64,000 bases of DNA. Origin: Bacilli bacterium (GTDB lineage: Bacteria > Bacillota_I > Bacilli_A > RFN20 > CAG-826). The notes below the pieces were generated by a model. That model made no database searches. It saw nothing but the letters and a program-made list of their open reading frames with translations, and was not told the origin of the DNA. Location of the stretch: the NCBI GenBank assembly GCA_031556235.1, contig JAVBTH010000001.1, positions 140,982-204,981 on the forward strand, written 5' to 3'. The position numbers were made by a program, and so were the translations under genes. This document shows, piece by piece, positions 1 through 64,000 of the stretch (its first letter is position 1; the number at the start of each line of letters is the position of its first letter).

Positions 1-200
1 ATTATATTTTTGCAATGTACCTCAACACTGCTAAATACCGTAATAAGTGCCACTTGTCAGATTTGAACTGACACATCTAGTTAATCAACAGAGTAGTATT
101 ATGAAGTTGCAACCATCCATTGCCATAAACACTTCATTTATTCATGGTTTGTAACCTTAACTAGCGACTTCCGTTTATCTAAAGTGGCATTGAATAAAAT

Positions 201-232
201 AAAAAGGGGCTAAAATTAATTAGTCCCTTTTG
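201..232. terminator. Bidirectional intrinsic terminator: stem ggggctaa/ttagtccc (8 bp, one G-U) flanked by an A-run and a T-run
   Basis: Hairpin read directly in the sequence, immediately downstream of the stop of the small minus-strand ORF at 245. Confidence 0.5.
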
Positions 233-244
233 ACTTTTAACACC

Positions 245-423
245 TAGCCAGTTATAGATGTTTTGATTTTTACTTTTCGTTCTATTTCAATGACAACATA
301 ATTGTCTTTTTCTTTTTTTATCTCAACTACATTTCCTTTTTTAAGAATTTCATTTACTGCAAACTCTAGTGCTTTATTAAGTGAATTATTAGAATAGTCA
401 TTACTATTCAACTTTGATTCCAT
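245..423 (-). CDS. Hypothetical 59-aa protein (MESKLNSNDYSNNSLNKALEFAVNEILKKGNVVEIKKEKDNYVVIEIERKVKIKTSITG), last gene of a 4-gene coupled operon
   Basis: Hand-translated ORF just below the 60-aa cutoff of the ORF track; GGGGTGA SD 10 nt upstream; its start lies 5 nt after the stop of the upstream gene. Confidence 0.45.
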
Positions 424-428
424 TTGTT

Positions 429-638
429 TTAATCACCCCTAGTCTCTAAACGAAATTCAATTTCGTAAATCAGATTACTTAAAGTTTCTGCACTTATTAC
501 AATTTCACCATTGAAATGTAAATCATAACATTTTGGTCTTGTAGTTCCGTAGTAACAAGTATTGATCCATGCATCATCACCATATAATTTTTTAGCTAAA
601 CGCAAAGCCTTTTTTTCGATATTACTTATTTCACCCAT
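429..638 (-). CDS. Hypothetical 69-aa protein (start trimmed to the internal Met MGEISN...)
   Basis: ORF 429..686; the internal ATG is preceded by AAAGGAGAA and sits 4 nt after the stop of the 643..870 gene. Confidence 0.55.
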   Translation of the reverse strand: MGEISNIEKKALRLAKKLYGDDAWINTCYYGTTRPKCYDLHFNGEIVISAETLSNLIYEIEFRLETRGD

Positions 639-642
639 AATG

Positions 643-870
643 CTATTCTCCTTTAAATGTACGAATACGAGCATTTTTATCTGCAATTTGATTAAATTTA
701 TTTAAAGCTTCTTCATATGTTTTTGCAAATAATTCTACTATTCCAAAATCAATACTTTCTTTGTCTAAACAAATAATCTTTGTAACTACTAAATAAGAAG
801 TTTTATCATCAATAATTGCCACATCTAATAATAACGAACAATTTAATACATCTCTATTTCCGTTTTTCAT
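643..870 (-). CDS. Hypothetical 75-aa protein
   Basis: ORF track; start 2 nt after the stop of the 873..1682 gene (translational coupling). Confidence 0.55.
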   Translation of the reverse strand: MKNGNRDVLNCSLLLDVAIIDDKTSYLVVTKIICLDKESIDFGIVELFAKTYEEALNKFNQIADKNARIRTFKGE

Positions 871-872
871 GA

Positions 873-1682
873 TTAGATTCCTATATATTTCAGAAAAATT
901 GTGTATTCTTCATTTGTTAATAAAGTCTTACAATATCTTTCTATTTCTTTCATTGTTTGTCCTAATAAAATACCATAAGAGAGTAAATTATCAGAATTTA
1001 ATGTATCAATATATTCACATGATTTAAAACTTTTATCATAATTTTCTTTACTAATTATTTTTTTAAGACATTCTAAGTTACTTGTAATTTGCTCAATCCT
1101 AAGTTTCAAATTTTTAAAAACTCTAAATTTTTCAAACATAAACAAATAAGCATCTTTTTCTTTTACATCAAACTCTTTGATAACAATAAAATTATCTCTT
1201 GAAATTTGCTTCGCACCTACACTTTCATCCAAGTGTGAATAAAACATTTTCCCATCAATAATTCCAAAATCTATGGCATCACTGCACCAAGAACCTTTAT
1301 CATGCCACTTAGTATGCTTAACTAAAGAAAATCTTACATTGTCAAGTAACTGATCTTCAAAACAATAATTTCCTAATAAATCTTTTATAGATAATGAAAC
1401 TCTTTTATATTTTTTTCCTTGCTCTCTATTTAAGTGCTTACTAGCAAAAATGTTGTGAAAATGAGTTTCTAGTAATTCTTCATATGTAAGAGTTTTGCTA
1501 TAACAATAAAATTCATAATAATTTTTATATTTTCTTGATTCACTAATAAAGCTATCACTAATGGTTACAGCGTAATCTGTAATGTTAGAAAGCAAGAAAG
1601 TATAAAAGGTTTGTCCTAAATATTCATTTTCTTTCTTTTCAACCAAATGCTTTTTGTGAATATAAATTGTAATCTCTGCCAT
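873..1682 (-). CDS. Hypothetical 269-aa protein, first gene of a 4-gene operon; no recognisable motif
   Basis: ORF track; perfect AGGAGGT SD upstream of the ATG. Confidence 0.65.
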   Translation of the reverse strand: MAEITIYIHKKHLVEKKENEYLGQTFYTFLLSNITDYAVTISDSFISESRKYKNYYEFYCYSKTLTYEELLETHFHNIFASKHLNREQGKKYKRVSLSIKDLLGNYCFEDQLLDNVRFSLVKHTKWHDKGSWCSDAIDFGIIDGKMFYSHLDESVGAKQISRDNFIVIKEFDVKEKDAYLFMFEKFRVFKNLKLRIEQITSNLECLKKIISKENYDKSFKSCEYIDTLNSDNLLSYGILLGQTMKEIERYCKTLLTNEEYTIFLKYIGI

Positions 1683-1998
1683 TTTACTTTACCTCCTAAA
1701 ATAAAAACGACCCACATTTCTGCGAGTCGCTTGTTTATTCACTATTTTTTCTAGTGTGCAATAATCAACTCGCACACTAATCATATATTAACAATATCGT
1801 AGCGTAAGAGATAATTTTCCATGAAACCGCTTTTATTTTTCTATAAATATCTGTTCAATATTTCTTGGCATTTAATAAACTTTTTAGCGTTTACTGGAAT
1901 CGTATTATTAGTCAGTGCTAATTTGGAAAGAGAATCTTGCAAAATTGACTTTTACCCATTATTACATTATAATCTTTTCATAGTTTTGGAGGTAATTT

Positions 1999-2976
1999 AT
2001 GGAAAGAATATTGAGTGGCATTAAACCAACTGGTCAACTGACACTAGGCAATTATATTGGTGCATTAAAGAATTTTAAAGACTTTCAAAATCAAGGCGAA
2101 ACATTTATTTTTATCGCTGATTTACATTCACTAACTTTACCAATTGAGCCCGCTACACTTCGCACTAATTCGCGCGATTTAGCGGCGTTTTACCTTGCTT
2201 CCGGCTTGGATCCTGAAAAATGTACAATATTCTTACAAAGTCACGTATCTGCTCATTCGGAGTTAAATACAATATTACAGAACTACTTATATATGGGTGA
2301 ATTATCCCGCATGACTCAGTTCAAAGAGAAATCCGCAACATTAAATAACGACGCTATTGGATTAGGATTATTCGCGTATCCAGTTTTAATGGCTGCAGAT
2401 ATTTTACTTTACGATGCAACTATTGTGCCAGTGGGCGAAGATCAGACTCAACACGTTGAAATCACTCGTGACTTAGTCAAAAGATTTAATCATCGTTATG
2501 GCGATGTTCTCATCATGCCAAAGGCTGTTATAACTAAAGTTGGGGCACGTATTATGTCATTAAGCGACCCAAATAAAAAAATGTCTAAATCAGACCCTAA
2601 AGGTGATATATTTTTAAAAGATGATGAGACCACGATTAGAAAAAAAATCATGGCGGCCGTTACAGATTCTGAAGCTTGCGTTAAATATGATGTAACAAAT
2701 AAACCAGGAATCTCAAACCTACTAACCATTTATGCTTCACTAAAAGGTATCACACCACAAGAGGCTGAAAAATTATTTAAAGACGCTAGATATGGTGATT
2801 TTAAAAAAGCTGTCGCGGACACTGTCGTAGAAGAATTAATGCCATTCAAAGCTCGCTATGAAGCTCTTATTAATTCTGGCGAGGTTGATGCGGTTTTACA
2901 AAACGGCGCCATTAAAGCAAGAAAGATCGCTGATAAAGTATTAACTCGCGTAAAAAATGTTGTGGGTCTTCTTTAG
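1999..2976 (+). CDS. trpS: Tryptophanyl-tRNA synthetase (class I aaRS; KMSKS present)
   Basis: N-terminal GIKPTGQLTLGNYIG and a KMSKS motif; GGAGG SD. Confidence 0.9.
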   Translation: MERILSGIKPTGQLTLGNYIGALKNFKDFQNQGETFIFIADLHSLTLPIEPATLRTNSRDLAAFYLASGLDPEKCTIFLQSHVSAHSELNTILQNYLYMGELSRMTQFKEKSATLNNDAIGLGLFAYPVLMAADILLYDATIVPVGEDQTQHVEITRDLVKRFNHRYGDVLIMPKAVITKVGARIMSLSDPNKKMSKSDPKGDIFLKDDETTIRKKIMAAVTDSEACVKYDVTNKPGISNLLTIYASLKGITPQEAEKLFKDARYGDFKKAVADTVVEELMPFKARYEALINSGEVDAVLQNGAIKARKIADKVLTRVKNVVGLL

Positions 2977-3025
2977 TTTTTAAAAGATACACAGAATTTT
3001 TGCTACGCATTGAAAGGATTTACAC

Positions 3026-3835
3026 ATGAAACGTTATTTGATTGCCTTAGACATGGACGGAACATTATTAAACGACAAAGGAGAAATCTCCGACACAACT
3101 GCCGAGTATTTAAAACATTTAAATGAACTTGGTCATATCGTTGTCATCGCGTCTGGGCGACCAATTCGCTCAATTATTAAATACTATCACCAGTTAGGAT
3201 TAACAAGTCCAGTGATTTGCTATAATGGAGCTTCTATTCTCTCACCAAATGATAAAACTTTTGTGGAAAGGAATTTCTCTTTCCCAAACAAAGTCATTAA
3301 AGAGATTTATAATGATGTGGGTTCTAATCATATTGATAACGTCATGTGTGAAACAAACAAAGATATTTGGTTAATCCGCGAAGATGAAACGTTAAAGGAT
3401 TTCTTTTGGCACGATGGAATGAACGTCATCTATGGTGAGTTAGAAAAAATACTACATGAAAATCCCATGACGATGATAATAAAAAGCCATAGTACCGAGA
3501 GTGACCATTTAGTGGTTAAAGCCGTTAGTAGACATCCCGGAATTAAGGTAAGATTTTGGAATGGCATGTATGAATTATTTTCAGAAATCTATTATGAGCA
3601 CATTTCAAAAGCGGAAGGATTAAAATATATCGCTGATTTTTATAACATACCACACGATCAGACGATTGCATTTGGGGATGCCTGTAACGACATCGAAATG
3701 CTTCAGTTCGCCGGCATCGGGGTCGCAATGATTAACGGTGACGACACGATAAAAAAATACGCAAAAAGGATTACGCGTTTAGATAATAATCACGATGGAA
3801 TCATCGATGTATTAAAAGATATTATTCAAGAATAG
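3026..3835 (+). CDS. Cof-type HAD-IIB phosphatase
   Basis: LIALDMDGTLLND motif at the N-terminus and typical Cof C-terminal motifs (GDxxND). Confidence 0.85.
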   Translation: MKRYLIALDMDGTLLNDKGEISDTTAEYLKHLNELGHIVVIASGRPIRSIIKYYHQLGLTSPVICYNGASILSPNDKTFVERNFSFPNKVIKEIYNDVGSNHIDNVMCETNKDIWLIREDETLKDFFWHDGMNVIYGELEKILHENPMTMIIKSHSTESDHLVVKAVSRHPGIKVRFWNGMYELFSEIYYEHISKAEGLKYIADFYNIPHDQTIAFGDACNDIEMLQFAGIGVAMINGDDTIKKYAKRITRLDNNHDGIIDVLKDIIQE

Positions 3836-3902
3836 AGACTTAATGTCTCTTTTTTTGTATGAAAAACGAGTAGATTGGCATATATTTTCTTGAGGTATAT
3901 AT

Positions 3903-4508
3903 ATGAACTTTGAAAACAGTGTAACCAAAAACAACTTACTAAAAGCATTCGCAGGAGAATCACAAGCAGCGGAGCGTTACAAATTATTTGCCGAAGTCGC
4001 AAGAAATGAGCGTCTAGAATTTGTCGCGCAAGTATTTGAAATAACCGCAGGAAATGAAAGAGCGCATGGAAAAGAATTTTTCGAAAAACTACCTGGTGGA
4101 TACGACACAATTAATGCTACTTATCCTTCTGGAAAAATTGGTACAACTTTAGAAAACCTACGTTCTTGTATGGAAAATGAATATAAAGAATGCACCGAAA
4201 CGTATCCAGAATTTGCAAAAACTGCTGAACAAGAGGGTTTTCCAAATATTGCGATCAAATTTAGAGAAATTGCAGAAATTGAACGCTTTCATTTTAATCG
4301 CTATAGTATAATTTATAATCTGCTTCAAACTAATCGTTTATATCAAGGTCGAGATAATCGGATTTATGAATGTCTAAATTGCGGCAATCACCAAATTGGT
4401 CCAAATGTTCCTGCCAAATGTCCGGTATGTGGCAAACCATTTGGATGGTATGAACTATATGGCATAAACGAGCTTGCTGTTACAGGTAATGATCAAAATA
4501 AATCATAA
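3903..4508 (+). CDS. rbr: Rubrerythrin (ferritin-like diiron domain plus C-terminal rubredoxin-like CxxC...CxxC)
   Basis: ExxH pairs in the ferritin-like domain; CLNCG...CPVCG at the C-terminus. Confidence 0.85.
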   Translation: MNFENSVTKNNLLKAFAGESQAAERYKLFAEVARNERLEFVAQVFEITAGNERAHGKEFFEKLPGGYDTINATYPSGKIGTTLENLRSCMENEYKECTETYPEFAKTAEQEGFPNIAIKFREIAEIERFHFNRYSIIYNLLQTNRLYQGRDNRIYECLNCGNHQIGPNVPAKCPVCGKPFGWYELYGINELAVTGNDQNKS

Positions 4509-4524
4509 AAAAAGCGTAATTTAA

Positions 4525-6234
4525 TTACGCTTCAATCTTTAATTGTTTAAGTAGATTCTCGTGAAGTATTTTAGGAAGTTTTTTAACTTCCTCTTTTGAT
4601 TTACCCACCGCTCCATAATAGAATTTACATTTTGGTTCAGTGCCACTTGGGCGAACTGTAACCGTCGAATTATTATCTAAGAAGATTTTTACAACATCGG
4701 AAATTGGTAAGTCAATTTTTGTAATATTTCCTTGACTATCAATCGCTTTTTGAAGTTGATAATCTTCTACTCTTATAACTTTATATCCGGCAATTTCCTT
4801 TAAAGGATTTGCATGTAAGCCTTCCATCAGCTCTTGCATCTCCGTTAATCCTTGTTGGCCTTTAAACGCGATTGAATATTGAGTATCGTTATGATAGCCA
4901 AATTTCTTTTGCAAATCCTCCATAACTTCATCAAGGCATTTACCGCGCAGATGATGGTACAATCCCATTTCTGCGAGTAATAATAGTGCTTGCAAGCCAT
5001 CTTTATCGCGGGCAAATGGTGCGACAAGACATCCATATGATTCTTCATAGCCGAACTCAAAGTGCGGACCATTATTTTTTTCATACAGTTCAATCTTATC
5101 TCCGATGAATTTGAATCCTGTTAACAGCGACTCAACTTTCACTCCATAACTTAGAGCAATTTCACTGCCAAGTGTAGAAGTCACAATTGTATTAAATAAG
5201 ACACCATTTTTTGATAATTTGCCTTGTTTCTTTCTTTCACCTAAAATGTAATCAATAAGTAAAGCACCTGATTGATTTCCTGTTAAAAGTTCATATTCAC
5301 CAGTCGAAGAGAGATACGCAACACCAACGCGATCAGCATCAGGGTCCGTCATGACGACTAGATGTGCACGTTGCTCTTTTGCAATTTTAAGTGGCTCAAT
5401 ATATGCTTTTTCTTCCTCTGGATTTGGCGATAAGGTACCTTTAAAATCTGGGTCTGGATCACATTGCGATAATACAGGAATAATTCCACTATATCCCGCG
5501 ATTTTAAACATCTTCATTGCGTTTACATAGCTTGTCCCATGTTGAGGAGTGAAAACAATTTTATAATCCTTCTTATCTAAGTCGGGATTAAGCCTAATAG
5601 AAAGCACTTTTTCAATATATTCATCATCGTATTCAGATGTAAGTATACTAGTCGTGCCTTTTTTTCCGTTTGGAGCATCTTCGATTTCTAATTCATTAGG
5701 TAACGAAGCAAGTATCTCCAATAAACGATCAATGCGATAAGGAACTAATTGACAACCGTTTTCATCATAAACTTTGTAGCCATTGTATTCTTTAGGATTA
5801 TGGCTTGCAGTAATCATAATACCTCCAACGGCTTTCGCTTTGCGCACCGCAAAAGAAAGTTCAGGTGTTGGTCTTAAAGCATCAAAAATATATACATTTA
5901 TGCCATATTCGTTAAGCTTTTCAGCTGTATTTAAAGTAAATTCCCGCGACATATGACGATTGTCATGCGAAATAACTACGCCTCTTGTTTTAGCGTCTTG
6001 AAATTTTTCGAGCAAGTATAATGCGAACGCCACAGTCGCTTTATTAACAGTAAAGTTATTCATGCGATTGCACCCTGGACCAAGTATTCCACGCATACCT
6101 GCCGTACCAAATTCAACATCCTTGAAAAAAGCATCATCAATTTCAGCTTGATTCATGTTTTTTAATATATCTTTAACCTCTTTACTTACTCTTGGTGAAT
6201 TCAACCAGCGATTGTAGTTTTCTAAAGCACTCAT
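4525..6234 (-). CDS. Phosphoglucomutase/phosphomannomutase family protein
   Basis: GIMITASHNP active-site serine loop and alpha-D-phosphohexomutase architecture. Confidence 0.85.
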   Translation of the reverse strand: MSALENYNRWLNSPRVSKEVKDILKNMNQAEIDDAFFKDVEFGTAGMRGILGPGCNRMNNFTVNKATVAFALYLLEKFQDAKTRGVVISHDNRHMSREFTLNTAEKLNEYGINVYIFDALRPTPELSFAVRKAKAVGGIMITASHNPKEYNGYKVYDENGCQLVPYRIDRLLEILASLPNELEIEDAPNGKKGTTSILTSEYDDEYIEKVLSIRLNPDLDKKDYKIVFTPQHGTSYVNAMKMFKIAGYSGIIPVLSQCDPDPDFKGTLSPNPEEEKAYIEPLKIAKEQRAHLVVMTDPDADRVGVAYLSSTGEYELLTGNQSGALLIDYILGERKKQGKLSKNGVLFNTIVTSTLGSEIALSYGVKVESLLTGFKFIGDKIELYEKNNGPHFEFGYEESYGCLVAPFARDKDGLQALLLLAEMGLYHHLRGKCLDEVMEDLQKKFGYHNDTQYSIAFKGQQGLTEMQELMEGLHANPLKEIAGYKVIRVEDYQLQKAIDSQGNITKIDLPISDVVKIFLDNNSTVTVRPSGTEPKCKFYYGAVGKSKEEVKKLPKILHENLLKQLKIEA

Positions 6235-6924
6235 TCATTTGTTCTCCTTTGCCGTAATTAATTCGACTAAACTATGATACCGCGTCAAAACCGCCTCGTA
6301 TCCCAAGTATTTCAACCACGCGAATACATACTGATTCTTTTCAAATTCGAGAGCGAATTCCGTAATATTGCTATCATTTGTCATATATTCAAAAAATACT
6401 TTAGGATAAACATATGGTCTTCCTTTATATATTATAACTTTTACACCACTTAATTGAAATCCCAAAGTGAAATAAGCAAAATTACTATTTGATTGATACT
6501 CGTTTTCTATTTCAAGAATTCTCTTATATAGCACCTTATTCGTCTTATTTTTGCCTTGCAACTCCATATGCCATGATAGCAATCGAAACTTTAATATGTC
6601 TTCTAGATATGCATCAATTTGAGGCGCAAAATGAAGAATTCTTTCACCTAATTCTTTAAAGTTTTCAAACTTATATCCTGCATATCTAAATGTCATGTAT
6701 GGGCAAAAAATATAACTTGCTTTAAAAACAAATAAATAATCATCCTCAACATCCATAATACTTTGTAATTTGGCAAACAAAAATGGCTCATGCACACTAA
6801 GATCCAGTAAAAAATCTTCACGCATGATAAAACTATATGCTTGATCAACATATAAATACATTTTTTGTCCTAACTCAACTAATGAAGTTATATGCTCTTC
6901 GCCAAAGTATAAATCCAGTTCCAT
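6235..6924 (-). CDS. Hypothetical cytoplasmic protein (229 aa), co-operonic with pgm
   Basis: ORF track; its stop abuts the pgm start. Confidence 0.6.
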   Translation of the reverse strand: MELDLYFGEEHITSLVELGQKMYLYVDQAYSFIMREDFLLDLSVHEPFLFAKLQSIMDVEDDYLFVFKASYIFCPYMTFRYAGYKFENFKELGERILHFAPQIDAYLEDILKFRLLSWHMELQGKNKTNKVLYKRILEIENEYQSNSNFAYFTLGFQLSGVKVIIYKGRPYVYPKVFFEYMTNDSNITEFALEFEKNQYVFAWLKYLGYEAVLTRYHSLVELITAKENK

Positions 6925-6925
6925 A

Positions 6926-7996
6926 TTATATCATCTCCCCTGTCACTAAACATGCGATGATTAAAACCATTAATAAAATAAATGAAAAAATCAATAGTCC
7001 TATTAATGAGGCTTGGATGTAACTTTTCTTCTTGCTTATTTTAACGTCTGGATCTTCCATATTTAAAAAGATAATAATGCGACGATAATTGCTCAGATAG
7101 TTAAATTTGGATAATGAAATCTTTTTAATCTTTTTGTCTTTTAAACTATCAAGTAGTTGCATCCTTAATTTAAAACTAGCTTCTTCTAACTGTTTCAAGG
7201 CGTGTTTGCCATGGTTTCTTAAATATACATAGCATAGTTTTCGCTCATTTACGCGATATCTTTTTATAAAATTCATAACTAAAAACTGAACTTCATAGAT
7301 AAATAGAATTCCAATAAAAACTAGGTAACAAATGACAGAAACATACGGTTTATTGCTTAGCCTTAAATTTTTAAAAACATAATGCTGACTAAGCAAGGTA
7401 ATTAATAAAAATGCATTTCCGCCGAGTAGCAACATAAATAAACTTCGAACACTCCAACTGGTACGATAATTCTTTTTGTGTTTTAAATCGTCCCTTTTCA
7501 CTAAATTATTGATTTCATCTATCACAACTTCTTTAGCGTTTTGCCGCCATAAATTTGTTAAATCCTCAATCGCATGGATTTTCTCTTTAGTTTCAATGCT
7601 AGAAGATTCAATCATTTCTTGGACACTGCATTCTTTGCCTTTGATATATATTGGCAATTGCTCAATTGTATTAATATCGCTCTTCATTTCTTGATTGTTA
7701 TACGTAATCGGATTTATAAAATACTTTGGTGAGCTTATAGTTGCTAAGTGATCAATTGTTGCCTTGGCAATTAAAGCGTCGCGAAACGTGGAAATTGTCG
7801 CAAACTTCATTTCATCATAAGTTGTTAAAAATTCATCAGTATATGGGACTTTGTATTTTTTTGCACGCTCAACGTTAACTAAAAGTGTCTGATATGAACC
7901 ACTTGCTTCAATATTCTGTAAGACGTTTTGAATATTCATCGTAACATCAGCCTCAAATAGCTCCGCGAGGAGTAAAACTTTATCATGCGCTTTCAT
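6926..7996 (-). CDS. Hypothetical membrane protein (356 aa; soluble N-terminal domain and several TM helices)
   Basis: ORF track; hydrophobic segments; 4-nt overlap with the upstream gene. Confidence 0.6.
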   Translation of the reverse strand: MKAHDKVLLLAELFEADVTMNIQNVLQNIEASGSYQTLLVNVERAKKYKVPYTDEFLTTYDEMKFATISTFRDALIAKATIDHLATISSPKYFINPITYNNQEMKSDINTIEQLPIYIKGKECSVQEMIESSSIETKEKIHAIEDLTNLWRQNAKEVVIDEINNLVKRDDLKHKKNYRTSWSVRSLFMLLLGGNAFLLITLLSQHYVFKNLRLSNKPYVSVICYLVFIGILFIYEVQFLVMNFIKRYRVNERKLCYVYLRNHGKHALKQLEEASFKLRMQLLDSLKDKKIKKISLSKFNYLSNYRRIIIFLNMEDPDVKISKKKSYIQASLIGLLIFSFILLMVLIIACLVTGEMI

Positions 7997-8508
7997 AACC
8001 CCACCCCCAGTTTAAATATTGGAGCTAAGAAACCTAAGGGCAATTCCATTAGCTTATTAGAAATAATTAACGCAAAAATCAGAAACATATTGCATCCAAT
8101 GAACAAAACTGATTTCCATAAAAAAGCGTTCCAAAAAATTACTTGTTTTTCTTTTTTAGAACGAAGAATTGGTGGAACATAAGAAAATAAATTAGCGTAA
8201 ATGGCGTATAACATGAAATAGAAAGCCACAGTCTCTACGATGATTAACAATCCTGCGATAAATGTCGCATATCCTACTTGGTCGGTTGTTTCTATTGGAA
8301 TGATTTTTAGATTCATTATTAATTCTACAAACCATAATTTTATTCTTGATTTATTAATATACGCATCAAATAAATATACGAGCCATAACAAAATCGCGGG
8401 CGGAAGTAACGCCGTCGCATTCTTTCGAGCTTGAAAACCATTAACAAAAATGAGCCATATTATTAATAAGGCGTTTAACAATAAGAATAAAATTGTTAAA
8501 TCAAGCAT
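7993..8508 (-). CDS. Hypothetical polytopic membrane protein (171 aa)
   Basis: ORF track; strongly hydrophobic. Confidence 0.55.
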   Translation of the reverse strand: MLDLTILFLLLNALLIIWLIFVNGFQARKNATALLPPAILLWLVYLFDAYINKSRIKLWFVELIMNLKIIPIETTDQVGYATFIAGLLIIVETVAFYFMLYAIYANLFSYVPPILRSKKEKQVIFWNAFLWKSVLFIGCNMFLIFALIISNKLMELPLGFLAPIFKLGVGL

Positions 8509-8516
8509 TCAGTTTC

Positions 8517-9485
8517 CTACTTTCTTAAGGCACTTAATATCTCTTGTTCTTTTTTACCTAGTTTAGCCGTAAATGTTTTTCCACTTAAATAACTAAGTGG
8601 ACCATTGATAGTCTTAAAAACTATTCTATCTGCATGTAAGAATTGTGTTTCATATTTAAAATTGACTTTAAAAAACTTATTTGTGTTAAAATCGCCGTAT
8701 TTACCATCTCCAACGACAGGATGATTAATTGCAAGCATATGTGCACGAATCTGATGTGTGCGTCCAGTAATAATCTGTACATCGAGTAACGTAAATCCTT
8801 GGAGTTGCTCTTTAGCGGAAAAAAGTGTCAACGCTTCTTGACCGTCGCGTTCATTATGAGCTACAGTAACTAATCCAGATTCAGCATCTTTTTTTAAGGG
8901 AAAATCAATTTTACCTTCGCCTTTAAGAATTCCGGCAACTAAGGTTAAATAGTGCTTTTCAATTTGATTCTTATTCTTAAAAAGTTGCAGCAATTGTTGT
9001 AACGCTTGGATATTCTTGCCGAACACCACAATTCCAGATGTATTACGATCTAATCTATGGGCTGGAGCGGGAGTAAATCCTACATCGCGTTTTGGATCAT
9101 AAACTCCGGTCGAAAATAGATAATTTAAAACCTGATTTGTCAGGGTTAAACGCTTTTCTTTTTCATCGCCATGAACTAATAAGCCTTTTGGTTTATTAAT
9201 TAAAAGAATATTATCATCTTCATAAATTATTTCATGTGTAAGTTTAACATCCTTAACTGGTCGTGGATTATTAAACTCTTCTAGTTGAGCATCAGTAATA
9301 TACACTCTTAAAACATCATCTGTTTGTAAAATATAATCAATAGTAACCCAACGTCCGTTTATTTTTACATCTTTTTTACGGAATAATTTATAAATAAAAC
9401 TTAGAGGCGCATCGTTGAGCATCTTTCGGACGTATTTATCCACACGTTGATTACATGCTTCTTTGCTAATTTGAATCTCTTTCAT
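8517..9485 (-). CDS. rluD: RluA-family (RluD/RluC-like) 23S rRNA pseudouridine synthase with N-terminal S4 domain
   Basis: HRLDRNTSG catalytic-Asp motif and an S4-like N-terminus. Confidence 0.85.
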   Translation of the reverse strand: MKEIQISKEACNQRVDKYVRKMLNDAPLSFIYKLFRKKDVKINGRWVTIDYILQTDDVLRVYITDAQLEEFNNPRPVKDVKLTHEIIYEDDNILLINKPKGLLVHGDEKEKRLTLTNQVLNYLFSTGVYDPKRDVGFTPAPAHRLDRNTSGIVVFGKNIQALQQLLQLFKNKNQIEKHYLTLVAGILKGEGKIDFPLKKDAESGLVTVAHNERDGQEALTLFSAKEQLQGFTLLDVQIITGRTHQIRAHMLAINHPVVGDGKYGDFNTNKFFKVNFKYETQFLHADRIVFKTINGPLSYLSGKTFTAKLGKKEQEILSALRK

Positions 9486-9570
9486 ACTTTACCTCACTAT
9501 TTTAATATCATAGATATTATGACTTAAAATGCGCCCAATTGCAAAAACATAATGACATAAATAGTATTTC

Positions 9571-9579
9571 TTGATATAA
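9571..9579 (+). promoter_or_regulatory. Extended -10 element (TGaTATAAT) about 11 nt upstream of tRNA-Ser
   Basis: Sequence motif only. Confidence 0.3.
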
Positions 9580-9590
9580 TAACTTTCGTT

Positions 9591-9681
9591 GGAGAAATAC
9601 CCAAGTGGCTGAAGGGGCTGGCTTGGAAAGCTAGTAGGCCTGTAACAGGGCGCGGGGGTTCAAATCCCCCTTTCTCCGCCA
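9591..9681 (+). tRNA. tRNA-Ser (anticodon GGA), type II with long variable arm and encoded CCA
   Basis: Hand-folded cloverleaf: acceptor GGAGAAA/TTTCTCC, anticodon loop TTGGAAA, T-arm GGGGGTTCAAATCCCCC. Confidence 0.9.
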
Positions 9682-9753
9682 TATTGCGCTCCATACGAAC
9701 CCCAAAGTAAGGTATATTTTAAAACTTCAGGTATCATTGGCATATATTTAAAA

Positions 9754-9783
9754 AGAGAATCAATGCATTGATTCTCTTTTTTG
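9754..9783 (+). terminator. Intrinsic terminator after tRNA-Ser (agagaatcaatg/cattgattctct followed by T6)
   Basis: Perfect 12-bp stem and T-run. Confidence 0.7.
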
Positions 9784-10030
9784 CTTTATAGTGCGATTTT
9801 TTTGTTGGGGAATCGCTTAATAATCGAACATAAGCGAAATATTAACAGTTTAACGATTACTCTGAAGTTAAGATTTTACCAATACTTAAGAGATTAAAAG
9901 AAATATCTCAAGAAGAATAATTAAATATTAAAACATCAGACTAATTAAACCCCTAGATAAAATCATTGATTATTGTATAATATATACAATTATTATTTTG
10001 TTTTGTAATAATTTAGAAGGAGAAAATAAT

Positions 10031-10702
10031 ATGAGTTTATTTAGGTTTTTACAAAAAAAAGATAAACCGACTTCAAATAATAATAAACAGTTAGAAAATG
10101 AAATTAGCATATTGTATAATGCTAAAAAATATGATGAGGTAATTTCTAAGGTGATCACTTTATCTGATGTAGAGCAAGAAGTTTCTTTGAAAAACAAGCA
10201 AATGCTCGCATTATCATATTTCTATAAAACCAATTATGTAGATTCATTAGCTGTTTTTAAAGAAATTGCAAAAAAGAAAAATGATGTAGAAAGCTGGTTT
10301 AATTGTTTAAATCCATTGCTCTTGCTAAAAAAAATGCAAGAGGCAAAAGAAGTTTTTACTATAATACTTAAATTGCATAAAGGACTTAATACTCAACAAC
10401 CACGAGAGTTAGGCTTGCCTTTTATTCGATATTATTACGCTTGGGGACTTAACGACGCTGGTTTATTTGAGGAAGCATTAGAACAATTAGAAGAATTAAA
10501 AAAAGTATATATAGCATTAAGAATTACAGATGATACATTTGTATATATTCGTGGAGTTCCATTCATTTCTAATACATTGGATTTAGCTAAAAAGGTTTTT
10601 GCTGGTTTAGGAACGGACTTAGCTAAATCGAACTATCTTAGAGAATTGAAAAGTAAAGTTGATGATAATGGAAAAATACTTATTAAAGCATACGAAAACT
10701 AA
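10031..10702 (+). CDS. Hypothetical protein, probably helical-repeat (TPR-like)
   Basis: ORF 9998..10702 trimmed to the ATG preceded by GAAGGAGAAAATAAT. Confidence 0.55.
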   Translation: MSLFRFLQKKDKPTSNNNKQLENEISILYNAKKYDEVISKVITLSDVEQEVSLKNKQMLALSYFYKTNYVDSLAVFKEIAKKKNDVESWFNCLNPLLLLKKMQEAKEVFTIILKLHKGLNTQQPRELGLPFIRYYYAWGLNDAGLFEEALEQLEELKKVYIALRITDDTFVYIRGVPFISNTLDLAKKVFAGLGTDLAKSNYLRELKSKVDDNGKILIKAYEN

Positions 10703-11008
10703 ATTAGTGTGGAAGTGACGAAGATTTATTGGCGCTTTATAATCTTAATAGAAAGGTACTTTAAAAACAAATAATCAGACTATAAAATTTCTTTTTTCCA
10801 AAATTAATTTGATATCTGCTTTTTAAATTTAAAAGCAATTATAGACGCAAAACAGATTAATTAATTCCTAATGCTTCAAATGGAAACCAGCTCACTCCGC
10901 CATTTACTTCAATATAAATACACTTAAAAAGGAATCTAATGAAGTGAACCCCAAATAGTTCACAATATAAAAAAGTGGTTTTTTGATTTCTTTATTTTAT
11001 TCTAGTGA

Positions 11009-12088
11009 TTAACCTACAAAAGAGAATTCAATAGATTTAATCTCGATTATTCCTTCTTCTCGTAATTCCTGAAAATCCAACTCTAGATATTGACATAGAT
11101 TTTTCACAATCTTATTATGCTCTTCTTCTCTTATGATGCCGCCATAGTTTGAATAATAGAAGGTATATTTAACTTTGTTTGAATCTTTGCCGTATTTTTT
11201 GAAAATAGACTTAAACAAATATAAGTCTTGTAAAGAAAATGAAGAACCATAAAACGCAATTCTGTCTATATTATTCTTAAGGATATCTGCCAAAATAGGT
11301 AAATGATTCCTACGCCTCCTATCTGATTTTGTAAATAAATCAAGATCATTAGATTTTTCGGAAATACCAAAAATGATATTTGCATCACTTAATCTGCCGT
11401 GGACATTTTGTATGTTATGTGCAGAACATTTTATATCTGTATAGTTAAAGGATATTATAGATAACTCTGCTGATTTTTGTTCGTTGCGAATAGTATGCAT
11501 AAGTTCTCTTTGCGAAGAAAAATATTGTTCACTTTGCTGTGAAATCAAATAATCCTTAAATCTCTCTTCAAAAACGTTTAGCTCTTGAAAAAGGTTCTGC
11601 ATTAACTCATCTTTTGAAACTTTAACAATCTTTAGTCTGCTTCTTGCATAACCGATATCTTGCACTTGCCAATTATCATTATTATAAAAACGCTCATTCA
11701 GGAAATAAGCAAAAAGCCAATGAGGAAAGTCTTCCCTGTGCCAGGCACCAGTTCTTTGAAAAGAGTTAATTGTATTCAAAACCTCATCCCAAATTTTTGT
11801 ATCAAATGAATCTTTAATCTCCTGTTCAACATCACACCAATTATTTCCATGTAATTTTTCTGATTTGGTCAGGAAGAGCAAATCCCAAACCGTAAAATCA
11901 ATGCTTTTAACGGCACTCATAACCGCATATTTTTGTTTTTCTTTAATCCCAACGTATATGTTGGAATTAAGAAAATCTTTATAGTCTTTTCTTTTTTTTG
12001 AATTTTCAAAAAAGTCATCATATGAAGATTTTAAACCACATTGTAAATCAAATCCATTTCCAATAATAAGCAATAATTTGTTTGCCAT
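11009..12088 (-). CDS. AbiH-like abortive-infection protein (N-terminal LLLIIGNGFDLQCGL motif)
   Basis: The GNGFD N-terminal motif and ~350-aa size are characteristic of the AbiH family; GGAGGG SD. Confidence 0.6.
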   Translation of the reverse strand: MANKLLLIIGNGFDLQCGLKSSYDDFFENSKKRKDYKDFLNSNIYVGIKEKQKYAVMSAVKSIDFTVWDLLFLTKSEKLHGNNWCDVEQEIKDSFDTKIWDEVLNTINSFQRTGAWHREDFPHWLFAYFLNERFYNNDNWQVQDIGYARSRLKIVKVSKDELMQNLFQELNVFEERFKDYLISQQSEQYFSSQRELMHTIRNEQKSAELSIISFNYTDIKCSAHNIQNVHGRLSDANIIFGISEKSNDLDLFTKSDRRRRNHLPILADILKNNIDRIAFYGSSFSLQDLYLFKSIFKKYGKDSNKVKYTFYYSNYGGIIREEEHNKIVKNLCQYLELDFQELREEGIIEIKSIEFSFVG

Positions 12089-12283
12089 AAGAATCCCTCC
12101 AAAACCTCTACAAGAATAGTAGTTAAATTTACTTCATATAAATTAATAAAATTCTAATTAAAAAATATAATCGCTTTTATTTTTTTTGCATTGCTTGTCG
12201 TAAAACCGACTCTTTAAAAAAACGATAGCAACTAACTCAACTAAGTTAAGTTTTCTTCAAGTTTATTTTCATTTTTTATTAAT

Positions 12284-12976
12284 CTATTTTATTGGCAAGA
12301 TCTTTTCAGCTTCTCTCGTTTCATAAATCATTTCAATCCAATGAACAGTAAGTCTAATTAGTCTTTTCAAATCTTCAATGTCTTTATCTGCAAACTTCTG
12401 AACATAATGAGTTTGATCATTTCCTAGCCAAACTGCACGACTTGCGGCAGTTTTCAAATTTGGGTCATTAACATATTCTTTAATACATTGACCTAATTGT
12501 GAGTTTTCAATTTTATCTTTTTTATCAGGATTTTCCTTTATAGAAAAATCTTTTATTAAAAACTCTAGAGCTTTTCTATAACCAATTCCCGCTATTTCAG
12601 TTAATTTGTAACTTTCAGAGGCTAAAGATTGATTAAAAATATTTACAAAGTCAGATGAAACTTCTTTAATAAAATCAGAAAAAATTGATTGCTCTGGTCT
12701 AACAGGGTCAAGAGACAACTGAATAGATGTATACCCTGTGAAATTGCCATTGAGATTAGTATTTCTAATTAATTTATTGTTAGCAATAAATGGATCGTAA
12801 CATTTTGTACAAAGATAGCAAATGCAGAGAAACTGATCTCCAGCAGTGTTCTTAAAATGCTTAACATTAAGTATACTAGGCTTTAGATTACACTTACAAA
12901 TTGGACATTTTTCCGGTTCTTCTACTACAACAGACGACGTTGAATTATCCAAATTAAAATTTACTCTTTCTTTCAT
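12284..12976 (-). CDS. Zinc-ribbon (CxxC x2) plus DUF4145-like domain protein
   Basis: CPICKC...CTKC cluster at the N-terminus; C-terminal AASRAVWLGNDQTHY resembles the DUF4145 core; start set at the ATG behind a GAGGTGA SD. Confidence 0.55.
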   Translation of the reverse strand: MKERVNFNLDNSTSSVVVEEPEKCPICKCNLKPSILNVKHFKNTAGDQFLCICYLCTKCYDPFIANNKLIRNTNLNGNFTGYTSIQLSLDPVRPEQSIFSDFIKEVSSDFVNIFNQSLASESYKLTEIAGIGYRKALEFLIKDFSIKENPDKKDKIENSQLGQCIKEYVNDPNLKTAASRAVWLGNDQTHYVQKFADKDIEDLKRLIRLTVHWIEMIYETREAEKILPIK

Positions 12977-13017
12977 TATTATCACCTCATTATTTTGAAA
13001 GTACATCCATCAACTAG

Positions 13018-13668
13018 TCACACAGCCTTCGTTTTTTTATTTGCCAAATCTATGATTTCATCATTCAATTCATTTATGCACTTAACCACATTTTGCTCTT
13101 TCTCGTAGAAAACCCAATTGCAAATTGTGTATAAATCATCATCAATGTCGAGTTCATAATATAATGAAATTCTTAAAATACATTGACCAAAGATAATCCT
13201 AAGTTCTACAAGAGCTCTTAAAATAATTATAGCAGCTCTTTCACTTATAGAAGGCATATCACAATAGGAATCTACAAGATTTTTAGATGCTAATTCATTA
13301 TAAAAATCTCTACAAGCTTTTCTCATAGTTTGAATGTTTGCTAGTAATACAGCATCAGTTGCTAAAAAGGATTTTTCAGTTAAAAAATCTCTAATATGTC
13401 TAATAGATATAACACAATGTCTTTCTTCAATTATTGCACAATCTATATAAAGCGCTCTTTTATCTTCAAGAAATCTAATAATTTCTCTAGCAAGTTGCCG
13501 CTGATTTGATTTATTATTCCACGTTATTCCAAATAAAGGAGTGCTTATCCCATTTATTGATCGAACTTTTTCAAAAATATCTTTGAATTTCACTTTTCTT
13601 CCCCCTATACTAATTTTATCTGCATCAATATCATAATGCAACACTATTTTTCTCATCCTTTTCATCAC
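13018..13668 (-). CDS. Hypothetical 216-aa protein, upstream partner of the DUF4145 gene
   Basis: ORF track; 41-nt gap to the downstream gene on the same strand. Confidence 0.55.
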   Translation of the reverse strand: MMKRMRKIVLHYDIDADKISIGGRKVKFKDIFEKVRSINGISTPLFGITWNNKSNQRQLAREIIRFLEDKRALYIDCAIIEERHCVISIRHIRDFLTEKSFLATDAVLLANIQTMRKACRDFYNELASKNLVDSYCDMPSISERAAIIILRALVELRIIFGQCILRISLYYELDIDDDLYTICNWVFYEKEQNVVKCINELNDEIIDLANKKTKAV

Positions 13669-13689
13669 AAATATTCATCTATAAAAAAT

Positions 13690-13732
13690 ACAGTGCCAAA
13701 TTATGTTTACAGTGCCAAAAAAATGGTATAAT
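13690..13732 (+). promoter_or_regulatory. Two direct repeats ACAGTGCCAAA (13690-13700, 13709-13719) followed by an extended -10 (TGgTATAAT, 13724-13732), upstream of fic
   Basis: Exact 11-nt direct repeat and TGnTATAAT read in the sequence. Confidence 0.35.
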
Positions 13733-13755
13733 ATAAATGTAAAGGGGTGTTCAAA

Positions 13756-14769
13756 ATGAGCGTCTTTGATGAATACAAGAAACTTGGAGAACCAAGCAAA
13801 AACGAAAAGGCGGCGATTTGGGAAACCGCAATAGGATTACAAGAAGTTGATGGTCTCACTCCTTCATCATATTTAATAGAAACAGCAAAAAATCATATTG
13901 AAGGTTCCATTACAATAACTGAAGTAAAAACGCGTCTTGAAGAGTACTATACAAAACATGATAACCGCAATGAAATTGAAAAGCGTACAGAGGAAGCCGA
14001 CAAAGTCTCAAGTCGGATTGCGGAGATATTATCAGAAAAGGCTTTCACATTTTCTCCTGCTGAGTACATTACAATTCATAAGAGACTCTTTCATGAAATA
14101 TACGAATTTGCTGGTAAAATTAGAGACTATAATATTTCAAAAAAAGAATGGGTATTAAATGGAGATTCAGTATATTATGCATCTGCAGATAGTATTAATG
14201 CCACACTCAATTATGATTTTGCTATTGAAAAAGAGTTTGATTATTCAAAAATATCAAAGGAAGAAATAATCGACCATATTTCTAGATTTATTTCAAACAT
14301 ATGGCAAATCCACCCTTTTGGAGAGGGAAATACGCGTACTACTGCAGTTTTTGCGATTAAGTATTTGCGCAAGCTTGGCTTTCATGTGAGCAATGAATTA
14401 TTTGCAAATAATTCATGGTATTTTAGAAATGCTCTTGTTCGCGCTAACTATTCTTTTGCGGATCACGGTATTTACGCAACAACAAAATATCTTAATCTCT
14501 TTTTTGAAAATCTAATATTAAAGAAAAATAATGTTTTAAAGAACAGAACAATGCAAATAGATTTTGGCACCGTAAATCAACAACATGACACTGCAAATGG
14601 CACTGTATTTGACTTAATTAAAAGTAATAATTCAATTACTGCCATGGAAATAGCTCAGCAACTAGAAATAAGTTTGCGCACTGTAAAGCGCAGAATAAAA
14701 GAGCTTAAAGAAATAGGACTTATGGAAAGAATTGGGTCGGATAAAAATGGAAGTTGGAAAATAAAATAA
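13756..14769 (+). CDS. Fic/Doc-family protein with a degenerate Fic motif (HPFGEGNTRTTA) and a C-terminal winged-helix HTH
   Basis: HPFxEGN core; C-terminal HTH (SITAMEIAQQLEISLRTVKRRIKELKE); start set at the ATG behind an AAGGGGTG SD. Confidence 0.8.
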   Translation: MSVFDEYKKLGEPSKNEKAAIWETAIGLQEVDGLTPSSYLIETAKNHIEGSITITEVKTRLEEYYTKHDNRNEIEKRTEEADKVSSRIAEILSEKAFTFSPAEYITIHKRLFHEIYEFAGKIRDYNISKKEWVLNGDSVYYASADSINATLNYDFAIEKEFDYSKISKEEIIDHISRFISNIWQIHPFGEGNTRTTAVFAIKYLRKLGFHVSNELFANNSWYFRNALVRANYSFADHGIYATTKYLNLFFENLILKKNNVLKNRTMQIDFGTVNQQHDTANGTVFDLIKSNNSITAMEIAQQLEISLRTVKRRIKELKEIGLMERIGSDKNGSWKIK

Positions 14770-14775
14770 CTTCAC

Positions 14776-14802
14776 AAAAAAACTCCCAATTGGGAGTTTT
14801 TA
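14776..14802. terminator. Bidirectional terminator (palindrome aactcccaattgggagtt flanked by A/T runs)
   Basis: Perfect 18-nt palindrome between convergent genes. Confidence 0.7.
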
Positions 14803-14825
14803 AACTATTAAATTCTTTAAAGAAA

Positions 14826-15422
14826 TTAAAGTTTTGCAAATCTACTTTTAAAATCATTAAGCGGTATAGTAACAGTTATAGTTTCTTTCGCGCTTGCTTT
14901 TGAAAATTCAAAAGTATAAGTAAAATCACTTGTAATATCAACAATCATCTTCTTTGGCTTATTACCCACGATAGCAAAATGATGCATCGTAAATGTTTCG
15001 CCTTCTTTTTTATTTTCTTCAAAGTAAGTTTGAGTCTCACCTTTATTGTTGTATGGAACAACAGTTCCGGAGATGGTTCCTCCTAACTCACCATTTTCTA
15101 TCTTAATGCCTGCGTCCAAGGCATTTTGAGGATCACCAATTAGCCATCCGTCAGTTGGCGATAACTTATGTTGAAGACTATCAAGTACAAATTCTTCTTC
15201 AACATTTTTGCTAATCGTCACTGAAACCACATACCACATAAGTGTTGTCGTATTTGATTCTTTATATTTAATAACTGAATTAGACAAAATCGTAAGAGTT
15301 GGAAGCCCTTGAGTTCCCATCGCCGTAAATTTTTCCTTACCACCACTACCTCCACAAGCTGTCACACAAACGGCAGTTGCAGCACAGGCAAATAATAACC
15401 CTGCAAATTTAAATTTTTTCAT
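14826..15422 (-). CDS. Lipoprotein (signal peptide plus lipobox VTAC)
   Basis: MKKFKFAGLLFACAATAVCVTACGGSGG. Confidence 0.75.
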   Translation of the reverse strand: MKKFKFAGLLFACAATAVCVTACGGSGGKEKFTAMGTQGLPTLTILSNSVIKYKESNTTTLMWYVVSVTISKNVEEEFVLDSLQHKLSPTDGWLIGDPQNALDAGIKIENGELGGTISGTVVPYNNKGETQTYFEENKKEGETFTMHHFAIVGNKPKKMIVDITSDFTYTFEFSKASAKETITVTIPLNDFKSRFAKL

Positions 15423-15644
15423 TTTTTCTCCCTTTAGAAATCGTCGATTTCTCTATTTATCCGTTTAATCGCGGAATACGAACATATGCTATCACTTACA
15501 AGATAATTATGCAATTACAAAATTATTAATGACCATATATTAATTCTTTTATAGTTGTAAATATTTCATCCAATCAAAAACACCCAAATTATTACGATGG
15601 GTGTTTAAGAATTTATATATTATAAATTGAATCTCTTACTAAAA

Positions 15645-16190
15645 TTATTTATCTTTTGTAAAGATGCCTTTTGCGGCATAAACCATTGGTATAACTGCAA
15701 AGATAAGCATATTAACGATTGATCCATAAATATTTGCAGTAAGTGTAAATTGGTTAGCATCTAACATACTAATGAATTGTTCTTTAGTAATGTTTCCGAT
15801 TGCTGGGATAGCAACGCCTGATGGCAATGCTTCAGCGGTCTTGTAGCCTGTTGTAATTTGATCTTGCGCATAATTTGTGTAAGCAGATCCATTAGTGAAA
15901 CTTAATATAGCAAAGACAAGCGCAATAACTGCAATTGTCATTAAAACATAGTTATTAATTTTTTTGCATTTTTCAATTGTTCCCAAAGTGCAAAAACTGA
16001 GTAATCCCACAAAGAATAGTTCTTGTGCAATTAGCATAAAGAACTTACTATTAGCAACTTTATCAGTGTACTCTCCTAATGTCACATCTTTAACAATGCC
16101 ATTTGATAAAAGTATTGTTGTTAATATAAGACCTACTAGGGCTACAACACCCATCGCAATTTTTGCCCAATGTTTTTCGATTAATTTCAT
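15645..16190 (-). CDS. Hypothetical membrane protein
   Basis: ORF trimmed to the Met behind AGGAGGAG; several TM segments. Confidence 0.55.
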   Translation of the reverse strand: MKLIEKHWAKIAMGVVALVGLILTTILLSNGIVKDVTLGEYTDKVANSKFFMLIAQELFFVGLLSFCTLGTIEKCKKINNYVLMTIAVIALVFAILSFTNGSAYTNYAQDQITTGYKTAEALPSGVAIPAIGNITKEQFISMLDANQFTLTANIYGSIVNMLIFAVIPMVYAAKGIFTKDK

Positions 16191-16300
16191 AACTTCTCCT
16201 CCTTTCATCTTATGCAAATATTGCAAAAGACAATTAGAGTATACTCCGCAGATATTGCGAAGTCAATCACTTAGTTAGTTAAACTAATTAATCTTGTATT

Positions 16301-16756
16301 TCATTCTAGTTGCGAGTCATTAAACAACTCGTTTAAGGTCTTAAGACCTTTATACATAACCTCTCGCTCTGTATCTGTGAGGTTTTTACAAACATTATCC
16401 ACCATTTTTTTGTGAAAATTAATATGCTCTTCATTGATTCTCTGTCCAAGTAATGTTAATTGCACAAAAGTGTTTCTAGCATCATTTTCGCATTTCTTCT
16501 TGCTTAAGTATCCCGATGCGACTAGTTTATTTACCATCACGGTGACACTTGCTAATGTAATATCAAACTTTTTTGCAATTTTACTAATTGTAATGGCATC
16601 GTCTTCACTAACTAATTCTATGAGGTGCATTTCGCGCATCGATAAGCTAGCTAATGTAACTTTATTAATCAACTTCATTTCTGTTTTTAATATATTGTGA
16701 AAAGTATCCACTAAAAGTAAGTTAAACTCCTCAATAAATTTTGAATTATAATCCAT
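16301..16756 (-). CDS. MarR-family transcriptional regulator
   Basis: Winged-helix MarR signature region. Confidence 0.8.
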   Translation of the reverse strand: MDYNSKFIEEFNLLLVDTFHNILKTEMKLINKVTLASLSMREMHLIELVSEDDAITISKIAKKFDITLASVTVMVNKLVASGYLSKKKCENDARNTFVQLTLLGQRINEEHINFHKKMVDNVCKNLTDTEREVMYKGLKTLNELFNDSQLE

Positions 16757-16845
16757 AAGTGTTCCTCCACCTTATTATCTTTTTCATTATAACAAAAAAA
16801 CCACAAAACAATTGAACACTTTCAGACTAAATTTCAACCAATATT

Positions 16846-18891
16846 TTACCGATTAATGGTTTCATAGATACTTTTCGCTAACTGTTTCCAATCAGTGTCC
16901 TTATTTATAATAAACTTTTCGACATGGGAGTCTTTGCTTTGAACTTCAAAAACATCCCATCCAAATGTAATTATATTTCCATTAAAGTCATAAAGAAAAT
17001 GATCATTGTATCTACCGTGGTTTTCATCGAAATGCACCATCCCTGGTTTAATTATATTTAATTCGTATTCTAACACACATAAATGCACCTCATATATACG
17101 TCCCTTAGGTTGCTTATTTGGTATTAAAAAATAATTATCATCGCTATATAAAGGAGATTGACAAAATCTAAGGTGAGTCTCACTCATTGTTTTAAAGAGA
17201 TGTGGATAGTATATCATACAAAACCGCCAGTCATTAGAATCAATTACGTAACTAGTAATGATCTCTTCATAGTTTTTACCACTTAACAACTCATTTATAA
17301 GTGTTCTAACGATAGAACTATTTTGAGAGAATAGCTTCATTATACTAGGGGTCTTAGCTTGAACACTGTTATAATCAGGAAAAAAAGTCATCAAGTCTTC
17401 TGTCCTACCAGCTGATGTAGTGTAATCACCTATTGACAATAAAGCTCTCCTTAAACTCAATCCATCCTTAGGCCCCTTATCGTTAAAAATGTCTTCAATA
17501 ATTTTCCAGTTTCTTACGAAAATATCTGAGCAATAATTATTATTTTCATCCATTGAAATATATAACCCGCAACGAATTTGTCCGCGAAAATATGGTTGCT
17601 TTTCAGCATGATAAATTTGATCATTAAACTTCTCATTGCCTCCTAAGATTATATTAGCCTTTACTTGCTCTTCTTTGAATTGTTCTTTATCGAAAACAAA
17701 TACTTCATTTTTACTAATAAATTCTAATAAGTCTTTCGTATGAGTCGACAAATTATTAATTCCGAGAATAACTTTTTGAAACGTATCTTCTTTGTCAGTA
17801 AGAGAATTCTTAATGAGATTTTTTAATACTCTAAACCACTGAAAGAAATCTTTCTCCTCTACTAAGCCTTCATTATTGTACAAATACTGCGTCACGGCGT
17901 GTAATAATGCAAAATGTTCATTACTGGAGTCAATTTCTCCTACACAGGTTATGATTGATTTATACTCATCACTTATATTTTCATCACATAAAAAATCGAA
18001 CGTGTATTTTAGTATATCAAAAAAATTCTTATCAATCTTTTTATACCATTTACTGCTGACATTAAAGTTTTTCTCACTATAAGAAACATAATCATAATTA
18101 ACTAAAACATTACGTAAAAGTTTTAACAACACATCATCCGTATTTTCTTTATACTTATCCCAAAAATAATCTAGCCATTTACCATCAATGTTTATCTCAA
18201 AATCTTTACGATTTTGATACTTTAAAACAATCATTTGGTGAGACAAAATAGCCTTGAAGTTTTCATATTGAGTAAGCATTTTTCCTCGTGCATTAAGCTT
18301 GATATACAGACTATCCTCCATCCCTAGTTTTTCCATTTCTAAAAACTCAAAAACAACTTTATTGCCTATAAGAGCGCTTTTCAGTTTTTCTTCTTCTATT
18401 CCACCAAAAATAGTAACAATTTTTTCAAAAACTGCTATGGCAGATTGTACAGTTGGGTCAAACTCCCATCCATTTATAAACCATTCAGCGTCTAAAATAA
18501 AATCTCTAAATCTTTCTGACGAGAATACTATTTTTCTTTTTTCAACAATTCTTTTAAAGAATTCTCTAGAACTTATTCTTGTCTCATATGTAAACTTACT
18601 CAGCAATGATGTTTTCGTATCATCATTTCTAAAAGCAAAAATATTTAGCAAAAACAAAGTTGTAAGCCTTTGCTGCCCGTCAACTGGAACGAACCTATCA
18701 TTTTGTAACTTTCCATAAACAAAATTAAGATTAAGAGTATTTCCCTCGATAGCTGAAAAAATATCGTTAAGCAAATTATCACATACTACTTGTGCGTGCT
18801 TATCTTTTCGACCTTGTACATAGTCCCTTTGAATAATTGGGATTTCAATGGTATAATCATTTAATAATCCCATGAAACTTTTTTGCGCCAT
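16846..18891 (-). CDS. DUF262 (ParB-like nuclease/NTPase, DGQQRLTT motif) protein, 681 aa, with an unassigned C-terminal region and no clear DUF1524/HNH motif
   Basis: IQRDYVQ...VDGQQRLTTLFLL at the N-terminus; ATG at 18891 lies 1 nt after the stop of the upstream gmrSD-like gene. Confidence 0.7.
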   Translation of the reverse strand: MAQKSFMGLLNDYTIEIPIIQRDYVQGRKDKHAQVVCDNLLNDIFSAIEGNTLNLNFVYGKLQNDRFVPVDGQQRLTTLFLLNIFAFRNDDTKTSLLSKFTYETRISSREFFKRIVEKRKIVFSSERFRDFILDAEWFINGWEFDPTVQSAIAVFEKIVTIFGGIEEEKLKSALIGNKVVFEFLEMEKLGMEDSLYIKLNARGKMLTQYENFKAILSHQMIVLKYQNRKDFEINIDGKWLDYFWDKYKENTDDVLLKLLRNVLVNYDYVSYSEKNFNVSSKWYKKIDKNFFDILKYTFDFLCDENISDEYKSIITCVGEIDSSNEHFALLHAVTQYLYNNEGLVEEKDFFQWFRVLKNLIKNSLTDKEDTFQKVILGINNLSTHTKDLLEFISKNEVFVFDKEQFKEEQVKANIILGGNEKFNDQIYHAEKQPYFRGQIRCGLYISMDENNNYCSDIFVRNWKIIEDIFNDKGPKDGLSLRRALLSIGDYTTSAGRTEDLMTFFPDYNSVQAKTPSIMKLFSQNSSIVRTLINELLSGKNYEEIITSYVIDSNDWRFCMIYYPHLFKTMSETHLRFCQSPLYSDDNYFLIPNKQPKGRIYEVHLCVLEYELNIIKPGMVHFDENHGRYNDHFLYDFNGNIITFGWDVFEVQSKDSHVEKFIINKDTDWKQLAKSIYETINR

Positions 18892-18892
18892 T

Positions 18893-20440
18893 TTATTCCC
18901 CGCCTTTTTCAACAAATTGATTTATCATGTCCGCAAATGATTCAATATAGTCAGATTTATCAATATCTGTCCATTTATCCATTTGAGATTTCGTTATATC
19001 TTTTGTATACGCTTTAAGAAAAATATTCCTTGTGCAGAGCGGAAGAAATCTTCCATCTTTTCCGTATTGATTAATTATGACATTTCTTTTTTTATCAAAC
19101 GGTGAATCCTTACAACCTCGGTTAAGATCCGAGGATAATAAAGTAAGATTTCCTAAACTATCATCTTCCTCTTGCGTACCATCCGCACTAGCATGTATAT
19201 GATCGATATCCCACTTACCTTTTTTATATAACTTAAATGGAAATCTTGTCTCTTTAGCACTTTTACAATACAAAGTCGCAATGTTAAATAATAACAGCAT
19301 ATAACGTACTTTCTCTTTCTCGTCATAAGTTAGATTTGCTAATTTATCTCTTTCACTACAAAAACTTTTGTGCGTTTTTATTTTTTTAAATAATATTTTT
19401 GATACATCACTTTTTTTCTTTCCGGACAACTCTAACAAAAGCCTTCTCATATCTTCGCCTCTATCAATAACAAACCCAATCAGGTGATAATTGTCTACAT
19501 CATCGTACCAATAACATAAATCTCCATATAATTTTTCTATATCGTTCCAAAATGAAATTATGTATTCTTTTTTGCTGGGTATATCATTCATTTTTTTCGA
19601 AAAAGTTAAATAAGACCGACGACTATCGCTTTGAAGATTTTTGTCTAAGTATTTAGGTTGTAATGACAAAATGTCAAATAACACATCAATTCTTGTTCCA
19701 GTTTCATTTTCATCTGCATTGATTTCATTGTTAAAATAAGACCAAAAGTTATCATCTTGTAATCTCTGTTCTATCTTATCCCAAGATATAGAAATCTCTT
19801 TTTGTATAGCACCACTGTCAATTCCAAGATTGTCTTTGCTCAAAAGCAAAGCTTTAATAAGTTCTGCGTTAGTGAGTGGAATTTTTCCTAAATTCACTTT
19901 TTCAAACATTTCTATTGGCTGAACTTCTTCAGATATTTCGTACCAAATAAAAACTACACTCTTAAGAAATTTCGATACAATATCCCATAACACAACATTG
20001 GATGATGTTTTCTCTTTTGCAGCTAATTCCCGTGTCCACTCATTTATTACTTTTCGAGTAGAAGTTATGTGAAAATAATCTATATTACTATCATCGATTT
20101 CGCCATCTTCCTTTAATACGGTTAAGAATTCTTCACTGTTTTTTCTTGTATCAAAGGACAAGATAAACGGCTTAACGGATAGCTGCGTCGCAGTTTTTAG
20201 CAAAATAAATATCGTAGTTAGACGTTGTTGCCCGTCAACCACTTCCCATCTTTCACCTTTTTCCTTTACTATTAATGGTTGAATACAATATTCTAATGTT
20301 CCACCCTTCGTGTCAAACTCGTAAACGTCATCAAGCAATTCAACTACTTCTTTTTTTGTCCATCTGTAACCTCGTTGATACGAAGGAATAAAAAAAGACT
20401 TATCTAAAAGTTCACCAATTTTTACTACTTTTACTGACAT
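18893..20440 (-). CDS. GmrSD-family type IV restriction endonuclease-like protein (DUF262 plus DUF1524 His-Me finger)
   Basis: YQRGYRWTK...VVDGQQRLTTIFILL at the N-terminus; C-terminal WDIDHIHA...GNLTLL...N. Confidence 0.75.
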   Translation of the reverse strand: MSVKVVKIGELLDKSFFIPSYQRGYRWTKKEVVELLDDVYEFDTKGGTLEYCIQPLIVKEKGERWEVVDGQQRLTTIFILLKTATQLSVKPFILSFDTRKNSEEFLTVLKEDGEIDDSNIDYFHITSTRKVINEWTRELAAKEKTSSNVVLWDIVSKFLKSVVFIWYEISEEVQPIEMFEKVNLGKIPLTNAELIKALLLSKDNLGIDSGAIQKEISISWDKIEQRLQDDNFWSYFNNEINADENETGTRIDVLFDILSLQPKYLDKNLQSDSRRSYLTFSKKMNDIPSKKEYIISFWNDIEKLYGDLCYWYDDVDNYHLIGFVIDRGEDMRRLLLELSGKKKSDVSKILFKKIKTHKSFCSERDKLANLTYDEKEKVRYMLLLFNIATLYCKSAKETRFPFKLYKKGKWDIDHIHASADGTQEEDDSLGNLTLLSSDLNRGCKDSPFDKKRNVIINQYGKDGRFLPLCTRNIFLKAYTKDITKSQMDKWTDIDKSDYIESFADMINQFVEKGGE

Positions 20441-20527
20441 ATTTTTCCCCTTTGACTACGATTATAACAAAAAAAGCAGACTTAGTCATTGCTATGTCCA
20501 CTTTATTTGTTTTTTAAATTTAAATTA

Positions 20528-23266
20528 CTATTCTGATCTTAAGGCCACGACTGGATCCTTTTTAGCCGCGGATCTCGATGGGATTAGACCTGAGATCGTT
20601 GTTAAAAGAATACTTATTAGCATCATTGTAGCTGCATAACTTATTGGGAATTTTGCAATTGCAATACCGGTTAAGCCGTATACAATTAAGTTTATCAGCG
20701 CAGATAGTGCGTAAGTCACAGTAATACCAATCACGCCAGAGGCAAACCCAATCATGAAGGTTTCAGCGTTAAATAATCGAGAAACGTCTTTTTTACGTCC
20801 CCCTAACGAACGAATAACACCGATTTCTTTGATGCGTTCAACAACTGAAACATATGTGATGATTGCAATCATGACACATGAGACCACTAGAGCTAGTGAG
20901 GTAAAACCGACAAGAGCAATTGTTATAATGTTAATGAGACTATCAATCGTAGAAATAATTACTGCTAGATTATCCGTATAAGTAATAACATTTCTATCTT
21001 CATGTTGAACGACAACCCCATTAATTTCTAATGGAATATCTTCATTCCATTGATCTAAGTATTTGGTTACATTATCTTTTAAATCAAAGTTAGTTGGATA
21101 AATTGATATTTCATCTGGCAGAATAGATCCACCAAGTTGTTGCAATGTAATTGTATATGATTCTGGCATTTCTCCACCCATCATACTGCCAATCATACTT
21201 TCAATCATATTTGTTTTACCAATAAGACCAGTTTGAGTATATGTTGTAGAGTTATAGGAATAGTGATAATCATAAGTAATACCAGTTAAGATACTTCCTT
21301 TATAAGTTGTTCCTTGAAAGCCATCAAGCCCCGCGGTTGAAAGTGTAGTAACTATTTCGGAATTAATGTTTGTTTCGATGATTTTATCCGCTAAAGCTTC
21401 AGTATAGAAGAATCCACTTTGTAGTGCTCCAAAGTTTACAGTGCTCTTTGGTTGTAAAATACCAACAATTTTTAAAGGTAGTTTGCTAGCTTCAAAAGAA
21501 GCATCTGAGTAAGCTTTATAGGTAAATGGTCGAGTTTCTTGCAACATTGGAATCGTTTGTGCGGCAAATACTGTATCATTTGGATACCAATTGAATTCTC
21601 TTCCAAGCAATTCATCGTAAGTAAAGATTTCTTTATCCAAGTCTTTATCGTAATTGTCAACGTCATTACCAGCTTTTGCAATTAAGTTAACGAATTCATC
21701 TTGTGTGTAATACCCAAGTTGGGCAAGAAGTAAGTCAGTCAATAAGCTTCCTTTTTCAAGAACAATCATTACTTCATCTTCTTCGGTAGCAAATTTACCT
21801 TCCATGATGTCATATTGACTTAAAATATAATCTTCATTATTTGGTGATTGCATGAAGACATCACTGAGAGTCGTGATTAATGATGCATAATCGCTATAAG
21901 GAGTTTGTTTTAAAATTGAAGTATAAACAGTTCTCATCGCGCTTAGCGACATGTTTTCAACTGTACCACCTTCGCCAGTGAAATCAGTGTATATATTGTT
22001 TGTAATATCAATACCATAGTTGAAATAAATTGCCGCGGCATCTTCACTTGAAATACCTTTGACAAAATCAACATATTCTTGAGTGATTTCATTACTAATC
22101 ATCATTCCATCGGTCACTGTCGCGCGTTCGACAAGCATATCGATTAAAGAATCGACACCTATTTCTCTAGCCGCGGTTGTGGTTTGAATTTTTTCGCCAA
22201 TTGTCATCCCGTCCATCATCGCACTTAAATCTAAAGCAGTCTTGGAAATCTTAATTGGATATCCTGAAAGCATATCATTTTGCATGGTGTCTATATAAGA
22301 TTGGATACCATATGATATTGAAAGAACAAGCGAGACACCGATAATACCGATTGATCCCGCGATACTTGTCATAATTGTTCGCGCTTTTTTTGAGACTAAA
22401 TTATTTAAAGAAAGTCTAAAAGCAGTCCAGAAAGACATTTTAGCTTTCTCTTTTTTTGCAACACCAGTTTGTTTAAATTCTTCTTCAGCAATTTTTCTTA
22501 AAGCAGCATTTCTTTTCGCGGTATCTAATTTTTCAATTTTCAAATTGTAAGGATTACTATCGGAAAGTAATTCTCCGTCTAATAATTTAATAATTCTTGT
22601 TGAGTATTTTTCAGCTAACTCAGGGTTATGAGTAACCATGATGACGAGTTTTTCATGAGCAATTTCTTTAATAATTTCCATGATTTGAATAGAAGTTTCA
22701 GTATCAAGCGCTCCGGTTGGCTCATCTGCTAGTAATATTTCTGGATCATTAACTAACGCTCTTGCAATCGCAACACGTTGGCATTGTCCACCCGATAGTT
22801 GGTTAGGACGTTTATAATATTGATCAGTAAGTCCTACTCTATCTAAAGCTAGTTTAGCCTTCTTTTGGCGTTCAGATTTACTTAACCCCGCAATAGTAAG
22901 TGCCAATTCGACGTTACCCAAAACAGTTTGGTGAGGAATCAAGTTATAACTTTGGAAAATAAAACCTACGCGGTGATTACGGTAAACATCCCAATCTCTA
23001 TCGACAAATTCAGCAGTACTTCTGCCTGAAATTGAAAGATTTCCACTGGTGTATTTATCAAGACCACCAATGATGTTTAATAAAGTGGTTTTACCACATC
23101 CGCTTGGACCTAAAATTGAGACAAATTCGTTTTCTCTAAAAGCAAGATTAATTCCTTTTAACGCGTGAACTTCACTGTCGGCAACTTTATAATCCTTAAT
23201 AATGTCTTCTAATCTTAGCATATTTTTATCCTCCTTTACACTATCGTTTTTGACATTGACTATCAT
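20528..23266 (-). CDS. Fused ABC transporter: ATP-binding domain plus MacB/FtsX-type permease (912 aa)
   Basis: Walker [15 protein letters not shown] signature, C-terminal FtsX-like 4-TM domain. Confidence 0.8.
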
Positions 23267-23275
23267 GTTTTACAT

Positions 23276-23294
23276 ATGATACAATTCGTATCAT
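23276..23294. promoter_or_regulatory. Palindrome ATGATAC-AATTC-GTATCAT in the divergent ABC/TetR intergenic region (candidate TetR operator)
   Basis: Perfect 7-bp inverted repeat. Confidence 0.35.
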
Positions 23295-23394
23295 GTATCC
23301 ATGTGTCTGATACATAATGTACCACTATTAAATGTCGTGCGCAATGAAAATATATCAAAAAAAATATTATGATACAAAAAAGGAGATTTTGTAT

Positions 23395-23952
23395 ATGGAC
23401 AAACGTAAAGAAACTAACAGATTAGTTAAAGAAAGCATTACTGAAGCGCTTTTTGCTTTAATGTCTGCAAAAAATTTCTCTGATATTACAATCACAGAAA
23501 TAATTGAAAAAGCTGGTGTTGCACGTGTGTCTTATTATCGCAATTATAAGTCAAAAGAACAAATCATCCAAGATTGCGTATTTGACTTCATTCAAGTCTT
23601 CAAAGATAAAAATGTTATTCATTTCCACTCGAAACTCACTGAAGAAAAAGTCCAAGCAATATTTGAGTTAGTATATGGACAAAAAGAGCAATTAAAAATA
23701 ATTTTTAACGCTGGTCTTTCTGGACTCTTTTTAAACTCTTTAAATGCATATTTTGAGGAAATAAACTTTGGCGATAAAGAAATCGGCCCAACTAAACATG
23801 AAAAAAAGTGGATATTCTACGCTGCTTGTGGTGGATTTTTTAATATCATGGCTAAATGGATCATGGATGACTTTAAGGAAAACCCCCAAGAAATTATTAA
23901 ATCATTGATTCAAGGATGGAATGCTATTCAAAGTACGGAGTATAAAGCATAA
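23395..23952 (+). CDS. TetR/AcrR-family transcriptional regulator
   Basis: N-terminal HTH ITITEIIEKAGVARVSYYRNY; start set at the ATG behind AAGGAG. Confidence 0.8.
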   Translation: MDKRKETNRLVKESITEALFALMSAKNFSDITITEIIEKAGVARVSYYRNYKSKEQIIQDCVFDFIQVFKDKNVIHFHSKLTEEKVQAIFELVYGQKEQLKIIFNAGLSGLFLNSLNAYFEEINFGDKEIGPTKHEKKWIFYAACGGFFNIMAKWIMDDFKENPQEIIKSLIQGWNAIQSTEYKA

Positions 23953-23974
23953 AAAAAGGAACTATTTAAGTTCC

Positions 23975-24283
23975 TTATAATCCAAGACGTTGCGCTCTAC
24001 GTTGCGCTTTTTCGATTTGTAAATCATGCTTTTTCGCATGCTTTAATAAAATAAACATTGCTATTAAGGCGCCAACAATCAGAATTATTGCCCCCCATTG
24101 GCGGAAGTTTAAATTAATTCCAGTAAAATTAACAAACTGTGCTTCGGCAATTTTCACAGGATTACTTGCAGATGGTCCTGAGTAAGTGCCAATTAATCCA
24201 GTAATCATTAAGCCAAGCCCAGAGATTAAAAATAATGCACAAATGCTAAATCCAATAATTTCACTAACTTTAAGTTTTTTCAT
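23975..24283 (-). CDS. Small membrane protein (102 aa, 2 TM)
   Basis: ORF track; hydrophobic. Confidence 0.5.
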   Translation of the reverse strand: MKKLKVSEIIGFSICALFLISGLGLMITGLIGTYSGPSASNPVKIAEAQFVNFTGINLNFRQWGAIILIVGALIAMFILLKHAKKHDLQIEKAQRRAQRLGL

Positions 24284-24342
24284 AATCTCTTACCTCGCAT
24301 TTGTTAATTTTAACACGCATAGATAAAATCTGCAATAATCAA

Positions 24343-24558
24343 TTAAACACTTATGACATCTTCGTAAAATAAGTCATCAGGTCTAACGTCAAATATACTC
24401 GCCATTTTAATTGCCATCTTATAATCTAGACTACGTTTTCCTGTTTCCATCATCGAAACATATGCTTTGGATACTTGGAGAACCTCAGCAATGTCACCAA
24501 GGTTTAAACCTTTTTTCTTACGCATATCGCGGAACTTAACTAATTTTGCTTTATTCAT
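24343..24558 (-). CDS. XRE-family HTH transcriptional regulator (71 aa)
   Basis: LGDIAEVLQVSKAYVSMMETGKR helix-turn-helix. Confidence 0.75.
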   Translation of the reverse strand: MNKAKLVKFRDMRKKKGLNLGDIAEVLQVSKAYVSMMETGKRSLDYKMAIKMASIFDVRPDDLFYEDVISV

Positions 24559-24709
24559 TTTTACTCCTTACCTTTCATAACCTTATAATAATGAAACAAT
24601 AAGTTATCGACAACAATTTCTAAAACGAGTTGTTTACAAAAAGAAAAATTCGACAATATATACCCCGTTTTGGGTAACAATTTGTCGAATTTTGTTATAA
24701 ATTAAGCAA

Positions 24710-25528
24710 CTAGGCGTTATTTTCGCGAATTTGAAGCTCTTTAATAATCGGAGTATATACTGCGATCCACTTCTTTTCTGCATCCGCGACCGACTTATCG
24801 ACAGCTTGTTTAGCAAGAATAAAGATTGCTTCACGTTCTTCTGCCTTCTCTAATGTGAGTTTTCCCTCTATTAATTGGGTTTGTTTCAATGTAGCTTCAG
24901 CCAACTCATCAAATAATGGCTCTTCAAAAAATTTACGTGACTTAACAAAGTTTAGCATGCCAATATATTGTCCAATATCATTAGCAACGAAATTGCTTTG
25001 TGGAGTTCTTTCGCCTTTACTTTCATTTAGATACTTATTAAATTCAACAAAACTTAATCTCATTGCATCCACTAAGATAAATGAGGCTAATGAACGATAT
25101 AAATAATCTTCCATTTTAATAAGTTTTTCAAGTTCAGGAGTTAGCTTATCCACTCCACGGAGATATTCAATATGAGATATGACAATATCCATAAATGTTT
25201 CACGCATTCCGACTACTTCTTGAAGAATTTTAATAGTTTGAGCAGAGTCAACGCGAATGTCTTCTCCAGACACGACGATTACATTACTTTTATAAACTTC
25301 ATCAAGGAAATTAACTAATCTTTCTTTGACTTTCTCGCCATTTTCGCCATTGTTATTTATCAAAGTATGAAGAACTTCACCTTCATTCATTGAGTCTTCT
25401 AAAAAACTACGGCGGTTCTTAAAATCGAATGCTTTTAATTTAGCATCCTTTACCGCGTACTCTAATGTGTCTCTTGTAACTTTTAAATAGTGATAGAACC
25501 TTAAGGCAATTTGTTCTTCTTTTGTCAT
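24710..25528 (-). CDS. Hypothetical protein (272 aa)
   Basis: ORF trimmed to the Met behind AAAGGAGAA; its start is 2 nt from the stop of the upstream Cof gene. Confidence 0.55.
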   Translation of the reverse strand: MTKEEQIALRFYHYLKVTRDTLEYAVKDAKLKAFDFKNRRSFLEDSMNEGEVLHTLINNNGENGEKVKERLVNFLDEVYKSNVIVVSGEDIRVDSAQTIKILQEVVGMRETFMDIVISHIEYLRGVDKLTPELEKLIKMEDYLYRSLASFILVDAMRLSFVEFNKYLNESKGERTPQSNFVANDIGQYIGMLNFVKSRKFFEEPLFDELAEATLKQTQLIEGKLTLEKAEEREAIFILAKQAVDKSVADAEKKWIAVYTPIIKELQIRENNA

Positions 25529-25529
25529 G

Positions 25530-26372
25530 TTAATTTTTCTCCTTTTCATCTAGAACGAACTTTTCTAGATCTGCGACCATATCCACGGTCTCTTTTGCGT
25601 ACTTTTTTATTTTATCAGAAGCATGATTCATACAGAAACTATTTTTGAACATACTTAGCATCGATATGTCATTTCCTGAGTCGCCAATTACATATAACTG
25701 GTCCTCACTAATCTTCATTGCCTCGCAATAAGATTTCAAACCTTCGGCTTTATTAACATTGCTCGCGGTTATTTCAATAAATTGACCACTCCATGAAGAT
25801 TCAATATCTGAGTAATTAGCTCGTATGTATTTATTTGCTTCACATGCTCGATCGTGAGCTTTTTTGCCAAGACCGAAATATAACATCATTTTATAAAGTT
25901 TACCCGATTTTAACTCTTCTTTAAAAATCGTATTTGAAGTTACATATTTTTCAGCATAGATTCCTTGGGCTCCATAAATCATTTTATACCCTAACGATCT
26001 AATCCAGTTCAATTTTTTTCCCGCGATAACTAAGCTTTCCTTTTTACTAAGCACCATATAATGACTACATCCAAAATGATTTGATAACTCATTAAGTATT
26101 TCTTGGGCGCGATCATTAGGAATAAAGTGTTCGACAACCATTTCTTTTTCAATGTTGATGAAAGCTCCATTACAGCCGATGACATCAACTGGACGCTCAA
26201 GCTTTTCGATGACTTGCTTTGCAAACGGCATATTGCGGCCAGACACGATTACTACTCTTCCACCCAGGTCTATAAAACGACGTAAAAAAATAATGTTCCG
26301 TTTCGGGATCATTGTTATTTTTTTCTTTGGGTAAAATAAAGTACCGTCTAAGTCAGTGGCAATAACCTTGTT
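25530..26372 (-). CDS. Cof-type HAD-IIB hydrolase
   Basis: VIATDLDGTLFYP motif. Confidence 0.8.
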   Translation of the reverse strand, partial: NKVIATDLDGTLFYPKKKITMIPKRNIIFLRRFIDLGGRVVIVSGRNMPFAKQVIEKLERPVDVIGCNGAFINIEKEMVVEHFIPNDRAQEILNELSNHFGCSHYMVLSKKESLVIAGKKLNWIRSLGYKMIYGAQGIYAEKYVTSNTIFKEELKSGKLYKMMLYFGLGKKAHDRACEANKYIRANYSDIESSWSGQFIEITASNVNKAEGLKSYCEAMKISEDQLYVIGDSGNDISMLSMFKNSFCMNHASDKIKKYAKETVDMVADLEKFVLDEKEKN

Positions 26373-26481
26373 CATTAAAATCACCAATAGTATTATACAC
26401 CAATTACTATTTAAGATAAATGTTAATATCACTTATTCATATTAAACTCTCTCTTAAAATAATAAAGCATATACATTTAGT

Positions 26482-27444
26482 TTAATTGTTTGTGATTAAA
26501 TATTTTGTCATAATAATTCTTTTTGCTAAAAAGACCTGGCTTGATGCTAACTTAAAGCACACCATGTTACCATCAATTTGGACTTCTTTAGTATATATAT
26601 GTTGATTTTTTAGCATCACTTCGATTTCATTTTTTATTTCTTCAGGATAAAAAGTTGCTATTCTTAATTCATTTTGCTTGGTATTAATTCCAATAACTCT
26701 TTCATCCATCGCTTTGTCACTTATTAAAGTTCCTTCATTTTTACGTAAGTAATTCTTAACTAATATTGATATATTGTTTCTTTTCGCCTCCAATAGGGCA
26801 TCTTTTTGAATTACAGCATATCCGGTTTCAAGTAACGCAAGCATTTCATCATAACTTAATCTTTTTAAATAACTTATATTTGCGCCCATCAATGGATGCA
26901 TTGGAAAAATTCCATCGACATCTTTATATAAAATAACTTCGTTTACCGATAATAAACTCGCTAAAAGTATCGCAGACAAGTCCGAACCACCTCGTTTAAA
27001 AGTAATTGGCTCTGATTCTTCACTTAACGCAATAAATCCCGGTGCAACTAACACATCGTAAGATTCGAAAAGATTTGCAATATACTCATTATTTAACTCA
27101 CTTACATATCCGTCTCCATAATTATTATTACTAACAAGACCTAATTCCTTCATCGAAAGGCTGTAGGCCTTGATTCCTTGCACGTTTAAAGCTGAGGTAA
27201 GAACTATACTTGAAACAACCTCTCCCACGCTTAAAAGACGATCTAGTTCTTTTTTAGTGATATTTTCTTCGTTTACTAGTTCCTTTAAAGTATCTGTAGC
27301 ATATGGAAAGCCATTTCTACCCATTGCGCTAACTATCGCAAGCACTTTATTAGGTTGCTGTTCTTTAATATTAGCAATCACTTTATCTCGATCGCTCTTG
27401 GTCTTTGTTGCGGTACCGCCAAACTTTACAATTTTAATTTCCAT
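26482..27444 (-). CDS. Amino-acid kinase family protein, aspartokinase-like
   Basis: KFGGTA N-terminal motif and RGGSDLSA...KDVDGIFPMHP resemble aspartokinase. Confidence 0.6.
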   Translation of the reverse strand: MEIKIVKFGGTATKTKSDRDKVIANIKEQQPNKVLAIVSAMGRNGFPYATDTLKELVNEENITKKELDRLLSVGEVVSSIVLTSALNVQGIKAYSLSMKELGLVSNNNYGDGYVSELNNEYIANLFESYDVLVAPGFIALSEESEPITFKRGGSDLSAILLASLLSVNEVILYKDVDGIFPMHPLMGANISYLKRLSYDEMLALLETGYAVIQKDALLEAKRNNISILVKNYLRKNEGTLISDKAMDERVIGINTKQNELRIATFYPEEIKNEIEVMLKNQHIYTKEVQIDGNMVCFKLASSQVFLAKRIIMTKYLITNN

Positions 27445-27545
27445 AAGTGCACCTCTTTTAATTAGATGCTTGAATCTCTTAAAAGAGAATAATAAAAGAG
27501 CCAACTAGTAATGTTACTAATTAGCTCAATTAATCGTTTCTATAT

Positions 27546-28091
27546 TTATTTCAATTTATTTTCGCCTTGAATGATGCCGAATCCGCCATCATTACGACGA
27601 TATAGTACTGATATCATTTCATCTTCTGCGTCTAGATACATAAAGAAACTGTGACCTAATGCATCCATTCTAGTGATTGCTTCTTCAACCGTCATTGGTT
27701 TAAGCATCAAACTCTTTGTTCTAATAATTTCCTTGTTCTCAATTAGTTCCTCTGTCTCAAAGTTTTCAAAAGCGACAGCTCTACCAAGACTCTCACGATT
27801 ACGACGATCTAGTCTTGTCTTCAACTTTCTCATTTGACCTTCAAGTTTATCGATAGCGAGATCAAACGCTGAATATAAATCTGCATCTGATACTTCTGCT
27901 CTGATATCAATCATTTTTGTAAAAATTGTTATTTCTACTTTTTGCACTGCTTTTACTGCGGAAACGACTGCTCGGCATGTAACTTCCTCATCGATTACGA
28001 AGTACTTGTCCATTCTTGCCAGTTTTTTAATTAAAACTGCTTTGATTGCCTCAGTAACTTCGATGTTTTTGCCAACAATTTGGTATTTCAT
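27546..28091 (-). CDS. hpf: Ribosome hibernation-promoting factor (long HPF/YfiA)
   Basis: MKYQIVGKNIEVTEAIK N-terminus, 181 aa, two-domain long form; GGAGAA SD. Confidence 0.85.
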   Translation of the reverse strand: MKYQIVGKNIEVTEAIKAVLIKKLARMDKYFVIDEEVTCRAVVSAVKAVQKVEITIFTKMIDIRAEVSDADLYSAFDLAIDKLEGQMRKLKTRLDRRNRESLGRAVAFENFETEELIENKEIIRTKSLMLKPMTVEEAITRMDALGHSFFMYLDAEDEMISVLYRRNDGGFGIIQGENKLK

Positions 28092-28217
28092 AATATGTTC
28101 TCCTTTCCAAACTTTGTGCCTAACATCACATTTATATTTTCGCATTTTTTTGCATTAAAATATAGTATGTTTTTAATATTATTTATATGCTATACTTGTA
28201 AAGGAAGCGGCTTTCTA

Positions 28218-29369
28218 TTATAGAAGGCTTTTTATTTTATCTACTTGATCAAGGCGTTCCCACGGCAAATCTAAATCAGGTCTACCAAAGTGTCCATACT
28301 TTGCTAAGTCTTGATATTTAAATGTTGGTTTAAATAACGAAAACTGTGAGATGATTCCCGCTGGAGTCATGACAAAAACTTCTTTAATAATTTCTAGGAT
28401 TCTTTCATTGCTGCATTTTGCAGTTCCGAAATCATAGACTGAGATACTTAATGGCTCCGCGACACCAATCGCATAACTTAATTGAATTTCAAGTTTTTTA
28501 GCGACTCCCGCTGCAACAAGATTTTTAGCAATATATCTTGCCATATATGCCGCTGAACGATCAACTTTTGAAGGATCTTTTCCTGAAAACGCTCCTCCTC
28601 CATGACGAGCACTGCCACCGTATGTATCAACTATAATCTTCCTACCAGTTAATCCAGTATCTCCTTTTGGTCCTCCAACTACAAATCTTCCTGTAGGATT
28701 GATTAGATATTTAAAGTCATCATTTAAATTAAATGATTTGGCTACGGGTTGCATAATTTCTTCATGAATAAACTTTTTAAACTTAACTTCATCATATTCG
28801 CTATCATGTTGAACCGACATTAATACTGTATCAATTCTAATATTATTTTCATCGGTATAATCAATTGTCACTTGTGATTTCATATCAGGACGTGCATATT
28901 TAAATGCTCCTGTTTTTCTTAGCATCGAAGCACGTCGCACTAGTTTGTGAGCAATTACTAACGCTAAAGGCATAAGACCTTCTGATTCATCGCTAGCGTA
29001 GCCAAACATAATTCCTTGGTCGCCTGCGCCCATAATTTTTTGATTGACGCCTTGCGCAATATCTGGACTTTGTTCTTTTACTAATACTTGAATTTTGCAA
29101 GTATCCGCCCCGATTCCGTAAGCACGATTGGTATATCCAACATCTCTTAAAACATTTCTAGCAATTTCTTCATAATTTGGTTTTGCAGTTGATGTGATTT
29201 CTCCACCAATTATAAGCATTTCTGTGCTCGCGAAGCATTCACAAGCGACATGTGATTTTTCATCAATACTTAAGCAATAATCCAAAACTGCATCACTAAT
29301 TTGATCGCATAATTTGTCTGGATGTCCTTCCGATACCGACTCACTGGTAAATAAGATTTTTTGTTCCAT
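28218..29369 (-). CDS. metK: S-adenosylmethionine synthetase
   Basis: GHPDKLCDQISDAVLD and a GGGAFSGKDPSKVDRS-type motif. Confidence 0.92.
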   Translation of the reverse strand: MEQKILFTSESVSEGHPDKLCDQISDAVLDYCLSIDEKSHVACECFASTEMLIIGGEITSTAKPNYEEIARNVLRDVGYTNRAYGIGADTCKIQVLVKEQSPDIAQGVNQKIMGAGDQGIMFGYASDESEGLMPLALVIAHKLVRRASMLRKTGAFKYARPDMKSQVTIDYTDENNIRIDTVLMSVQHDSEYDEVKFKKFIHEEIMQPVAKSFNLNDDFKYLINPTGRFVVGGPKGDTGLTGRKIIVDTYGGSARHGGGAFSGKDPSKVDRSAAYMARYIAKNLVAAGVAKKLEIQLSYAIGVAEPLSISVYDFGTAKCSNERILEIIKEVFVMTPAGIISQFSLFKPTFKYQDLAKYGHFGRPDLDLPWERLDQVDKIKSLL

Positions 29370-29440
29370 ATTTTTACTTCTTTCCCCAAAAAGAAAAAGC
29401 CTCCCACAAAGGAACGCTTTACGTTAACTATTCCATATCA

Positions 29441-29541
29441 ACTTATCGCTCAGGGTGGGCCCTGCTAAGGAAAAGCACCTGCTAATTAATTAGGGTTGCT
29501 ACCGCGCTTGTTCGTTCCTTTATGCGTCGGTTCTTGATAAG
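29441..29541 (-). ncRNA. Candidate SAM-I (S-box) riboswitch aptamer in the metK leader, followed by a candidate terminator (about 29385-29417)
   Basis: P1 CUUAUC/GAUAAG; P2 CCG(A)CGC/GCGCGG; P3 CUAAUU/AAUUAG; P4 CAGGG/CCCUG; GGUGC and GCAACC elements; position upstream of metK. Confidence 0.5.
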
Positions 29542-29542
29542 T

Positions 29543-29731
29543 CTACTTATTCTTTTTAGCCTCTTCATTATCTACTATCTTGTCGTCAAAGTCAACTAAA
29601 TCAGCCTTGCTTAGTAAAAGCTCCTGCGCGGTCACTCCAGAAATCTTTTCAATAACTTCGAAGTCCATCCCCATCTCAAACAATGCATCCGCGATTTGAA
29701 ATTGTTCTTTTTTCTTTTTTTCTTGTTTCAT
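29543..29731 (-). CDS. Small acidic hypothetical protein (62 aa)
   Basis: ORF track. Confidence 0.45.
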   Translation of the reverse strand: MKQEKKKKEQFQIADALFEMGMDFEVIEKISGVTAQELLLSKADLVDFDDKIVDNEEAKKNK

Positions 29732-29791
29732 ATTTACTCACCTTACTAATAAGTATGAGTATTTAGCGCTTACTTATACATTAAAAATTAA

Positions 29792-30037
29792 CTATTTTAT
29801 ACTTTCTAACGCTCTTGCGATTTGATCTCCGCAAGAAGTAGATTTAAAACCACATTCAATTCCTTTTAGTTTGGCGATCACATCTTCAATTTTCATGCCT
29901 TTAACTAAAGCAGTTATTGCCTTAATATTGCCAGAGCATCCACCGATTACAAATAAATCTAAAACGATACCATTTTCATGACAAATTTTAATTTCGCGCG
30001 AGCACACTCCACGTGGTTGATATATAATTGTTTCCAT
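29792..30037 (-). CDS. TSCPD-domain-like small protein (conserved Cys pattern, KSTSCGDQ)
   Basis: ORF trimmed to METIIY behind GAGGT; TSC-x-D-like motif near the C-terminus. Confidence 0.55.
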   Translation of the reverse strand: METIIYQPRGVCSREIKICHENGIVLDLFVIGGCSGNIKAITALVKGMKIEDVIAKLKGIECGFKSTSCGDQIARALESIK

Positions 30038-30183
30038 ATAATACCTCAATATTAATATTACCATATTATAAATATAATTAATCGCGATATGCAACTAAAA
30101 GAAAAAAACCTAATAATTCAAATAGTCACAATTATTTACAAAAAAAAATCTAGTTATTGACTAACTAGATACTTATTTTCAAC

Positions 30184-30756
30184 TTATTTAACTATTGTGC
30201 CGTATACTAATCCGCTTAATGCCGCGGCGTTACTTTCATCAGTGTCAATATGCATTGCTAACGCAAATGAATTATTTACACGAACCACTACATCACCAAA
30301 GACTAAAGAACGATTAGCGCTTTCCACTTTAACTGCGACCACTGCTTTATCCTTTAAATTTAAATCCTTAGCATCATCTTCAGTCATATGGATATGTCTT
30401 TTAGCTACAATTAAGCCTTCTTCTATAACGACCTCTCCGCAAGGGCCAACAAGTTTAATGGCAGCACTGCCTTTAATGTCGCCTGATTCACGAATTGGAG
30501 ATTCAACACCTAAGTTACGAGCATCCGTTAAAGACACTTCAGCTTGTGTAAACGCTCTTACTGGTCCTAATATTGAAGCGCCTGGAATAGTTTTTTTAGG
30601 TCCTACTAAATCAACTCTTTCATGGCATAAATATTGTCCTGGTTGTGATAAATCTTTCTTAATTGTTAATGTCGCACCTTTTCCAAATAACACCTCTAAA
30701 TGTTCTTGGCTTAAGTGTACGTGTCTTGCCGATGTTTCGATTAATATTTGTTTCAT
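30184..30756 (-). CDS. pduL: PduL-type phosphate acyltransferase (two RHxH repeats)
   Basis: SARHVHLS and AKRHIHMT duplicated motifs. Confidence 0.75.
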   Translation of the reverse strand: MKQILIETSARHVHLSQEHLEVLFGKGATLTIKKDLSQPGQYLCHERVDLVGPKKTIPGASILGPVRAFTQAEVSLTDARNLGVESPIRESGDIKGSAAIKLVGPCGEVVIEEGLIVAKRHIHMTEDDAKDLNLKDKAVVAVKVESANRSLVFGDVVVRVNNSFALAMHIDTDESNAAALSGLVYGTIVK

Positions 30757-30797
30757 TGTTCTTCTCCTTTAATGCGCATCAATTATACACAATTTTA

Positions 30798-32006
30798 CTA
30801 AACTTTTGTAGTCATTTGCGCTTTTTCTAGTAAATACTCGACAGCCTTAGTCCATAAATACGCGGACCATTTCCATCTTTTTGTATAAAACCGCAAGCGA
30901 TCTTCATCAACAATAATTTCTAGCACATCCTTATATTGCAAAAATGCGCGATCCATATCCTTCAAATAGATTGTATGGACAACTGAATCTTTTTTTGTTT
31001 GATAAGTTATTCTATCGTTATATAGCACTAGATCAGCACGATCGAATGGTTTTTTAAAGAATTCTCCAAGTTTTGTGTAAGCTACGTCAATATCTTCTAC
31101 TTTTAAAATAATTTCATCATCTTGCTTATCAAAACAAATCTTTCTTAATTCGCTTAATTGCCAATCGTCCCAAAGCGAAGTGCAATCAAACGGCATATCA
31201 CAGTTTGCGTGAAAGAAACTATAATGATCTAGTTTTGCTTCAAAGTCACATTCTTTGCAATAAACCGTGCAATTCTTACTTTTAAGCGTTTCTAACTTAT
31301 GACATTTCGGACACATAAATAGTCCTAATTCCATCCATTCCGCACGTTTTTTGCCGTATTGTTTAACTCTTGCGGTTCTTTGCCACTTCATTTCGTCCAC
31401 CGTTATTCCGTTGACAATTCGTTCGTGTAAATTATCTATTTCCATTGCTTCCAATTCATTAGGAAGTATCACATCATTAACTGAATATGTTATATGACTA
31501 TGATATGGATATTTTGCCACACGCGTTGCCCTTAAATGTGCTCCAGTAAGTGACAATATGACAACTGGACATTTAAACTTTTTCACTAGCTTAGCAATAC
31601 TATTTTCAATTGGCAATGTTCGGCCAAACATATGAATGTCGCCTTCAGGATATATGCCGATACTTTTACCACGTTTCAAGTACTTCATCATTTCACGAAT
31701 TGGAGTAATATCTTGATGCGTCGCGCCCCGTTTGATTTCACCTAAAACAGTTCCTGAGAAAAATCTTAGGAACTTATTTTTAAATAGTTCATCATGAGCA
31801 ACAAAATGTATGATTCGCGATGGAAACATGACATTCATATACAAACCATCCCAATTGGAATGGTGATTACTTATAAATACAATTGGACCTTTAGGAATTT
31901 TAAAGCCATTACGCTTAAATCTTACGTGCTGACACACATAAAAGTAAAAGCTGAAAATTACTTTAAAAATCGAGTAGGTAATTGCCTGAATAATACTCTT
32001 AAACAT
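30798..32006 (-). CDS. PlsC-family acyltransferase (1-acyl-sn-glycerol-3-phosphate acyltransferase-like) with a C-terminal extension
   Basis: NHHSNWD (HxxxxD) acyltransferase motif. Confidence 0.7.
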   Translation of the reverse strand: MFKSIIQAITYSIFKVIFSFYFYVCQHVRFKRNGFKIPKGPIVFISNHHSNWDGLYMNVMFPSRIIHFVAHDELFKNKFLRFFSGTVLGEIKRGATHQDITPIREMMKYLKRGKSIGIYPEGDIHMFGRTLPIENSIAKLVKKFKCPVVILSLTGAHLRATRVAKYPYHSHITYSVNDVILPNELEAMEIDNLHERIVNGITVDEMKWQRTARVKQYGKKRAEWMELGLFMCPKCHKLETLKSKNCTVYCKECDFEAKLDHYSFFHANCDMPFDCTSLWDDWQLSELRKICFDKQDDEIILKVEDIDVAYTKLGEFFKKPFDRADLVLYNDRITYQTKKDSVVHTIYLKDMDRAFLQYKDVLEIIVDEDRLRFYTKRWKWSAYLWTKAVEYLLEKAQMTTKV

Positions 32007-32008
32007 TT

Positions 32009-34327
32009 TTATTCGCTTTCCTTCTCATAGTATTCTTTTAATACTTTACGATATTCACGACGAACTTTTTTAGCAATATCGGACCAAGAATTAGGCAATG
32101 TTTCTTGTGCTTTCTCCCCGACTTGTTTCATGAGTTTTGGTTGTGAGAAAATCTCTTCGATTCGTTTTGTTAAAGACTCAACATTTTCCTCAGCAAGGAA
32201 ACCATTATCGTTGTCTTTCATATTTTCAGCGGCGTTTGAACCTTTAATTAAAAGTGAAGGGACTTTCATCGTCGCGGCTTCACAAACCACTATTCCAAAT
32301 GTGTCATAAGTTGAAGGGAAAAAGAATAGATCGGATGCTCCATAAATTCCTTGTAATTGTTCCATCTGAGCGATTTTACCAAGAAATTGCACGCCTTTTT
32401 CAAGTAAGCCTTTCTTTTCGGCGTATGATTTGACAGCTTTTTCATTGCCACCTTCGCCTACAAGAAGTAATTTATAGCGAGAATCTTTTTTATGAAGCGA
32501 TTCAAAAGTATCTAAAATTAATTTCAGGTTCTTTTGCCAAATCAAGTGACCAACAAATAATAATACGCGGTCATCTTTATTAATTCCATAAGCTGTTTTT
32601 GCATCTTCAATCAATTTAGATGGATTACTTGGCGCAACAAAATTAGTTCCATTAGGCATCACTGTAATTTTACCTTTGTAACCATATCCTCTTAATGTTT
32701 CCGCGGTGGATTCACTTACGGTCCAAACTGCATCACATTTATTTAAGAAGTTTACAACATACTTGACGCCTTGTTTAGCAATGAACTTTGATTTAGACAT
32801 TGTTAAGAAATCATCATAATATTTGCTGTGTAAAGTAGCAATCACCGGCACATGATTTCTGCGAGCCATTTTCACTGCATAATGTCCCATAACGAATGGA
32901 GAATGAGCGTGATATAAAGTTATTTTACCTTCACTAATACGATCTTTTAACTTTTTGCTTCTTTTTGGTCTTGCCATTGGATATTCAATTTTTGGAACGC
33001 GCATCGATGGAGTTCTGACAACCTCGTATCCACGTTTTTCTTCAACATAATTTTTACTTTTCGGTGCGATAACGATGGTTCTAACATGCTTTTTATTTAA
33101 TTCAATCGCATAATTATCCACCACTTTAACAACGCCATCAATTATCGGATAAAAGTTATCATTAAATAACGCCACTGAAAATTCATCATCTGTTTCTTCA
33201 TCGACGCGTTCAATAACATTTTCAATTTTCTGCTTAATTTTTACAGCCTTTTTCTTATTAATATTACCAACTATAACAAGTATCAATCCCACGATAATAA
33301 TTAAATAGAAAGTAATAAATCTCCATAACAACATGCCAAATACTAAGTATCCAGCGTTTAAAATAAACTGCTCAAAGATCATCTTAAAGCTATATTCTGC
33401 TGCGCCAGCGGTACCAGGCGTTGGAATAAATGTCACCGATGCATAAGCAAAGAAAGCTAAAGCCACGCATTGAACATAACTCGCCGATTCTCCTGAAGCC
33501 AAAATCACAAAGAATGGGATACTTGTTAAAGCAAGGTGTGTAAGCATCGAGAACACTAAGCATATAACTAGTATTAGCTTCGCATCTTTAAATTCGCGAA
33601 TACTTTCGCTATAACTATTAATAGTGTTATGAACATTATTAAGTTGTTTTTCTTCATTTCTAACAATTTTCATTTTTGCTAATAAGTGAATAAAGCCATC
33701 AATAATTTTCATGATTGCTTTTGGGAAAATTGATAAAAGAATTATTAATAAAGGTACTAAAATGGTAATTGACGCTCCTACATAAGCAAGAATACGAATT
33801 CCATCGGTTACCATTGAAATTGGTACAATGATAAAAGCACCAACACATAATATAACGAACCCTAATCTACTTAGAAAAAATGATATAATCGGCAATGCAC
33901 CAGCTTGACCAGCGGTTAGACCTGCCTTTTTTAGGTAAAATATTTGGAATGGTTGTCCTCCACTAGCAAGCGGAGTAATATTATCGTAGTATTTACCAAT
34001 AATTGTTGTCTTTAGCGAAATACGAAAGTTTGTTGTTCCGGTTTTTTTGCGAATCATTAAGAGATATTTCAAAGATTCAAAGATTTGAGCTAAAAAGTAT
34101 AGACCAAATGCTATGACTAGGAATACCCAATTATCCATCCAAGTGGCAAAAACAGTTCCAAAGCTAGCAACTTGCGCTCCGGAAGCGTCGCCCTTAAGAC
34201 TAGACCAAATAACATATACGACAAGCGCGATACTTGCGATAATAAGTAAAGTAGAAAATATTTGTTTCTTCTTATTTTTAGGTGCTTTATCAACTTCGTT
34301 TTCTATTACGATTTTTTCAGTTTCCAA
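32009..34327 (-). CDS. Fusion protein: N-terminal flippase-like polytopic membrane domain (MprF/UPF0104-like) plus C-terminal GT4 glycosyltransferase
   Basis: About 350 aa of TM helices followed by a GT-B domain with a ...FFFPSTYDTFGIVVCEAATMKVP motif. Confidence 0.7.
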   Translation of the reverse strand: METEKIVIENEVDKAPKNKKKQIFSTLLIIASIALVVYVIWSSLKGDASGAQVASFGTVFATWMDNWVFLVIAFGLYFLAQIFESLKYLLMIRKKTGTTNFRISLKTTIIGKYYDNITPLASGGQPFQIFYLKKAGLTAGQAGALPIISFFLSRLGFVILCVGAFIIVPISMVTDGIRILAYVGASITILVPLLIILLSIFPKAIMKIIDGFIHLLAKMKIVRNEEKQLNNVHNTINSYSESIREFKDAKLILVICLVFSMLTHLALTSIPFFVILASGESASYVQCVALAFFAYASVTFIPTPGTAGAAEYSFKMIFEQFILNAGYLVFGMLLWRFITFYLIIIVGLILVIVGNINKKKAVKIKQKIENVIERVDEETDDEFSVALFNDNFYPIIDGVVKVVDNYAIELNKKHVRTIVIAPKSKNYVEEKRGYEVVRTPSMRVPKIEYPMARPKRSKKLKDRISEGKITLYHAHSPFVMGHYAVKMARRNHVPVIATLHSKYYDDFLTMSKSKFIAKQGVKYVVNFLNKCDAVWTVSESTAETLRGYGYKGKITVMPNGTNFVAPSNPSKLIEDAKTAYGINKDDRVLLFVGHLIWQKNLKLILDTFESLHKKDSRYKLLLVGEGGNEKAVKSYAEKKGLLEKGVQFLGKIAQMEQLQGIYGASDLFFFPSTYDTFGIVVCEAATMKVPSLLIKGSNAAENMKDNDNGFLAEENVESLTKRIEEIFSQPKLMKQVGEKAQETLPNSWSDIAKKVRREYRKVLKEYYEKESE

Positions 34328-34616
34328 GATTTTGCTCTCCTGATTTTATCTATATTTTTGAAATGCACTCAATTATATTTAAGTGCATTGTATATTATAC
34401 ACTAATATCATCAAAACTAGTAAAAAAATTACTATTTTATTAACAAAATATTAAAAAATCTTTTCTCTAGTGGTTTTATTTCAAAAACTAAGAAAAAAAT
34501 AGTTCTTTTAAGGAGTATAAGCCAATTTATTTTGCAATTTTGGCAACTTAAGAGTAATCTTGAGATAACAACGCAGACTAGTTGCGTATTATATTATATT
34601 AAGATGGAGAAACCAT

Positions 34617-36005
34617 ATGGAAAACAACTTACTCACAATTGAGCAAATCAATGAGATCATTAGCGAAAAAAATGTAAAAAAATTACGTCTAATATTTGAA
34701 GAGGTCGACGCAATTGATATCGCAGAAGTGTGCAATAAAATTGACAACATTTCTGAACTTCTTTTCATCTTTAAGACTGTCAAAAGTGAATACACTGCAG
34801 AACTTTTCGCATATCTTGACTCTGAACAACAAGAAAAATTAATTAGTGCATTTAGTGATAAAGAGATTACCGAATTGATTGATAACTCATTTACTGACGA
34901 CATTGTTGACTTCATTGAGGATTTGCCTGCAAATCTTGTAAATCGTGTTCTTAATGCTTCAAGCAAAGATATGCGCACCCATATCAATCATCTTCTTAAC
35001 TATAAAGAAGGAACCGCTGGTTCAATCATGACGACCGAATATGTCCAACTCAAAAGCACGATAACCGCCGAAGAGGCACTAAAGAAAATTCGCAAAGACG
35101 GCAAAAACGCAGAATCAATTTACTCGACATTCGTCGTCGATGAAAAAAGAAATCTCGTCGGCGTATTATATCTTGAAGAACTTATATATGCAGAGCCAGA
35201 AGCATTAGTCGCAGATATCATGAATAAAGAGTTTAAAACCGCGAATGTATCTGACGATCAGGAAGATGTCGTTACAACCTTTAAACGTTATGACTTACAC
35301 ATACTACCGGTCCTTAATCAAGATCAACGGTTAGTTGGAATGATTACGATTGACGATATTGTCGACGTTATCGAAGATGAAGCTAGTGAAGATATCGAGA
35401 AAATGGCGGGTTTACAACCTCTTGATGATACATATTTTAAAACTTCTGCGCCAAAAATGGCGAGTAAGCGCGTTACTTGGCTATTAATCCTCATGATCTC
35501 TGCAACTTTTACAAGCATGATTATTTCAAAATTTGAATCATCACTCCAAAAAATCACTATTTTAAGTGCCTTCATTCCGATGCTAATGGATACGAGTGGC
35601 AACGCCGGAGGGCAAACTACTTCATTAATTACACGTGGATTAGCCACTAAAGAATTCACTACTCGCGATTATCTAAAAGTACTTTGGAAAGAATTTCGTG
35701 TTGCACTTATCGCCGGTTTAATTGTCGCTGTGGCTAACTTCCTTTGGATTTTCCTTGAGTTAAGTATAGGCTTAGTTGAGCCATCTCCTGAAGTTCAAAA
35801 TTGGCAAATCGCCGCGTTAGTGGCGTCAACATTATTTATTACCATTTTATTTTCAAAAACAGTGGGTGCATCGCTTCCAATGCTTGCAAAAAAACTACAT
35901 TTAGATCCGGCATTAATGTCTGGACCATTAGTTACTACAATCGTCGACGCAATCGCACTTATTACCTACTTCACTATTTGTACACAAATTCTGCATTTAG
36001 TCTAA
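34617..36005 (+). CDS. mgtE: Magnesium transporter MgtE (MgtE-N, CBS pair, 5-TM domain)
   Basis: Domain order and the GNAGGQTTSLITRGLA motif. Confidence 0.9.
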   Translation: MENNLLTIEQINEIISEKNVKKLRLIFEEVDAIDIAEVCNKIDNISELLFIFKTVKSEYTAELFAYLDSEQQEKLISAFSDKEITELIDNSFTDDIVDFIEDLPANLVNRVLNASSKDMRTHINHLLNYKEGTAGSIMTTEYVQLKSTITAEEALKKIRKDGKNAESIYSTFVVDEKRNLVGVLYLEELIYAEPEALVADIMNKEFKTANVSDDQEDVVTTFKRYDLHILPVLNQDQRLVGMITIDDIVDVIEDEASEDIEKMAGLQPLDDTYFKTSAPKMASKRVTWLLILMISATFTSMIISKFESSLQKITILSAFIPMLMDTSGNAGGQTTSLITRGLATKEFTTRDYLKVLWKEFRVALIAGLIVAVANFLWIFLELSIGLVEPSPEVQNWQIAALVASTLFITILFSKTVGASLPMLAKKLHLDPALMSGPLVTTIVDAIALITYFTICTQILHLV

Positions 36006-36034
36006 AAAAAGAATCCATGAAATTCATGGATTTT

Positions 36035-36592
36035 TTATTTTTTATATTCACTTTTTAGTATTCCGTAAAATGCACAATCACAAAGTCCATTATTTCCGGT
36101 ATAACGCGCTCTAAGGGTACCTTCATATTTCATGCCGCATTTCATCATAACGCGACCAGAGTTAGGATTTTCTGTGTCATGGCGAGCTTCAACCTTATTA
36201 AACCCAACCTCGTTAATAAAGAATTCTATTACTCTTGCCAGCGCTTCTGAAGTAATACCTTGATTCCACCAGCTATGACCAATGCAATAGCCAATGCATA
36301 CTACTTGCGTTTTATCATGAACTTCCGCGGCACTGATTGTACCGATAGGATTATTTTCGTCTCCTTTAAGTGTGATGCCCCATTGATAGAAATCTTTATT
36401 ATTATATTTGTTAATCCATTCCATCAAAACATCCTTTGTTACTTCTTCATTTCCATGTGGAGCCCATGATAAATACTTTGTGACTTGTGGGTCGTTTGCC
36501 CAGTTTAAAAACATTGGGTGACTATCTTCAATTATTAGTCTTCTTAATACTAATCTTTCTGTCTCTAATTTGATCGTACCTAAATGATTCAT
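36035..36592 (-). CDS. GNAT-family N-acetyltransferase (RimJ/RimL-like)
   Basis: LVLRRLIIEDSHPMFLNWANDPQVTKYL and a GNAT core. Confidence 0.8.
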   Translation of the reverse strand: MNHLGTIKLETERLVLRRLIIEDSHPMFLNWANDPQVTKYLSWAPHGNEEVTKDVLMEWINKYNNKDFYQWGITLKGDENNPIGTISAAEVHDKTQVVCIGYCIGHSWWNQGITSEALARVIEFFINEVGFNKVEARHDTENPNSGRVMMKCGMKYEGTLRARYTGNNGLCDCAFYGILKSEYKK

Positions 36593-36651
36593 ATTGGCTC
36601 TCCTATCTGCTTTATGACTAGTTTAGCACAGTCTATACTGTAATTAAATCT

Positions 36652-37236
36652 TTACGCCATGCCAATAGAAATTCCAACGATAAAAGCAAACAATATAATG
36701 AATAATGATATGATAAAGAAAACATAAGCAATCCATCTCAAGACAAATTGGTTTTTTGGTCTTTTTGCAATAAATGCTGACAATAAAACCAAAATAACAT
36801 TAACTATGCAAACTATTAGCGATATTAGGACCATTGGGTTATTTTTACTAAATGCGTTACTCATCAAAGAATACTCTATAACCTTGGTATTAGGGAATGG
36901 ATTTACATATCTTTCATAAGAGAAAATAGGTAAAAAAATGAGAATTGACCAAACTGTTGAGAGACTAATTATTATCCACGATGCAATCTTATTTGCATTT
37001 CTACTCGTTTTAAAATAATCTAGCATAAGTTGCGCGGATTGTTCTTGATCAATTAAATCTGAGAATTTTTTATTAAAATAAATCGCGATTTTTTCGACAT
37101 TTTCTTTAGAAGGAAGTACCGCGCCAGTTTCATACTTAGTAATTAAAGTTCGCGAAACAAAAATAGCGGCCGCCAATTCTTCTTGCGTAATGTTTTGTTC
37201 TGTTCTTAGTTTTTTAAGTTTCTCACCAAAGTTCAT
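36652..37236 (-). CDS. XRE-family HTH regulator fused to a C-terminal membrane domain
   Basis: LKKLRTEQNITQEELAAAIFVSRTLITKYETG HTH plus 3-4 TM helices; start set at the ATG behind GGTGAGGTGAAG. Confidence 0.7.
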   Translation of the reverse strand: MNFGEKLKKLRTEQNITQEELAAAIFVSRTLITKYETGAVLPSKENVEKIAIYFNKKFSDLIDQEQSAQLMLDYFKTSRNANKIASWIIISLSTVWSILIFLPIFSYERYVNPFPNTKVIEYSLMSNAFSKNNPMVLISLIVCIVNVILVLLSAFIAKRPKNQFVLRWIAYVFFIISLFIILFAFIVGISIGMA

Positions 37237-37284
37237 ACTCTTCACCTCACCATTATTATACACAAGCGCATAACTTTTTCGTTG

Positions 37285-37326
37285 TGAATTAATAATTCAC
37301 AATGTGAAATCTGGGTGAATTATTGA
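37285..37326. promoter_or_regulatory. Candidate operator upstream of the XRE gene: perfect palindrome GTGAATTAATAATTCAC plus two further GTGAA(T/A)T half-sites
   Basis: 17-bp perfect palindrome at 37285-37301; repeats at 37305 and 37316. Confidence 0.35.
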
Positions 37327-37375
37327 AAAAATTAAAATAAATCCTTTTCAAGTGAGCCAATCTTCCCAATAACAA

Positions 37376-37407
37376 ACAAAAAAAGTCCGACGGTAACGGA
37401 CTTTTAC
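37376..37407. terminator. Intrinsic terminator downstream of tRNA-Leu (agtccg/cggact stem flanked by A/T runs)
   Basis: Hairpin plus a U-run on the minus strand. Confidence 0.6.
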
Positions 37408-37414
37408 ACTTATA

Positions 37415-37498
<84 letters not shown>

Positions 37499-37958
37499 AT
37501 CGTAGACTATTATAGTAAATCTTCGTAATGTATTCAAGATTTTTATAAAATATTATTTATAAAAGCATTACATGTAAATTGCAAATTATAGACACAACAC
37601 AAATATCAAATATAAATAAACCCTTTTTGTCATTAAAAAACTTTTTTCAATTTTTAAAACAATTTAAAACTCTTCTTCACTTTTACTATTATATAAGTAG
37701 TCATTTTTGATTTTTTAGAATTTTACATATGAATGAAGGGGGATTTTTATTAAAGAAGAGAATTATAAATCAAAGTTATTTAAACCGATAGATGATAAAA
37801 TCTCTCAAACACAGCCTGAAGAAGATATAAATAGTAACTCTAATTCTAAAGATTCAATTAAAATCAAACATAAATTAAACTTTAAAGAACTAAAAGAATT
37901 ATCTTTTGAAAATCAATTAGATAAATATGAGAATGGAGAAATTCATGAAACGGCAATT

Positions 37959-38333
37959 TTGTATGTGGGAAATGTCCCTAACATTTATAAACTATTTGGT
38001 TCTCAAGGAGAATCAATTTTAATTTCTAAGGCCATAATCGATAAAATTGTAAGTCAGCACGATATTTCAGTTAAGGAATTAAAACTAATACCAAAAAGAA
38101 TTAATGATCCAATATTTATTTTTAAAGGAAATTCTTCAAATTATAACTCAATTGTTTCAGTTATTGATATGGTCGACAATAATGGGAGACAAATTATAAT
38201 CCCTATCTATATGAATGAAGTTAGAGGAAAAAAACTAGTTAATCGTATAGCGAGTATTTATGGTAGAAATAACTTTCAAAACTACGTTCAAGAACAAGGT
38301 TTAAAAGGAAATTTATTATATAAAAAGCAATAA
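37959..38333 (+). CDS. Hypothetical protein or gene remnant: reading frame open from 37737 but no in-frame ATG, TTG start assigned at 37959
   Basis: ORF track (TTG start); see finding. Confidence 0.35.
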   Translation: MYVGNVPNIYKLFGSQGESILISKAIIDKIVSQHDISVKELKLIPKRINDPIFIFKGNSSNYNSIVSVIDMVDNNGRQIIIPIYMNEVRGKKLVNRIASIYGRNNFQNYVQEQGLKGNLLYKKQ

Positions 38334-38337
38334 AAAA

Positions 38338-38384
38338 AGAAATATTCAGCATGTTCGCTACAATTGCCCCAAGTGAATATTTCT
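38338..38384. terminator. Hairpin (agaaatattca/tgaatatttct, 11-bp stem) between convergent genes
   Basis: Inverted repeat read in the sequence. Confidence 0.45.
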
Positions 38385-38475
38385 ATATTATTATTTTATG
38401 CAATTTTAAATAAATATGCAATAGTTTTCTTTAGCATTTTGTGTCAATTTTGTCACTATAATTTTCGATTTAGAA

Positions 38476-39198
38476 CTACTCTTCTTTAGTTTCGATGCTG
38501 ACATCAATAATTTCTTGCTCTGCTATTCTATCATGCATTTCGATTTTATTTTGTTGTTCAATTTTCTTAATTTTAGTATCATTCTTGCGATGTTTTTTAT
38601 TGTGCTTTTCATGGTGATCAACTTCTTCACCTTCAATTTGCTCTTTTTCCTGTTTTTTCTTGGCGCGTTTTACGCTTTCAGTAATGAATAAAAGCAACAC
38701 AGTCATAAACCCATCAAGAATCATCACGATCGCTGTGAACAATGTTAAGAATTTAGAATGTTTAGTAGTGTCTAGTACACAAAGAACAATTCCACAGGAA
38801 ATCATAATGACAATTAATATATAATCAAACCATAATTTAGATAAGCCCTCTTTTTTGTAACTGATACACTCTGCAAGTTTAAATGCATTTTTAATTATGA
38901 TAATTAAACCTACAATAATGGGATATAAACTTAAAAGTAGTTCTGATTGAATTACAAGTACTAATCCAATTACTGCCCAGCAAATCGCCTCTGCTATATT
39001 GTCGCTATCGTGATACTTCTTTTTGGTGATAATATATGCAAAAAGTTTCACTAAGCCGATAAAAGCAAAAACGCCACCTAAACAGTAGCAAGTAATCTCT
39101 TCTGTTTTCTCAGGATATATCATTAATAATACACCAACGACGACAAGTACTAATGAAAATACAACATTTCCAACTGTTTGTTTACGAAAAAAGTTCAT
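38476..39198 (-). CDS. Polytopic membrane protein with a charged/His-rich C-terminal tail (DUF308/HdeD-like?)
   Basis: Six hydrophobic helices, then a KKKQEKEQIEGEEVDHHEKHNKKHRK tail. Confidence 0.5.
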   Translation of the reverse strand: MNFFRKQTVGNVVFSLVLVVVGVLLMIYPEKTEEITCYCLGGVFAFIGLVKLFAYIITKKKYHDSDNIAEAICWAVIGLVLVIQSELLLSLYPIIVGLIIIIKNAFKLAECISYKKEGLSKLWFDYILIVIMISCGIVLCVLDTTKHSKFLTLFTAIVMILDGFMTVLLLFITESVKRAKKKQEKEQIEGEEVDHHEKHNKKHRKNDTKIKKIEQQNKIEMHDRIAEQEIIDVSIETKEE

Positions 39199-39403
39199 AA
39201 AATCACCTCATATATTTATTATAACTTAGGAGTAACTTATTGACTAGTGAGAATCAATTTTTGTAGCAATTAAAATCCAAAAATTACCAAAAATATTTTG
39301 TATATATAAATTTATCTTTCACATAATAATAGTGCAGTAAGGAAAACGATTCGATTCGTAGACCAAGACTGCACAGGTGGTCTTAACCACCAAAACAAAT
39401 GTC

Positions 39404-40057
39404 CTACCCACGTAGGACATTTATTTTTTTATATAACTCTTCGGCATTATGGACAATTACTGCATTTTCTAATGTATTTAACCTTTCGATGCTTGCAAAT
39501 CCCCATGATACAAGAATAGATTTCACTTTCGCGTTTTGCGCTGCTTCAAAATCAAGTGGAGTATCGCCAACATAAACAGTTTCTTTATCGCTTACTCCTA
39601 GTAATTGCATTGCATAATTAATACCTGTGGGATTTGGTTTTTTGGGAATAGTTGATGTTTCTCCTATAAAAACTTCCATTCTATCCATAAAAAATGAACC
39701 TAATGATTTTACAGCCCGATCATACTTATTAGACACTACCGCCATTTTAATACTATTTAAGTGGAGCTTTTCTAGTAGCTCTAAGATTCCTGGATATGGC
39801 ATTGTATTATCTTTACAATGTAAATCATAATGGCATCTAAAGTCCGCGACGCATTTATCGAGCACAACTGGACTTGTCGATTCCGGCAATGCGCGCGTGA
39901 GCAAAACCCGAATGCCATTACCAATAAATCCTAATACTTCTTCTTTTGAATGGCTATTGAATCCATTTTGCACTAAAGCGTGATTTACCGAAATAGTTAA
40001 GTCATTTAGTGTATCTAACAAAGTGCCATCTAAATCAAAAATAACTGCTTTAATCAT
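39404..40057 (-). CDS. HAD-IA family phosphatase (phosphoglycolate phosphatase-like)
   Basis: MIKAVIFDLDGTLLDT motif; start trimmed to the internal Met. Confidence 0.8.
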   Translation of the reverse strand: MIKAVIFDLDGTLLDTLNDLTISVNHALVQNGFNSHSKEEVLGFIGNGIRVLLTRALPESTSPVVLDKCVADFRCHYDLHCKDNTMPYPGILELLEKLHLNSIKMAVVSNKYDRAVKSLGSFFMDRMEVFIGETSTIPKKPNPTGINYAMQLLGVSDKETVYVGDTPLDFEAAQNAKVKSILVSWGFASIERLNTLENAVIVHNAEELYKKINVLRG

Positions 40058-40073
40058 GATATCCTCCTTAAAA

Positions 40074-40096
40074 ATAAAAGTCCGCGAGGGACTTTT
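40074..40096. terminator. Hairpin terminator aaagtcc-gcgag-ggacttt between the pepF stop and the HAD gene start
   Basis: Stem-loop with flanking A/T runs. Confidence 0.5.
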
Positions 40097-41789
40097 ACAT
40101 TTTTGTATCGTCAAAACTGTTAAGTATCTTTTTCAACGGACGAATAATTTTCTTCAAGCTTCCATCCACAAATGGATTACGTAATTTGGCTTTATCTAAT
40201 AAACTCAAAAATGGTAATGAACCTCCAAGTTTGCAAAGTTTAACGTATTTTTTCCACGCTTTATCATAGTCTGCTTGGGTTTCAACTAAGAATTGGAATG
40301 CGACAACTTGTGCGAGAGTGTAATCAATATAATAAAATGGAGTTTGGAAAATATGTGATTGTCCCATCCATCTATTACCACGTTCTAAGTAATCAAATCC
40401 CTTATAATTTTTATATGGCGTGTATTTCTTTTCTATTTCTCGCCATTTGGCACATCTTTGTTCATGGGTTGCGTTAACATTTTCATAAACATAATGCTGG
40501 AATTCATCTACACTTGCGCCGTATGGAATAAAATTAATCGCAGAAGCAAGGTGGACAAATCTATATTTCTCCGCATCTTTACCAAAGAAACCTTCTGCGT
40601 ATGGCCACGCAAAGAATTCCATGCTCATCGAATGTATTTCACATGCTTCAAGCGTTGGGCTACGATATTCTGGCACTTCAATATCTCTTGAACAATATCC
40701 TTGGAAAGCGTGCCCCACTTCATGAGTTAAAACATCGACATCGTCGGATGTACCATTAAAGTTTGCAAAAATAAATGGTGCCTTGTAATCTGGGAAATAT
40801 GTCATAAATCCACCGCCAGATTTACCTGGTTTCGCCTCTAATTCAAGCAAATGATTATCAATCATAAAATTAAAGAATATGCCTGTTTCATTTGACATCG
40901 TGTCGTACATTTTTTTAGCTTCATTTACTAAGTATTGTGAATCACCAGCTGGTGTAGGATTACCACTTAAGAATTCTAAGGACATGTCATAAAATCTTGG
41001 CGAGCGAATTTGAATGCGCTTTGCTTGCTTTTTATAAAGTTTTTTCCAGATTGGCACAAAACATTCTTCAATTTGCTTACGATATGTTGCCACCATTTCA
41101 GCGTTATAGTCAGTTCTTCCTAGGCGATTATAGCCAAACTCAATATAGTTTTTATAACCTAGTTTTTTAGCCATCGTGTCGCGAACATGAACTAACTCAT
41201 CAAATATTTCTGAGATTTCTTTTTCATGTTTAAGATTGAATTTCTGTACAGCTTTAGCAGCACTTTTACGTACATTACGATCAAGGTTAATCATGAATTT
41301 TCCCATTTGTGAGAGATTATAAACTCCACCTTGGAATTTAATTTTGGCGCTAGCGTAAATCTTAGTGTATTTGCTAGTTAATCGGTTTTCAGTTTGCAAG
41401 TCTTCAACGATTTTTTCGTCAAAGCATTTTAAACTTTGTTCCGCCATTTTAAATAATAGACTGCCAAATGTTTTTTCTAAGTCCGCTCTAAAAGGTGAAT
41501 TGACTAGTAACCGACTGTATTTATCTTGATAAACGGCAATTTGTGGTCCCATTTCATCACATGCATCTTGAGCTTCAACATACTTTTCATTCGTTGTATC
41601 AACGCTATAACAAACTGAGATATTTGTCATAACTGTATTGATATTATCTTCAAGTTTCATAATCTTTTTAATTACTTTAACTTGTGCTTTAGCAGTACTT
41701 GCCGCCTCAAATTCAGTTAATAAGGCTGTATATTTAGTTTCAATTTCCTTTAAATCAGGAATAATAAATGGATATTCTTCAAATTTCAT
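40095..41789 (-). CDS. pepF: Oligoendopeptidase F (M3B family)
   Basis: HEVGHAFQ zinc-binding motif in an M3-family context; 564 aa. Confidence 0.85.
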   Translation of the reverse strand: MKFEEYPFIIPDLKEIETKYTALLTEFEAASTAKAQVKVIKKIMKLEDNINTVMTNISVCYSVDTTNEKYVEAQDACDEMGPQIAVYQDKYSRLLVNSPFRADLEKTFGSLLFKMAEQSLKCFDEKIVEDLQTENRLTSKYTKIYASAKIKFQGGVYNLSQMGKFMINLDRNVRKSAAKAVQKFNLKHEKEISEIFDELVHVRDTMAKKLGYKNYIEFGYNRLGRTDYNAEMVATYRKQIEECFVPIWKKLYKKQAKRIQIRSPRFYDMSLEFLSGNPTPAGDSQYLVNEAKKMYDTMSNETGIFFNFMIDNHLLELEAKPGKSGGGFMTYFPDYKAPFIFANFNGTSDDVDVLTHEVGHAFQGYCSRDIEVPEYRSPTLEACEIHSMSMEFFAWPYAEGFFGKDAEKYRFVHLASAINFIPYGASVDEFQHYVYENVNATHEQRCAKWREIEKKYTPYKNYKGFDYLERGNRWMGQSHIFQTPFYYIDYTLAQVVAFQFLVETQADYDKAWKKYVKLCKLGGSLPFLSLLDKAKLRNPFVDGSLKKIIRPLKKILNSFDDTKM

Positions 41790-41866
41790 ATCAAAATCCT
41801 TCTTTCTAGGAGTTATTATAGTGGAATTATTAAAAATCTACAAGCAAAGTACTTACCAAATAAACA

Positions 41867-43147
41867 CTATTTTTTCACTAGATAATCGCGAATATAATTA
41901 CCAGCAAACTCCGCGCCGACGCCTAATTCTTTTTCAATTTCTAGTAATCGATTATATTTACATGTTCTTTCACTTCTCGCTGGGGCACCCGTCTTAATAA
42001 AAAGAGAATTTACCGCGACTGACAGATCAGCGATGAAACTGTCTTCTGAGTCACCTGATCTATGTGAAATAATCGTAAATATGTGCGATTTTTGCGCTAA
42101 TTCGATTGTTTCTAGAGTTTCAGTCAATGTCCCAATTTGATTTGGTTTAATGATAAGTGCATTAGCTAATTTATTCTTAATTCCCTTTTTAAGTAATTCT
42201 TTGTTTGTGACGAAAAGGTCATCTCCTACTAAAATGGTTTTATGCATGAGACGCTCACTTAATTCCTTCCAATAAGGATCATCTTCCATTAATCCATCTT
42301 CAATTGATAAAACTGGGAATTTGTTTGTTAAATATTCATAAAAATCAATCATCCCTGTCGCGGTCTTTTCTTTTCCTTCAAATAAATAAATTTTTCGTTT
42401 TTCATCATAGAACGAACTTGCTGCGACGTCAAAACTAATCATAAAGTCTTTTCCAAGTTTAAATGGCGTAGTTTTGATTGTTTCTTGTAGGAACATGAGT
42501 GCTTCTTCTGTCGTATCAAAAGGAAGAACAAATCCTCCTTCATCACCTAGAGAAGTCGAATATCCTTGTTTTGTGATATTTGCTTTTAAGGCTTTATATA
42601 TCACGACTCCCATTTCGATGGCTTTAGAAAAGCTTTTAGCTCCAACCGGAACAAGCATAATTTCTTGCACATCAATTTTATTGTTAGCGTGTTTCCCGCC
42701 ATTTAAGACATTAAACATTGGCATTGGTAGTGTGTGGGCATGTAATCCGCCTAAATGCCGATAAAGTGGAGCCTTGCAGACGTTTGCGCTAAGTCTTGCG
42801 ATAGCTAATGAACAACCAAGCATTGTGTTTCCACCTAAATTCTCTTTAGATTTAGTTCCATCAAGTTTGATTAAAGTATCATCGATTAGTCTTTGATCCA
42901 TAAAATCAAGATCCTTAATCGCGGTGAATATTTTACCTTCCACCAGTTTGACAGCTTTCATCATGCCTTTGCCATTAACACGTTTTTCATCGTTATCGGT
43001 TAGTTCGACAGCTTCATAGATTCCTGTTGAGGCCCCTTTTGGCACAATCGCAGTGCCACATGTTTCTTCATAGATTGCCTCGACCTTAATTGTATAGTCA
43101 CTTCTAGAATCAAGTACTTCTAAACCTTTTAATTTTGTTAATTTCAT
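41867..43147 (-). CDS. eno: Enolase
   Basis: LEVLDSRSD...TGIYEA and a canonical C-terminal enolase domain; start trimmed to MKLTKL behind GGTGGGTGAT. Confidence 0.9.
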   Translation of the reverse strand: MKLTKLKGLEVLDSRSDYTIKVEAIYEETCGTAIVPKGASTGIYEAVELTDNDEKRVNGKGMMKAVKLVEGKIFTAIKDLDFMDQRLIDDTLIKLDGTKSKENLGGNTMLGCSLAIARLSANVCKAPLYRHLGGLHAHTLPMPMFNVLNGGKHANNKIDVQEIMLVPVGAKSFSKAIEMGVVIYKALKANITKQGYSTSLGDEGGFVLPFDTTEEALMFLQETIKTTPFKLGKDFMISFDVAASSFYDEKRKIYLFEGKEKTATGMIDFYEYLTNKFPVLSIEDGLMEDDPYWKELSERLMHKTILVGDDLFVTNKELLKKGIKNKLANALIIKPNQIGTLTETLETIELAQKSHIFTIISHRSGDSEDSFIADLSVAVNSLFIKTGAPARSERTCKYNRLLEIEKELGVGAEFAGNYIRDYLVKK

Positions 43148-43228
43148 TTTATCACCCACCATATTATGGTCAGCAAACTTCAAAAATAGACTATAAAAAA
43201 ACTCATGTCGCTAAACATGAGTTAAAAA

Positions 43229-44827
43229 CTACTTAATAATTAAGCTAGGCTCATCCATTTCAGTGGGTGGCACATCTCCAAGTAACTCAATAATTGTCGG
43301 CGCAATATTGGCAAGTTTACCATCATCACGGAGTTTTACATTTGGAATATTGATGACGAACGGAACTTTACTTGTCGTATGGGCTGTAAATGGACGATTA
43401 TCTTCATCAAGAATAAATTCAGCATTACCGTGATCAGCAGTAATCATCAATGTTCCACCGTTTAAATCAATGTAATCGATAATTCTGCCAACGCAGGTAT
43501 CCACTGTTTCGACGGCTTTAACTACTGCTTCACGAACGGCAGTGTGACCAACCATGTCGCAATTAGCAAAATTTAATATCACGACATCTAAATCATTTTT
43601 AGCTAGTTCAATAAGCAATTTATCTGTTACTTCAATCGCGGACATCTCTGGCTTTAAATCATATGTTGCTACTTTTGGTGAATTTACTAAGGCGCGTCTA
43701 CAACCTTTAAGTTCTGGTTTTTCAACACCATCATAATTTATGGTGCCATCAAAAAAGAAAGTGACATGCGCATATTTTTCTGTCTCGGCAATCCGTAATT
43801 GTTTATAGTTGTGACTTGCTAAGAATTCACCAAGGGTATTATTTAAAGTTGGTAGTTTAAAAGCGATTTCGCCTTTAACAGAATCAGCATACTTCATCGT
43901 TGAAACAAAGAAAATATTTTTTAGAATATGTTTTGGGGTATAAGGCTTAAATGCCAAACTGCCATCAGCGTTCATTTTTGGATGCGCATAGAAGTCTGGA
44001 TTTGATAAGATTGTTGCAATTTGAATCGCACGATCTGGACGGAAATTCATAAAGATAATTGCGTCATTATCATTAATTCTTCCATCGACTGCTTGATTGA
44101 AATGCGGAATTAAGAATTCATCACTTGCATCTTTGCCCGTCGTTGGTAGGTATTTATATTGATCAATAAAGAATTGTTTATAATCGGTATAACTTGGGCC
44201 ATCTTGGTCAACCATGACGCGATACGCAATATCGTTACGATCAAGATTCTTATCGCGATCCATCGCGTAATATCTACCGCTTATCGTCGCAATATGTCCA
44301 AAGTTTTCTTTATCCATCACTTCTTGAATTTTGCTAATATACATCGCTCCAAGTTGAGGATCAACATCTCTTCCATCCATAAAAGCGTGGACAAAAACAT
44401 CCTTTAATCCTTCTTTTTTAGCCATGCGAATCATCGCAATAATGTGGTCAATGTGCGAGTGTACGCCACCGTCAGATACAAGACCTAAAATATGTAATTT
44501 AGAATCATGTTGCCTGGCGTAGTTAATCGCGTTTAAATAGTGTTCATTGCTGTTAAATGTTTGTTCACGAACAGCTTTATTAATTAAGGTTAGGGATTGA
44601 TAAACAATTCGTCCCGCACCTATATTAAGGTGACCAACTTCTGAGTTGCCCATTTGCCCCATCGGTAATCCGACTGCTTCTCCAGATGCTTCAATTAGCG
44701 TGCCTGGATATTTTTTCATAAACTTATCTAAGTTAGGTTTATGCGCCTCAACAATCGCGTTTCCATGCTCTTCTTTACGTATACCGTATCCATCAAGAAT
44801 ACAGAGAATAATTGGTTTTTTGTGCAT
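43229..44827 (-). CDS. gpmI: 2,3-bisphosphoglycerate-independent phosphoglycerate mutase
   Basis: N-terminal ILCILDGYGI and a metalloenzyme-superfamily C-terminal domain. Confidence 0.9.
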   Translation of the reverse strand: MHKKPIILCILDGYGIRKEEHGNAIVEAHKPNLDKFMKKYPGTLIEASGEAVGLPMGQMGNSEVGHLNIGAGRIVYQSLTLINKAVREQTFNSNEHYLNAINYARQHDSKLHILGLVSDGGVHSHIDHIIAMIRMAKKEGLKDVFVHAFMDGRDVDPQLGAMYISKIQEVMDKENFGHIATISGRYYAMDRDKNLDRNDIAYRVMVDQDGPSYTDYKQFFIDQYKYLPTTGKDASDEFLIPHFNQAVDGRINDNDAIIFMNFRPDRAIQIATILSNPDFYAHPKMNADGSLAFKPYTPKHILKNIFFVSTMKYADSVKGEIAFKLPTLNNTLGEFLASHNYKQLRIAETEKYAHVTFFFDGTINYDGVEKPELKGCRRALVNSPKVATYDLKPEMSAIEVTDKLLIELAKNDLDVVILNFANCDMVGHTAVREAVVKAVETVDTCVGRIIDYIDLNGGTLMITADHGNAEFILDEDNRPFTAHTTSKVPFVINIPNVKLRDDGKLANIAPTIIELLGDVPPTEMDEPSLIIK

Positions 44828-44923
44828 TTTTTTATCCTTCTTTCAACTTTATTATTATATTACAATCGCTAGTACAAGTAAAAGTAAAACGATAATAATA
44901 TGCTTAAGCAATCATCATAATAA

Positions 44924-45946
44924 TTAATCAAAAAAGCAATCATCTAATCCAAAAGGATCTTCAATATTTTTAATGTAACTATTAACCTCTTCAATAAAAT
45001 AATCATCATAATTCCAACTAGAGAACGTACTATCTTCATCAAATGCTAATCTAAACAGTTCTTTAAAGAAATCGCTTATGCCTTTAATCGTATTTTGGAT
45101 AAATCCCTTTTCCCAATTGCTCCAATTTATAAAATAAATAGCGAGTTGTCCGTTTTGATAAGGCTTTGAATTAGATACTATCATTTCAGGATAATCCTTC
45201 TTTAATTTATCATAAGTAGAAACTGTATTATGTTTTAAAAAGTTCCAAATTGCGTAAATCCTCCCATAAGATGGATAACTAGGAAGATCAGCAACTTTCT
45301 TTGACTCTTCTTTACTAATTAGCGCCTCAAAGAAAGAATAAAAGCGACTCCGATCAAATTCATCGTCATCATAACCCTTAATTTTCATGATTCTAATTGT
45401 TACCGCTTCAAGTCGAGAAACAAATTCATGCACAAACTGCGCATAATTTGTAACAATTAGTTTTGTTAATTTGGCTTCAAGTCTAGCGGTACGCATCATA
45501 TTTCTTATGTTCATAGTGTAACTTGCTTCTTCATGATCGCTAATTCCACTCATAAAGTTAAAGTCATCTGAAACATTTTCTTGTTTTTTATAAGCAGGGC
45601 GCTTTTTCTCTTCTTTGCACATAATAGTAATCATTTCTAATTGTTCTGACCAATCGCGTGATACTTCATCAAGGAAATCAGAGATTATATTATACATATA
45701 ATCATTCCTATGTTTTTTTGTTGGACTAAAGTAAACAGTCTTTCTTTGTTTCTTAATGCCTTCAGGCAAATCAAAATTGCGGCTATATCTTTTTACATCT
45801 ATACGAAGTTTCCCTTTTTTCATTAATAGTCCGTAAAACTCGAGAGTGTTGTATCCACCCTTTTCATATACTGCAGAGTAGTCTTTTCTTAAGACCTTCG
45901 AATTCCTCTTCACTATTTTCCCCTCCATCATATAAAAAGGATACAT
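44924..45946 (-). CDS. Hypothetical protein (340 aa)
   Basis: ORF trimmed to the Met behind GGAAGGA. Confidence 0.5.
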   Translation of the reverse strand: MYPFYMMEGKIVKRNSKVLRKDYSAVYEKGGYNTLEFYGLLMKKGKLRIDVKRYSRNFDLPEGIKKQRKTVYFSPTKKHRNDYMYNIISDFLDEVSRDWSEQLEMITIMCKEEKKRPAYKKQENVSDDFNFMSGISDHEEASYTMNIRNMMRTARLEAKLTKLIVTNYAQFVHEFVSRLEAVTIRIMKIKGYDDDEFDRSRFYSFFEALISKEESKKVADLPSYPSYGRIYAIWNFLKHNTVSTYDKLKKDYPEMIVSNSKPYQNGQLAIYFINWSNWEKGFIQNTIKGISDFFKELFRLAFDEDSTFSSWNYDDYFIEEVNSYIKNIEDPFGLDDCFFD

Positions 45947-46147
45947 TATAGTATCCTTCCAACACTTTAAATTCCGATTGTTAAAGTATTTGATAGATAC
46001 TCGCGATACCACTCATCGTTCTTATAGGTAAGGTTTTGAAATACTATCAAAACTTGCATTGAGTATCCATCAGAATAGTAACATTTAATGAATAAAATGT
46101 AAAATAATAAAAAAATCCCAAAGACATATGCTTTGAGATTTATCTAT

Positions 46148-46957
46148 TTAGTTTTCTACAAATTTAAATCTAGCATCTCCAGCGGAGATTTTACCGGTAA
46201 TACTTTTTAGACTACCTGTCGTGATGCGATCACTAATATTACAACTACCTGCACTTATTTTAACACTTACGTTATAATCATTTATATTTCCGATTAGTTC
46301 CATGTTTAGTGAGCCGGCGGAGATTTTGAAATCGACAATATCACAAGTTGAATGGTACGCTCTAAGTGCTCCGGCACTGATTGTTGCGTTTAATTTGCCC
46401 ATCGTGGATTCTTTTATCGTTAAATCACCTGCCGCAATTCTAGCATTAAGAGTGGAGACATTTATATTTGTTGCGTTTATTTCGCCAGCGCCTAAATATA
46501 TATTAATTGTATCCGCTGTCACATTTTTAACATCCATTTGACCCGCCGCAACATCTAAGCGATAATTGCCGACATAATTTTGTGGAACTAGTACTTCAAT
46601 TTCGCACGAACTGACAACATTCATTACATTCCACCAGACGAATTTATTGTGTGATGAGATAGTTAATTTACCTTCTTCATTCGTAATATCGAATTTAATA
46701 TTGTCATAATACTCATATTTCACCACTATTTCTGTAGTGGGTTCTGGATTTACTTCTACTTTGACTTCACATGCCGCAGCTATCAAAACGATTTCAGAAA
46801 TCTCACTGGATTCAATATTACTGCTGCCGACTACTTGCTCGCCATATACCGCAAGAGGTATGTTATGAACATTAAAATCAAGTTTATAAAATGAGTATGC
46901 TCCAAGTCCTAATCCAAGCGTAAAGAGTACGCCGTATACTGCAAATTTCTTACTCAT
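46148..46957 (-). CDS. DUF4097-like beta-repeat protein (putative adhesin-type repeats) with an N-terminal TM helix
   Basis: Repetitive pattern (ISAGS..., AAGD..., LGAGE...). Confidence 0.55.
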   Translation of the reverse strand: MSKKFAVYGVLFTLGLGLGAYSFYKLDFNVHNIPLAVYGEQVVGSSNIESSEISEIVLIAAACEVKVEVNPEPTTEIVVKYEYYDNIKFDITNEEGKLTISSHNKFVWWNVMNVVSSCEIEVLVPQNYVGNYRLDVAAGQMDVKNVTADTINIYLGAGEINATNINVSTLNARIAAGDLTIKESTMGKLNATISAGALRAYHSTCDIVDFKISAGSLNMELIGNINDYNVSVKISAGSCNISDRITTGSLKSITGKISAGDARFKFVEN

Positions 46958-47627
46958 AAATAATCTTACCTCCATCTTTAGCAAAGACATCTTTCATCCA
47001 CTTAAAGACACTCTTAAGTACCTTTTTAGTAAAGACACAAATGACTACTACTAACTTTTTAAAGACTGAGAATAATGATAATCCTAACGATAGTAACATT
47101 AACCCAAGGGCAAATTGCAATAGTCCGGTGTATAAACTAATCGTCATATGGTATAGGGAAGTAACCATGGCATAGATTCCAGCGATTGGTAAAGCTAGAA
47201 CACCAATACAAACTCCAATAAAACCTGTCGCGATTCCAACCACAGCGCCAATTAATCCGCACATTAATCCAAAGATAACTGGACATAGAAGGATGATAAT
47301 TAGTACTTTAACCCATGAAACTTTACGTGTCTCTTTTGATGCTACGCGGGTTGCTCTTGCTTCTTCTTTTTTATTGCTGGTTGATTCAGAATTAGCTGCT
47401 GCGGCAGTTTTTCCTTCTTCAGCTTCAGCGGATTTTAACACATCATTAATATTGAAGATAATGTAATCAACAGTGCCTAGACTATCAATTGCATCTTTTT
47501 CTGATGCGCCTGAGTCGATCTTATCCTCGATAAGTTCGTTGTAGTATTGCAAGACGCTCATTCTTTCATCTTGTTTTAAATGTTGGATTCTCTTAGACAG
47601 CTCTTTCATGAATGTTTCTTTATTCAT
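46950..47627 (-). CDS. DUF1700-like membrane protein (PadR-associated)
   Basis: MNKETFMKELSKRIQHL N-terminus typical of PadR-operon DUF1700 proteins; C-terminal TM helices; GGGAGGT SD. Confidence 0.55.
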   Translation of the reverse strand: MNKETFMKELSKRIQHLKQDERMSVLQYYNELIEDKIDSGASEKDAIDSLGTVDYIIFNINDVLKSAEAEEGKTAAAANSESTSNKKEEARATRVASKETRKVSWVKVLIIILLCPVIFGLMCGLIGAVVGIATGFIGVCIGVLALPIAGIYAMVTSLYHMTISLYTGLLQFALGLMLLSLGLSLFSVFKKLVVVICVFTKKVLKSVFKWMKDVFAKDGGKIIYE

Positions 47628-47943
47628 AACTATGTACCTCCCGTTTAGCGATGAAGCGATATACGCTTTCCATCTCGTGCCACTCATCTTTAAAATCTCG
47701 TAGTCTTAATCGACCTTCGCCTGTAATTTGATAATACTTTCGCAATCGTCCATTGTAATCCCTAGAAAATGTCGTTAGTAATTTCGAAGTTTCAAGTCTT
47801 CGCAATATCGGATATAAGGTAGATTCTGACAAGGACATAATCTCCTCCATATCCGCGATAATCCTATATCCGTACGACGGTTCTTTATTAAGGATGGACA
47901 ATACACACATTTCAACAAGTCCTTTTTTAAGTTGAATATTCAT
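47620..47943 (-). CDS. PadR-family transcriptional regulator
   Basis: LKKGLVEMCVLSILNKEPSYGYRI...LYPILRRLE. Confidence 0.8.
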   Translation of the reverse strand: MNIQLKKGLVEMCVLSILNKEPSYGYRIIADMEEIMSLSESTLYPILRRLETSKLLTTFSRDYNGRLRKYYQITGEGRLRLRDFKDEWHEMESVYRFIAKREVHSYE

Positions 47944-48021
47944 GCTATTACCTCCCAACACACAATATTATACATTGCATAGTATGGCTGTGCAATATAT
48001 TTTATGAATTTTTTTACAAAA

Positions 48022-48043
48022 TAAAAAAGACACTATAGTGTCT
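48022..48043. terminator. Terminator: 16-nt perfect palindrome AGACACTATAGTGTCT with an A-run (a U-run on the minus strand)
   Basis: Downstream of the 48096..48623 gene on the minus strand. Confidence 0.6.
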
Positions 48044-48095
48044 AATTTGCAATATTTTTTATTTACCACGCAATCTTTACAATTAATCGTTATTT

Positions 48096-48623
48096 TTAGG
48101 ACAATAATTCCTTTTCTTTAAACTTCATCAATCTACAAACAGGTCTTAAATACCAGACTTTAATCCAATAATTAAACCCTAGCACGTCAGCGTTATATAT
48201 CGCTGATAAACGGCGGTGGTTATCATCAAGCTCAACAAGCGCGCGTTTTAATACTTGATATTCATGATCTTCACGAATTGATTGGCTTTGTTCAGCATAG
48301 TAGATAATACTTTGACTTGTCTTCATTAAATACGTTTTAATTGTTAATCTTTCGGTGAATGTTAAACTCTTTAAATTTTCATCTAGAACTGGCGTTAAAT
48401 CATCGACAAACTCTTTTGGTAATAAGACATGATACTTCTTAAATAACTTGGCCATGATGACAAGTAGATCTTGTTTCTGCGCCATTAAGACATTAATCGC
48501 GTGCATCTTCTTGCTCATTTGCCGTTCAAACTTAGTAAGTGAGCGTGAGGCAAAAAAGCCAATAAGAATTAATAGTACAACTAAAATTGTTAAAATCAAT
48601 AAAGTAATTTGTACCCAATCCAT
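48096..48623 (-). CDS. Membrane-anchored hypothetical protein (LemA-like?)
   Basis: Single N-terminal TM helix and a soluble helical domain; size and architecture only. Confidence 0.4.
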   Translation of the reverse strand: MDWVQITLLILTILVVLLILIGFFASRSLTKFERQMSKKMHAINVLMAQKQDLLVIMAKLFKKYHVLLPKEFVDDLTPVLDENLKSLTFTERLTIKTYLMKTSQSIIYYAEQSQSIREDHEYQVLKRALVELDDNHRRLSAIYNADVLGFNYWIKVWYLRPVCRLMKFKEKELLS

Positions 48624-48787
48624 ATCATCACCTACTTATTAATTAAGTCTATCATATTTTGCTAAGAACCGTAAGGAATAAAAAGAAAATGTAATTTAAG
48701 ACAAAGACACAAAAAGAGTGCCAAAACCGCATATTTATTGACTATTTTTCATTTTAGTTGCTATAATGTCTTTAATGGGGTGATTTT

Positions 48788-49621
48788 ATGGAAAAACGAC
48801 CAATCGTAGCGATTATGTATGACTTTGATAAGACACTGTGCAGTGAAGATATGCAAAACTACAGTTTTATTCCTGCTTTAGGTATGACACCAGCCGAGTT
48901 CTGGCGGGAGACTTCCATATTTTCAGAAAAAACAAATGTCGAAAAGATTCTATGCTATATGTATGTAATGGTGGATATGGCTAAGAAAAAAGGCATTAAA
49001 TTAACTAAAGAATATTTAAAATCGCTTGGTAAGGATATTAAGTTTTTTAGTGGTGTGAGCACTTGGTTTAAACGTATTAATGCATATGGTGATACGCAAG
49101 GTATCAAAATTGAGCATTATCTTGTATCATCAGGCACTAAAGAGATCATTGATGGTTGCAGCATCGCCAATGAGTTCACTGCGATTTATGGCTGTGAGTT
49201 CTTATTTGATGAGACTGGCGTGCCAGTCTGGCCAAAGATTGCGATTAACTACACCGCGAAGACACAGTTCTTCTTCCGTATCTCGAAAGGTGCGATGGAT
49301 TTAAATGATGACATCAAGTTAAATCAACGCACAAAAGAAAGAAGAATACCTTATAGAAATATTATTTATTTAGGAGATGGTATGACTGATGTACCTGTCA
49401 TGAGCCTAGTTAAAGAAAATGGTGGTAAATCAATCGCTGTCTATCCAAAAGGATTCCGCGAAAAGGTAATGAACCTTTATGAAGAAAACCGCGTTAACTT
49501 TGTCTGTCGAGCGGATTATAGCACGAACAGCGAATTAGAAAAGGTTATTAAATTAGTCATTAACCAAGTGCATATTACTGAAGAACTACTAAAAGTCGAA
49601 AACAAATTGACTGAAAAATAA
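48788..49621 (+). CDS. HAD-superfamily hydrolase-like protein
   Basis: N-terminal IMYDFDKT (DxD) motif and GDGMTD. Confidence 0.6.
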   Translation: MEKRPIVAIMYDFDKTLCSEDMQNYSFIPALGMTPAEFWRETSIFSEKTNVEKILCYMYVMVDMAKKKGIKLTKEYLKSLGKDIKFFSGVSTWFKRINAYGDTQGIKIEHYLVSSGTKEIIDGCSIANEFTAIYGCEFLFDETGVPVWPKIAINYTAKTQFFFRISKGAMDLNDDIKLNQRTKERRIPYRNIIYLGDGMTDVPVMSLVKENGGKSIAVYPKGFREKVMNLYEENRVNFVCRADYSTNSELEKVIKLVINQVHITEELLKVENKLTEK

Positions 49622-49623
49622 CA

Positions 49624-49659
49624 GAAAAGAGAACTGTGATATCATGCAGTTCTCTTTTT
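49624..49659. terminator. Bidirectional terminator (agagaactg/cagttctct)
   Basis: Perfect 9-bp stem with T-runs on both strands, between convergent genes. Confidence 0.7.
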
Positions 49660-49667
49660 ATATCATG

Positions 49668-50366
49668 TCATATATCGTAGTTCAATACATCCCATAAAGT
49701 TATAATACCGATAAGTTTTTCTTTTGCTAATCCGTTTTCAGTGACAAACAACATGCCCAGTCTTTTTCCGTCTTTGAATCCGGTTAAATACTTCTTCTTG
49801 ATGTTATGATATGATTCGCTTCTTTTGACAAACTCAAATCTTTCAGAATGAGATTTTATACCGACATAATCGAGTAAGTTATTAAATAGATTAGACTTTT
49901 CAAGTGCGATGCCACCATTTTTACTAATATAATTAAAAATTGTTGATTCTCCGAACACACCAATAACTACGTCGTTTTCTAAGATAGGTATGTGCGTGAA
50001 GTTCTTAATTACCATCTCTTCCATTACCTCTATAACGTTATCTTGCCTCGACGCAAATAATATATCACTTCTCTTAGTTGATAAAGAAAACGCTGTCGGT
50101 GGATTTTCAATTTTCCTAATTAGTTTTTTTAAGAAATCAATTAGTTTTAAAGAAGGATCAACAAGATAATCCTCATTAAATTTGGGCTCATGACTAAATA
50201 AATTCCTAACTTTTTGGCATATTCCAATTTCGTATTTATCTTGAGCAAACTCATTTTTCTTTTTAACATGTTCTATTGGACTATCCCATTCATTTAAATT
50301 ATATTTTTCACGGATAGTTTTTTCTAATAATTTGTATAATTCAATAAATTCCTCTGCATTTTCCAT
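49668..50366 (-). CDS. CBS-domain pair protein
   Basis: Two CBS-like segments (HIPILENDVVIGVF; LIGIITLWDVLNYDI). Confidence 0.65.
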   Translation of the reverse strand: MENAEEFIELYKLLEKTIREKYNLNEWDSPIEHVKKKNEFAQDKYEIGICQKVRNLFSHEPKFNEDYLVDPSLKLIDFLKKLIRKIENPPTAFSLSTKRSDILFASRQDNVIEVMEEMVIKNFTHIPILENDVVIGVFGESTIFNYISKNGGIALEKSNLFNNLLDYVGIKSHSERFEFVKRSESYHNIKKKYLTGFKDGKRLGMLFVTENGLAKEKLIGIITLWDVLNYDI

Positions 50367-50381
50367 TGTTTCCCCTCCATA

Positions 50382-51461
50382 TTATCTTTTTACTATTATC
50401 GATAACAGCTCTTTTTCAATCCATGTTCTAACATTATCTATTATTGGAAGAAAGGATCCATCTAAAGGAAAACGATATCCTTGACAAGCGCCTTCACAAT
50501 GGTCACCACCAGTTTTGCGATAGCAACCAAATCCTTTTAGAATTTTTTGCTGTAAGGTTCCTGGAAAACTTTCAATAATACTAGGGAAATTAATAATGTT
50601 ATTTGATTTGATAATAAAACATATTCCATTTATTGAAGATGAAAATGTAAAAATCTCTTTGCTTTTATAAGAATAGATAATCTTAATACGAAAATATTTT
50701 GATTCAACTCTTTGTGTTAATCCTGATTGAATAAACAACTTATCAGTTTGCATAACAAAATCTTTTAAATCTGTTGGTAAAGGATTAATGAAATCCTTAA
50801 AATCCATATCTATTTGATCATTGCTATCTATTAGTATTTTATAATCGCAACTTAGAAAATAGTCTTGATATCCGAAGGTTCTTAATTTGCATTGCGCGGT
50901 AGCCATTGCTTTCATCCCTACTAGCATCATAGGATTATCTGGATATGATATCTTCAAAAATTCTAATTTTTCAATATTTGGATTTTTTTCATCTAAATTA
51001 ATTCCTTCAAAGCAAAAGCCACAGTTCTTTAGGTGTCGAAATCCTTCAATTAATTTTGAAATGCTCATTTTTGTTTTTGAATTCAAATTTGCGTTTCCTA
51101 CTAAACAAAGCGACTCGAAATCTTTTAATAATAAAGATTTATTGACATCAGATAGTTCACCATAGAAACCAATATTCACTAATATGCTAACTAAGTTATT
51201 GAATAAAGGAAAATCCTTAGATAAGGTTGTATTATCTTCAAACCCATGAGTTTTTTTAGTAACCTCTTCTCCAACAGTTTTATTGTTTGAAATATAATCA
51301 CAGAATCTATACAGAAACTTTCTAAAACCAAAAACACCTTCTCTAATACTCTCTTCATTGGAAATATTTTTGAATATTGGTTTAATTGAATAATTTTCAA
51401 GGATAGAGGTTGGCATTATCCCTTTTATGAATAAAGCCATATCTTTAGTTTGTTTTGGCAT
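50382..51461 (-). CDS. Hypothetical protein (359 aa) with a Cys-rich C-terminal patch (GFGCYRKTGGDHCEGACQGY)
   Basis: ORF track. Confidence 0.5.
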   Translation of the reverse strand: MPKQTKDMALFIKGIMPTSILENYSIKPIFKNISNEESIREGVFGFRKFLYRFCDYISNNKTVGEEVTKKTHGFEDNTTLSKDFPLFNNLVSILVNIGFYGELSDVNKSLLLKDFESLCLVGNANLNSKTKMSISKLIEGFRHLKNCGFCFEGINLDEKNPNIEKLEFLKISYPDNPMMLVGMKAMATAQCKLRTFGYQDYFLSCDYKILIDSNDQIDMDFKDFINPLPTDLKDFVMQTDKLFIQSGLTQRVESKYFRIKIIYSYKSKEIFTFSSSINGICFIIKSNNIINFPSIIESFPGTLQQKILKGFGCYRKTGGDHCEGACQGYRFPLDGSFLPIIDNVRTWIEKELLSIIVKR

Positions 51462-51746
51462 AGTATTGTCCTCATCTCTTATTTCGTTGTATTACTTTTT
51501 AAGTTTTTATAATTATCCATCAACTTTTCTATTTTTTGCTTTCTTAAAAACGAAAACTCATTTTGTTTTCAAATTTATCGAGAACACGCTGCCATATTAC
51601 CTGTCTATGGCAAAGTAATCTAATAGTCTGCTGTGTGCCATGGACCAGTTAAATGATGAAATATCGCTCTCTGAAACTAGCAAAGCAACATATTTTTAGC
51701 AATTTTCATATCGAAAATTTTCATGATTTTATTGATTTTTTAATAA

Positions 51747-52277
51747 TTATTTTAACTTTTCCAAAATATCCTCTTCTATTTTTTTTATATAATCGGACAT
51801 ATATATCCAATTCGGTTTTGCATTTTCATCAACTGGCAGTTTTATTTTAATTGTTTTCATTTGTTTATATCTAAATTGTTTTTTAAAACTAAAATTCGAG
51901 CAAATAGTATTGTGTATAACCGTGCATAAAAATAATCCTACATTTTTTCCATAGTTACCTATTACTGGATAAACGTTATCATCACAGACAAAACTATAAT
52001 CGTGATAAAAACAATTTCCAAACATATCTATTGTCACGCAATTGCTATATATTCTATTTCTTTCGGGAGGTGTAATATATTCTGATATGCCATTATTAAA
52101 CTGACCTGCCGTTATTAAAGGAACATCTCCAATTTTTCTATCGCTTTTCTTTAACCTAGCACCATGTTCACAATTTGGAAACAAATCAGTAAAATCAAAA
52201 TCCATCCAATCAAATGTTTCTAAAATTGTTTCTTTTTTAATTTTGCAAATAAAATTATTAATAAACGGAAAATTCAT
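51747..52277 (-). CDS. hsdS: Half-size Type I restriction-modification specificity subunit (single target-recognition domain HsdS)
   Basis: GDVPLITAGQFNNGI TRD pattern and a C-terminal conserved region ...IKIKLP...; start overlaps the stop of the upstream MTase gene. Confidence 0.6.
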   Translation of the reverse strand: MNFPFINNFICKIKKETILETFDWMDFDFTDLFPNCEHGARLKKSDRKIGDVPLITAGQFNNGISEYITPPERNRIYSNCVTIDMFGNCFYHDYSFVCDDNVYPVIGNYGKNVGLFLCTVIHNTICSNFSFKKQFRYKQMKTIKIKLPVDENAKPNWIYMSDYIKKIEEDILEKLK

Positions 52278-54025
52278 TATTTTACCTCCTTATTTTTCAA
52301 AGCGAATATATACCAGTCATAGTCTTTAATCGCCTGAATTTCTTTTTTAATACTATCCATTTTTATTTTAGCTTCTTCATTTTCAAATAAAACTCTTTCG
52401 AGCACTGTCTTGTAAAATTTTTCTTCACTAAGCACATTTTTTTCAACTTCCACATCATATTCTAATGTTCTTGAAATTTGTTTTGTTTCATGATCTAAAT
52501 TATTTGTGATTATATTAGTCCAATATGAAAGAAGATTATCCTTCCCGTCATCAATCCAGCGATCATTTATATCTTGTTTTCCAGCATTCTTTACTGTTAC
52601 TAATTCATCTTCTTTTATCCAATACTTGATTATGTGTTTATCATTATGTGGAGCATCAGTTTGGAAGATAAATATTGACGTTGTAACTCCTGCTATACCT
52701 TGCCATGTTTTTTCAGGCATTTTAATGATTTTTAATAAAGTATGTTTATTAAAAATGGATTTGACTATTTTTTCTGATTTTGTACATAGCGTTCTATCTG
52801 GTAGAATAAAAGCACAAAGAGAATCTTTTGAAACATTATCTAAAACATTTTTAACAATTTTAATGCCTGTTTGGTTTTCAAAAGGTGGATTCATGAGTAC
52901 TTTATTAATTCCCAGAGACTTTATCCATTCACCTACCTTATTACTTGTTGAATCTCCTTGTATAATATTTGTCTTTCCATCTTTATGCATTAGCATATTT
53001 ACGCATGATAATACATACAATTCTCTTGCCCATTCAATTCCGTAAAGACTATTTACAATTTCATTTTTTCTATCGGGTCTTTCTTTCAGCATTTTGCTCA
53101 TTGATTTAGTTAAAAAAGTACCAGACCCGCAAGCAGCATCCAAAATTCTGGAATTACTGTTTACACTTATAATTTTATACATTAAATCAGTCCAAATTTC
53201 AGGAGTAAATACTTGACCATGCTCTCTTTTCCCAGCATATCTTCTAAATTCATTAAAGAAAATTGCCATCGCATCTTTCCCATCCCATGAATATGAATTA
53301 ATCCATTCACTTATTTCATAAATATCATTATATATAGATTCTACACTTTTTTGTCCATCTTCATTCAAAGAGATTTTTTCAAATTCTTCAGACAGTAAAA
53401 ACAATTTACTATCCTTATGCATTGATCCGGTAGGGATTCTTTCCTTTATAATTTTAGCAATTGATTTTTTCATATCTTCAAAAGAAGTTGTTGGTACAGC
53501 TAAATCTTCATCTATTGCTATTCTAATACCTACTAGTGCCAATCCAGTAAATTTCATTCTAGATATTAAATCTGCGAGACCTAAACTATGTAATTTTTTA
53601 TTAATAGATTGAACTTTTAAATATATTGATTCTTTTGGAACAGGAACTTCAAATAATCCTTCATAATATGACATGGGTTTCAACAATTTTTCTGATGGAT
53701 GAGTTAAAGAAATGCATTCCTCTGTTTCAATATCATAAAGTATTCCAACTATTTTTCTTGTTTTCATTGCTTTTTCTAATTTTATGTAATTCTCTAATTG
53801 CTCTATATAAAATTCCAATTTTTTATTTTGTTTTTTTTCTATTAATACAGCAACACCATTATGGTAAAATCTCCTATCCAAAAACTTGTTTAACTTATCT
53901 CCTTCATTTTTTTCCAAAATTTTAGTTATTTGCTTTTTTGAAAAATACTTTTGGTATGAATATTCATTGTTTTCAATATTTGAAGTTAAAAATTCTTCAC
54001 CTATTATTTTTTCGAAATCTCTCAT
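52277..54025 (-). CDS. hsdM: N6-adenine DNA methyltransferase (HsdM-like, gamma-class)
   Basis: Motif X GQVFTPEIW, motif I ILDAACGSGTFL, motif IV NPPF. Confidence 0.8.
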   Translation of the reverse strand: MRDFEKIIGEEFLTSNIENNEYSYQKYFSKKQITKILEKNEGDKLNKFLDRRFYHNGVAVLIEKKQNKKLEFYIEQLENYIKLEKAMKTRKIVGILYDIETEECISLTHPSEKLLKPMSYYEGLFEVPVPKESIYLKVQSINKKLHSLGLADLISRMKFTGLALVGIRIAIDEDLAVPTTSFEDMKKSIAKIIKERIPTGSMHKDSKLFLLSEEFEKISLNEDGQKSVESIYNDIYEISEWINSYSWDGKDAMAIFFNEFRRYAGKREHGQVFTPEIWTDLMYKIISVNSNSRILDAACGSGTFLTKSMSKMLKERPDRKNEIVNSLYGIEWARELYVLSCVNMLMHKDGKTNIIQGDSTSNKVGEWIKSLGINKVLMNPPFENQTGIKIVKNVLDNVSKDSLCAFILPDRTLCTKSEKIVKSIFNKHTLLKIIKMPEKTWQGIAGVTTSIFIFQTDAPHNDKHIIKYWIKEDELVTVKNAGKQDINDRWIDDGKDNLLSYWTNIITNNLDHETKQISRTLEYDVEVEKNVLSEEKFYKTVLERVLFENEEAKIKMDSIKKEIQAIKDYDWYIFALKNKEVK

Positions 54026-54388
54026 AAATACTGCTCCTTAATGCATTTTATTATTTACATGCTGCTTTATATTATTTTATTTGCTTATTCAGAATAGGCA
54101 ATTATTTTATGCTGCCACTTCATAATACAGTTGCTATCAAATTGTTGAATACTGATTTTCTACAATAAACAGCTATGTGACAATACTTTTATCTACTGTA
54201 AAGCAATACGACTGTCTCAACGTGTGCGGAGTTATAGAAATTGCTTTAAAAAATATTGCTGAGACTATGCAAGAGATATAGCATTTAAGTAATTAATTGA
54301 ACTCAAAAATAAAAAATTACTATATAATAAAAAAAATCAACTTTGAGAAATTGATTCTTTTTGGTAAAATATTAATGGTGATTAGATT

Positions 54389-55009
54389 ATGATAACAGTA
54401 AGAAAAATACAAAATGTTATAAAAGAAAATGGCAGAATCTCGACTCTTGCAGATATTTATTCTACATATGAAAAATTATATCCAGAAGATTTAATTGGAA
54501 AGAAAGCTTGGACTTCTTTGATTAGAAATTTAATATATTTTCATGCCGAAGAATGTGATAAACATAACAATAAATATCCTATTCTTTTTTATTCAGTAAA
54601 TGGAAAGGGCTCTGGGGTTTGGGGGCTATGTGATGTTCCAAATAGCGAGGTTAATTTACCAAGTATATCTTCACTAAATGATATGGTATTTCCTGAAGGA
54701 GCATTGTATGAATATCGTCATATGAAAAAAGAAAGAAATAGCAAATTAATTCATGAAGCAAAAAAACGTTTTTTACAACAACATGGAAAAATATATTGTC
54801 AGATATGTGGTTTTAATTTTTATGAAAAATATGGAGTTATTGGCAAAGATTTTATTGAAGCTCATCACATAATTCCGATTTCAGATGTAGATGCTGAATA
54901 TGATGCAAAAGTAGAAGATATTATTTTAGTATGTTCAAATTGCCATAGCATGCTTCATATTAAGCGTCCTTGGCTTACTGCAGATGAATTGAAAAAATTA
55001 TTAAAATAG
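54389..55009 (+). CDS. HNH endonuclease with an N-terminal winged-helix-like domain
   Basis: CQICG...EAHHIIP...VCSNCHSMLH His-Me finger with two CxxC pairs. Confidence 0.75.
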   Translation: MITVRKIQNVIKENGRISTLADIYSTYEKLYPEDLIGKKAWTSLIRNLIYFHAEECDKHNNKYPILFYSVNGKGSGVWGLCDVPNSEVNLPSISSLNDMVFPEGALYEYRHMKKERNSKLIHEAKKRFLQQHGKIYCQICGFNFYEKYGVIGKDFIEAHHIIPISDVDAEYDAKVEDIILVCSNCHSMLHIKRPWLTADELKKLLK

Positions 55010-55025
55010 AAGCACTATCAAATAA

Positions 55026-55056
55026 AAAACGACTTCAGTAAATAGTCGTTTTAAAG
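55026..55056. terminator. Bidirectional terminator (aacgact/agtcgtt stem flanked by A/T runs)
   Basis: Between the convergent HNH gene and the 395-aa gene. Confidence 0.6.
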
Positions 55057-55068
55057 TTTATATGCTTT

Positions 55069-56256
55069 TTAATCGTAAATTCCTAAATTTAATCTTTTTT
55101 CTAATATTTCAAATATTTCTCTTGTGGAACTTAAGTATTTTGGCCTTGCATCCAAATACCTATTTACTCCTTCTTCATCCATGCTTTTAATTGTATTTGA
55201 TAAAAATGAGTGAACAACATTTTCTATTGATGAAAAAGTTAAATATAATTGATAAATACAATCTGCATGAAAAGCTCCTCTATTATAAGTCGCATGAACT
55301 GCAGACGAATGGATAACCTTACTAGCATCTTTATAAAAATTATAGCGATGACTCTGATTTGCTAACTTAGATAAGGTTTCTTTAAAATTTAAATTTCTAT
55401 TCTCATAATCTTTTATTCTTAAAATCCAACCTAAATTTATAAAAGCTTTTTTATTATTCATTTTATAATATTCCATCTCAGTTTTTAAGGATTCAGATAG
55501 TTCCTTATTCTCTTCATTATCATCATAGTCTAGTGGCAAGTATTTTAAATGATCAACATATGCTTTACTTAAAATATTATCATAATTATTTAATAAAATT
55601 ATAGTGCATTCTAATTCATGACAAGTTCTCCAAAGGCTATAAGCTTCACTATCATATCCATTTGATAGCAAGTCTGCAATTGCATTAATTGTACATAATG
55701 ATTTTACAAACAAATTAAGTAATGTGGTTATTTTTTCATCATTAGTTTTTAATTTCGGATAAATTTCCAAAATGCAATGATTAATAAACCTTGTATACAT
55801 TTTTAAATTTCCTATTTCAGGCGAATATTTATTAGTAAATGACAACGGATTTATCTGAAGATGCTCATTAAATATTAACTTTGCAGTAACTTCTTCAACT
55901 ATTTTATTTTGATAATTTATATCATCTTGTAGAGATGCTCTTGCACTGTCTTCTAGATGGGATGTTCTAAAATAATGTTCATATGCAATATATGGAATCA
56001 TGTCTTTGAATTGCATATATTCATGAAGAGGAACATTTAAATTTCTTTTTGCCATTTCTTGAAAATAAAAACCATTAACCATTCCTAAAATCTTTTTAAC
56101 AAAATTCTTCTTGATTTTATCCCTATTATTTATTTTGGACCAAATCGAATCAAATTCCATTTCCAAAAAAGATTGCATTTGCTTATTCATTAATTCAAGT
56201 GCTTGTTTTTGACTATTACTAAGCATAACTTTATTATTTATAGTTACAGAATTCAA
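55069..56256 (-). CDS. Hypothetical protein (395 aa from a TTG start with a GGGGTGA SD; alternative ATG at 56226)
   Basis: ORF track; predicted all-alpha; no motif recognised. Confidence 0.5.
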   Translation of the reverse strand: MNSVTINNKVMLSNSQKQALELMNKQMQSFLEMEFDSIWSKINNRDKIKKNFVKKILGMVNGFYFQEMAKRNLNVPLHEYMQFKDMIPYIAYEHYFRTSHLEDSARASLQDDINYQNKIVEEVTAKLIFNEHLQINPLSFTNKYSPEIGNLKMYTRFINHCILEIYPKLKTNDEKITTLLNLFVKSLCTINAIADLLSNGYDSEAYSLWRTCHELECTIILLNNYDNILSKAYVDHLKYLPLDYDDNEENKELSESLKTEMEYYKMNNKKAFINLGWILRIKDYENRNLNFKETLSKLANQSHRYNFYKDASKVIHSSAVHATYNRGAFHADCIYQLYLTFSSIENVVHSFLSNTIKSMDEEGVNRYLDARPKYLSSTREIFEILEKRLNLGIYD

Positions 56257-56350
56257 TTTATCACCCCATAATTATAAATATTATATCATTTAAAGTTGTT
56301 TTTTCAAAATGAAAACCACTTAATCTTCATATGTGGTCTTGCTTATATTT

Positions 56351-57205
56351 CTACACTTTCAATTGATTTTTATATTTTTCACCGAAATTATTAATCAAAT
56401 CCTTTGCCCAGTTCTCAATATTAATATTTTCTTCAATAACAAATTCTTGACCTCTACATGCCGATTTAAAGTGATCATCTTTCCAATTATCCGCTGTATG
56501 GTACGTAATAGTTAAATTTTTAAAAAAATCTGGTAAATCCCATTTAGTTCTAGTCATCCCTTTTTTAGTTAAATTCAATTTTTCATTATATGAAAACATT
56601 CCATAACCTTTAATTCCTTCATTAAATGAACATTTTTCTCTAGCGATATATATGCAATTATTATCATTATACTTTTTATAATCAGCATGAGGATGCAGTT
56701 TCAGCCAGTTTGGTATTTCATCCTTTTTTGGATGAATAATTTTCCCAATTTCTAAGTATCCAAATATAATGTGCTTATCTTCATTATTTTTGAATTTATT
56801 CTTATTGTTTACAATTTCGACCTCCCTAAACCAGCCAAAAAATAAAAATAGATCTCCTTCTTTAATTTTCTCTTTTTCCAGATGTCCTTGTGCACTATCT
56901 ACTTGTCCAAAACTCCCTAGCCAATCATTATCCCTTTCAACTGAATTAAAAGTAATATCTGGATCTAAATGACAAGTTATATTATCATCTAGTTCTCGCT
57001 TTAACTTATTTAGCCAAACATGATCATTTAGCTGGTACATTATATCTATTAATCTTTTCCCGCTGGATGTTTTTAAATTTGAATAACATCTTTTATCATC
57101 TAAACTTGGTATTGGAAAAGTAACAAGTTCGCCATCTGGCAATATAACACTAGGGTATCCACCATATCCAGAATCAAACCCTTTTCTACTTAAAATAACC
57201 TTCAT
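56351..57205 (-). CDS. Hypothetical protein (284 aa), N-terminus MKVILSRKGFDSGYGG; possible PUA/ASCH-like beta-barrel segment
   Basis: ORF track; AAAGGAA SD. Confidence 0.5.
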   Translation of the reverse strand: MKVILSRKGFDSGYGGYPSVILPDGELVTFPIPSLDDKRCYSNLKTSSGKRLIDIMYQLNDHVWLNKLKRELDDNITCHLDPDITFNSVERDNDWLGSFGQVDSAQGHLEKEKIKEGDLFLFFGWFREVEIVNNKNKFKNNEDKHIIFGYLEIGKIIHPKKDEIPNWLKLHPHADYKKYNDNNCIYIAREKCSFNEGIKGYGMFSYNEKLNLTKKGMTRTKWDLPDFFKNLTITYHTADNWKDDHFKSACRGQEFVIEENINIENWAKDLINNFGEKYKNQLKV

Positions 57206-57236
57206 TAATAATCATTCCTTTTTAAAACTTTTATAA

Positions 57237-57518
57237 TTATTTCTTATTTTCAACAAATATTTTATAAGCTCTTAATGCACTAATTACAGAATTATGGCTT
57301 TTTCTGCCATTGGCTTCTTTAATTCCTCCGACACCATAGTCGATTACGAATCTATTAATTTGTGATGCTAGTGCTTCCCAAGTAAGTCTTTCATCAGCAC
57401 ATACTCCTGCTATTCTTTTACAATAATCATAAACAGTGCTAGGATTACCGCTAGGCGTTAGCACTTTATATCCTTTATTAATAAGAAATTGTCTAAATTG
57501 CTCTTCTAAATAATTCAT
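57237..57518 (-). CDS. Hypothetical small protein (93 aa), first gene of a 3-gene cassette
   Basis: ORF track; AGGAG SD 10 nt upstream. Confidence 0.5.
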   Translation of the reverse strand: MNYLEEQFRQFLINKGYKVLTPSGNPSTVYDYCKRIAGVCADERLTWEALASQINRFVIDYGVGGIKEANGRKSHNSVISALRAYKIFVENKK

Positions 57519-57527
57519 TAAAATACA

Positions 57528-57555
57528 CTCCTATTATGTTACAAATATTATACCA
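57528..57555 (-). promoter_or_regulatory. Extended -10 promoter (TGgTATAAT) and AGGAG SD driving the 93-aa gene
   Basis: Minus-strand reading: ...TGGTATAATATTTGTAACATAATAGGAGTGTATTTTATG. Confidence 0.4.
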
Positions 57556-57580
57556 TACAATCATCATGTCTTTGTAAACA

Positions 57581-57618
57581 AAAAAAGCCACTATCCCCCG
57601 ATTAAGGAAGTAGTGGCT
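57581..57618 (-). terminator. Intrinsic terminator ending the phage late/lysis transcript (agccacta/tagtggct stem with a U7 run on the minus strand)
   Basis: 8-bp stem, 17-nt loop, and TTTTTTT on the minus strand immediately after the stop of the 57624..58112 gene. Confidence 0.65.
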
Positions 57619-57623
57619 TACTT

Positions 57624-58112
57624 TTATTTTGAATTCAAATATTCATCTATTAATTTTTCGGATTCCGATAAAGTATTTTTACCTTCCATTTTATTGCTGA
57701 AAGATACATATTCATCAATAATTGAATTTATCTTACTTTCATTTAATTCTACAAAATCTACTGCTTTAGAAATTGATCCAGTGGTATTAGTAATCCATTC
57801 CGATAAGCGAAGGATTACTTCTTTTTTCTTTTCATCACCACTTAGATACTGCTCTCCTTTTTCTTTAGCGATAGCATTCTTTTCTTCTACAATAAGAATG
57901 AACTCTTTTATTGCTTTTTGGACATTGTCATCAAAAATAATGTCTTTTGCTTTTATTACCAAATCAGCAACATTCGAAGAAGTCTTTTTTAAATCATCTT
58001 TAACTTCTTTTATAACATCAGCAAAACTTTTATTCTTACCTAATTTACTAGTTACATATAAAGCTAAAACTGCTAATAAAGCAATTAATAACATAATCTC
58101 AAGTGTTGTCAT
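57624..58112 (-). CDS. Phage membrane protein (N-terminal TM plus coiled coil; XhlA/holin-associated-like)
   Basis: MTTLEIMLLIALLAVLALYV TM segment, then a charged helical region; position at the end of the late operon. Confidence 0.4.
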   Translation of the reverse strand: MTTLEIMLLIALLAVLALYVTSKLGKNKSFADVIKEVKDDLKKTSSNVADLVIKAKDIIFDDNVQKAIKEFILIVEEKNAIAKEKGEQYLSGDEKKKEVILRLSEWITNTTGSISKAVDFVELNESKINSIIDEYVSFSNKMEGKNTLSESEKLIDEYLNSK

Positions 58113-58416
58113 TTTTCTTTCCTCCTAATTTTTCATAAAGATTGACATGTGAATCCTCGAGTCTTGAAACACGATGTTCCAAAACATTAACATCTTTTTT
58201 TATTGATTTGATATCCTGTGAATGGATTTCCAGTAGATTCAGCATCTTACCATTTTGCTTTTCTATTTTAGAAAGGTTTTGCAAGACTTCTGCATTATTA
58301 CTATCATTCTTTTTTTGTTGTGATTTGAACTGCTTAATAGTTGTTAATACAACTACAACAACCATAACAATTAAATAGATAATATTATCTAATTTAAAAA
58401 GTTGATCTATGCTCAT
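58099..58416 (-). CDS. Phage membrane protein (TM plus coiled coil; XhlA-like)
   Basis: IIYLIVMVVVVVLTT TM segment plus a coiled-coil region; overlaps its neighbours. Confidence 0.4.
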   Translation of the reverse strand: MSIDQLFKLDNIIYLIVMVVVVVLTTIKQFKSQQKKNDSNNAEVLQNLSKIEKQNGKMLNLLEIHSQDIKSIKKDVNVLEHRVSRLEDSHVNLYEKLGGKKNDNT

Positions 58417-59066
58417 TTGTTCAATTCCTCCTTAAATTTTCTTATGTATTCTAAAGACTCTTTTATTTCTGCGTGGAGTCTTACTCCAGTTTCACTATTC
58501 CAATTATGCTTATAACTTAATAATTTAGTTCGCCATGGTTCTGCTATATCAAGAGTCAGCTTTCCAGTTTCTTTATAATTTTCAATGACTCCTCTTAACC
58601 TAAAGACATGATACATTTTTTTAGTTGGCTTGGCTGATTCATTATAGTGGTAATAATAATACTGCAGATTCTTATCTAAGAATTCTTTATATCTATCAAT
58701 CAATTTGATATTTATAAATTCTTTATATTCACTTTCATATGCTGGATTTAAATAAATTAATGTTTCATCAATTGATAAAGCATCATCAATAAAAATCTTA
58801 TTATAAATAGGTAAGTCGCTACTCATATCTTGTCTTGTTAAGAATTTATCCTCGCCATAAATAAAATAATCAATCCCATCTATTTCTGTATGTATAAAAC
58901 CTTTTAATCCATTTACAAATACATTAACATCAATGTCACTGTATTCATCTTCATAAATTCCAAACGCTAAAGAACCACCAAAATACATAAACATAATATC
59001 CTTGTCTTTTAATAGTCCTTTTGCATAAGTAATAATTTTTTCTTTATCAATATTCTTTGGTACCAT
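58413..59066 (-). CDS. Nucleotidyltransferase (NTP_transf_2 / pol-beta superfamily; ANT(4')/Lnu-like architecture)
   Basis: FGGSLAFGIYEDEYSDIDVNVFV matches the G[GS]...DxD minimal-NTase signature; compare KNTase GVYGSLGRQTDGPYSDIEMMCVM. Confidence 0.6.
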   Translation of the reverse strand: MVPKNIDKEKIITYAKGLLKDKDIMFMYFGGSLAFGIYEDEYSDIDVNVFVNGLKGFIHTEIDGIDYFIYGEDKFLTRQDMSSDLPIYNKIFIDDALSIDETLIYLNPAYESEYKEFINIKLIDRYKEFLDKNLQYYYYHYNESAKPTKKMYHVFRLRGVIENYKETGKLTLDIAEPWRTKLLSYKHNWNSETGVRLHAEIKESLEYIRKFKEELNK

Positions 59067-59385
59067 CTTTCTTTTCCTCCTTATTTTCTAGATTCAACGA
59101 TTCCATATCATCTTCTGCATCTTCAAAATTTATTGCATTTTCTTTTAACCACCAATAAGCTGCTTCAATCACATTTGAATTTAAAAAAAGTGGAAAATCC
59201 TCTTCAGGAACTTCCACATCGACCATGTCCAATGGTTCACAGTTTTGCCTTCTAGTTTCTTTTGAAACGAATGAAGCAATACATATAATTACTTTTTTCA
59301 CTAAATAATTAACTGATATTGCAACGACTCGATGGTAACTCGCACTACAACCATAACTTGAATTAATTTCTTTGATTATTGCCAT
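59047..59385 (-). CDS. Hypothetical protein with an acidic C-terminal tail (112 aa); its 3' end overlaps the NTase start by 20 nt
   Basis: ORF track. Confidence 0.45.
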   Translation of the reverse strand: MAIIKEINSSYGCSASYHRVVAISVNYLVKKVIICIASFVSKETRRQNCEPLDMVDVEVPEEDFPLFLNSNVIEAAYWWLKENAINFEDAEDDMESLNLENKEEKKDGTKEY

Positions 59386-59393
59386 TTATTAAC

Positions 59394-60071
59394 CTACTTT
59401 CTTCTTGACCGATAAACTGAAATACTAAATGACAAACTTCCAATATCTAATCCTGGATTAATCAATATTCCACCAAGTGAAGCATCAATGACATGAGCAA
59501 ACATACAGTTGGTTATAGGTGTATTACTTTGATCAGATGCACCAGTTATACTTGTCCCATGAACCATCCACGTATATGTCGAGCTTATACTACTTTCAAA
59601 TGTTGGAGATATTTCAAAATCAATAATCTTGGTTGTTGCATACGAAGCTGACGTCGAATTCGTATAAGCATCATAGATATAAAAAGAAGTGGTGTTTTTT
59701 CCACTTGCTTTCGATATTGAAGTATAATTATCACCTAAGTACATGCAAGTGAATGAACCACTCATTGCAGATGAGCCATTATAAGTGTAATAATTAAAAA
59801 CCGTATTTGAAGTATCTGTTCCTGATGTAGCTGCTATAATATGAATTTTATATACATAGTTCCTATCGAAGTTATAGTTTAATTTATAGTTGCTAACTGC
59901 TCCTTCATAACTAAAAACAAGTTCATAGTCTCCACCACCAATTTTGACCATTGATGAGGCACTTCTTATATAAAGTTCATTAGCACTATAGTTAAATGCC
60001 ATCTCACCAATATTAGTAACATTTCCAGTTGACGGAGTTGAAGTTCCTCTTTTTAATTGGATAACTGCCAC
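59394..60071 (-). CDS. Phage tail-fibre-like protein (N-terminus MAVIQLKRGT..., paralogous to the neighbouring gene)
   Basis: Shared N-terminal motif with the 60071..60754 gene; Ser/Thr/Asn-rich. Confidence 0.55.
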   Translation of the reverse strand: MAVIQLKRGTSTPSTGNVTNIGEMAFNYSANELYIRSASSMVKIGGGDYELVFSYEGAVSNYKLNYNFDRNYVYKIHIIAATSGTDTSNTVFNYYTYNGSSAMSGSFTCMYLGDNYTSISKASGKNTTSFYIYDAYTNSTSASYATTKIIDFEISPTFESSISSTYTWMVHGTSITGASDQSNTPITNCMFAHVIDASLGGILINPGLDIGSLSFSISVYRSRRK

Positions 60072-60754
60072 TAGAACGTTCCTCCATCAATTATTGAAGA
60101 TGGTGTTAAAACTTTAGACTTATCAATTCCATATGAGTAAATTCTTCTATTTGGTGTATATCTTGTATCAAGTGATGAATAAAGGATTAATCCATTTGTG
60201 ATTACGCTTGAATTAAATGTTGTTAGAGTCGCTTCATAACTTGCCCCATTATTAACATTGATTCCAGTATTCAATACATTTGATAATGTTGTGATTTGAG
60301 TAGTAGATAAATGCTTTGAAGTATTGTTCGCATGATCATTAAATGTAGTTGTTGATACTCCGCTTAAATCTGTTAAAGTAACAGTAACTGCTCCAGTTTT
60401 TCCATTAACTGAACTAACAGCATTTGGAACAACTGAACTTGGTAATTTTCCACTCGAATCTAGCACTGGTATATTTCCATTACTTGTTCCGGTGTTTTTA
60501 TAAGCTGCTGTTCCTAATCCAAGGTTAGTAATTTTATTATCAATCCGATTATCTACAACTGATGTTGACGGAATTTCCATATAATCATTTGAGGATAAAG
60601 GAGTACTGCTACTACCAGTTTTATCAGCTTTAGCAATATAAAGATTACCGCCATTAAAATCAACCTGAGGCTCACCTGCTTTTACTGTTCCGCTATTTCC
60701 GGTTAATGGACCAGTTCCGGCAGTAGTTCTTCTTTTAAATTGAATCGTTGCCAT
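60071..60754 (-). CDS. Phage tail-fibre protein (N-terminus MATIQFKRRT...; GNIPVLDSSGKLPSSVVP motif)
   Basis: Conserved tail-fibre N-terminal motifs. Confidence 0.6.
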   Translation of the reverse strand: MATIQFKRRTTAGTGPLTGNSGTVKAGEPQVDFNGGNLYIAKADKTGSSSTPLSSNDYMEIPSTSVVDNRIDNKITNLGLGTAAYKNTGTSNGNIPVLDSSGKLPSSVVPNAVSSVNGKTGAVTVTLTDLSGVSTTTFNDHANNTSKHLSTTQITTLSNVLNTGINVNNGASYEATLTTFNSSVITNGLILYSSLDTRYTPNRRIYSYGIDKSKVLTPSSIIDGGTF

Positions 60755-60768
60755 GTTTTGTTTCCTTT

Positions 60769-61536
60769 CTAATAATATAAATAAATCGTTGAAATGGTAT
60801 GTAGTGAGCTTCCAGTTGTAATATACAAGAAACCAGCATTTGTATAAATCGCCAATGAATATGCCAATGTTCCAACTCCATATGAGATGCTCTTTTGAGA
60901 AGATGAAGTTTTAACAAGTGATCCTGGAATCGTTACTATATAAGTTCCAGTTTGAAATGTAATTAATGCATCTGCTAGAGTAAGTCCTCCATAATCAAAA
61001 CAATAAGTATTTCCGGAATAACTCGTTCTAAAAATTGCTTTCCTTTTTGTCTCAGCCAAGATTTCATTTTTTGTAGTTGTTAGATTAGATTTGTTGGTAC
61101 GAATATACGATGGAACAAAACTTGTATTTGCCTGAAGTGATGTTGTTGATTTCGTGTATGCAAAAATTGGTAGTTGATAGATACCATCTTCATTTAATAA
61201 ATTTGTTTGAATTAATGAAGGATAAGTACCTGTTGCTTCTAGTTTTATTAAATCCACTTTATTTGTTATCGTATTTATTTCAATTACTATATAGCCTGAT
61301 TTATTTGAATCTAACGCTATATTAATAGTTGTTCCTTCTTCTACAAAAACTCTTCTTCCATAGACCGAAACATAGCCACTTCTAAAAGTAACATTACCGT
61401 TACTGATACTGTAGTATAAATTGTTTGCTAGTCCACTAATAATTCCATTTTCATAATTTGTTAAAAATGCATTAACAAATGCATCATGCTTGGCGGTATT
61501 CATTGCACCGTCAAAAGTTAACTTTACTAGTCCCAT
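60769..61536 (-). CDS. Phage tail/baseplate structural protein (hypothetical)
   Basis: Synteny within the tail module; beta-rich composition. Confidence 0.45.
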   Translation of the reverse strand: MGLVKLTFDGAMNTAKHDAFVNAFLTNYENGIISGLANNLYYSISNGNVTFRSGYVSVYGRRVFVEEGTTINIALDSNKSGYIVIEINTITNKVDLIKLEATGTYPSLIQTNLLNEDGIYQLPIFAYTKSTTSLQANTSFVPSYIRTNKSNLTTTKNEILAETKRKAIFRTSYSGNTYCFDYGGLTLADALITFQTGTYIVTIPGSLVKTSSSQKSISYGVGTLAYSLAIYTNAGFLYITTGSSLHTISTIYLYY

Positions 61537-62660
61537 TAAAAGACACCTCCATCCAGGTCTGTAATTCCACCTTTTGATACTGCTATATTTCCAATGTTTG
61601 AATTAACATTTTTTGATAATATCTTTATTTTTTCTGTCAGCTTTATTCTATATTCACCAAGCGTAAGCTCTGCTTCGTTGAAGCTATTCTTGAACTTGAT
61701 TTGTGTAACTACCGAGTCATATACTTTTTGCTTTGCATAAAATTCTATATAATCTCCTAAGAACAAATTTTCAAGCGGATTAATTAATCCATTGCTTGCA
61801 TGAATCATAAAAGTTATATTGTGATCTAAACTTGAACCTATCATTTCACTTCTTGCCTTTGTACTAAGCGTAGAATACTCATTATCAGAATAATAAAAAG
61901 ATGATAACGATACATTCTTGTATCTATTACCTTCGTTTTTGTTTTCAGTTATATCTCCATTTGTAAGAAGATAATACGTTTTAGTCGCTTTATAAGTCTT
62001 ATTTTCTGCTTTTGGATAATAAACAACTTTATTAATCATTTGCTCATCACTGTCATTTATTACTAAATCTCTTATTGCCTTAAAATCACTTTTTAACTTA
62101 ATACCTTTATCAGTACTATCGATAATAATTACTATTTTTGAGAACTTTCCATTTTTAAATTCGACCTTGTAATGTAGATTAATTCCATAAGTTTTTGTGA
62201 TAAGCTCTATCAAATCTGTTATCTTCATTAGATTATCATCATCAAAAGTTAAATTACCTTGTTTTGATACTTTTAAATCAATTTGCAAATAGCTAAGATT
62301 TTGATATAGATCATTATTATTAATAAAATGCGTTGCAATTGTAGTACTTAGAAAATTAGCAACATCACCACTAAAACTTTTTATTGGCACTTTAACATTA
62401 AATAATTCTTTGAAATCTTTACATTGAACTTTTGTTTTTCCTTTATCAGCTAACTCAATTGTTTCAACTAATCCAACATAAGAATAGTTTTTTTCTTTTA
62501 ATATAGTAATATCTCCAATCGTTATTTGCATATTTTCTTTATTAACAACGAATGATGATTTTTGAGGTATTACCAAATCAACTATTAACTCGAAATCATT
62601 ATCAACAAATCCGTAATCTTTATAATCTAAACTATTTTTATCTAAAAATATTAATTGCAT
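61536..62660 (-). CDS. Phage tail-associated (Tal-like) minor structural protein
   Basis: Position immediately downstream of the Dit-like gene. Confidence 0.45.
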   Translation of the reverse strand: MQLIFLDKNSLDYKDYGFVDNDFELIVDLVIPQKSSFVVNKENMQITIGDITILKEKNYSYVGLVETIELADKGKTKVQCKDFKELFNVKVPIKSFSGDVANFLSTTIATHFINNNDLYQNLSYLQIDLKVSKQGNLTFDDDNLMKITDLIELITKTYGINLHYKVEFKNGKFSKIVIIIDSTDKGIKLKSDFKAIRDLVINDSDEQMINKVVYYPKAENKTYKATKTYYLLTNGDITENKNEGNRYKNVSLSSFYYSDNEYSTLSTKARSEMIGSSLDHNITFMIHASNGLINPLENLFLGDYIEFYAKQKVYDSVVTQIKFKNSFNEAELTLGEYRIKLTEKIKILSKNVNSNIGNIAVSKGGITDLDGGVF

Positions 62661-62661
62661 A

Positions 62662-63486
62662 TTAATTACCTATATACCCTTCGATAAATGTTAACTTACA
62701 AGTTGTCGATGCACTAACTCCTGGTCGAAACTCAATCTCATATGTTCCTGGATCAATAAAAATAAAATTATCACAAGTAAAATCTTGATATTGATATACA
62801 TCTACTTCCTCTCCAGTTTTATAAAATAAAGTCATCTTTTGATTTGTAACTTCTGAATTAACTACTAACTTGCAATCATTACTTTTAAGATACATTCTCA
62901 TCATCGACACTACTTCATCATTCTTCTTAATCAAAACTTCCGGATTATCAAAAGCTCCATTAATCTCAATAATTAGTGGTGCCTTAACAAAACCATTATT
63001 TGTTACTTTGATTTTCCCTTCAAAAGATATTGAATAAGTATATGGATAGGTAAAAGGATAAATCTTTGCACTATTATTAACATCAACATCAATTTCAACT
63101 ACAACATCAACTCGCCATAAGCCAAGTCGTTCAATAACCACTTCGCATTGTAGCACACCACTAATTAATTCAGTTTTGCTAATAGATTTAAAATTAACAT
63201 TACAGTACTTCTTTGAATTAGAATGATAATGAAGTTCTAATGATTTACTACCTTTCAAGTATTCTAGGAAAGTGTTATAGCCTTTATACTGATTTAAAAA
63301 GATTAATGATCCACCAATCTCTGCAATGGGATTGTCTTCTTTAATTAACAAGTAATCATCATCAAATTTTAAGTAAGTATTTTCTTTTATAATTCCAAGT
63401 CCAGTTGGCGAAGCATAAAGCGTTGAAGTTCGATAGTCAAAATGATATTCAATACCTAAATCATTTACTAAATATAGATGTCTCAT
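62662..63486 (-). CDS. Phage distal tail protein (Dit-like)
   Basis: Position directly after the tape-measure gene. Confidence 0.45.
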   Translation of the reverse strand: MRHLYLVNDLGIEYHFDYRTSTLYASPTGLGIIKENTYLKFDDDYLLIKEDNPIAEIGGSLIFLNQYKGYNTFLEYLKGSKSLELHYHSNSKKYCNVNFKSISKTELISGVLQCEVVIERLGLWRVDVVVEIDVDVNNSAKIYPFTYPYTYSISFEGKIKVTNNGFVKAPLIIEINGAFDNPEVLIKKNDEVVSMMRMYLKSNDCKLVVNSEVTNQKMTLFYKTGEEVDVYQYQDFTCDNFIFIDPGTYEIEFRPGVSASTTCKLTFIEGYIGN

Positions 63487-64000
63487 TATAGATAATTTCC
63501 TCCTAACGCTTTATTAATCGAATCAATATCAAATTCACTAGATGAAGTATTTACCGTTACATTGTTTGTTGTATTTTGACTATTATTATTGGTTGTAGTT
63601 GATTTCTTATTGTTTGTTATTCCTAGAGTACCTCCGAGCCAATTGCCAAAGTCTCCTAGTCCTTTTCCAATCTTGCCAAAGAAATCTCCTACTTTTCCAA
63701 ATACTTTTGACACTGCATTGATAATCTTTTCTAGTAGCCAAAGAATCGGTTCTAGAATCTTAAATAGTAATTCTAATATTGGTAAAAGAATAGCACTTAT
63801 TACCTGAGCTACTATTTCAATTAATGGAGCGATGAGTTCTAGGAACCCTGCTAACATTTCAAATTGTCCTAATAAAGGAGCTAGTAACGCTTCAATTAAT
63901 GGCATCAGCAGATCTATAATTCTAACAACCAAATTTATAATCACTTCAAATATTGGCATTAAGGCATCCAATAAAACTTGAACGATATCCATAATAGGTT
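63486..64000 (-). CDS. Phage tape-measure protein, C-terminal part (ORF runs off the window edge)
   Basis: Helical heptad-like LxxLL repeats and a Gly-rich segment; the frame is still open at position 64000. Confidence 0.5.
   Translation of the reverse strand, partial: PIMDIVQVLLDALMPIFEVIINLVVRIIDLLMPLIEALLAPLLGQFEMLAGFLELIAPLIEIVAQVISAILLPILELLFKILEPILWLLEKIINAVSKVFGKVGDFFGKIGKGLGDFGNWLGGTLGITNNKKSTTTNNNSQNTTNNVTVNTSSSEFDIDSINKALGGNYL

Follow-up and report, generated by a model that had tools for sequence, protein, structure and literature searches.

A Four-Gene Orphan Cassette Beside trpS in an Uncultured Bacilli Bacterium, with a Last Gene Related to a Small Protein Family of Phage Packaging and Head Modules

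Introduction

Type II toxin–antitoxin (TA) loci consist of two, or rarely three, genes, one of which encodes a small DNA-binding antitoxin, and they have a palindromic operator. Type III TA loci, such as ToxIN and AbiQ, encode one protein, with a Rho-independent terminator between the promoter and the protein gene, and the antitoxin is a tandem-repeat RNA. Phage morons, which are defined as lying inside prophages, have their own promoter and terminator, a GC content lower than that of their neighbours, and a lineage-specific presence. Operon I of the SaPI and PICI elements is a capsid-interference operon, in which small, packed genes, including relatives of helper-phage head-module genes, are served by a repressible promoter. 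Finally, in phages of Firmicutes, small ORFs follow short MuF (SPP1 gp7-like) minor head genes, a context that has been described by Jamet et al. 2017 (PMC5576092).

The locus considered here is a cassette of four genes near the left end of a window of 64,000 nucleotides, the window being the whole stretch of DNA that was analysed. The encoded proteins, of 269, 75, 69, and 59 residues, are called p269, p75, p69, and p59. The cassette invites comparison with each of the systems above, as follows. With regard to type II TA loci, it has a perfect 8-bp inverted repeat, which may be a palindromic operator and folds equally well as an RNA hairpin. It has four genes, with the largest first, and no recognised toxin or antitoxin superfamily is matched (Pfam, NCBIfam, and PADLOC, at E ≤ 1, sub-threshold noise aside). 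More broadly, no PADLOC-DB v2 family of known anti-phage defence matches any of the four proteins. Like a type III TA locus, the cassette is AT-rich and foreign-looking, and its first protein gene is separated from the promoter by a Rho-independent terminator. It differs in encoding four proteins rather than one, in having no tandem-repeat antitoxin RNA in the segment from 1683 to 1950, and in showing no homology to ToxN or AbiQ.

The likeness to a phage moron is in the cassette's own leader and promoter region (the promoter being a candidate read from the sequence), its own terminator, its GC content, which is lower than that of its neighbours, and its lineage-specific presence. In contrast to a moron, no prophage is visible to the right of the cassette; on the left, the window starts 243 bp from p59. 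The likeness to operon I of SaPIs and PICIs is offered by analogy only, and consists of a run of small, packed genes that includes a relative of a phage head-module gene. No terS, integrase, primase, or LexA box is visible in the cassette. The likeness to the MuF-adjacent small ORFs is of another sort, since p59 is a sequence homologue of such ORFs, with 47–66% identity to small ORFs on IMG/VR contigs. Unlike them, p59 ends an otherwise orphan operon, with no MuF, portal, scaffold, or capsid gene nearby in the window. Orphan cassettes that came from elsewhere are already known as a class, to which the present one adds a new instance.

Organization of the Operon

The earlier note on this DNA had described four tightly coupled ORFs, a perfect AGGAGGT Shine–Dalgarno (SD) sequence ahead of the first, and an extra 59-residue ORF as the last. 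All of this is borne out. The minus strand from 244 to 1682 is tiled by four ORFs (Table 1), with intergenic gaps of 2, 4, and 5 nt, and each ORF has an SD sequence. The SD sequences of p75 (AGGA, 8 nt 5′ of the ATG), p69 (AAGGAG, 9 nt 5′ of the ATG), and p59 (GGTGAT, 8 nt 5′ of the ATG) sit within the 3′ end of the preceding gene. An alternative TTG start of p69, at 686, would give a protein of 85 residues, but the SD sequence belongs to the ATG at 638.

Table 1. Features of the cassette and its flanks, in window coordinates and in the order of transcription.
Feature	Position	Strand	Description
Candidate extended −10 promoter, TG-T-TAATAT	1785–1793	minus	Candidate read from the sequence
Alternative −10, TATGAT	1780–1785	minus	Candidate read from the sequence
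Inverted repeat	1752–1779	minus	TAGTGTGC (1752–1759) / GCACACTA (1772–1779); perfect 8 bp, 12-nt spacer
Candidate antiterminator	1721–1774	minus	1760–1774 with 1721–1735; 80% complementary
Terminator-like hairpin and U-run (UUAUUUU)	hairpin 1705–1732, to 1695 with U-run	minus	12 bp, GAAA loop, −16.3 kcal/mol
p269 SD sequence, AGGAGGT	1691–1697	minus	8 nt ahead of the ATG, read from the sequence
Gene 1, p269	873–1682	minus	ORF, 269 aa; singleton; soluble protein
Gene 2, p75	643–870	minus	ORF, 75 aa; singleton
Gene 3, p69	429–638	minus	ORF from ATG 638, 69 aa; singleton
Gene 4, p59	244–423	minus	ORF, 59 aa; undescribed small phage protein family
Rho-independent-type terminator closing the operon	196–213/220–237	minus	Imperfect stem followed by U-run UUUUUAUUUUAUU

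That the small genes are genes at all requires some argument, since 81% of shuffles of the region contain 59 or more open codons in a row, so that single frames of 59–75 codons are not rare by chance and ORF length is insufficient by itself. The small genes are taken as real because they tile the strand without gaps, have SD sites, and show frame-specific codon usage and, for p59, because of its homologues as well. With 51 other genes of the window as the training set, the codon-usage log-odds of p269, p75, and p69 peaks in the frame that is annotated, and that of p59 is ambiguous. In all four genes, GC content falls from the first to the second to the third codon position (GC1 > GC2 > GC3). 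The exact sequences of all four proteins are on record from an NCBI source, where they lie on a contig of 672,584 bp, and each forms a singleton cluster at 90% identity. We conclude that the four closely spaced genes of the operon are real.

A short in-frame motif, IDFGI[IV][DE], is common to p75 and p269. The possibility that the four ORFs are pieces of a single frameshifted gene was considered and rejected, because each has its own SD sequence and ATG, and because p59 corresponds to a full-length, independent phage protein.

A terminator had also been proposed to close the operon, at 201–232, and to be bidirectional. The terminator is there, with a stem that extends over 196–237. Only its shape is bidirectional, since 1–243 shows no convergent gene. 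The 243 bp to the left of p59, which are all that the window shows on that side, have stops in all frames and are non-coding. A tRNA-like stretch at 48–110 was considered as an att remnant and rejected, its 19 bits falling short of the gathering score of 29 and ARAGORN making no call there at default settings; neither the window nor the relatives have a tRNA that it matches, and we record it as a weak observation.

The Leader

The inverted repeat upstream of p269, given earlier as 7 bp at about 1752–1778, is exact and slightly longer, with arms of 8 bp (Table 1). It occurs once in the window, and no match was found in 100 shuffles. Repeats of this kind (perfect over 8 bp, with four or more G/C in each arm and the arms 3–20 nt apart) are rare, numbering nine in the 64 kb, at seven distinct sites, versus 2.5 expected. 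As RNA, the repeat forms a hairpin of 10 bp with a predicted energy of −13.3 kcal/mol.

Two further elements of the leader were overlooked by the earlier note. One is a terminator-like hairpin, which sits between the inverted repeat and the first SD sequence, directly before the latter. The other is a competing pairing between 1760–1774 and 1721–1735. This candidate antiterminator, which joins bases within the first hairpin (1760–1774) to the 5′ arm of the terminator (1721–1735), is mutually exclusive with the terminator and with the 5′ hairpin. Before the 3′ arm of the terminator has been made, the competing pairing is the predicted minimum-energy fold, at −17.6 kcal/mol versus −13.3 kcal/mol for the first hairpin alone. 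The 171-nt leader as a whole folds better than each of 200 shuffles (z = −3.96). An attenuator- or riboswitch-type leader would have a terminator together with an antiterminator that excludes it; pairings of both kinds are predicted here, in each case from one copy of the leader. No Rfam family matches the leader, the best being IMES-4 with 24 bits against a gathering score of 48, and neither direct repeats nor tandem RNA repeats were found in 1683–1950.

A consensus scan of the minus strand between 1733 and 1950 found no promoter scoring at least 9/12. The candidate extended −10 promoter in Table 1 would put the start of the transcript at about 1778, at the base of the first hairpin. The stretch between the leader terminator and the SD sequence is too short to hold a promoter, and it follows that the operon transcript must read through the terminator. 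Because the terminator lies directly ahead of the first ribosome-binding site, the default state of the operon is probably OFF. The palindrome may be a DNA operator that overlaps the point where transcription starts or, just as well, the 5′ hairpin (anti-antiterminator) of a three-structure attenuator. Judging from the predicted structures of this single copy, the operon is probably gated by its leader.

p59 Belongs to a Family of Small Phage Proteins

The first relative of p59 came from a metagenome scan: an ORF of 46 residues with 51% identity, located on a phage-like contig between a MuF-like gene and the genes for the scaffold and major head proteins. Scans of IMG/VR with the growing p59 alignment found 19 and then 62 loci, with 36 distinct proteins, mostly of 45–55 residues. 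The family thus extends over more than 60 uncultivated phage contigs. It is nearly absent from GenBank phages, where one unannotated record, MT837048.1, carries it. The core of the family reads ..[IV].EI..ILK[KR]GN[TS][VA]E[LVI]K[KR]E.GKLVVVEI[EQ]RKVK.K. Residues 19–59 of p59 align to 23 family members at 26–59% identity, and p59 keeps all 12 of the columns that are invariant in an alignment of 11 sequences, as well as the four that are still invariant among 24 sequences. In agreement with the family pattern, p59 has a predicted helix followed by a β-hairpin, with the core ILK[KR]GN..E.K...VV.EI.RK.K; in a single-sequence AlphaFold2 model (pLDDT 68), the helix spans residues 8–28 and the hairpin residues 32–47. 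Foldseek found no PDB match to this model at E ≤ 0.001, and the phage family as a whole has no Pfam, PHROG, or PDB match. An impression that p59 is YezD/DUF2292-like was not confirmed by Pfam and was dropped.

The phage members of the family have a characteristic setting. The usual order of genes is large terminase, portal, MuF-like, the small gene, scaffold, and major head, and in 73 of 80 phage locus records the small gene comes right after the end of a short MuF-like minor head gene. In the exceptions, the small gene either separates terminase from portal or immediately precedes the large terminase gene. Between divergent phages, the p59-family proteins are 50–67% identical, versus 31–50% for the adjacent MuF-like proteins. 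The neighbouring MuF proteins have no toxin domain, and therefore the p59-family ORFs are not immunity genes of MuF toxins. By sequence kinship, p59 is from phage, its family having otherwise been found only in packaging and head modules of uncultivated phages. In the window, no homologue of a terminase, portal, MuF, scaffold, or capsid gene lies near p59, which follows the orphan p69 gene instead. One test suggested earlier was whether the small ORFs are conserved as coding sequence. For p59 they are, but as a free-standing phage gene and not as part of a four-gene module.

Three Singleton Proteins

Demonstrable phage ancestry is limited to p59, one of the four genes of the cassette; p269, p75, and p69 are singletons as judged from sequence comparison. 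For p269, a word search of 5.8 billion proteins found no relative, and an exhaustive phmmer scan of 1.84 billion representatives found no true one. The single extra phmmer match, to a tandem-repeat, low-complexity protein of 1,253 residues, was rejected as spurious, its score being summed over 15 repeats. No relative of p269 was found in GenBank phages or PLSDB plasmids (tblastn), IMG/VR, JGI metagenomes, GTDB genomes, or PDB sequences. Likewise, p75 and p69 have no relatives in the word search of 5.8 billion proteins, in phages and plasmids (tblastn), or in IMG/VR. In the 80 phage locus records, nothing resembles p269, p75, or p69 at E ≤ 1.

Profile scans add little. None of the four proteins has anything above sub-threshold noise in Pfam, NCBIfam, PHROGs, or PADLOC, and no HTH, RHH, AbrB, or other DNA-binding domain was detected in the small proteins. 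The earlier statement that no protein of the cassette could be assigned to a nameable family thus stands as regards these four databases. It needs amending for p59, which is not an orphan and belongs to an undescribed phage family. The AlphaFold2 model of p269, made without an alignment, has a pLDDT of 36 and is unusable. The idea that p269 is a diverged MuF-like protein was rejected by comparison with a MuF-like profile (hhalign probability 0.2%).

Insertion or Replacement at the trpS Junction

To the right of the cassette lie trpS, which encodes tryptophanyl-tRNA synthetase, and genes for a HAD hydrolase, a rubrerythrin, and a phosphoglucomutase (PGM), which are housekeeping and not defence genes. 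The trpS of the window is at most 79% identical to that of any GTDB representative, the best matches being gut and rumen MAGs. The host is an uncultured low-GC bacterium of the Bacilli/Erysipelotrichales type. Downstream of trpS, the order trpS, HAD hydrolase, a variable segment, and phosphoglucomutase is common to the relatives. On the other side, similarity to the relatives extends to about 1941, a short way 5′ of the trpS promoter, and no further. The gene that divergently adjoins trpS belongs to the ArsC/Spx family in 25 of 27 relatives; it encodes 134–180 aa, starts 32–350 bp away, and is usually followed by a gene for a CYTH-domain protein. Neither of these two genes is in the window; the cassette occupies the exact slot of the ArsC/Spx-family gene beside trpS, in the same orientation. 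Since the Spx–trpS junction is conserved in the relatives and the four cassette genes are missing from all 80 of the relatives' trpS loci that were fetched, we conclude that the cassette was inserted into the junction or replaced part of it. Within the window, there is no visible integrase, att repeat, or other mobile-element gene, and no convincing flanking direct repeats as insertion scars.

The base composition agrees with a foreign origin. The cassette genes have 24–30% GC (p59, 26%), with a GC3 of 0.09–0.19, versus 35–37% GC for the adjacent core genes. Two of the cassette genes have the lowest GC content in the window, and all four are among its most AT-rich genes. Elsewhere in the window, the low-GC class includes subunits of a type I restriction–modification (R-M) system, a DUF5677 protein, and a stand-alone MuF_C fragment, which indicates that low GC goes with accessory and conflict-related genes in the host genome. 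Composition alone is nevertheless weak evidence in a genome that is AT-rich overall (32% GC), where several genes of ordinary appearance come close to the cassette in AT content. A distance of 50 kb separates the cassette from the type I R-M/DUF5677 island. The MuF_C ORF, at 37959–38333 beside a tRNA-Leu, is another phage scrap.

Origin and Possible Function

We propose that the cassette is an accessory operon that reached the Spx–trpS junction by horizontal acquisition, derives at least in part from phage, and is probably gated by its leader, a reading that we would put at about even chances. The region from about 196 to about 1940 would be a self-contained transcription unit gained by horizontal transfer, with at least its last gene coming from a phage. 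The operon would be transcribed from a weak promoter near 1785–1795, and the leader terminator would probably keep it OFF by default. Read-through would need either the competing pairing of 1760–1774 with 1721–1735 or the release of a repressor from the palindrome. The four genes would then be translated in a coupled fashion, giving soluble cytoplasmic proteins. It is tempting to speculate that the cassette is a phage moron, or the leftover of a defective phage or satellite, retained for interfering with incoming phages, and that p59 would act on the same packaging or head-assembly partner as its phage relatives. The kinship of p59 is the one feature that points to phage packaging and head assembly, and interference with phages is therefore put forward as a guess. 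In its most specific form, a domesticated p59 would target or sense phage assembly, p269, p75, and p69 would provide the effector and its control, and the leader terminator would hold this lineage-specific system off until infection; we consider that a long shot.

A serious rival to the accessory-operon reading is that the cassette is a decaying, functionless remnant of a mobile element, such as a defective prophage or satellite, still open-reading and no longer expressed or selected. Such a remnant would fit with three of the four genes being without relatives, with p59 being parted from its usual MuF and scaffold neighbours, and with the presence of other phage scraps in the genome, such as the MuF_C ORF; moreover, the leader terminator would silence the operon, for which no strong promoter was found. 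However, unselected ORFs gain stop codons quickly in roughly 25%-GC DNA, and here there are four intact frames with frame-specific codon usage, well-spaced SD sites, and junctions of 2–5 nt, and p59 has retained the family core despite its shift to 26% GC. We regard a remnant as unlikely. The functional reading given earlier was that of a TA or Abi-type module. In such a module p269 would be the effector, to be neutralised by at least one of the small proteins, which would also autoregulate transcription through the palindrome. A tight operon with a perfect palindrome at its promoter, a terminator between promoter and first gene as in type III TA loci, a foreign-looking composition in a lineage-specific insertion, and the defence genes found among the other low-GC genes of the window are what such a module might show. 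Positive evidence for it is nonetheless absent: no toxin, antitoxin, or Abi family is matched in PADLOC, Pfam, or NCBIfam, no DNA-binding domain is detected in the small proteins, the leader is without tandem RNA repeats, and a large gene followed by three small ones corresponds to no described TA type. The relatives of p59 are in phage structural modules, away from TA loci. Nor is the module conserved anywhere in our searches. Conservation of the four-gene order in other genomes had been suggested as a check, and the order was found nowhere, as must be the case with three of the genes lacking any relative; the p59 family is never accompanied by the other three. A TA or Abi-type module is thus distinctly improbable.

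The last rival is a chromosomal function that is specific to this lineage and has nothing to do with phages; a stress or regulatory module that has taken over the slot of the Spx-family gene would be an example. The structured leader and the exact position and orientation of the ArsC/Spx-family gene would suit it, but none of the four proteins resembles ArsC/Spx, the Spx-family gene may lie just to the left of the window, and the composition and the phage affinity of p59 indicate a foreign origin. We give this reading very little credence.

Conclusions

Read as an accessory operon of foreign, partly phage origin, the cassette is one more lineage-specific acquisition in a poorly sampled gut Bacilli lineage, commonplace in kind and hard to test without a cultured host. 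If anti-phage action through a co-opted head-module protein were true, the cassette would represent a new type of defence module. Two by-products of the analysis are of more general use. The cassette provides a clean example of an insertion, with the conserved, divergent junction of the Spx-family gene and trpS as the insertion site. It has also led to an undescribed family of phage proteins of 45–55 residues, better conserved than the MuF-like gene product that usually precedes it. Shifts in the position of the family's gene within the packaging and head module mark its product as a functionally constrained, uncharacterized factor in phage assembly or in host takeover.

The trpS Junction

The leader of trpS is short, at about 20 nt, and no T-box was detected, with a permissive Rfam threshold included. 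The sequence upstream of trpS that is common to the relatives is limited to the short promoter stretch. In the trpS loci of these relatives (L001–L053), a gene of the ArsC/Spx family, divergent from trpS and about 100 bp upstream of it, is followed by a CYTH-domain gene, an arrangement kept in 25 of the 27 clade relatives; both genes are absent within the 64-kb window.

Features of the window discussed in this part
Feature	Position	Strand	Description
tRNA-like stretch	48–110	minus	clear T-arm (GTCAGTTCAAATCTGAC)
36-nt direct repeat	792–827 (75-aa gene) and 1238–1273 (269-aa gene)		28/36 identical
31-aa ORF	1689–1784	minus	covers entire cassette leader, including hairpin 1 and terminator
trpS promoter	1945–1973 (region 1941–1998)		near-consensus, TTGACT-17-TATAAT
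Stand-alone 124-aa ORF	within 37415–38333		phage MuF C-terminal domain (PF18819, E = 4e-19)
Low-GC block	50382–56256		type I restriction-modification genes and DUF5677 protein
HsdS-like gene	51747–52277		type I restriction-modification, low-GC block
N6-methylase gene	52277–54025		type I restriction-modification, low-GC block
DUF5677 protein gene	55069–56256		low-GC block

Sequences within and beside the Cassette

The tRNA-like stretch scores 19.1 bits against the Rfam tRNA model, below the gathering score of 29. ARAGORN at default settings calls no tRNA there, and the stretch matches no tRNA of the window or of the relatives. Possible origins are a tRNA that has decayed and an att remnant adjoining the four-gene cassette.

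The 31-aa ORF lacks a Shine–Dalgarno sequence of its own, and its start would fall upstream of the inferred transcription start. Its stop codon lies within AGGAGGTAA, the ribosome-binding site of the 269-aa gene.

Both copies of the 36-nt repeat are read in the same codon phase; the translation is LDVAIIDDKTSY in the 75-aa gene and IDFGIIDGKMFY in the 269-aa gene, and IDFGI is present a second time in the 75-aa protein. This level of match was reached by none of 100 mononucleotide shuffles and by one of 100 Markov shuffles; at the protein level, BLASTP gave an E of only 0.08. The repeat may have arisen by partial internal duplication, or it may represent a shared strand motif.

Other Accessory Genes

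The low-GC block, about 50 kb away from the cassette, is likely a defence island. The 124-aa MuF ORF, with a tRNA-Leu(gag) about 460 bp from it, resembles a fragment left over from a phage gene or a polymorphic-toxin gene.

Placement of the p59-Family Gene in Phages

The small gene of the p59 family, named for the 59-aa protein of the cassette, does not always sit behind MuF in phages (IMG/VR contigs L115, L117, L122, L158, and L159). Its neighbours are the large terminase and portal genes in some phages; in others, a serine-recombinase-like gene lies on one side of it and the large terminase gene on the other. Given these varied positions, the p59-family gene behaves as a mobile unit inside the late operon.

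Follow-up and report, generated by a model that had tools for sequence, protein, structure and literature searches.

The 2.66-kb region examined here is probably part of an accessory defence hotspot in which three independent single-gene modules, a RAZR-like zinc-ribbon and DUF4145 gene (ZnR-DUF4145), an AbiH-family gene and a standalone DUF6650 gene, are adjacent by chance. It lies within an island whose first position directly follows tRNA-Ser(GGA) in the genome of an uncultured, gut-type bacterium of the Erysipelotrichales; positions refer to the window, by which we mean the whole 64,000-nucleotide stretch of DNA that was analysed. The analysis directly supports the family memberships, domain layouts and conservation patterns, as well as the conclusions that the families do not co-occur and that the island is accessory. 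RNase and NADase activity, ligand binding and an abortive phenotype are what we would predict of the three genes. The features to which we refer are as follows.

9591..9681, + strand: tRNA-Ser(GGA) (ARAGORN; Rfam tRNA, 55 bits)
9682..20527, no strand assigned: accessory defence island, ~10.8 kb (Pfam and PADLOC)
9750..9781, + strand: 14-bp perfect hairpin followed by a T-run, a terminator-like site
11009..12088, - strand: AbiH-family gene, 359 aa (Pfam PF14253, homologues, motifs)
12089..12283, - strand: 195-nt AT-rich spacer from ZnR-DUF4145 to AbiH (sequence)
12284..12976, - strand: Zn-ribbon and DUF4145 (HEPN-type) gene, 230 aa (phrog_1305, Pfam DUF4145)
12287..12676, - strand: helical DUF4145/HEPN-type domain, residues 101-230 (alignment of 80 members; AF2)
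12704..12976, - strand: Cys4 zinc-ribbon domain, residues 1-91, six beta-strands (conserved Cys)
13018..13593, - strand: standalone DUF6650 gene, 191 aa from its probable start (PF20355; mechanical ORF to 13668, 216 aa)
13689..13718, - strand: two copies of TTGGCACTGTA, candidate operator in the divergent DUF6650/Fic-HTH promoter region (sequence)

A variable defence island beside tRNA-Ser(GGA)

All proteins of the source species are singleton clusters, and the hotspot comparison uses five Erysipelotrichales relatives. Some ten genes are syntenic to one side of an RluA-family gene and tRNA-Ser(GGA), which adjoin each other in four of the five and lie 2.4 kb apart in the fifth, whereas the DNA on the other side is unrelated and different in each relative (methylase, Fic, TIR and transposase genes, the TIR genes at this same hotspot in two of them). 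Among the loci, similarity dropped to background directly past the 3' end of the tRNA, and the flanks of the five relatives held no homologue of the 11 island proteins. Because one flank is syntenic and the other differs in every relative, the island is accessory; the tRNA gene is its conserved edge, and the hairpin at 9750..9781 is probably both the tRNA terminator and the onset of variable DNA. Loci L183 and L184 differ at strain level.

The island contains an orphan TPR-like ORF, AbiH, ZnR-DUF4145, DUF6650, a Fic-HTH gene, a lipoprotein, a membrane protein, MarR and two GmrSD-type genes, a content identified from Pfam and PADLOC matches; the Fic gene matches PADLOC PDC-S72 at 5e-130, and GC content is 30.4% in the island against 32.2-32.6% in its flanks. 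The first-pass annotation had described the stretch downstream of tRNA-Ser as variable and enriched in defence genes, and this agrees both with the one-sided synteny among the relatives, none of whose flanks shares an island protein, and with the presence of Fic and GmrSD. A model in which the island is an integrated element (prophage, ICE or integrase-bearing island) was rejected, as Pfam identified no integrase among the island proteins and no att-like repeat or direct repeat of the tRNA 3' end was found in 9400-21500. Rfam, a tandem-repeat search and a comparison with shuffled folds likewise led us to reject any RNA element, array or structured spacer: the 195-nt spacer matches no Rfam family, contains no tandem repeat and does not fold more stably than its shuffles (z = -0.96).

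A zinc-ribbon protein with the layout of RAZR

The best start of the ZnR-DUF4145 gene is the ATG at 12976, preceded by the Shine-Dalgarno (SD) site GAGGTGA, and its product matches phrog_1305 over its full length (9e-43). DUF4145 counts among the HEPN families, and some of its proteins are fused to zinc ribbons (PMC3710099). The Pfam DUF4145 match (PF13643) is barely over threshold in this protein (24.5 bits against a cutoff of 23.1, 2.9e-5), the profile matches 40 of 80 family members at E<=1e-3, and source annotations agree. The cysteines of CPIC (C24, C27) and CTKC (C56, C59) do not vary among 47 homologues, and across 80 their conservation is 90% or more. The earlier description of a 230-aa protein with CxxC...CxxC and a DUF4145-like C-terminus holds. 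An AF2 model (pLDDT 94.5) has a beta-rich N-terminal domain and helices across residues 101-224. In the 80-member alignment the mean top-residue fraction is 0.29 for the zinc-ribbon domain and 0.63 for the C-terminal domain, in which R134, K135, E138, K142, W183, N186, D187, H190 (codon 12407-12409) and K204 are invariant; the segment at residues 177-191 reads AASRAVWLGNDQTHY. The canonical HEPN arginine position (H-5) is Gly, position H-8 is V, A or T across the family, and the conserved basic residue nearest to H190 is R180 (H-10), which is R or K in 91% of members.

The family is large, comprising 658 homologous protein clusters and 303 loci in species-representative genomes, and occurs as single genes across Gram-positive and Gram-negative bacteria of at least six phyla, as well as in many temperate Streptococcus phages. 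The closest homologue, at 52% identity, is a lone prophage gene in a lysogeny module between repressor and integrase; the Streptococcus phage homologues are also lone genes in the repressor-integrase interval of such modules, and members outside prophages adjoin RM, McrBC, AbiE and PIN genes. No conserved operon partner emerged in 79 loci (the neighbour censuses are heterogeneous), and the sole recurrent neighbour is an XRE/cI-type HTH gene (18/79 loci by clustering, 9/71 by Pfam). Most members of the family stand alone, either in the lysogeny module of a prophage or in a defence island.

The nearest characterised counterpart is RAZR, also called PD-T7-4, a single-gene abortive-infection RNase composed of a zinc finger and DUF4145 (Zhang et al., Nature 2026, PMC13017515), originally from E. 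coli UMB1727 (RRL46918.1, about 219 aa; Vassallo et al. 2022, PMC9519451). Its defining properties include assembly around ring proteins of the phage and cleavage of ssRNA in a non-specific manner. RAZR and the window protein are both single genes of about 220-230 aa, in which a Cys4 ribbon at the N-terminus precedes a DUF4145 domain, a divergent HEPN, at the C-terminus. RAZR combines a variable zinc domain with a conserved HEPN domain (PMC13017515), and the ZnR-DUF4145 family likewise has its greatest variability in the zinc domain, an invariant His in the HEPN motif, and a distribution over mobile elements and Gram-positive and Gram-negative hosts. The RPB9 zinc ribbon, the analogue cited for RAZR, is also a weak profile match of our zinc-ribbon domain (E about 0.09). 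The two differ in the size of the zinc domain, which at about 91 aa and six strands is about 25 aa longer than that of RAZR (about 65 aa), and may differ in the active site: the RAZR catalytic pair is R146/H154, with Arg eight residues ahead of His (PMC13017515), and by the published RAZR positions the ZnR-DUF4145 family does not conserve Arg at the R146-equivalent position.

PADLOC 2.0.0 includes a PD-T7-4 model. PADLOC models annotated none of the 80 family members as defence, and PDB profile searches and Foldseek returned no significant match, although this last outcome is weak evidence, as deposited RAZR models resolve mainly the variable zinc domain. Across PADLOC, PDB and Foldseek, no sequence or structure homology to RAZR was detected beyond the common Pfam domain. 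DUF4145 defence effectors have been validated three times, in RAZR (PMC13017515), BxaP (PMC10799925) and Ishtar (bioRxiv 10.64898/2026.07.06.735840). BxaP, Ishtar1 and DS-38 share with the window protein a DUF4145 or HEPN domain as presumed effector in a single-gene defence, but in BxaP and Ishtar1 the DUF4145 domain is N-terminal and followed by a HEAT-like or beta/alpha C-terminal domain; DS-38 (HEP2), with HEPN at the N-terminus and zinc fingers at the C-terminus, was rejected as an analogue on account of this reversed domain order.

By analogy, the ZnR-DUF4145 protein most likely acts as RAZR/PD-T7-4 does. The fast-evolving zinc-ribbon domain, presumed to be the variable sensing domain, would recognise a phage protein, most likely in a RAZR-like manner; recognition would activate the conserved HEPN-type domain with its invariant N186-x3-H190, and the activated domain would then cut RNA, stop translation and abort infection.

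A standalone DUF6650 gene

The gene listed in the first-pass annotation as a 216-aa protein of unknown kind matches DUF6650 (PF20355; 35.3 bits against a cutoff of 27, residues 38-178, no other Pfam match); it also scores 162 bits with the family HMM built in this analysis and matches phrog_29952 at 2.6e-21. Homologues (570 representatives at E<=1e-3, typically 155-175 aa) begin at an MKF that aligns to V26-K27-F28 of the 216-aa ORF, which makes the GTG at 13593, behind GGGGGA, the probable start and gives 191 aa. W50, R71 and R93 are invariant in the family, and these together with the family-conserved R116 and R157 are all kept in the window protein, a singleton that shares no more than ~30-40% identity with its relatives. 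The second copy of TTGGCACTGTA overlaps the -35-like TTGGCA of a promoter-like site at 13699-13670.

The earlier statement that this gene and its ZnR-DUF4145 neighbour had no functional assignment is out of date: the latter has the RAZR layout, and DUF6650 is a domain of two described systems. In type VI Thoeris it is ThsG, the effector domain triggered by 2'cADPR (bioRxiv 10.64898/2025.12.03.692087). In DS-27 'SMEK' (WP_087896215.1), a validated DefensePredictor system, it makes up the C-terminal domain of a 299-aa SMEK-DUF6650 fusion, at residues 169-292 (PMC13092281). Like ThsG, the window protein consists of a single DUF6650 domain of about 160 aa, has no transmembrane helices and keeps the family-wide basic residues; unlike type VI Thoeris, where a TIR-domain gene adjoins it in one operon, it has no TIR gene adjacent or in the island, and its closest relatives also lack one. 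It resembles DS-27, a system validated against phages, in being a single gene, but carries the DUF6650 domain alone, as Pfam found no N-terminal SMEK domain and homologues begin at DUF6650 itself.

Phage-borne copies exist, and DUF6650 relatives adjoin integrases, a P2-type tail sheath gene and a GmrSD-HNH gene. A metagenome search with a 12-sequence alignment yielded the 80 closest metagenomic relatives. No conserved operon partner was found for the family (again from heterogeneous censuses), an XRE/cI-type HTH, its sole recurrent neighbour, accounting for 7 of 110 neighbours. Most DUF6650 genes, too, occur singly, within defence islands or the lysogeny modules of prophages. Given that the island holds no TIR partner, the standalone protein probably acts alone or answers a signal made elsewhere.

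A lone AbiH-family gene

As the first-pass annotation had it, the AbiH-like ORF carries IIGNGFD at its N-terminus (LLIIGNGFD), an SD of its own (GGAGGG, 6 nt ahead of the ATG) and a 195-nt upstream region, and the family assignment is confirmed by Pfam: PF14253 scores 82.4 bits against a cutoff of 30.9 (7e-23), with residues 6-305 matching profile positions 1-255 of 260. Homologues in 48 plasmid records annotated 'AbiH family protein' (from Enterococcus, Lactiplantibacillus, Listeria and Lactococcus) align at 92-94% coverage and ~30% identity. Four divergent members share the invariant residues G10-N-G-F-D14, S213-F-N-Y-T217 and N228-x-H230-G231. Like lactococcal AbiH (Prevots et al. 1996), the window protein has a full-length Pfam match, the GNGFD, FNYTD and HG motifs, and a lone gene on mobile or accessory DNA, although it is only ~30% identical to the annotated AbiH of lactic acid bacteria. 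A profile search against PDB returned DHFR noise only, and a single-sequence AF2 model (pLDDT 37) is unusable for fold. The gene is a candidate for lone abortive infection; AbiH has been described as SIR2-like or 'SIRim' (PMC13064643; bioRxiv 10.1101/2024.09.18.613514), and on this ground the protein would most likely be a lone effector that depletes NAD+ upon infection.

AbiH was rejected as a partner of either neighbour, since it is adjacent to ZnR-DUF4145 in 1/71 loci (Prevotella, L076) and to DUF6650 in 0/94.

Alternative readings of the locus

The first-pass annotation had joined the 216-aa and 230-aa genes into a two-gene unit. Its description of the local sequence is accurate (ORFs, gaps, SD sites and motifs), including the 41-nt gap between the DUF6650 stop (13018) and the ZnR-DUF4145 start (12976) on the same strand. 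An SD site lies between the genes, but neither a promoter nor a terminator there is convincing; with so short a gap and no terminator called, the two could be co-transcribed. Both domains are defence-associated, and in a functional two-gene system DUF6650 might, for example, regulate the HEPN RNase, serve as its antitoxin or sense a ligand for it, with both genes transcribed from the promoter region common with Fic. However, co-occurrence searched from both sides with family HMMs is 0 in 173 loci: the DUF6650 HMM (124 sequences) matched nothing at 79 genomic ZnR-DUF4145 loci, and the ZnR-DUF4145 HMM nothing at 14 viral and 80 metagenomic DUF6650 loci. The great majority of genes in either family stand alone, neither family has a conserved operon partner, and the window combines a DUF6650 singleton with a ZnR protein whose 52%-identical relatives lack DUF6650. 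We regard a joint system here as highly improbable; the supposed unit is most probably just a pair of neighbouring genes, each probably self-sufficient and of a previously described kind.

Two further alternatives concern the activity of a single gene. The ZnR-DUF4145 protein could be a prophage-type protein that binds nucleic acid or has a regulatory task, with an HEPN-like domain altered in its catalytic site and no function as an RNase defence effector, given that phrog_1305 is labelled 'DNA binding protein', that members frequently adjoin cI/XRE repressors, and that the H-5 arginine is replaced by Gly and the RAZR-equivalent H-8 is non-basic. Yet the PHROG label is an annotation without validation, neither the N-x3-H core nor several of the charged residues vary from phylum to phylum, members outside prophages also lie beside RM, McrBC, AbiE and PIN genes, and DUF4145 proteins are thrice-validated defence effectors, which leaves this reading very unlikely. 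For DUF6650, an orphan or trans Thoeris effector awaiting 2'cADPR from a TIR protein elsewhere, a decayed type VI Thoeris remnant or a signal sponge would each be in keeping with the 2'cADPR-responsive ThsG domain, the conserved residues retained in the window protein, the TIR genes that two relatives carry at the same tRNA-Ser hotspot and the occurrence of copies on phages. We nevertheless consider it unlikely: no TIR domain was detected by Pfam or PADLOC among the 8 island proteins scanned, and of the 110 genes immediately beside the 80 closest metagenomic relatives none encodes TIR or ThsB, which suggests that this subfamily normally works without an adjacent TIR.

Implications

The three modules are all of known kinds, and an ordinary defence island built of recently described parts would not surprise a specialist. 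A bolder proposal, which we hold to be decidedly unlikely, is that phrog_1305 constitutes a distinct, widespread RAZR-like sensor-RNase class that defence-annotation tools have missed, one whose zinc-ribbon sensor is larger and whose active site is rearranged, and that standalone DUF6650 defends as a single gene independently of TIR or is carried by phages as a cADPR sponge; in its boldest version, DUF6650 gates the adjacent HEPN RNase. For the poorly sampled Erysipelotrichales, tRNA-Ser(GGA) beside an RluA-family gene is a landmark for defence-gene mining. The closest DUF6650 relatives are standalone genes that do not accompany a TIR gene, which suggests a role for the ThsG domain outside Thoeris. 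If the ZnR-DUF4145 protein does act as RAZR does, the RAZR mechanism would be greatly widened, to those 303 loci and at least six phyla, and the hypervariable zinc domain would represent a natural library of phage-protein sensors.

The tRNA-Ser locus is variable on one side

The three minus-strand ORFs considered here occupy the positions given to them in the first-pass annotation, which had also described correctly the IIGNGFD motif, SD site and 195-nt upstream region of the AbiH-like gene.

Features at the tRNA end of the island
9591-9681, plus strand: tRNA-Ser(GGA), conserved boundary of the variable island
11009-12088, minus strand: AbiH-like gene, 359 aa; IIGNGFD near the N-terminus; GGAGGG SD site; 195-nt upstream spacer
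12284-12976, minus strand: zinc-ribbon/DUF4145 gene (ZnR-DUF4145), 230 aa; start ATG 12976 (mechanical ORF start 13006), preceded by a GAGGTGA SD site
13018-13668, minus strand: DUF6650 ORF, 216 aa (mechanical ORF)

With ATG 12976 as its start, ZnR-DUF4145 encodes 230 aa and lies 41 nt from the upstream DUF6650 ORF, as reported before. The 195-nt spacer shows no unusually stable fold, and neither Rfam families other than tRNA nor arrays were found.

The proposal that a variable, defence-enriched stretch begins past tRNA-Ser is borne out by comparison with five relative loci. The RluA-family, AbiH, ZnR-DUF4145 and DUF6650 proteins are all singletons in 90% clusters, the organism being poorly sampled, and the closest homologues of the RluA-family protein (60-66% identity) are encoded in Erysipelotrichales/Bacilli MAGs. 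On one side, these loci share synteny with the window (171-aa, ~360-aa and 229-aa proteins, phosphoglucomutase, HAD hydrolase, TrpS, ArsC, CYTH, NAD kinase, PTS-EIIB, Maf and RNase J). In 4/5, ~100 nt separate tRNA-Ser(GGA) and the RluA-family gene; in the fifth, insertions have moved the tRNA 2.4 kb away. Directly past the tRNA, nucleotide similarity collapses and the content differs in every relative. Two strains that share an identical RluA protein carry a DNA methylase fusion, one of them together with an HTH-Fic gene; elsewhere the content includes TIR_2 and a transposase, a pair of TIR proteins alongside kinase- and decarboxylase-like genes, and unrelated metabolic genes. The relatives' loci contain no counterpart of any of the 11 island proteins. 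The GC shift is small (30.4% in the island, about 32.5% in the flanks), and neither an integrase nor an att-like repeat was found in the island; no integrated element can be recognised, and the locus is a recombination hotspot or defence island.

Turnover at the hotspot occurs at strain level, as shown by two relatives that differ in the HTH_26-Fic gene beside a DNA_methylase/N6_N4_Mtase fusion gene (L183 6526-9557, L184 478-3686) despite their identical RluA-family protein. The same tRNA-Ser hotspot carries TIR_2 with Vpar_1526 in L185 (5356-7359), and in L186 (2771-8097) two TIR_2 proteins whose genes are interspersed with guanylate-kinase-like, aminotransferase and Orn/DAP-decarboxylase-like genes and an rve transposase; both may be uncharacterised TIR systems. 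In the window, a 14-bp perfect hairpin with a T-run (9750-9781, plus strand) lies just past tRNA-Ser, and Logan contigs of the same sample (L001, L101) stop near it, probably through an assembly break at the palindrome. The 234-aa ORF directly after the tRNA (9998-10702, plus strand) has the lowest GC of the island (27.7%) and no significant family match, with only a TPR_6 hint (E = 0.06).

Family assignments

Profile searches upheld both proposed families. The AbiH model PF14253 matches at 82.4 bits (Pfam cutoff 30.9) over nearly its entire length, and homologues (92-94% coverage), annotated by NCBI as AbiH family, from 48 lactic acid bacterial and enterococcal plasmids independently confirm the assignment at the level of sequence; GNGFD, SFNYT and N-x-HG are invariant among four divergent members. 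DUF4145 (PF13643) matches at 24.5 bits against a Pfam cutoff of 23.1, and the phage family phrog_1305 spans the full length of ZnR-DUF4145 (9e-43). The 216-aa protein had been considered unknown; it matches DUF6650 (Pfam PF20355, 35.3 bits, cutoff 27) and phrog_29952 (2.6e-21). NCBIfam gave no match for any of the three.

An exhaustive DUF6650 search returned 570 representatives, typically of 155-175 aa, with N-termini aligned at ORF residue ~26; in a 12-sequence alignment most start MKF opposite V26-K27-F28. Because homologues begin at V26 and GGGGGA precedes the GTG at 13593, the true product is probably 191 aa from that codon. The first 25 codons of the ORF (13594-13668) are then probably untranslated, and the public 215-aa gene call is likely too long.

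DUF6650 and ZnR-DUF4145 do not form a unit

The two genes had been paired as a two-gene unit. The 41-nt gap, with no called terminator, would allow their co-transcription in this genome only. An HMM of DUF6650 (124 sequences), which scores the window protein at 162 bits, had no match (E<=1) among ORFs of 79 genomic ZnR-DUF4145 loci with the gene recovered, and the reciprocal ZnR-DUF4145 HMM had none in 14 viral and 80 metagenomic DUF6650 loci. Clustering and Pfam/PADLOC censuses revealed no conserved partner among the immediate neighbours of either family. An XRE/cI-type HTH is the sole recurrent neighbour of ZnR-DUF4145, the others being integrases, IS110 transposases, HsdR, McrBC, AbiEii, PIN and housekeeping genes; in its closest relative (52% identity), as in the homologues from Streptococcus phages, the gene stands alone with a repressor on one side and an integrase on the other. 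Among 110 DUF6650 neighbours there were seven XRE/CapH-type HTH genes, assorted others and no TIR or ThsB; DUF6650 relatives adjoin integrases, precede a P2-type tail sheath gene or adjoin a GmrSD-HNH gene. Judged by these neighbourhoods, the pair is not a unit.

In several viral DUF6650 loci (L087-L100, prophages), small same-strand ORFs of 124-249 aa lacking a Pfam match directly precede DUF6650 (examples: L087 434-808, L088 4515-4988, L091 4416-5000, L098 4197-4946) and could encode unrecognised partner proteins. AbiH was never found beside DUF6650 in the 14 viral and 80 metagenomic loci. In Prevotella sp. JUN01a (L076 5965-7751), an AbiH-family gene (Pfam 6e-28) lies 129 nt past a ZnR-DUF4145 gene on the same strand, the order seen in the window and the sole case in 71 loci.

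Other island genes

On the minus strand at 13689-13718, between the divergently oriented Fic-HTH and DUF6650 genes, TTGGCACTGTA occurs twice exactly, 19 nt start to start; the second of the two shares bases with the -35-like TTGGCA of the sole promoter-like site upstream of DUF6650. The HTH domain of the Fic protein may use the repeat as an operator. That protein (13747-14769, plus strand; Fic with a C-terminal wHTH) matches the PADLOC candidate system PDC-S72 (5e-130), and its residues 27-64 weakly resemble the VbhA antitoxin, which suggests an inhibitory helix within the protein itself. Two GmrSD-type genes overlapping by 23 nt (16846-20440, minus strand) encode products of 689 aa (GmrSD_N only) and 515 aa (GmrSD_N and GmrSD_C/HNH), of which only the latter matches PADLOC models (HEC-06, Orf5, SspE-like); they possibly form a two-gene modified-DNA restriction module.

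Comparison with characterised systems

Functional assignments, said to be lacking for the pair, are available for both proteins: zinc domain plus DUF4145 is the architecture of RAZR, and DUF6650 is the domain of ThsG and DS-27. DUF4145 was placed among the HEPN families in 2013, with fusions to zinc ribbons noted (PMC3710099). RAZR (formerly PD-T7-4; RRL46918.1, about 219 aa) is a single-gene abortive-infection system in which a zinc-finger domain, the most variable part and the determinant of specificity, binds ring-forming phage proteins, whereupon the DUF4145 (divergent HEPN) domain cleaves ssRNA (PMC13017515). The AF2 model of ZnR-DUF4145 (pLDDT 94.5) likewise comprises a six-stranded beta domain (2-91) followed by a helical domain (101-224), the former far more variable (mean top-residue fraction 0.29 vs 0.63). 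Across 80 members, four cysteines are at least 90% conserved and R134, K135, E138, K142, W183, N186, D187, H190 and K204 are invariant. The catalytic Arg of RAZR stands 8 residues ahead of its His (R146, H154), whereas V/A/T occupies the corresponding position before H190; among conserved basic residues, R180 comes closest (H-10; R or K in 91%).

PADLOC models, which we take to include PD-T7-4 in version 2.0.0, matched none of the 80 members. PDB sequence-profile searches gave weak zinc-finger/RPB9 matches only, and Foldseek against PDB nothing meaningful; since most of what is resolved in the deposited RAZR models is the variable zinc domain, these negatives are weak evidence against kinship. 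Because the searches yielded no direct homology and the catalytic-Arg position differs, we call ZnR-DUF4145 RAZR-like: by analogy it would work as RAZR does, with the same architecture, and is not a proven homologue.

In type VI Thoeris a TIR partner makes 2'cADPR and the DUF6650 effector ThsG is modelled as a hexameric tube (bioRxiv 10.64898/2025.12.03.692087); DS-27 is a validated single-gene SMEK-DUF6650 fusion with DUF6650 at the C-terminus (PMC13092281). The window protein differs from both, as neither TIR nor SMEK was found among eight scanned island proteins.

Three independent candidates for single-gene defence thus lie in this region, all of kinds that have been described in recent years: a RAZR-like zinc-ribbon/HEPN protein, a partner-less DUF6650 protein and an AbiH protein, whose family is reported in the literature to be SIR2-like (PMC13064643; bioRxiv 10.1101/2024.09.18.613514). 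The first belongs to a family with 658 homologous clusters in a large protein database, 303 loci in species-representative genomes (Bacillota, Bacteroidota, Pseudomonadota, Acidobacteriota, Saccharibacteria and others), 48 phage records, chiefly temperate Streptococcus phages, and plasmid copies: a large family as yet outside PADLOC's defence annotation.

Follow-up and report, generated by a model that had tools for sequence, protein, structure and literature searches.

Two closely spaced DUF262 genes on the minus strand

The 64-kb stretch of DNA analyzed here (the window) carries two neighboring genes on the minus strand, which we call A and B. Gene A (18893 to 20440) is grwA-like and encodes a 515-amino-acid (aa) protein with a DUF262 NTPase domain, a helical linker, and a DUF1524 His-Me nuclease, as assigned from Pfam and a match to GrwA. 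Gene B (16846 to 18891) is grwB-like and encodes a 681-aa protein with a DUF262 domain (PF03235, its only Pfam match), followed by a helical middle region and, at the C terminus, a conserved module; this assignment also draws on a match to GrwB. GrwAB is a two-protein anti-phage restriction system of Vibrio cholerae that cuts phage DNA containing modified bases (Nat Microbiol 2025; PMC12137116). The mechanically called open reading frame (ORF) of gene B is 689 aa long and begins with a TTG at 18915; we took gene B as 681 aa, beginning with the ATG at 18891, because homologues align to that ATG. Genes A and B each have hundreds of full-length homologues at 40 to 50% identity, so the ORFs are not due to chance.

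We read the junction between the two genes (18892 to 18904, minus strand) directly from the sequence. The end of A contains a G-rich, SD-like stretch, GGCGGGG (18904 to 18898), followed by a TAA stop codon (18895 to 18893), a single A as spacer (18892), and the ATG of B (18891 to 18889). The 1-nt gap between stop and start reported in the initial annotation was thereby confirmed. The 87-nt gap that precedes A contains the sequences ATGACT and TG-TATAAT, separated by 17 nt (20461 to 20489, minus strand), which were identified purely by their match to the consensus. Since promoter and terminator sites are just as numerous in the region as expected by chance, we treat this site as a candidate operon promoter.

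Gene A encodes a predicted GmrSD-type enzyme

Pfam searches of A placed GmrSD_N/DUF262 (PF03235) at residues 9 to 200 (E, 6.6e-33) and GmrSD_C/DUF1524 (PF07510) at residues 369 to 483 (E, 4.5e-07). The motifs PSYQRGYRWT, DGQQRLTT, and WDIDHIHA...GNLTLL...LNRG are all present, and the earlier description of this protein as a GmrSD-like combination of DUF262 and DUF1524 therefore stands, both for the motifs that it quoted and for the two domains. The DUF262 domain (19841 to 20416, minus strand; defined by Pfam and invariant columns) contains QR (Q22 R23), DGQQR (residues 69 to 73), and FxxxN (F179..N183). The core of the His-Me finger (19121 to 19201, minus strand) comprises H414, N431, and N440, for which conservation and comparison with GrwA give H431, N521, and N530 of GrwA as the equivalents; the two Asn residues are spaced by 9 in both proteins. 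Residues Q22, R23, D69 to R73, F179, N183, D411, H414, H416, N431, and N440 were invariant across 34 homologues. Judged by its sequence, the product of gene A is a GmrSD-type enzyme whose predicted DUF262 NTPase motif set and DUF1524 His-Me nuclease are both intact.

Gene B combines a DUF262 domain with a C-terminal module that has no fold match

The sole Pfam domain in B is GmrSD_N (PF03235) at residues 9 to 216 (E, 2.3e-21). This domain (18244 to 18867, minus strand; defined by Pfam and alignment) includes Q21 R22, DGQQR (residues 71 to 75), and YxxxN (Y196..N200), with R75 as the counterpart of R86 in GrwB. The initial annotation had ascribed the same DUF262 motifs to both proteins. This holds for DGQQR, but the first motif of B reads IQRDYVQGR and not YQRGYRW as in A.

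The approximately 460 aa that follow the DUF262 domain matched no entry in Pfam, NCBIfam, PADLOC, or the PDB. The C-terminal 461 aa and 296 aa had no Pfam match even at an E value of ≤10. B as a whole had no match at all in PADLOC, one sub-threshold match at chance level in NCBIfam (E, 0.009; 15 bits, with a cut-off of 253), and matches confined to DUF262 in sequence and profile searches of the PDB. The C-terminal module (residues 386 to 681; 16849 to 17736, minus strand) was delimited by conservation and an AF2 model, and it contains the motifs EEQxKA, AExHxYFxGQIR, LLRRALLxxGDYT, DWR, SHLRL, and PNK. The model is confident (pLDDT, 91.6; pTM, 0.89) and has no Foldseek match at an E value of <0.001 in the PDB or BFVD. 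When we used hhalign to look for a hidden DUF1524 by comparison with the A family, the probability was 0.6%. Together, the Pfam searches at an E value of ≤10, hhalign, the PDB searches, and Foldseek rule out a DUF1524 domain or other nuclease concealed in B. The C-terminal part of B had been described at the outset as lacking a recognizable nuclease, and neither these sensitive searches nor structure prediction altered that description.

A profile of the C-terminal module recovered 1157 cluster representatives. Among 100 long representatives bearing the module, 98 had DGQQR near the N terminus. These sequences indicate that the module is nearly always preceded by a DUF262 domain. It retains a few invariant charged motifs across phyla, whose residues are concrete targets for mutagenesis.

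Genes A and B match GrwA and GrwB, respectively

In the V. cholerae system, the first gene encodes GrwA, with DUF262 and DUF1524, and the second encodes GrwB, with DUF262 and unknown domains (PMC12137116); grwA (268547 to 270358) and grwB (270358 to 272823; protein accession no. AWB73058.1) overlap by 1 nt (bioRxiv supplement). We compared our proteins with the first 399 aa of each V. cholerae protein, as given in the bioRxiv supplement. Over these regions, A was 38% identical to GrwA across 373 aa (E, 7e-73; 224 bits), versus approximately 31 bits for GrwB, and B was 37% identical to GrwB across 285 aa (E, 2e-40; 139 bits), versus 36 bits for GrwA. By sequence comparison, A and GrwA, and likewise B and GrwB, are reciprocal best matches. 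With the proteins of Streptococcus ilei, a published family member, residues 9 to 393 of B were 37.6% identical to GrwB over 391 aa (E, 4e-74; 234 bits), and A matched GrwA with 243 bits.

Since the V. cholerae GrwB sequence used comprised the first 399 aa, homology of the C terminus of B rests on GrwB relatives that are 61 to 67% identical. A database search with the V. cholerae GrwB fragment recovered relatives up to 67% identical but not the V. cholerae protein itself. Those at 61 to 67% identity matched the hidden Markov model (HMM) of the window B C terminus at positions 52 to 362 of 422 (E, 1e-34 to 1e-37), and BLASTP aligned residues 5 to 492 of window B to one of them. The last ~70 aa of B did not align to these relatives. 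A B protein from another locus (L030), 48% identical to GrwB, scored 154 bits against the window-type C-terminal HMM. By way of such relatives, the homology of B to GrwB appears to extend past DUF262 into the C-terminal module.

Neither GrwA nor GrwB alone gives protection. GrwA H431A and N530A abolish defense, N521A is strongly impaired, and GrwB R86A abolishes defense, the DGQQR arginine being needed in GrwA and GrwB alike (PMC12137116). GrwAB, expressed in E. coli, restricts phages whose DNA contains glucosyl- or arabinosyl-hmC or 7-deazaguanine; escape phages carry mutations in the modification enzyme DpdA, and the phenotype during infection differs from classical abortive infection (PMC12137116, PMC12409362).

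The window pair resembles GrwAB in having the nuclease-bearing gene first, in tight coupling (a 1-nt overlap in V. cholerae and a 1-nt spacer in the window), in the domain plan of both proteins, and in the conservation of all tested catalytic residues. It differs in several respects. The window proteins are 37 to 38% identical to those of V. cholerae. A has 515 aa compared to 603 for GrwA and lacks an insert of ~70 aa that long, mostly proteobacterial GrwA-type proteins carry after the catalytic His and before the Asn pair. B has 681 aa compared to 821 for GrwB (140 aa shorter), with several loops shortened. The substrate range could therefore differ from that of GrwAB, given the missing insert in A and the shorter B. 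Finally, the chromosome carrying the window pair is Firmicute-like and low in GC, and no Shedu gene adjoins the pair. Firmicute members are already included in the published family list (PMC12137116). On sequence evidence, we regard the pair as a divergent, compact copy of the known GrwAB; its architecture is not new, having been described and tested in 2025. We concluded that A and B very probably make up a single operon for a modification-dependent (type IV) restriction system of the GrwAB family, with two protein components.

The A-then-B arrangement is conserved across phyla

In all 75 related loci for which upstream sequence was available, B was immediately preceded by an A-type gene in the same orientation. 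The loci represent Bacillota, Bacteroidota, Pseudomonadota, Campylobacterota, Spirochaetota, and other phyla, so a search for the two-gene arrangement in other genomes, as proposed in the initial annotation, found it widely. The homologue lists of A and B share contigs, as in Clostridium butyricum DORA_1, with tags ...G0020 and ...G0021. At the junction, a 4-nt overlap was commonest (20/75), and 65 of the 75 junctions fell between −28 and +31 nt.

The two proteins could instead be independent type IV paralogues, each with its own specificity, that became adjacent through tandem duplication. Both contain a DUF262 domain with intact QR and DGQQR, and the single-protein enzymes GmrSD, BrxU, and HEC-06 work alone. 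However, the region common to A and B is the DUF262 domain only, at ~27% identity, which argues against a recent duplication. The invariable gene order and coupling in the 75 loci, and the failure of GrwA or GrwB alone to protect, also speak against independence. The initial annotation had offered two independent paralogues or a two-component system. The former is unsupported because B has no nuclease, and we consider it highly improbable; the latter is favored by the conserved arrangement and by homology to GrwAB.

A related explanation is that B is a decaying or nonfunctional paralogue of A that has lost its nuclease, leaving what is effectively a single GmrSD enzyme. B does lack DUF1524, and a few related loci (L035, L040, and L075) have split genes. 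Against this, the 681-aa ORF is uninterrupted, and it is conserved over its full length, including the C terminus; an alignment of 120 sequences has 64 invariant columns. Moreover, the C-terminal module alone recovers its 1157 representatives and is modeled with confidence, and the R86A mutation shows that GrwB is needed for defense. A check of B for decay thus found an intact gene; the decay explanation is largely refuted here, and we give it almost no credence.

Comparison with other GmrSD-like systems

We also considered TgvAB, a two-gene GmrSD-like system encoded by VC1767/VC1766 in VPI-2 of V. cholerae, which targets glucosyl-hmC (J Bacteriol 2024; PMC11411939). TgvAB follows the same logic as the window pair: it is a two-protein, GmrSD-like type IV system in which one DUF262 partner has no nuclease, the other combines DUF262 with DUF1524, and both proteins, as well as both DUF262 domains, are required (PMC11411939). 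However, the DUF262-only gene, tgvA, comes first in that system, whereas the nuclease gene comes first in the window. According to the authors of the GrwAB study, the nuclease-free partners TgvA and GrwB are distinct outside DUF262, with different C termini (PMC12137116). In addition, the TgvAB genes lie within a type I restriction-modification cluster, and the system has a narrower range, restricted to glucosyl-hmC. Given the reciprocal matches to GrwA and GrwB, we consider it very unlikely that the window pair is a TgvAB-type system.

A shares its DUF262 domain, helical linker, and DUF1524 His-Me nuclease, with the same motifs, with Eco94GmrSD, BrxU/HEC-05, HEC-06, and SspE. These single-chain enzymes act alone, typically as homodimers, whereas A is paired with B in 75/75 loci, and the match of A to single-chain GmrSD models from PADLOC and the PDB was limited to its first 80 to 250 residues. 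It is conceivable that the two DUF262 proteins serve as accessory nucleases in a larger modification-based system, as SspE does alongside SspABCD phosphorothioation and BrxU alongside BREX. A weakly matches the PADLOC SspE and BrxU-type models, in the N-terminal DUF262 domain only, and PDB profile matches to SspE likewise cover DUF262 only. However, no ssp genes (including sspABCD), dnd genes, or BREX genes were found in the 64-kb window among the matches listed (25 of 47 Pfam families; 52 flanking ORFs), the immediate neighbors were heterogeneous across 80 loci, and B has no PADLOC match. We therefore regard an accessory role as extremely improbable.

Proposed roles of A and B

For a GrwAB-family system, translational coupling would supply A and B in matched amounts, and the two would join in a hetero-complex. 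The single nuclease, which is located in A, would be gated as both DUF262 domains bind or hydrolyze NTP. The middle and C-terminal regions of B would then supply what A lacks, most likely recognition of modified DNA, or else control or assembly of the complex. B may in this way act as a sensor or regulator. Unmodified host DNA would be spared, so the locus would need no cognate methyltransferase.

Our tentative suggestion for the middle and C-terminal part of GrwB (the last 296 aa in window B) is that it might have a previously unclassified fold and read hypermodified bases or allosterically license the GrwA nuclease. If the module does serve as such a reader or switch, the compact Firmicute form (A, 515 aa; B, 681 aa) would come close to the smallest core with which a hetero-oligomeric type IV enzyme can work. 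Three observations on the GrwB C-terminal module go slightly beyond the published description: a confident model for which no structural relative was detected, a position nearly always behind DUF262, and the retention of its invariant charged motifs across phyla. The locus is a compact, low-GC addition to a defense family recognized only in 2025, and its short form may suit structural work.

Genomic neighborhood

A MarR gene (16301 to 16756, minus strand) lies 89 nt downstream of B; its presence after the pair on the same strand had been pointed out initially. MarR was conserved with the pair in 0 of 80 loci and was ruled out as a component of the system. We found no third gene conserved with the pair in these loci.

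Both A and B are labeled just "DUF262 domain-containing protein" in current annotation, and PADLOC v2 overlooks B entirely. An Rfam scan identified tRNA only. Other defense genes near the locus encode AbiH and a Fic-HTH protein that matches the PADLOC candidate PDC-S72. The locus lies in a small chromosomal defense island adjoining tRNA-Ser.

Organization of the gene pair

Two long minus-strand ORFs lie in a region of 31% GC. The upstream ORF, gene A (18893-20440, minus strand), encodes a 515-aa protein with GmrSD_N/DUF262 at residues 9-200 (Pfam E value, 6.6e-33) and GmrSD_C/DUF1524 at residues 369-483 (Pfam E value, 4.5e-07). Its sequence contains the motifs PSYQRGYRWT, DGQQRLTT, and WDIDHIHA...GNLTLL...LNRG. 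The NTPase motifs (Q22 R23, D69-R73, and F179..N183) and His-Me residues (D411, H414, H416, N431, and N440) are invariant in an alignment with 33 homologues. A mechanical ORF listing started gene B (16846-18891, minus strand) at TTG 18915; alignment with homologues placed the start at ATG 18891, giving a 681-aa protein. The junction reads TAA (18895-18893), A (18892), ATG (18891), and a G-rich stretch lies 7-13 nt 5′ of the ATG. DUF262 at residues 9-216 is the sole Pfam match of gene B (E value, 2.3e-21). There was no match in PADLOC and a single chance-level match in NCBIfam (E value, 0.009), far under the cutoff. A MarR gene (Pfam) lies 89 nt 3′ of gene B. The initial annotation had proposed a DUF262-DUF1524 protein with these motifs, a 681-aa gene B starting 1 nt past the gene A stop, and a MarR gene after the pair. 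We conclude that the locus is real and was described correctly.

The pair belongs, by sequence, to the GrwAB family

GrwAB is a two-gene type IV anti-phage restriction system of Vibrio cholerae. Its plan is that of the window locus, with GrwA (DUF262 plus DUF1524) encoded first (PMC12137116). Neither protein is dispensable; the DGQQR arginine of each and the His-Me residues are needed as well, and defence depends on phage DNA modification (PMC12137116, PMC12409362). Defence was abolished by GrwA R81A, H431A, and N530A and by GrwB R86A, and was strongly reduced by GrwA N521A (PMC12137116). GrwAB is active against Tevenvirinae (sugar-hmC), Queuovirinae (7-deazaguanine), and a subset of Markadamsvirinae; phages that escape are mutated in DpdA, and homologues occur in ~1% of complete genomes (471 hits) (PMC12137116, PMC12409362). 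The published hit table covers Firmicutes (Streptococcus ilei, Roseburia intestinalis, and Clostridium intestinale, among others).

V. cholerae GrwA (603 aa) and GrwB (821 aa), whose gene coordinates have a 1-nt overlap, were compared through the first 399 aa of each (bioRxiv supplement). Using BLASTP, we found that window A matched GrwA (38% over 373 aa; E value, 7e-73; 224 bits, versus ~31 bits for GrwB), and window B matched GrwB (37% over 285 aa; E value, 2e-40; 139 bits, versus 36 bits for GrwA). The S. ilei proteins gave ~39% over 425 aa for GrwA (E value, 6.7e-79; 243 bits) and 37.6% over 391 aa, residues 9-393, for GrwB (E value, 4e-74; 234 bits). Membership in TgvAB, a second V. cholerae two-gene GmrSD-like system, is disfavored: its DUF262-only gene comes first in V. 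cholerae (PMC11411939), whereas the nuclease-bearing gene comes first at the window locus, and window A and B match GrwA and GrwB, respectively.

For the GrwB C terminus, we seeded a search with the 399-aa V. cholerae GrwB fragment (best match, 67% identical). Relatives with 61-67% identity to V. cholerae GrwB matched an HMM of window B residues 250-681 with E values of 1e-34 to 1e-37, spanning HMM positions 52-362 of 422. The B protein of one related locus, L030 (48% identical to GrwB), scored 154 bits with this HMM, and window B residues 5-492 aligned to a Pseudoalteromonas GrwB homologue by BLASTP. Hence, homology to GrwB covers most of the "unknown" C-terminal region; the last ~70 aa are the sole part left unaligned to GrwB relatives.

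Window A is 88 aa shorter than V. cholerae GrwA, mostly because the catalytic His is followed by the Asn pair with no insert in between (H414-N431 spacing of 17 residues, compared to ~90 in GrwA). Window B is 140 aa shorter than GrwB because several loops are reduced. Firmicute-type pairs have an A protein of ~510 aa and a B protein of ~675 aa. Long-type, mostly proteobacterial pairs (L020, L043, L053, L058, L061, and L071) have an A protein of ~600 aa, with an insert of ~70-90 aa at that position, and a B protein of ~800 aa. Bacteroidota-type GrwB is ~660 aa, and the terminal beta subdomain (beta-sheet) is missing in at least L027 (L027:7971-9947). The long A homologues follow the published GrwA numbering, with an Arg at ~81-96, a His ~340-350 residues on, an Asn ~75-90 residues past that His, and another Asn 9 residues beyond. 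Judged by sequence, the window pair is a compact Firmicute-type member of the GrwAB family, ordinary rather than exceptional.

Gene B is conserved and has a distinctive C-terminal module

The initial annotation had allowed that gene B might be a degraded paralogue, a reading that is disfavored. In a database search, the best 120 of thousands of homologues were 669-704 aa long, with 37-44% identity and 83-100% query coverage. There are 64 invariant columns over the whole length (120 sequences), including, in the C-terminal half, W352, R354, N362, F400, Q404, E407, E408, K411, E430, F435, G437, W462, R481, T491, W555, R556, and R575. AlphaFold2 modeled the full-length protein with a pLDDT of 89.3, and the last 296 aa alone with a pLDDT of 91.6 and a pTM of 0.89. 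We conclude that gene B encodes a conserved protein and is no wreck.

A canonical DUF1524 domain in gene B, the other initial reservation, was not found. The C-terminal region had zero Pfam matches, even at an E value of ≤10. In profile-profile comparison of the two families, DUF262 alone aligned (B 8-219/A 9-202; probability, 97%; E value, 2.5e-11), and the last 296 aa of gene B gave nothing against the gene A family (probability, 0.6%). PDB profile matches were confined to DUF262 of 20yv, 9jfl, and SspE. A profile of the C-terminal module (residues 386-681) matched 1,157 proteins at an E value of ≤0.001 among 1.84 billion cluster representatives, nearly always at ~residues 400-720 in proteins of 650-850 aa. 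DGQQR lay within the first 200 residues in 98 of 100 matches of ≥600 aa. The module thus appears to be exclusive to the GrwB architecture. Similarity searches assign it no function, and its role is the remaining interest of the locus.

A conserved two-gene pairing of A and B

The gene A and gene B match lists have contigs in common (e.g., adjacent tags G0020/G0021 in Clostridium butyricum DORA_1). A scan for gene B relatives, with one genome per species, gave at least 568 loci. We fetched 80, called ORFs, and scored them with HMMs from the gene A and gene B alignments. The two-gene arrangement, which the initial annotation had proposed seeking in other genomes, recurred throughout: an A-type gene that includes the DUF1524 part lay directly 5′ of B on the same strand in 75 of 75 loci with upstream sequence, and B was at a contig edge in the remaining 5. 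A 4-nt overlap was the commonest junction (20/75), and 65/75 junctions fell between −28 and +31 nt; outliers reflect over-extended start calls or MAG-split A genes. The loci come from Bacillota, Bacteroidota, Pseudomonadota, Campylobacterota, Spirochaetota, Verrucomicrobiota, Planctomycetota, and others.

That A and B are independent paralogues is disfavored by this invariable order, by the lack of a nuclease in gene B (Pfam at an E value of ≤10, PDB profiles, and profile-profile comparison), and by the GrwAB precedent, in which neither grwA nor grwB alone protects (PMC12137116). An SspE- or BrxU-like accessory role is likewise disfavored, since no further gene consistently accompanies the pair across the 80 loci and the 127 immediate neighbors are heterogeneous (most commonly HsdS [5], Fic [5], resolvase [3], and ResIII [3]). 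MarR was rejected as part of the module (0/80 loci).

Among the 80 loci, the sole exceptions to intact pairs were three MAG loci with the grwA or grwB frame split into two ORFs (L040:6185-7986, L075:6155-7977, and L035:7875-10405). These may be frameshifts, pseudogenes, or assembly errors.

The pair has one nuclease, in A, two intact sets of DUF262 NTPase motifs, tight coupling, and obligatory co-occurrence. We propose that A and B would form a hetero-complex whose nuclease, in A, is gated on modified DNA by NTP turnover in the two DUF262 domains, and that the B C-terminal module may supply recognition or control.

Genomic context

The window is chromosomal (enolase, iPGM, SAM synthetase, aminoacyl-tRNA synthetase, and MgtE genes). 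The stretch from tRNA-Ser(gga) (9591-9681) to the pair (9591-16756) has a GC content of 27-31%, compared to 32-37% on the flanks. It carries AbiH (11009-12088; Pfam E value, 7e-23), DUF4145 (12284-13006), DUF6650 (13018-13668), and Fic-HTH (13747-14769; PADLOC candidate PDC-S72; E value, 5e-130) genes and, between Fic-HTH and MarR, two ORFs without a match (14826-15422 and 15645-16226). No integrase was seen in this stretch, which resembles a small defence island. No methyltransferase adjoins the pair, compatible with a modification-dependent enzyme.

In an Odoribacter MAG, of a phylum unrelated to the window's, a Fic-HTH protein (L025:839-1921) 52% identical to that of the window is encoded directly 5′ of grwA (1992-3707). 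Of the 127 flanking ORFs, 5 are Fic-domain genes. Either recurrent co-location or a mere defence-island effect could account for this.

Directly 5′ of the window's grwA, 20528-23952 holds a 912-aa ABC ATPase/FtsX-type permease fusion and a divergent TetR regulator. The PADLOC mad3 match of the fusion (E value, 3e-32) probably reflects the ABC ATPase domain only. A second low-GC patch (50382-57205; 26-29%) has restriction- and modification-type genes: a 359-aa ORF without a match (50382-51461), a half-size specificity protein resembling HsdS (51747-52277), an N6 DNA methylase that PADLOC matches to type IIG/type I models (52277-54025), DUF5677 (55069-56256), and Nmad3 (56351-57205; PADLOC candidate PDC-S34).

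Follow-up and report, generated by a model that had tools for sequence, protein, structure and literature searches.

The three co-oriented genes that lie past the end of a prophage in the 64,000-nucleotide stretch of DNA analysed here (the window) are best explained, with a probability that we put at about 0.6, as accessory genes that were acquired separately and make up a mosaic in a low-GC island, read as two transcription units and not forming one system. This mosaic accessory ('moron') region is probably conflict-related. The genes are real and encode proteins of 93, 284 and 395 aa, the second of which belongs to the Nmad3 family; each of them moves on its own elsewhere, and together they are no conserved three-part system. 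The features of the region are the following.

57580..57624, minus strand: intrinsic terminator ending the phage late operon (RNA fold, then UUUUUUU)
57547..57555, minus strand: P1, extended -10 promoter TGgTATAAT, TGGTATAAT (read from the sequence)
57528..57532, minus strand: ribosome-binding site AGGAG, 9 nt 5' of the ATG of the 93-aa gene (read from the sequence)
57237..57518, minus strand: 93-aa gene (ORF listing)
56351..57205, minus strand: 284-aa gene, Nmad3 (ORF listing)
56312..56340, minus strand: weak hairpin 3' of the Nmad3 gene, a possible leaky terminator (RNA fold)
56280..56307, minus strand: P2, TTGAAA-16 nt-TGaTATAAT, promoter for the 395-aa gene (two-hexamer scan)
55069..56256, minus strand: 395-aa gene, TTG start (ORF listing)
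55026..55052: bidirectional terminator common to the 395-aa gene and the convergent HNH gene (A-run, 9-bp stem, T-run)
54389..55009, plus strand: 206-aa HNH endonuclease, type IV methyl-directed restriction-like, convergent with the cassette
51747..54025, minus strand: N6-adenine methyltransferase (582 aa) and half-size specificity subunit (176 aa) (Pfam, PADLOC)

The preliminary description of this DNA had proposed a cassette of three minus-strand genes, driven by one new promoter and bracketed by a strong upstream terminator and a closing bidirectional hairpin. The three ORFs were found as described, with gaps of 31 nt between the 93-aa and Nmad3 genes and of 94 nt between the Nmad3 and 395-aa genes. 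The late-operon terminator was also found, its hairpin folding at -20.6 kcal/mol (z = -4.75; none of 200 shuffled sequences as good) ahead of the U-run, as was the closing hairpin, flanked by an A-run and, opposite it, a T-run (-8.1 kcal/mol, z = -2.5). P1 is a perfect match to TGnTATAAT and is followed by the AGGAG ribosome-binding site. Since no acceptable -35 hexamer was found at a spacing of 16-18 nt, P1 is defined by its extended -10 element, and it does not appear in the output of the two-hexamer scan because the TTTACA is 20 nt off. A single promoter for all three genes is doubtful, the 395-aa gene having its own near-consensus promoter, P2. This is the top site of the promoter scan (11 of 12 matches plus the upstream TG), and it is placed between the 284-aa and 395-aa genes, after the weak hairpin (-8.0 kcal/mol, z = -1.2; 28 of 200 shuffles equally stable). 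P1 and P2 have 16 of 18 nt in common (ATGrTATAATATTTrTAA), and the window contains this 18-mer pattern at just those two sites, a result of weak significance because the pattern was derived from P1 and P2 themselves. As computed from the promoters and terminators, there are two transcription units, one running from P1 through the 93-aa and Nmad3 genes and the other from P2 through the 395-aa gene.

The region lies where morons typically reside, as had been remarked: past the late-operon terminator, in a stretch of low GC (27-28% in the island holding the three genes versus 33-36%) and adjacent to restriction-type genes. Upstream, the phage tail genes were recognised by Dit_N (E = 1e-23) and by their resemblance to tail proteins encoded on IMG/VR contigs (35-55% identity); no DNA similarity was detected between the prophage end and sequenced phages. 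The cassette comes directly after holin-like genes. On its other side, the restriction-modification-like cluster that had been noted next door is indeed present. The 206-aa HNH protein matched Pfam HNH (E = 1.5e-9) and PADLOC mREase_IV (E = 4.5e-7), while the methyltransferase matched N6_Mtase (E = 1e-22) and the specificity subunit Methylase_S (E = 2.9e-14), together with PADLOC type IIG and type I models. The PADLOC check that had been suggested for the cassette gave hits confined to these HNH, methyltransferase and specificity neighbours, and no model matched any of the three proteins.

Co-occurrence of the three genes elsewhere had been set beforehand as the test that could refute a three-gene system, and it came out against such a system, the triad not being repeated. 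No relative of the 93-aa or the 395-aa protein was found near any of the 93 Nmad3 loci surveyed (80 genome loci and 13 viral loci), and no Nmad3 turned up in the vicinity of the 93-aa family at the roughly 45 loci where that family was followed. Neither an Nmad3 nor a 93-aa relative was seen at the four 395-aa relatives whose surroundings were read. The 31-nt spacing of the 93-aa and Nmad3 genes could reflect a real but rare local partnership. Because the new three-gene defence system does not hold up, this claim is not to be carried forward. The statement that none of the proteins carries a motif of a known family also had to be given up, as Pfam matched Nmad3 (PF18754; 226.4 bits against a cut-off of 27) and DUF5677 (PF18928; 51.3 bits against a cut-off of 27.1).

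The 93-aa protein, earlier described as small and helical, is helical in its AlphaFold model (pLDDT 88.8), which has the fold of the core-binding (CB / SAM-like) domain of tyrosine recombinases, standing alone. The catalytic domain with the active-site Tyr is missing and, because the chain stops after the CB domain, the protein is not a recombinase. It would bind DNA via this domain and, with the catalytic domain absent, could not recombine it. It differs from the CB domain of tyrosine recombinases and from the integrase-derived repressors SroF of Phi3T and MrpR of SPbeta in its length of just 93 aa, in the absent catalytic domain and in forming a conserved family of its own. Its family is an unnamed one of proteins of about 90 aa with the invariant signature TPSGNPSTVY.Y...KSH; the window protein scored under the Pfam thresholds, and a PDB sequence-profile search with the family returned noise only. 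At the roughly 45 loci examined, a family member was frequently the first gene ahead of varied defence-type genes. In phages related to this prophage it heads a pPIWI-associated-nuclease-like gene, at one locus it heads HsdR-HsdM-HsdS and at another HsdS, and it was also found before a Ser/Thr kinase with a PIN_12 protein, elsewhere before a PIN_8 protein, and ahead of an AAA_21/AAA_15 ATPase. At locus L114 the family domain is fused to an HNH domain. No promoter motif common to the family genes at other loci was detected. Serine recombinases were reported to mark defence genes as linked cargo (PMC12632615). The situation here is alike in that a recombinase-related gene recurs directly 5' of varied defence genes in mobile elements, but what marks the genes here is a fragment of tyrosine-recombinase type, catalytically dead, and not a full serine recombinase. 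The CB protein may be a DNA-binding leader or regulator, as its relatives hold that place before many defence genes, and new cargo genes could be looked for with the family as a handle.

End to end, the 284-aa protein is an Nmad3 (nucleotide modification associated domain 3), residues 2-257 covering profile positions 1-246 of 247. This family counts more than 5,100 sequences from bacteria and archaea and is very highly conserved between the two, at about 50% identity. The Nmad names reportedly go back to Iyer et al. in 2013; neither an experiment on Nmad3 nor a paper about Nmad3 or PF18754 was found in the searchable literature. The family-invariant motifs (SRKGFD, HxDPD, GDxFxFFGW, HPH and GQEF), as seen across 32 aligned homologues, are all present in the window protein. 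Many His, Asp, Arg, Lys and Glu residues are invariant, as are many aromatic ones, and, judging from the alignment, the invariant polar residues suggest that Nmad3 is an enzyme rather than a passive reader. The earlier guess of a PUA/ASCH-like barrel proved right: in the structure model the core is a PUA-like (EVE/YTH/ASCH) barrel, so that a very widespread family would now have a confident, model-based PUA-like structural assignment. In Pfam at E <= 0.1, Nmad3 was the only match, with no EVE, YTH or ASCH family; a PDB sequence-profile search with Nmad3 returned nothing, and the C-terminal extensions of longer Nmad3 proteins contained no Pfam domain. In EVE, YTH, ASCH and McrB N-terminal domains, the PUA-like barrel holds a flipped-out modified base. 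Compared with such PUA-like readers (VcaM4I, the T. gammatolerans McrB N-terminal domain and THYN1), Nmad3 has a sequence identity of just 6-14% and about twice the size, with an N-terminal part in addition and many polar residues that are invariant. VcaM4I furthermore has reader and HNH in one polypeptide, whereas here Nmad3 and HNH are encoded by separate, convergent genes. Nmad3 may recognise modified nucleotides, or modified bases within nucleic acids, and process them.

The 395-aa protein matched DUF5677 over residues 179-322 (E = 1.9e-13). A full HMMER scan gave 131 clusters of relatives, mostly aligned over their whole length, which define a family of about 360-400 aa with the invariant residues R210, E214, G276 and H316 and the motifs EAxxxWRTLHExEC, YGW and ASxxxHxS. 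A search of viral contigs with a smaller alignment returned nothing, and the 61-sequence DUF5677 alignment was too divergent for a locus search; a PDB sequence-profile search with the family also returned nothing. The relatives are solitary: one (L149) is flanked by V-ATPase and HAD genes, those at L150-152 are found beyond the integrase at the margin of a conjugative element, and another (L006) is followed by an ADP-ribosyltransferase toxin gene. No conserved neighbour gene was seen at the relatives examined. A conserved upstream partner was considered and rejected, the 211-aa and 218-aa neighbours being unrelated to each other and to Nmad3. The protein shares its domain with a known system: DitA of the Aditi defence system (DitA/DitB) was assigned DUF5677 by HHpred (Table S5 of PMC13092281). 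In contrast to Aditi, the 395-aa protein had no PADLOC match at E <= 0.1, and of the 61 family members put through PADLOC no two were matched by the same model, the four stray single-member matches being E1-E2, MTase_II, Cas3d and PDC-S12. The PADLOC 2023 release (v2.0.0) presumably contains the Aditi models. A literature search on Aditi returned unrelated papers only. In E. faecalis, a DUF5677 ORF was among nine candidates, outside the five reported as protective (PMC12632615). The DUF5677 protein would act independently of the other two.

The settings of Nmad3 elsewhere bear on another reading, which is that Nmad3 is a general nucleotide- or RNA-modification enzyme, acting for instance on the modified nucleosides of tRNA or on products of their breakdown, and that it is passively carried here in a cassette with no role in phage defence. 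We regard this as possible, if on the unlikely side. The closest relatives (58-59% identity) are part of the housekeeping operon mnmE-(207 aa)-Nmad3-GNAT-mnmG-rsmG, where the gaps are 4-22 nt, or have mnmE and mnmG as direct neighbours on either side (the three genes being consecutive at L008). This setting speaks for a housekeeping role in the modification of RNA or nucleotides rather than one in defence. The presence of GNAT genes directly 5' of Nmad3 in three further loci, of aTrm56, tRNA synthetase and radical-SAM genes among its neighbours, and the identity between archaea and bacteria given above speak in the same direction; the immediate neighbours in the 80 genomes are mostly ordinary genes. 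Against this, the window copy has a strong promoter of its own, its low-GC island has a prophage on one side and restriction genes on the other, and the gene before it is a leader that precedes defence genes elsewhere. Other copies adjoin Abi, HNH and dcm genes: on a C. butyricum plasmid the order is holin, amidase, two serine recombinases, Nmad3 and an AbiJ-NTD4 protein, and on a B. toyonensis plasmid it is HNH, Nmad3 and, further along, dcm. Housekeeping and defence roles are not mutually exclusive, and the contrast between the mnmE-mnmG tRNA-modification operon and the HNH/Abi/restriction neighbours suggests experiments. The sole recurrent partner of Nmad3 is Nmad2, found directly upstream in 20 of 74 loci, mostly with a 4-nt overlap. 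An HMM of this neighbour had no match in the non-overlapping set of ORFs of at least 55 aa from the 64-kb window, so that the window copy lacks this usual partner and comes instead after a CB-domain gene, at the border of a prophage; the pairing is common and not obligatory. Paralogy of Nmad2 and Nmad3 was rejected because the hhalign probability was 0.2%, and it is Nmad2, and not Nmad3, that supplies the 'NMAD' domain of a validated DefensePredictor system.

That the cassette is a genuine, very rare and new three-component anti-phage system seems to us highly improbable. The genes are co-oriented, closely spaced and bracketed by terminators, the likeness of P1 and P2 could mean common control, the position is typical for accessory or defence genes, and DUF5677 is shared with DitA; however, neither the triad nor any pair of it was seen again in the loci examined, elsewhere each gene has partners of its own that differ from those of the other two, the third gene is separately promoted from P2, and no PADLOC model matches. 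The preliminary description had offered as its alternative that the three genes are the missing endolysin or lysis accessories of the prophage, and this is close to refuted. From the tail genes to the late-operon terminator no endolysin was recognisable, and holin-like genes stand directly before the cassette, which would suit such a role, but the strong terminator and the new promoter set the cassette apart from the late operon, and a PUA-like Nmad3, a DUF5677 protein and a CB domain are unlike peptidoglycan hydrolases. No peptidoglycan-hydrolase or holin/spanin domain was matched in the three proteins by Pfam, PHROGs or NCBIfam, Nmad3 and the 93-aa protein had no relative in 50,697 sequenced phages, and BFVD gave no significant match.

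In the preferred reading, that of a mosaic, the island between the end of the prophage late operon and the restriction-type gene cluster would hold three conflict or cargo genes. In this reading Nmad3 may work with the HNH nuclease next to the cassette, given the likeness of that nuclease to modification-dependent restriction enzymes. At locus L083, Nmad3, a protein of 110 aa and an HNH protein of 412 aa make up an apparent operon, and the HNH subfamily of the window lies at most 10 kb from Nmad3 here and in four other lineages. A more ambitious version, which we consider quite unlikely, is that the 93-aa family consists of undescribed CB-only DNA-binding proteins that mark, and might also control, the variable slots for defence genes in Bacillota phages and mobile elements, and that Nmad3 is a new modification-sensing defence enzyme, possibly together with the HNH nuclease.

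The three genes past the prophage late operon most plausibly make up two units, one of the 93-aa and 284-aa (Nmad3) genes and one of the 395-aa gene, since a second promoter (P2) and a weak hairpin separate the 284-aa from the 395-aa gene. The features are as follows.

Within 50382-55009: N6-adenine methyltransferase of 582 aa, type IIG/type I-like, with a weak match to MADS MAD2
Within 50382-55009: half-size specificity subunit of 176 aa
Within 50382-55009: family-less protein of 359 aa
54389-55009: HNH protein of 206 aa, like type IV methyl-directed enzymes, convergent with the cassette
55026-55052: closing hairpin at the cassette 3' end, A-run on one side and T-run on the other, -8.1 kcal/mol, z = -2.5
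55069-56256, minus strand: 395-aa ORF, TTG start
56280-56307: P2, TTGAAA-16 nt-TGaTATAAT, between the 284-aa and 395-aa genes, 11/12 matches plus an upstream TG
After the 284-aa gene, preceding P2: weak hairpin, -8.0 kcal/mol, z = -1.2
56351-57205, minus strand: 284-aa ORF
57237-57518, minus strand: 93-aa ORF
57547-57555: P1, perfect extended -10 (TGgTATAAT), between the late terminator and the 93-aa gene
57580-57624: hairpin just past the 162-aa gene, -20.6 kcal/mol, z = -4.75 against shuffles, followed by a U-run
57624-58112: gene for a 162-aa protein, the last of the block upstream of the cassette

The ORFs, upstream terminator, TGgTATAAT, AGGAG and closing hairpin of the preliminary description were all found, but its single promoter for all three genes gave way, P2 and the weak hairpin being located before the 395-aa gene. 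The gaps between genes are 31 nt (93-aa/284-aa) and 94 nt (284-aa/395-aa), and the AGGAG site lies 9 nt ahead of the 93-aa gene ATG. P1 was judged to have no usable -35 hexamer because the nearest TTTACA is 20 nt away, and it was absent from the two-hexamer promoter scan, in which P2 was the region's top match. P1 and P2 are identical at 16 of 18 nt (56272-56289 and 57539-57556, minus strand; ATGrTATAATATTTrTAA), reaching 9 nt beyond the -10 hexamer. No third copy was detected in the 64 kb with up to 2 mismatches, using a pattern derived from these same two sites.

Upstream of the cassette we observed genuine phage tail genes, one carrying Dit_N (E = 1e-23) and others encoding proteins 35-55% identical to the tape-measure, Dit and downstream tail proteins of two IMG/VR contigs (L090, L091). 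No recognisable endolysin was found in the stretch from the tail genes to the terminator of the late operon (57624-60071), which encodes a holin-like 105-aa protein, the 162-aa protein, which has an N-terminal membrane helix, and family-less proteins of 217, 112 and 225 aa. The GC content of the 50-58 kb stretch is 27-28%, against 33-36% over most of the remaining window. On its other side the cassette neighbours the restriction-type cluster (50382-55009), where no obvious HsdR was seen, and it shares the closing hairpin with the convergent HNH gene. The tRNA-Leu(GAG) (37415-37498) and tRNA-Ser(GGA) (9591-9681) genes could serve as integration sites.

Contrary to the first description, two of the three proteins do have a family: their genes add new members, at a site of a familiar type, to families that are known yet uncharacterised. 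Pfam identifies the 284-aa protein as a full Nmad3 (PF18754, E = 5.6e-67, 226 bits for a cut-off of 27); it has over 5,100 relatives among bacteria and archaea, to which its identity is typically 45-60%. An alignment of 32 sequences has 41 invariant columns, including S6-R7-K8-G9-F10-D11, H79/D81/D83, D118, H145, H171/H173, N183, H236 and G252-Q-E-F255, a pattern that looks to us more like that of an enzyme than of a simple binding module. Its AlphaFold model is confident (pLDDT 92.8, pTM 0.92) and bears out the earlier guess of a PUA/ASCH-like fold. No structural relative was detected in BFVD, and a literature search found no mention of Nmad3. The 395-aa protein carries DUF5677 (Pfam PF18928, E = 1.9e-13). 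A word-indexed search gave just 1 relative, against 131 clusters by a full HMMER scan, mostly of 360-400 aa and aligned across nearly the whole length; R210, E214, G276 and H316 are invariant in the family and fall in the motifs EAxxxWRTLHExEC, YGW and ASxxxHxS.

The triad is not conserved. Beyond the window, the exact cassette proteins were found on a single contig, and that contig carries the same locus. Relatives of the 93-aa and 395-aa proteins were absent within 10 kb of Nmad3 in 80 species-representative genome loci (phmmer), as were the 93-aa family (HMM searches) and a 395-aa relative (BLASTP) from 13 viral Nmad3 loci; Nmad3, in turn, was missing from some 45 loci that hold a 93-aa family member. 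This is the outcome that the preliminary description itself named as refuting its novel three-gene system: the triad recurs at none of the Nmad3, 93-aa-family or 395-aa-relative loci read.

The 93-aa protein matched nothing in Pfam, PHROG, NCBIfam or PADLOC searches. Its 24 homologues, each about 90 aa long, share the invariant signature TPSGNPSTVY.Y...KSH, and 10 of them weakly match Phage_int_SAM_1. It is a stand-alone core-binding (CB) domain of the tyrosine recombinase type, predicted to bind DNA and lacking the catalytic part. Neither this protein nor Nmad3 has relatives in 50,697 sequenced phages. The family is repeatedly the first gene, on the same strand, before varied defence-type genes: HsdR-HsdM-HsdS, HsdS, a PIN_8 protein, an AAA_21/AAA_15 ATPase, a Y-family polymerase, or a kinase together with a PIN_12 protein. 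Its place in the phages related to this prophage is directly ahead of the tape-measure gene, and it is followed there by an inserted pPIWI-associated-nuclease-like gene, by an unknown gene of 319 aa, or by no insert. Our searches turned up no prior description of such a family or of its precedence to defence genes; although a side result, it is the most interesting lead, resting on sequence and gene context. In the related IMG/VR contigs (L087-L091), the 93-aa homologue overlaps a protein of 197-204 aa whose N-terminus is weakly RelB-like. The tail-chaperone region lies on one side of the two and the tape-measure gene on the other, and the nuclease-like gene there encodes 290 aa; this site looks like a cargo slot within the tail module. 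The domain was also seen fused to HNH_2 once (L114, cut by the contig end) and to HTH_17 (L147), and tandem genes occur in two gut-metagenome contigs (L125, L131).

The surroundings of Nmad3 are mixed, some housekeeping and others like the window. Its closest relatives (58-59% identity) either lie within mnmE-(207 aa)-Nmad3-GNAT-mnmG-rsmG, where the genes are 4-22 nt apart, or have mnmE and mnmG as immediate neighbours on the two sides; this is a housekeeping tRNA-modification setting. In these Tenericutes/Bacilli metagenome genomes (L156-L161, L008) the mnmE-mnmG-rsmG operon is otherwise highly conserved, and the insertion, with the GNAT acetyltransferase and 207-aa unknown, hints at some connection with tRNA wobble-uridine or acetylated-nucleoside metabolism. 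The C. butyricum megaplasmid pCFSA3989 (L154, 251-264 kb) holds prophage holin, amidase, SHOCT, two large serine recombinases, Nmad3, an AbiJ-NTD4 protein and ABC-3C-type genes, a second instance of Nmad3 just beyond a prophage lysis module. B. toyonensis has HNH, Nmad3 and, further along, dcm; a Bacteroidales genome (L083, 1247-3658) has a tight, apparently operonic array of Nmad3, a 110-aa gene and a 412-aa HNH gene. Besides the window, four other lineages have a member of the HNH subfamily of 54389-55009 no more than 10 kb from Nmad3, in distant phyla (L083; L155, 4473-6837; L072/L093; L062). The sole recurrent neighbour is Nmad2, directly upstream on the same strand in 20 of 74 loci, mostly with a 4-nt overlap; the two share no profile similarity detectable by hhalign. 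Such pairs, most with a 4-nt stop/start overlap, are common in Bacteroidales (L034, L035, L047, L052, L055, L063, L073-L077, L081-L086 and others). The 'NMAD' domain of a validated DefensePredictor system is that of Nmad2.

We favour, with a probability of roughly 0.6, a mosaic accessory region of two units, in which the CB-domain protein would act as a DNA-binding leader or regulator, Nmad3 as an enzyme recognising a modified base, and the DUF5677 protein as a separate gene with its own action; from where the set lies and the genes around it, a role in conflict is probable. That Nmad3 instead is an enzyme of general RNA or nucleotide modification, picked up by chance, is suggested by its mnmE-mnmG context but seems to us rather unlikely. 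A true but rare three-gene system draws no support from co-occurrence and is very improbable, while the lysis function once offered for the cassette runs against the family and fold assignments and is scarcely credible.

Like the 395-aa protein, DitA of the Aditi defence system has DUF5677 (HHpred entry, Table S5, PMC13092281). No PADLOC defence-system model matched the 395-aa protein or more than one of 61 relatives scanned, these giving four stray single-member matches to unrelated models. An E. faecalis DUF5677 ORF has been tested and was outside the five of nine candidates reported protective (PMC12632615). The relatives are solitary, and their upstream neighbours are not related to one another: the closest (46% identity; L006, 17-2279) has genes for a 153-aa protein and for an ADP-ribosyltransferase exotoxin-like protein after it, and another lies between V-ATPase and HAD genes (L149). 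In L150-L152 (5299-7125), at the edge of a conjugative element with TraG-like and ArdC genes, the relative directly follows the tyrosine integrase.
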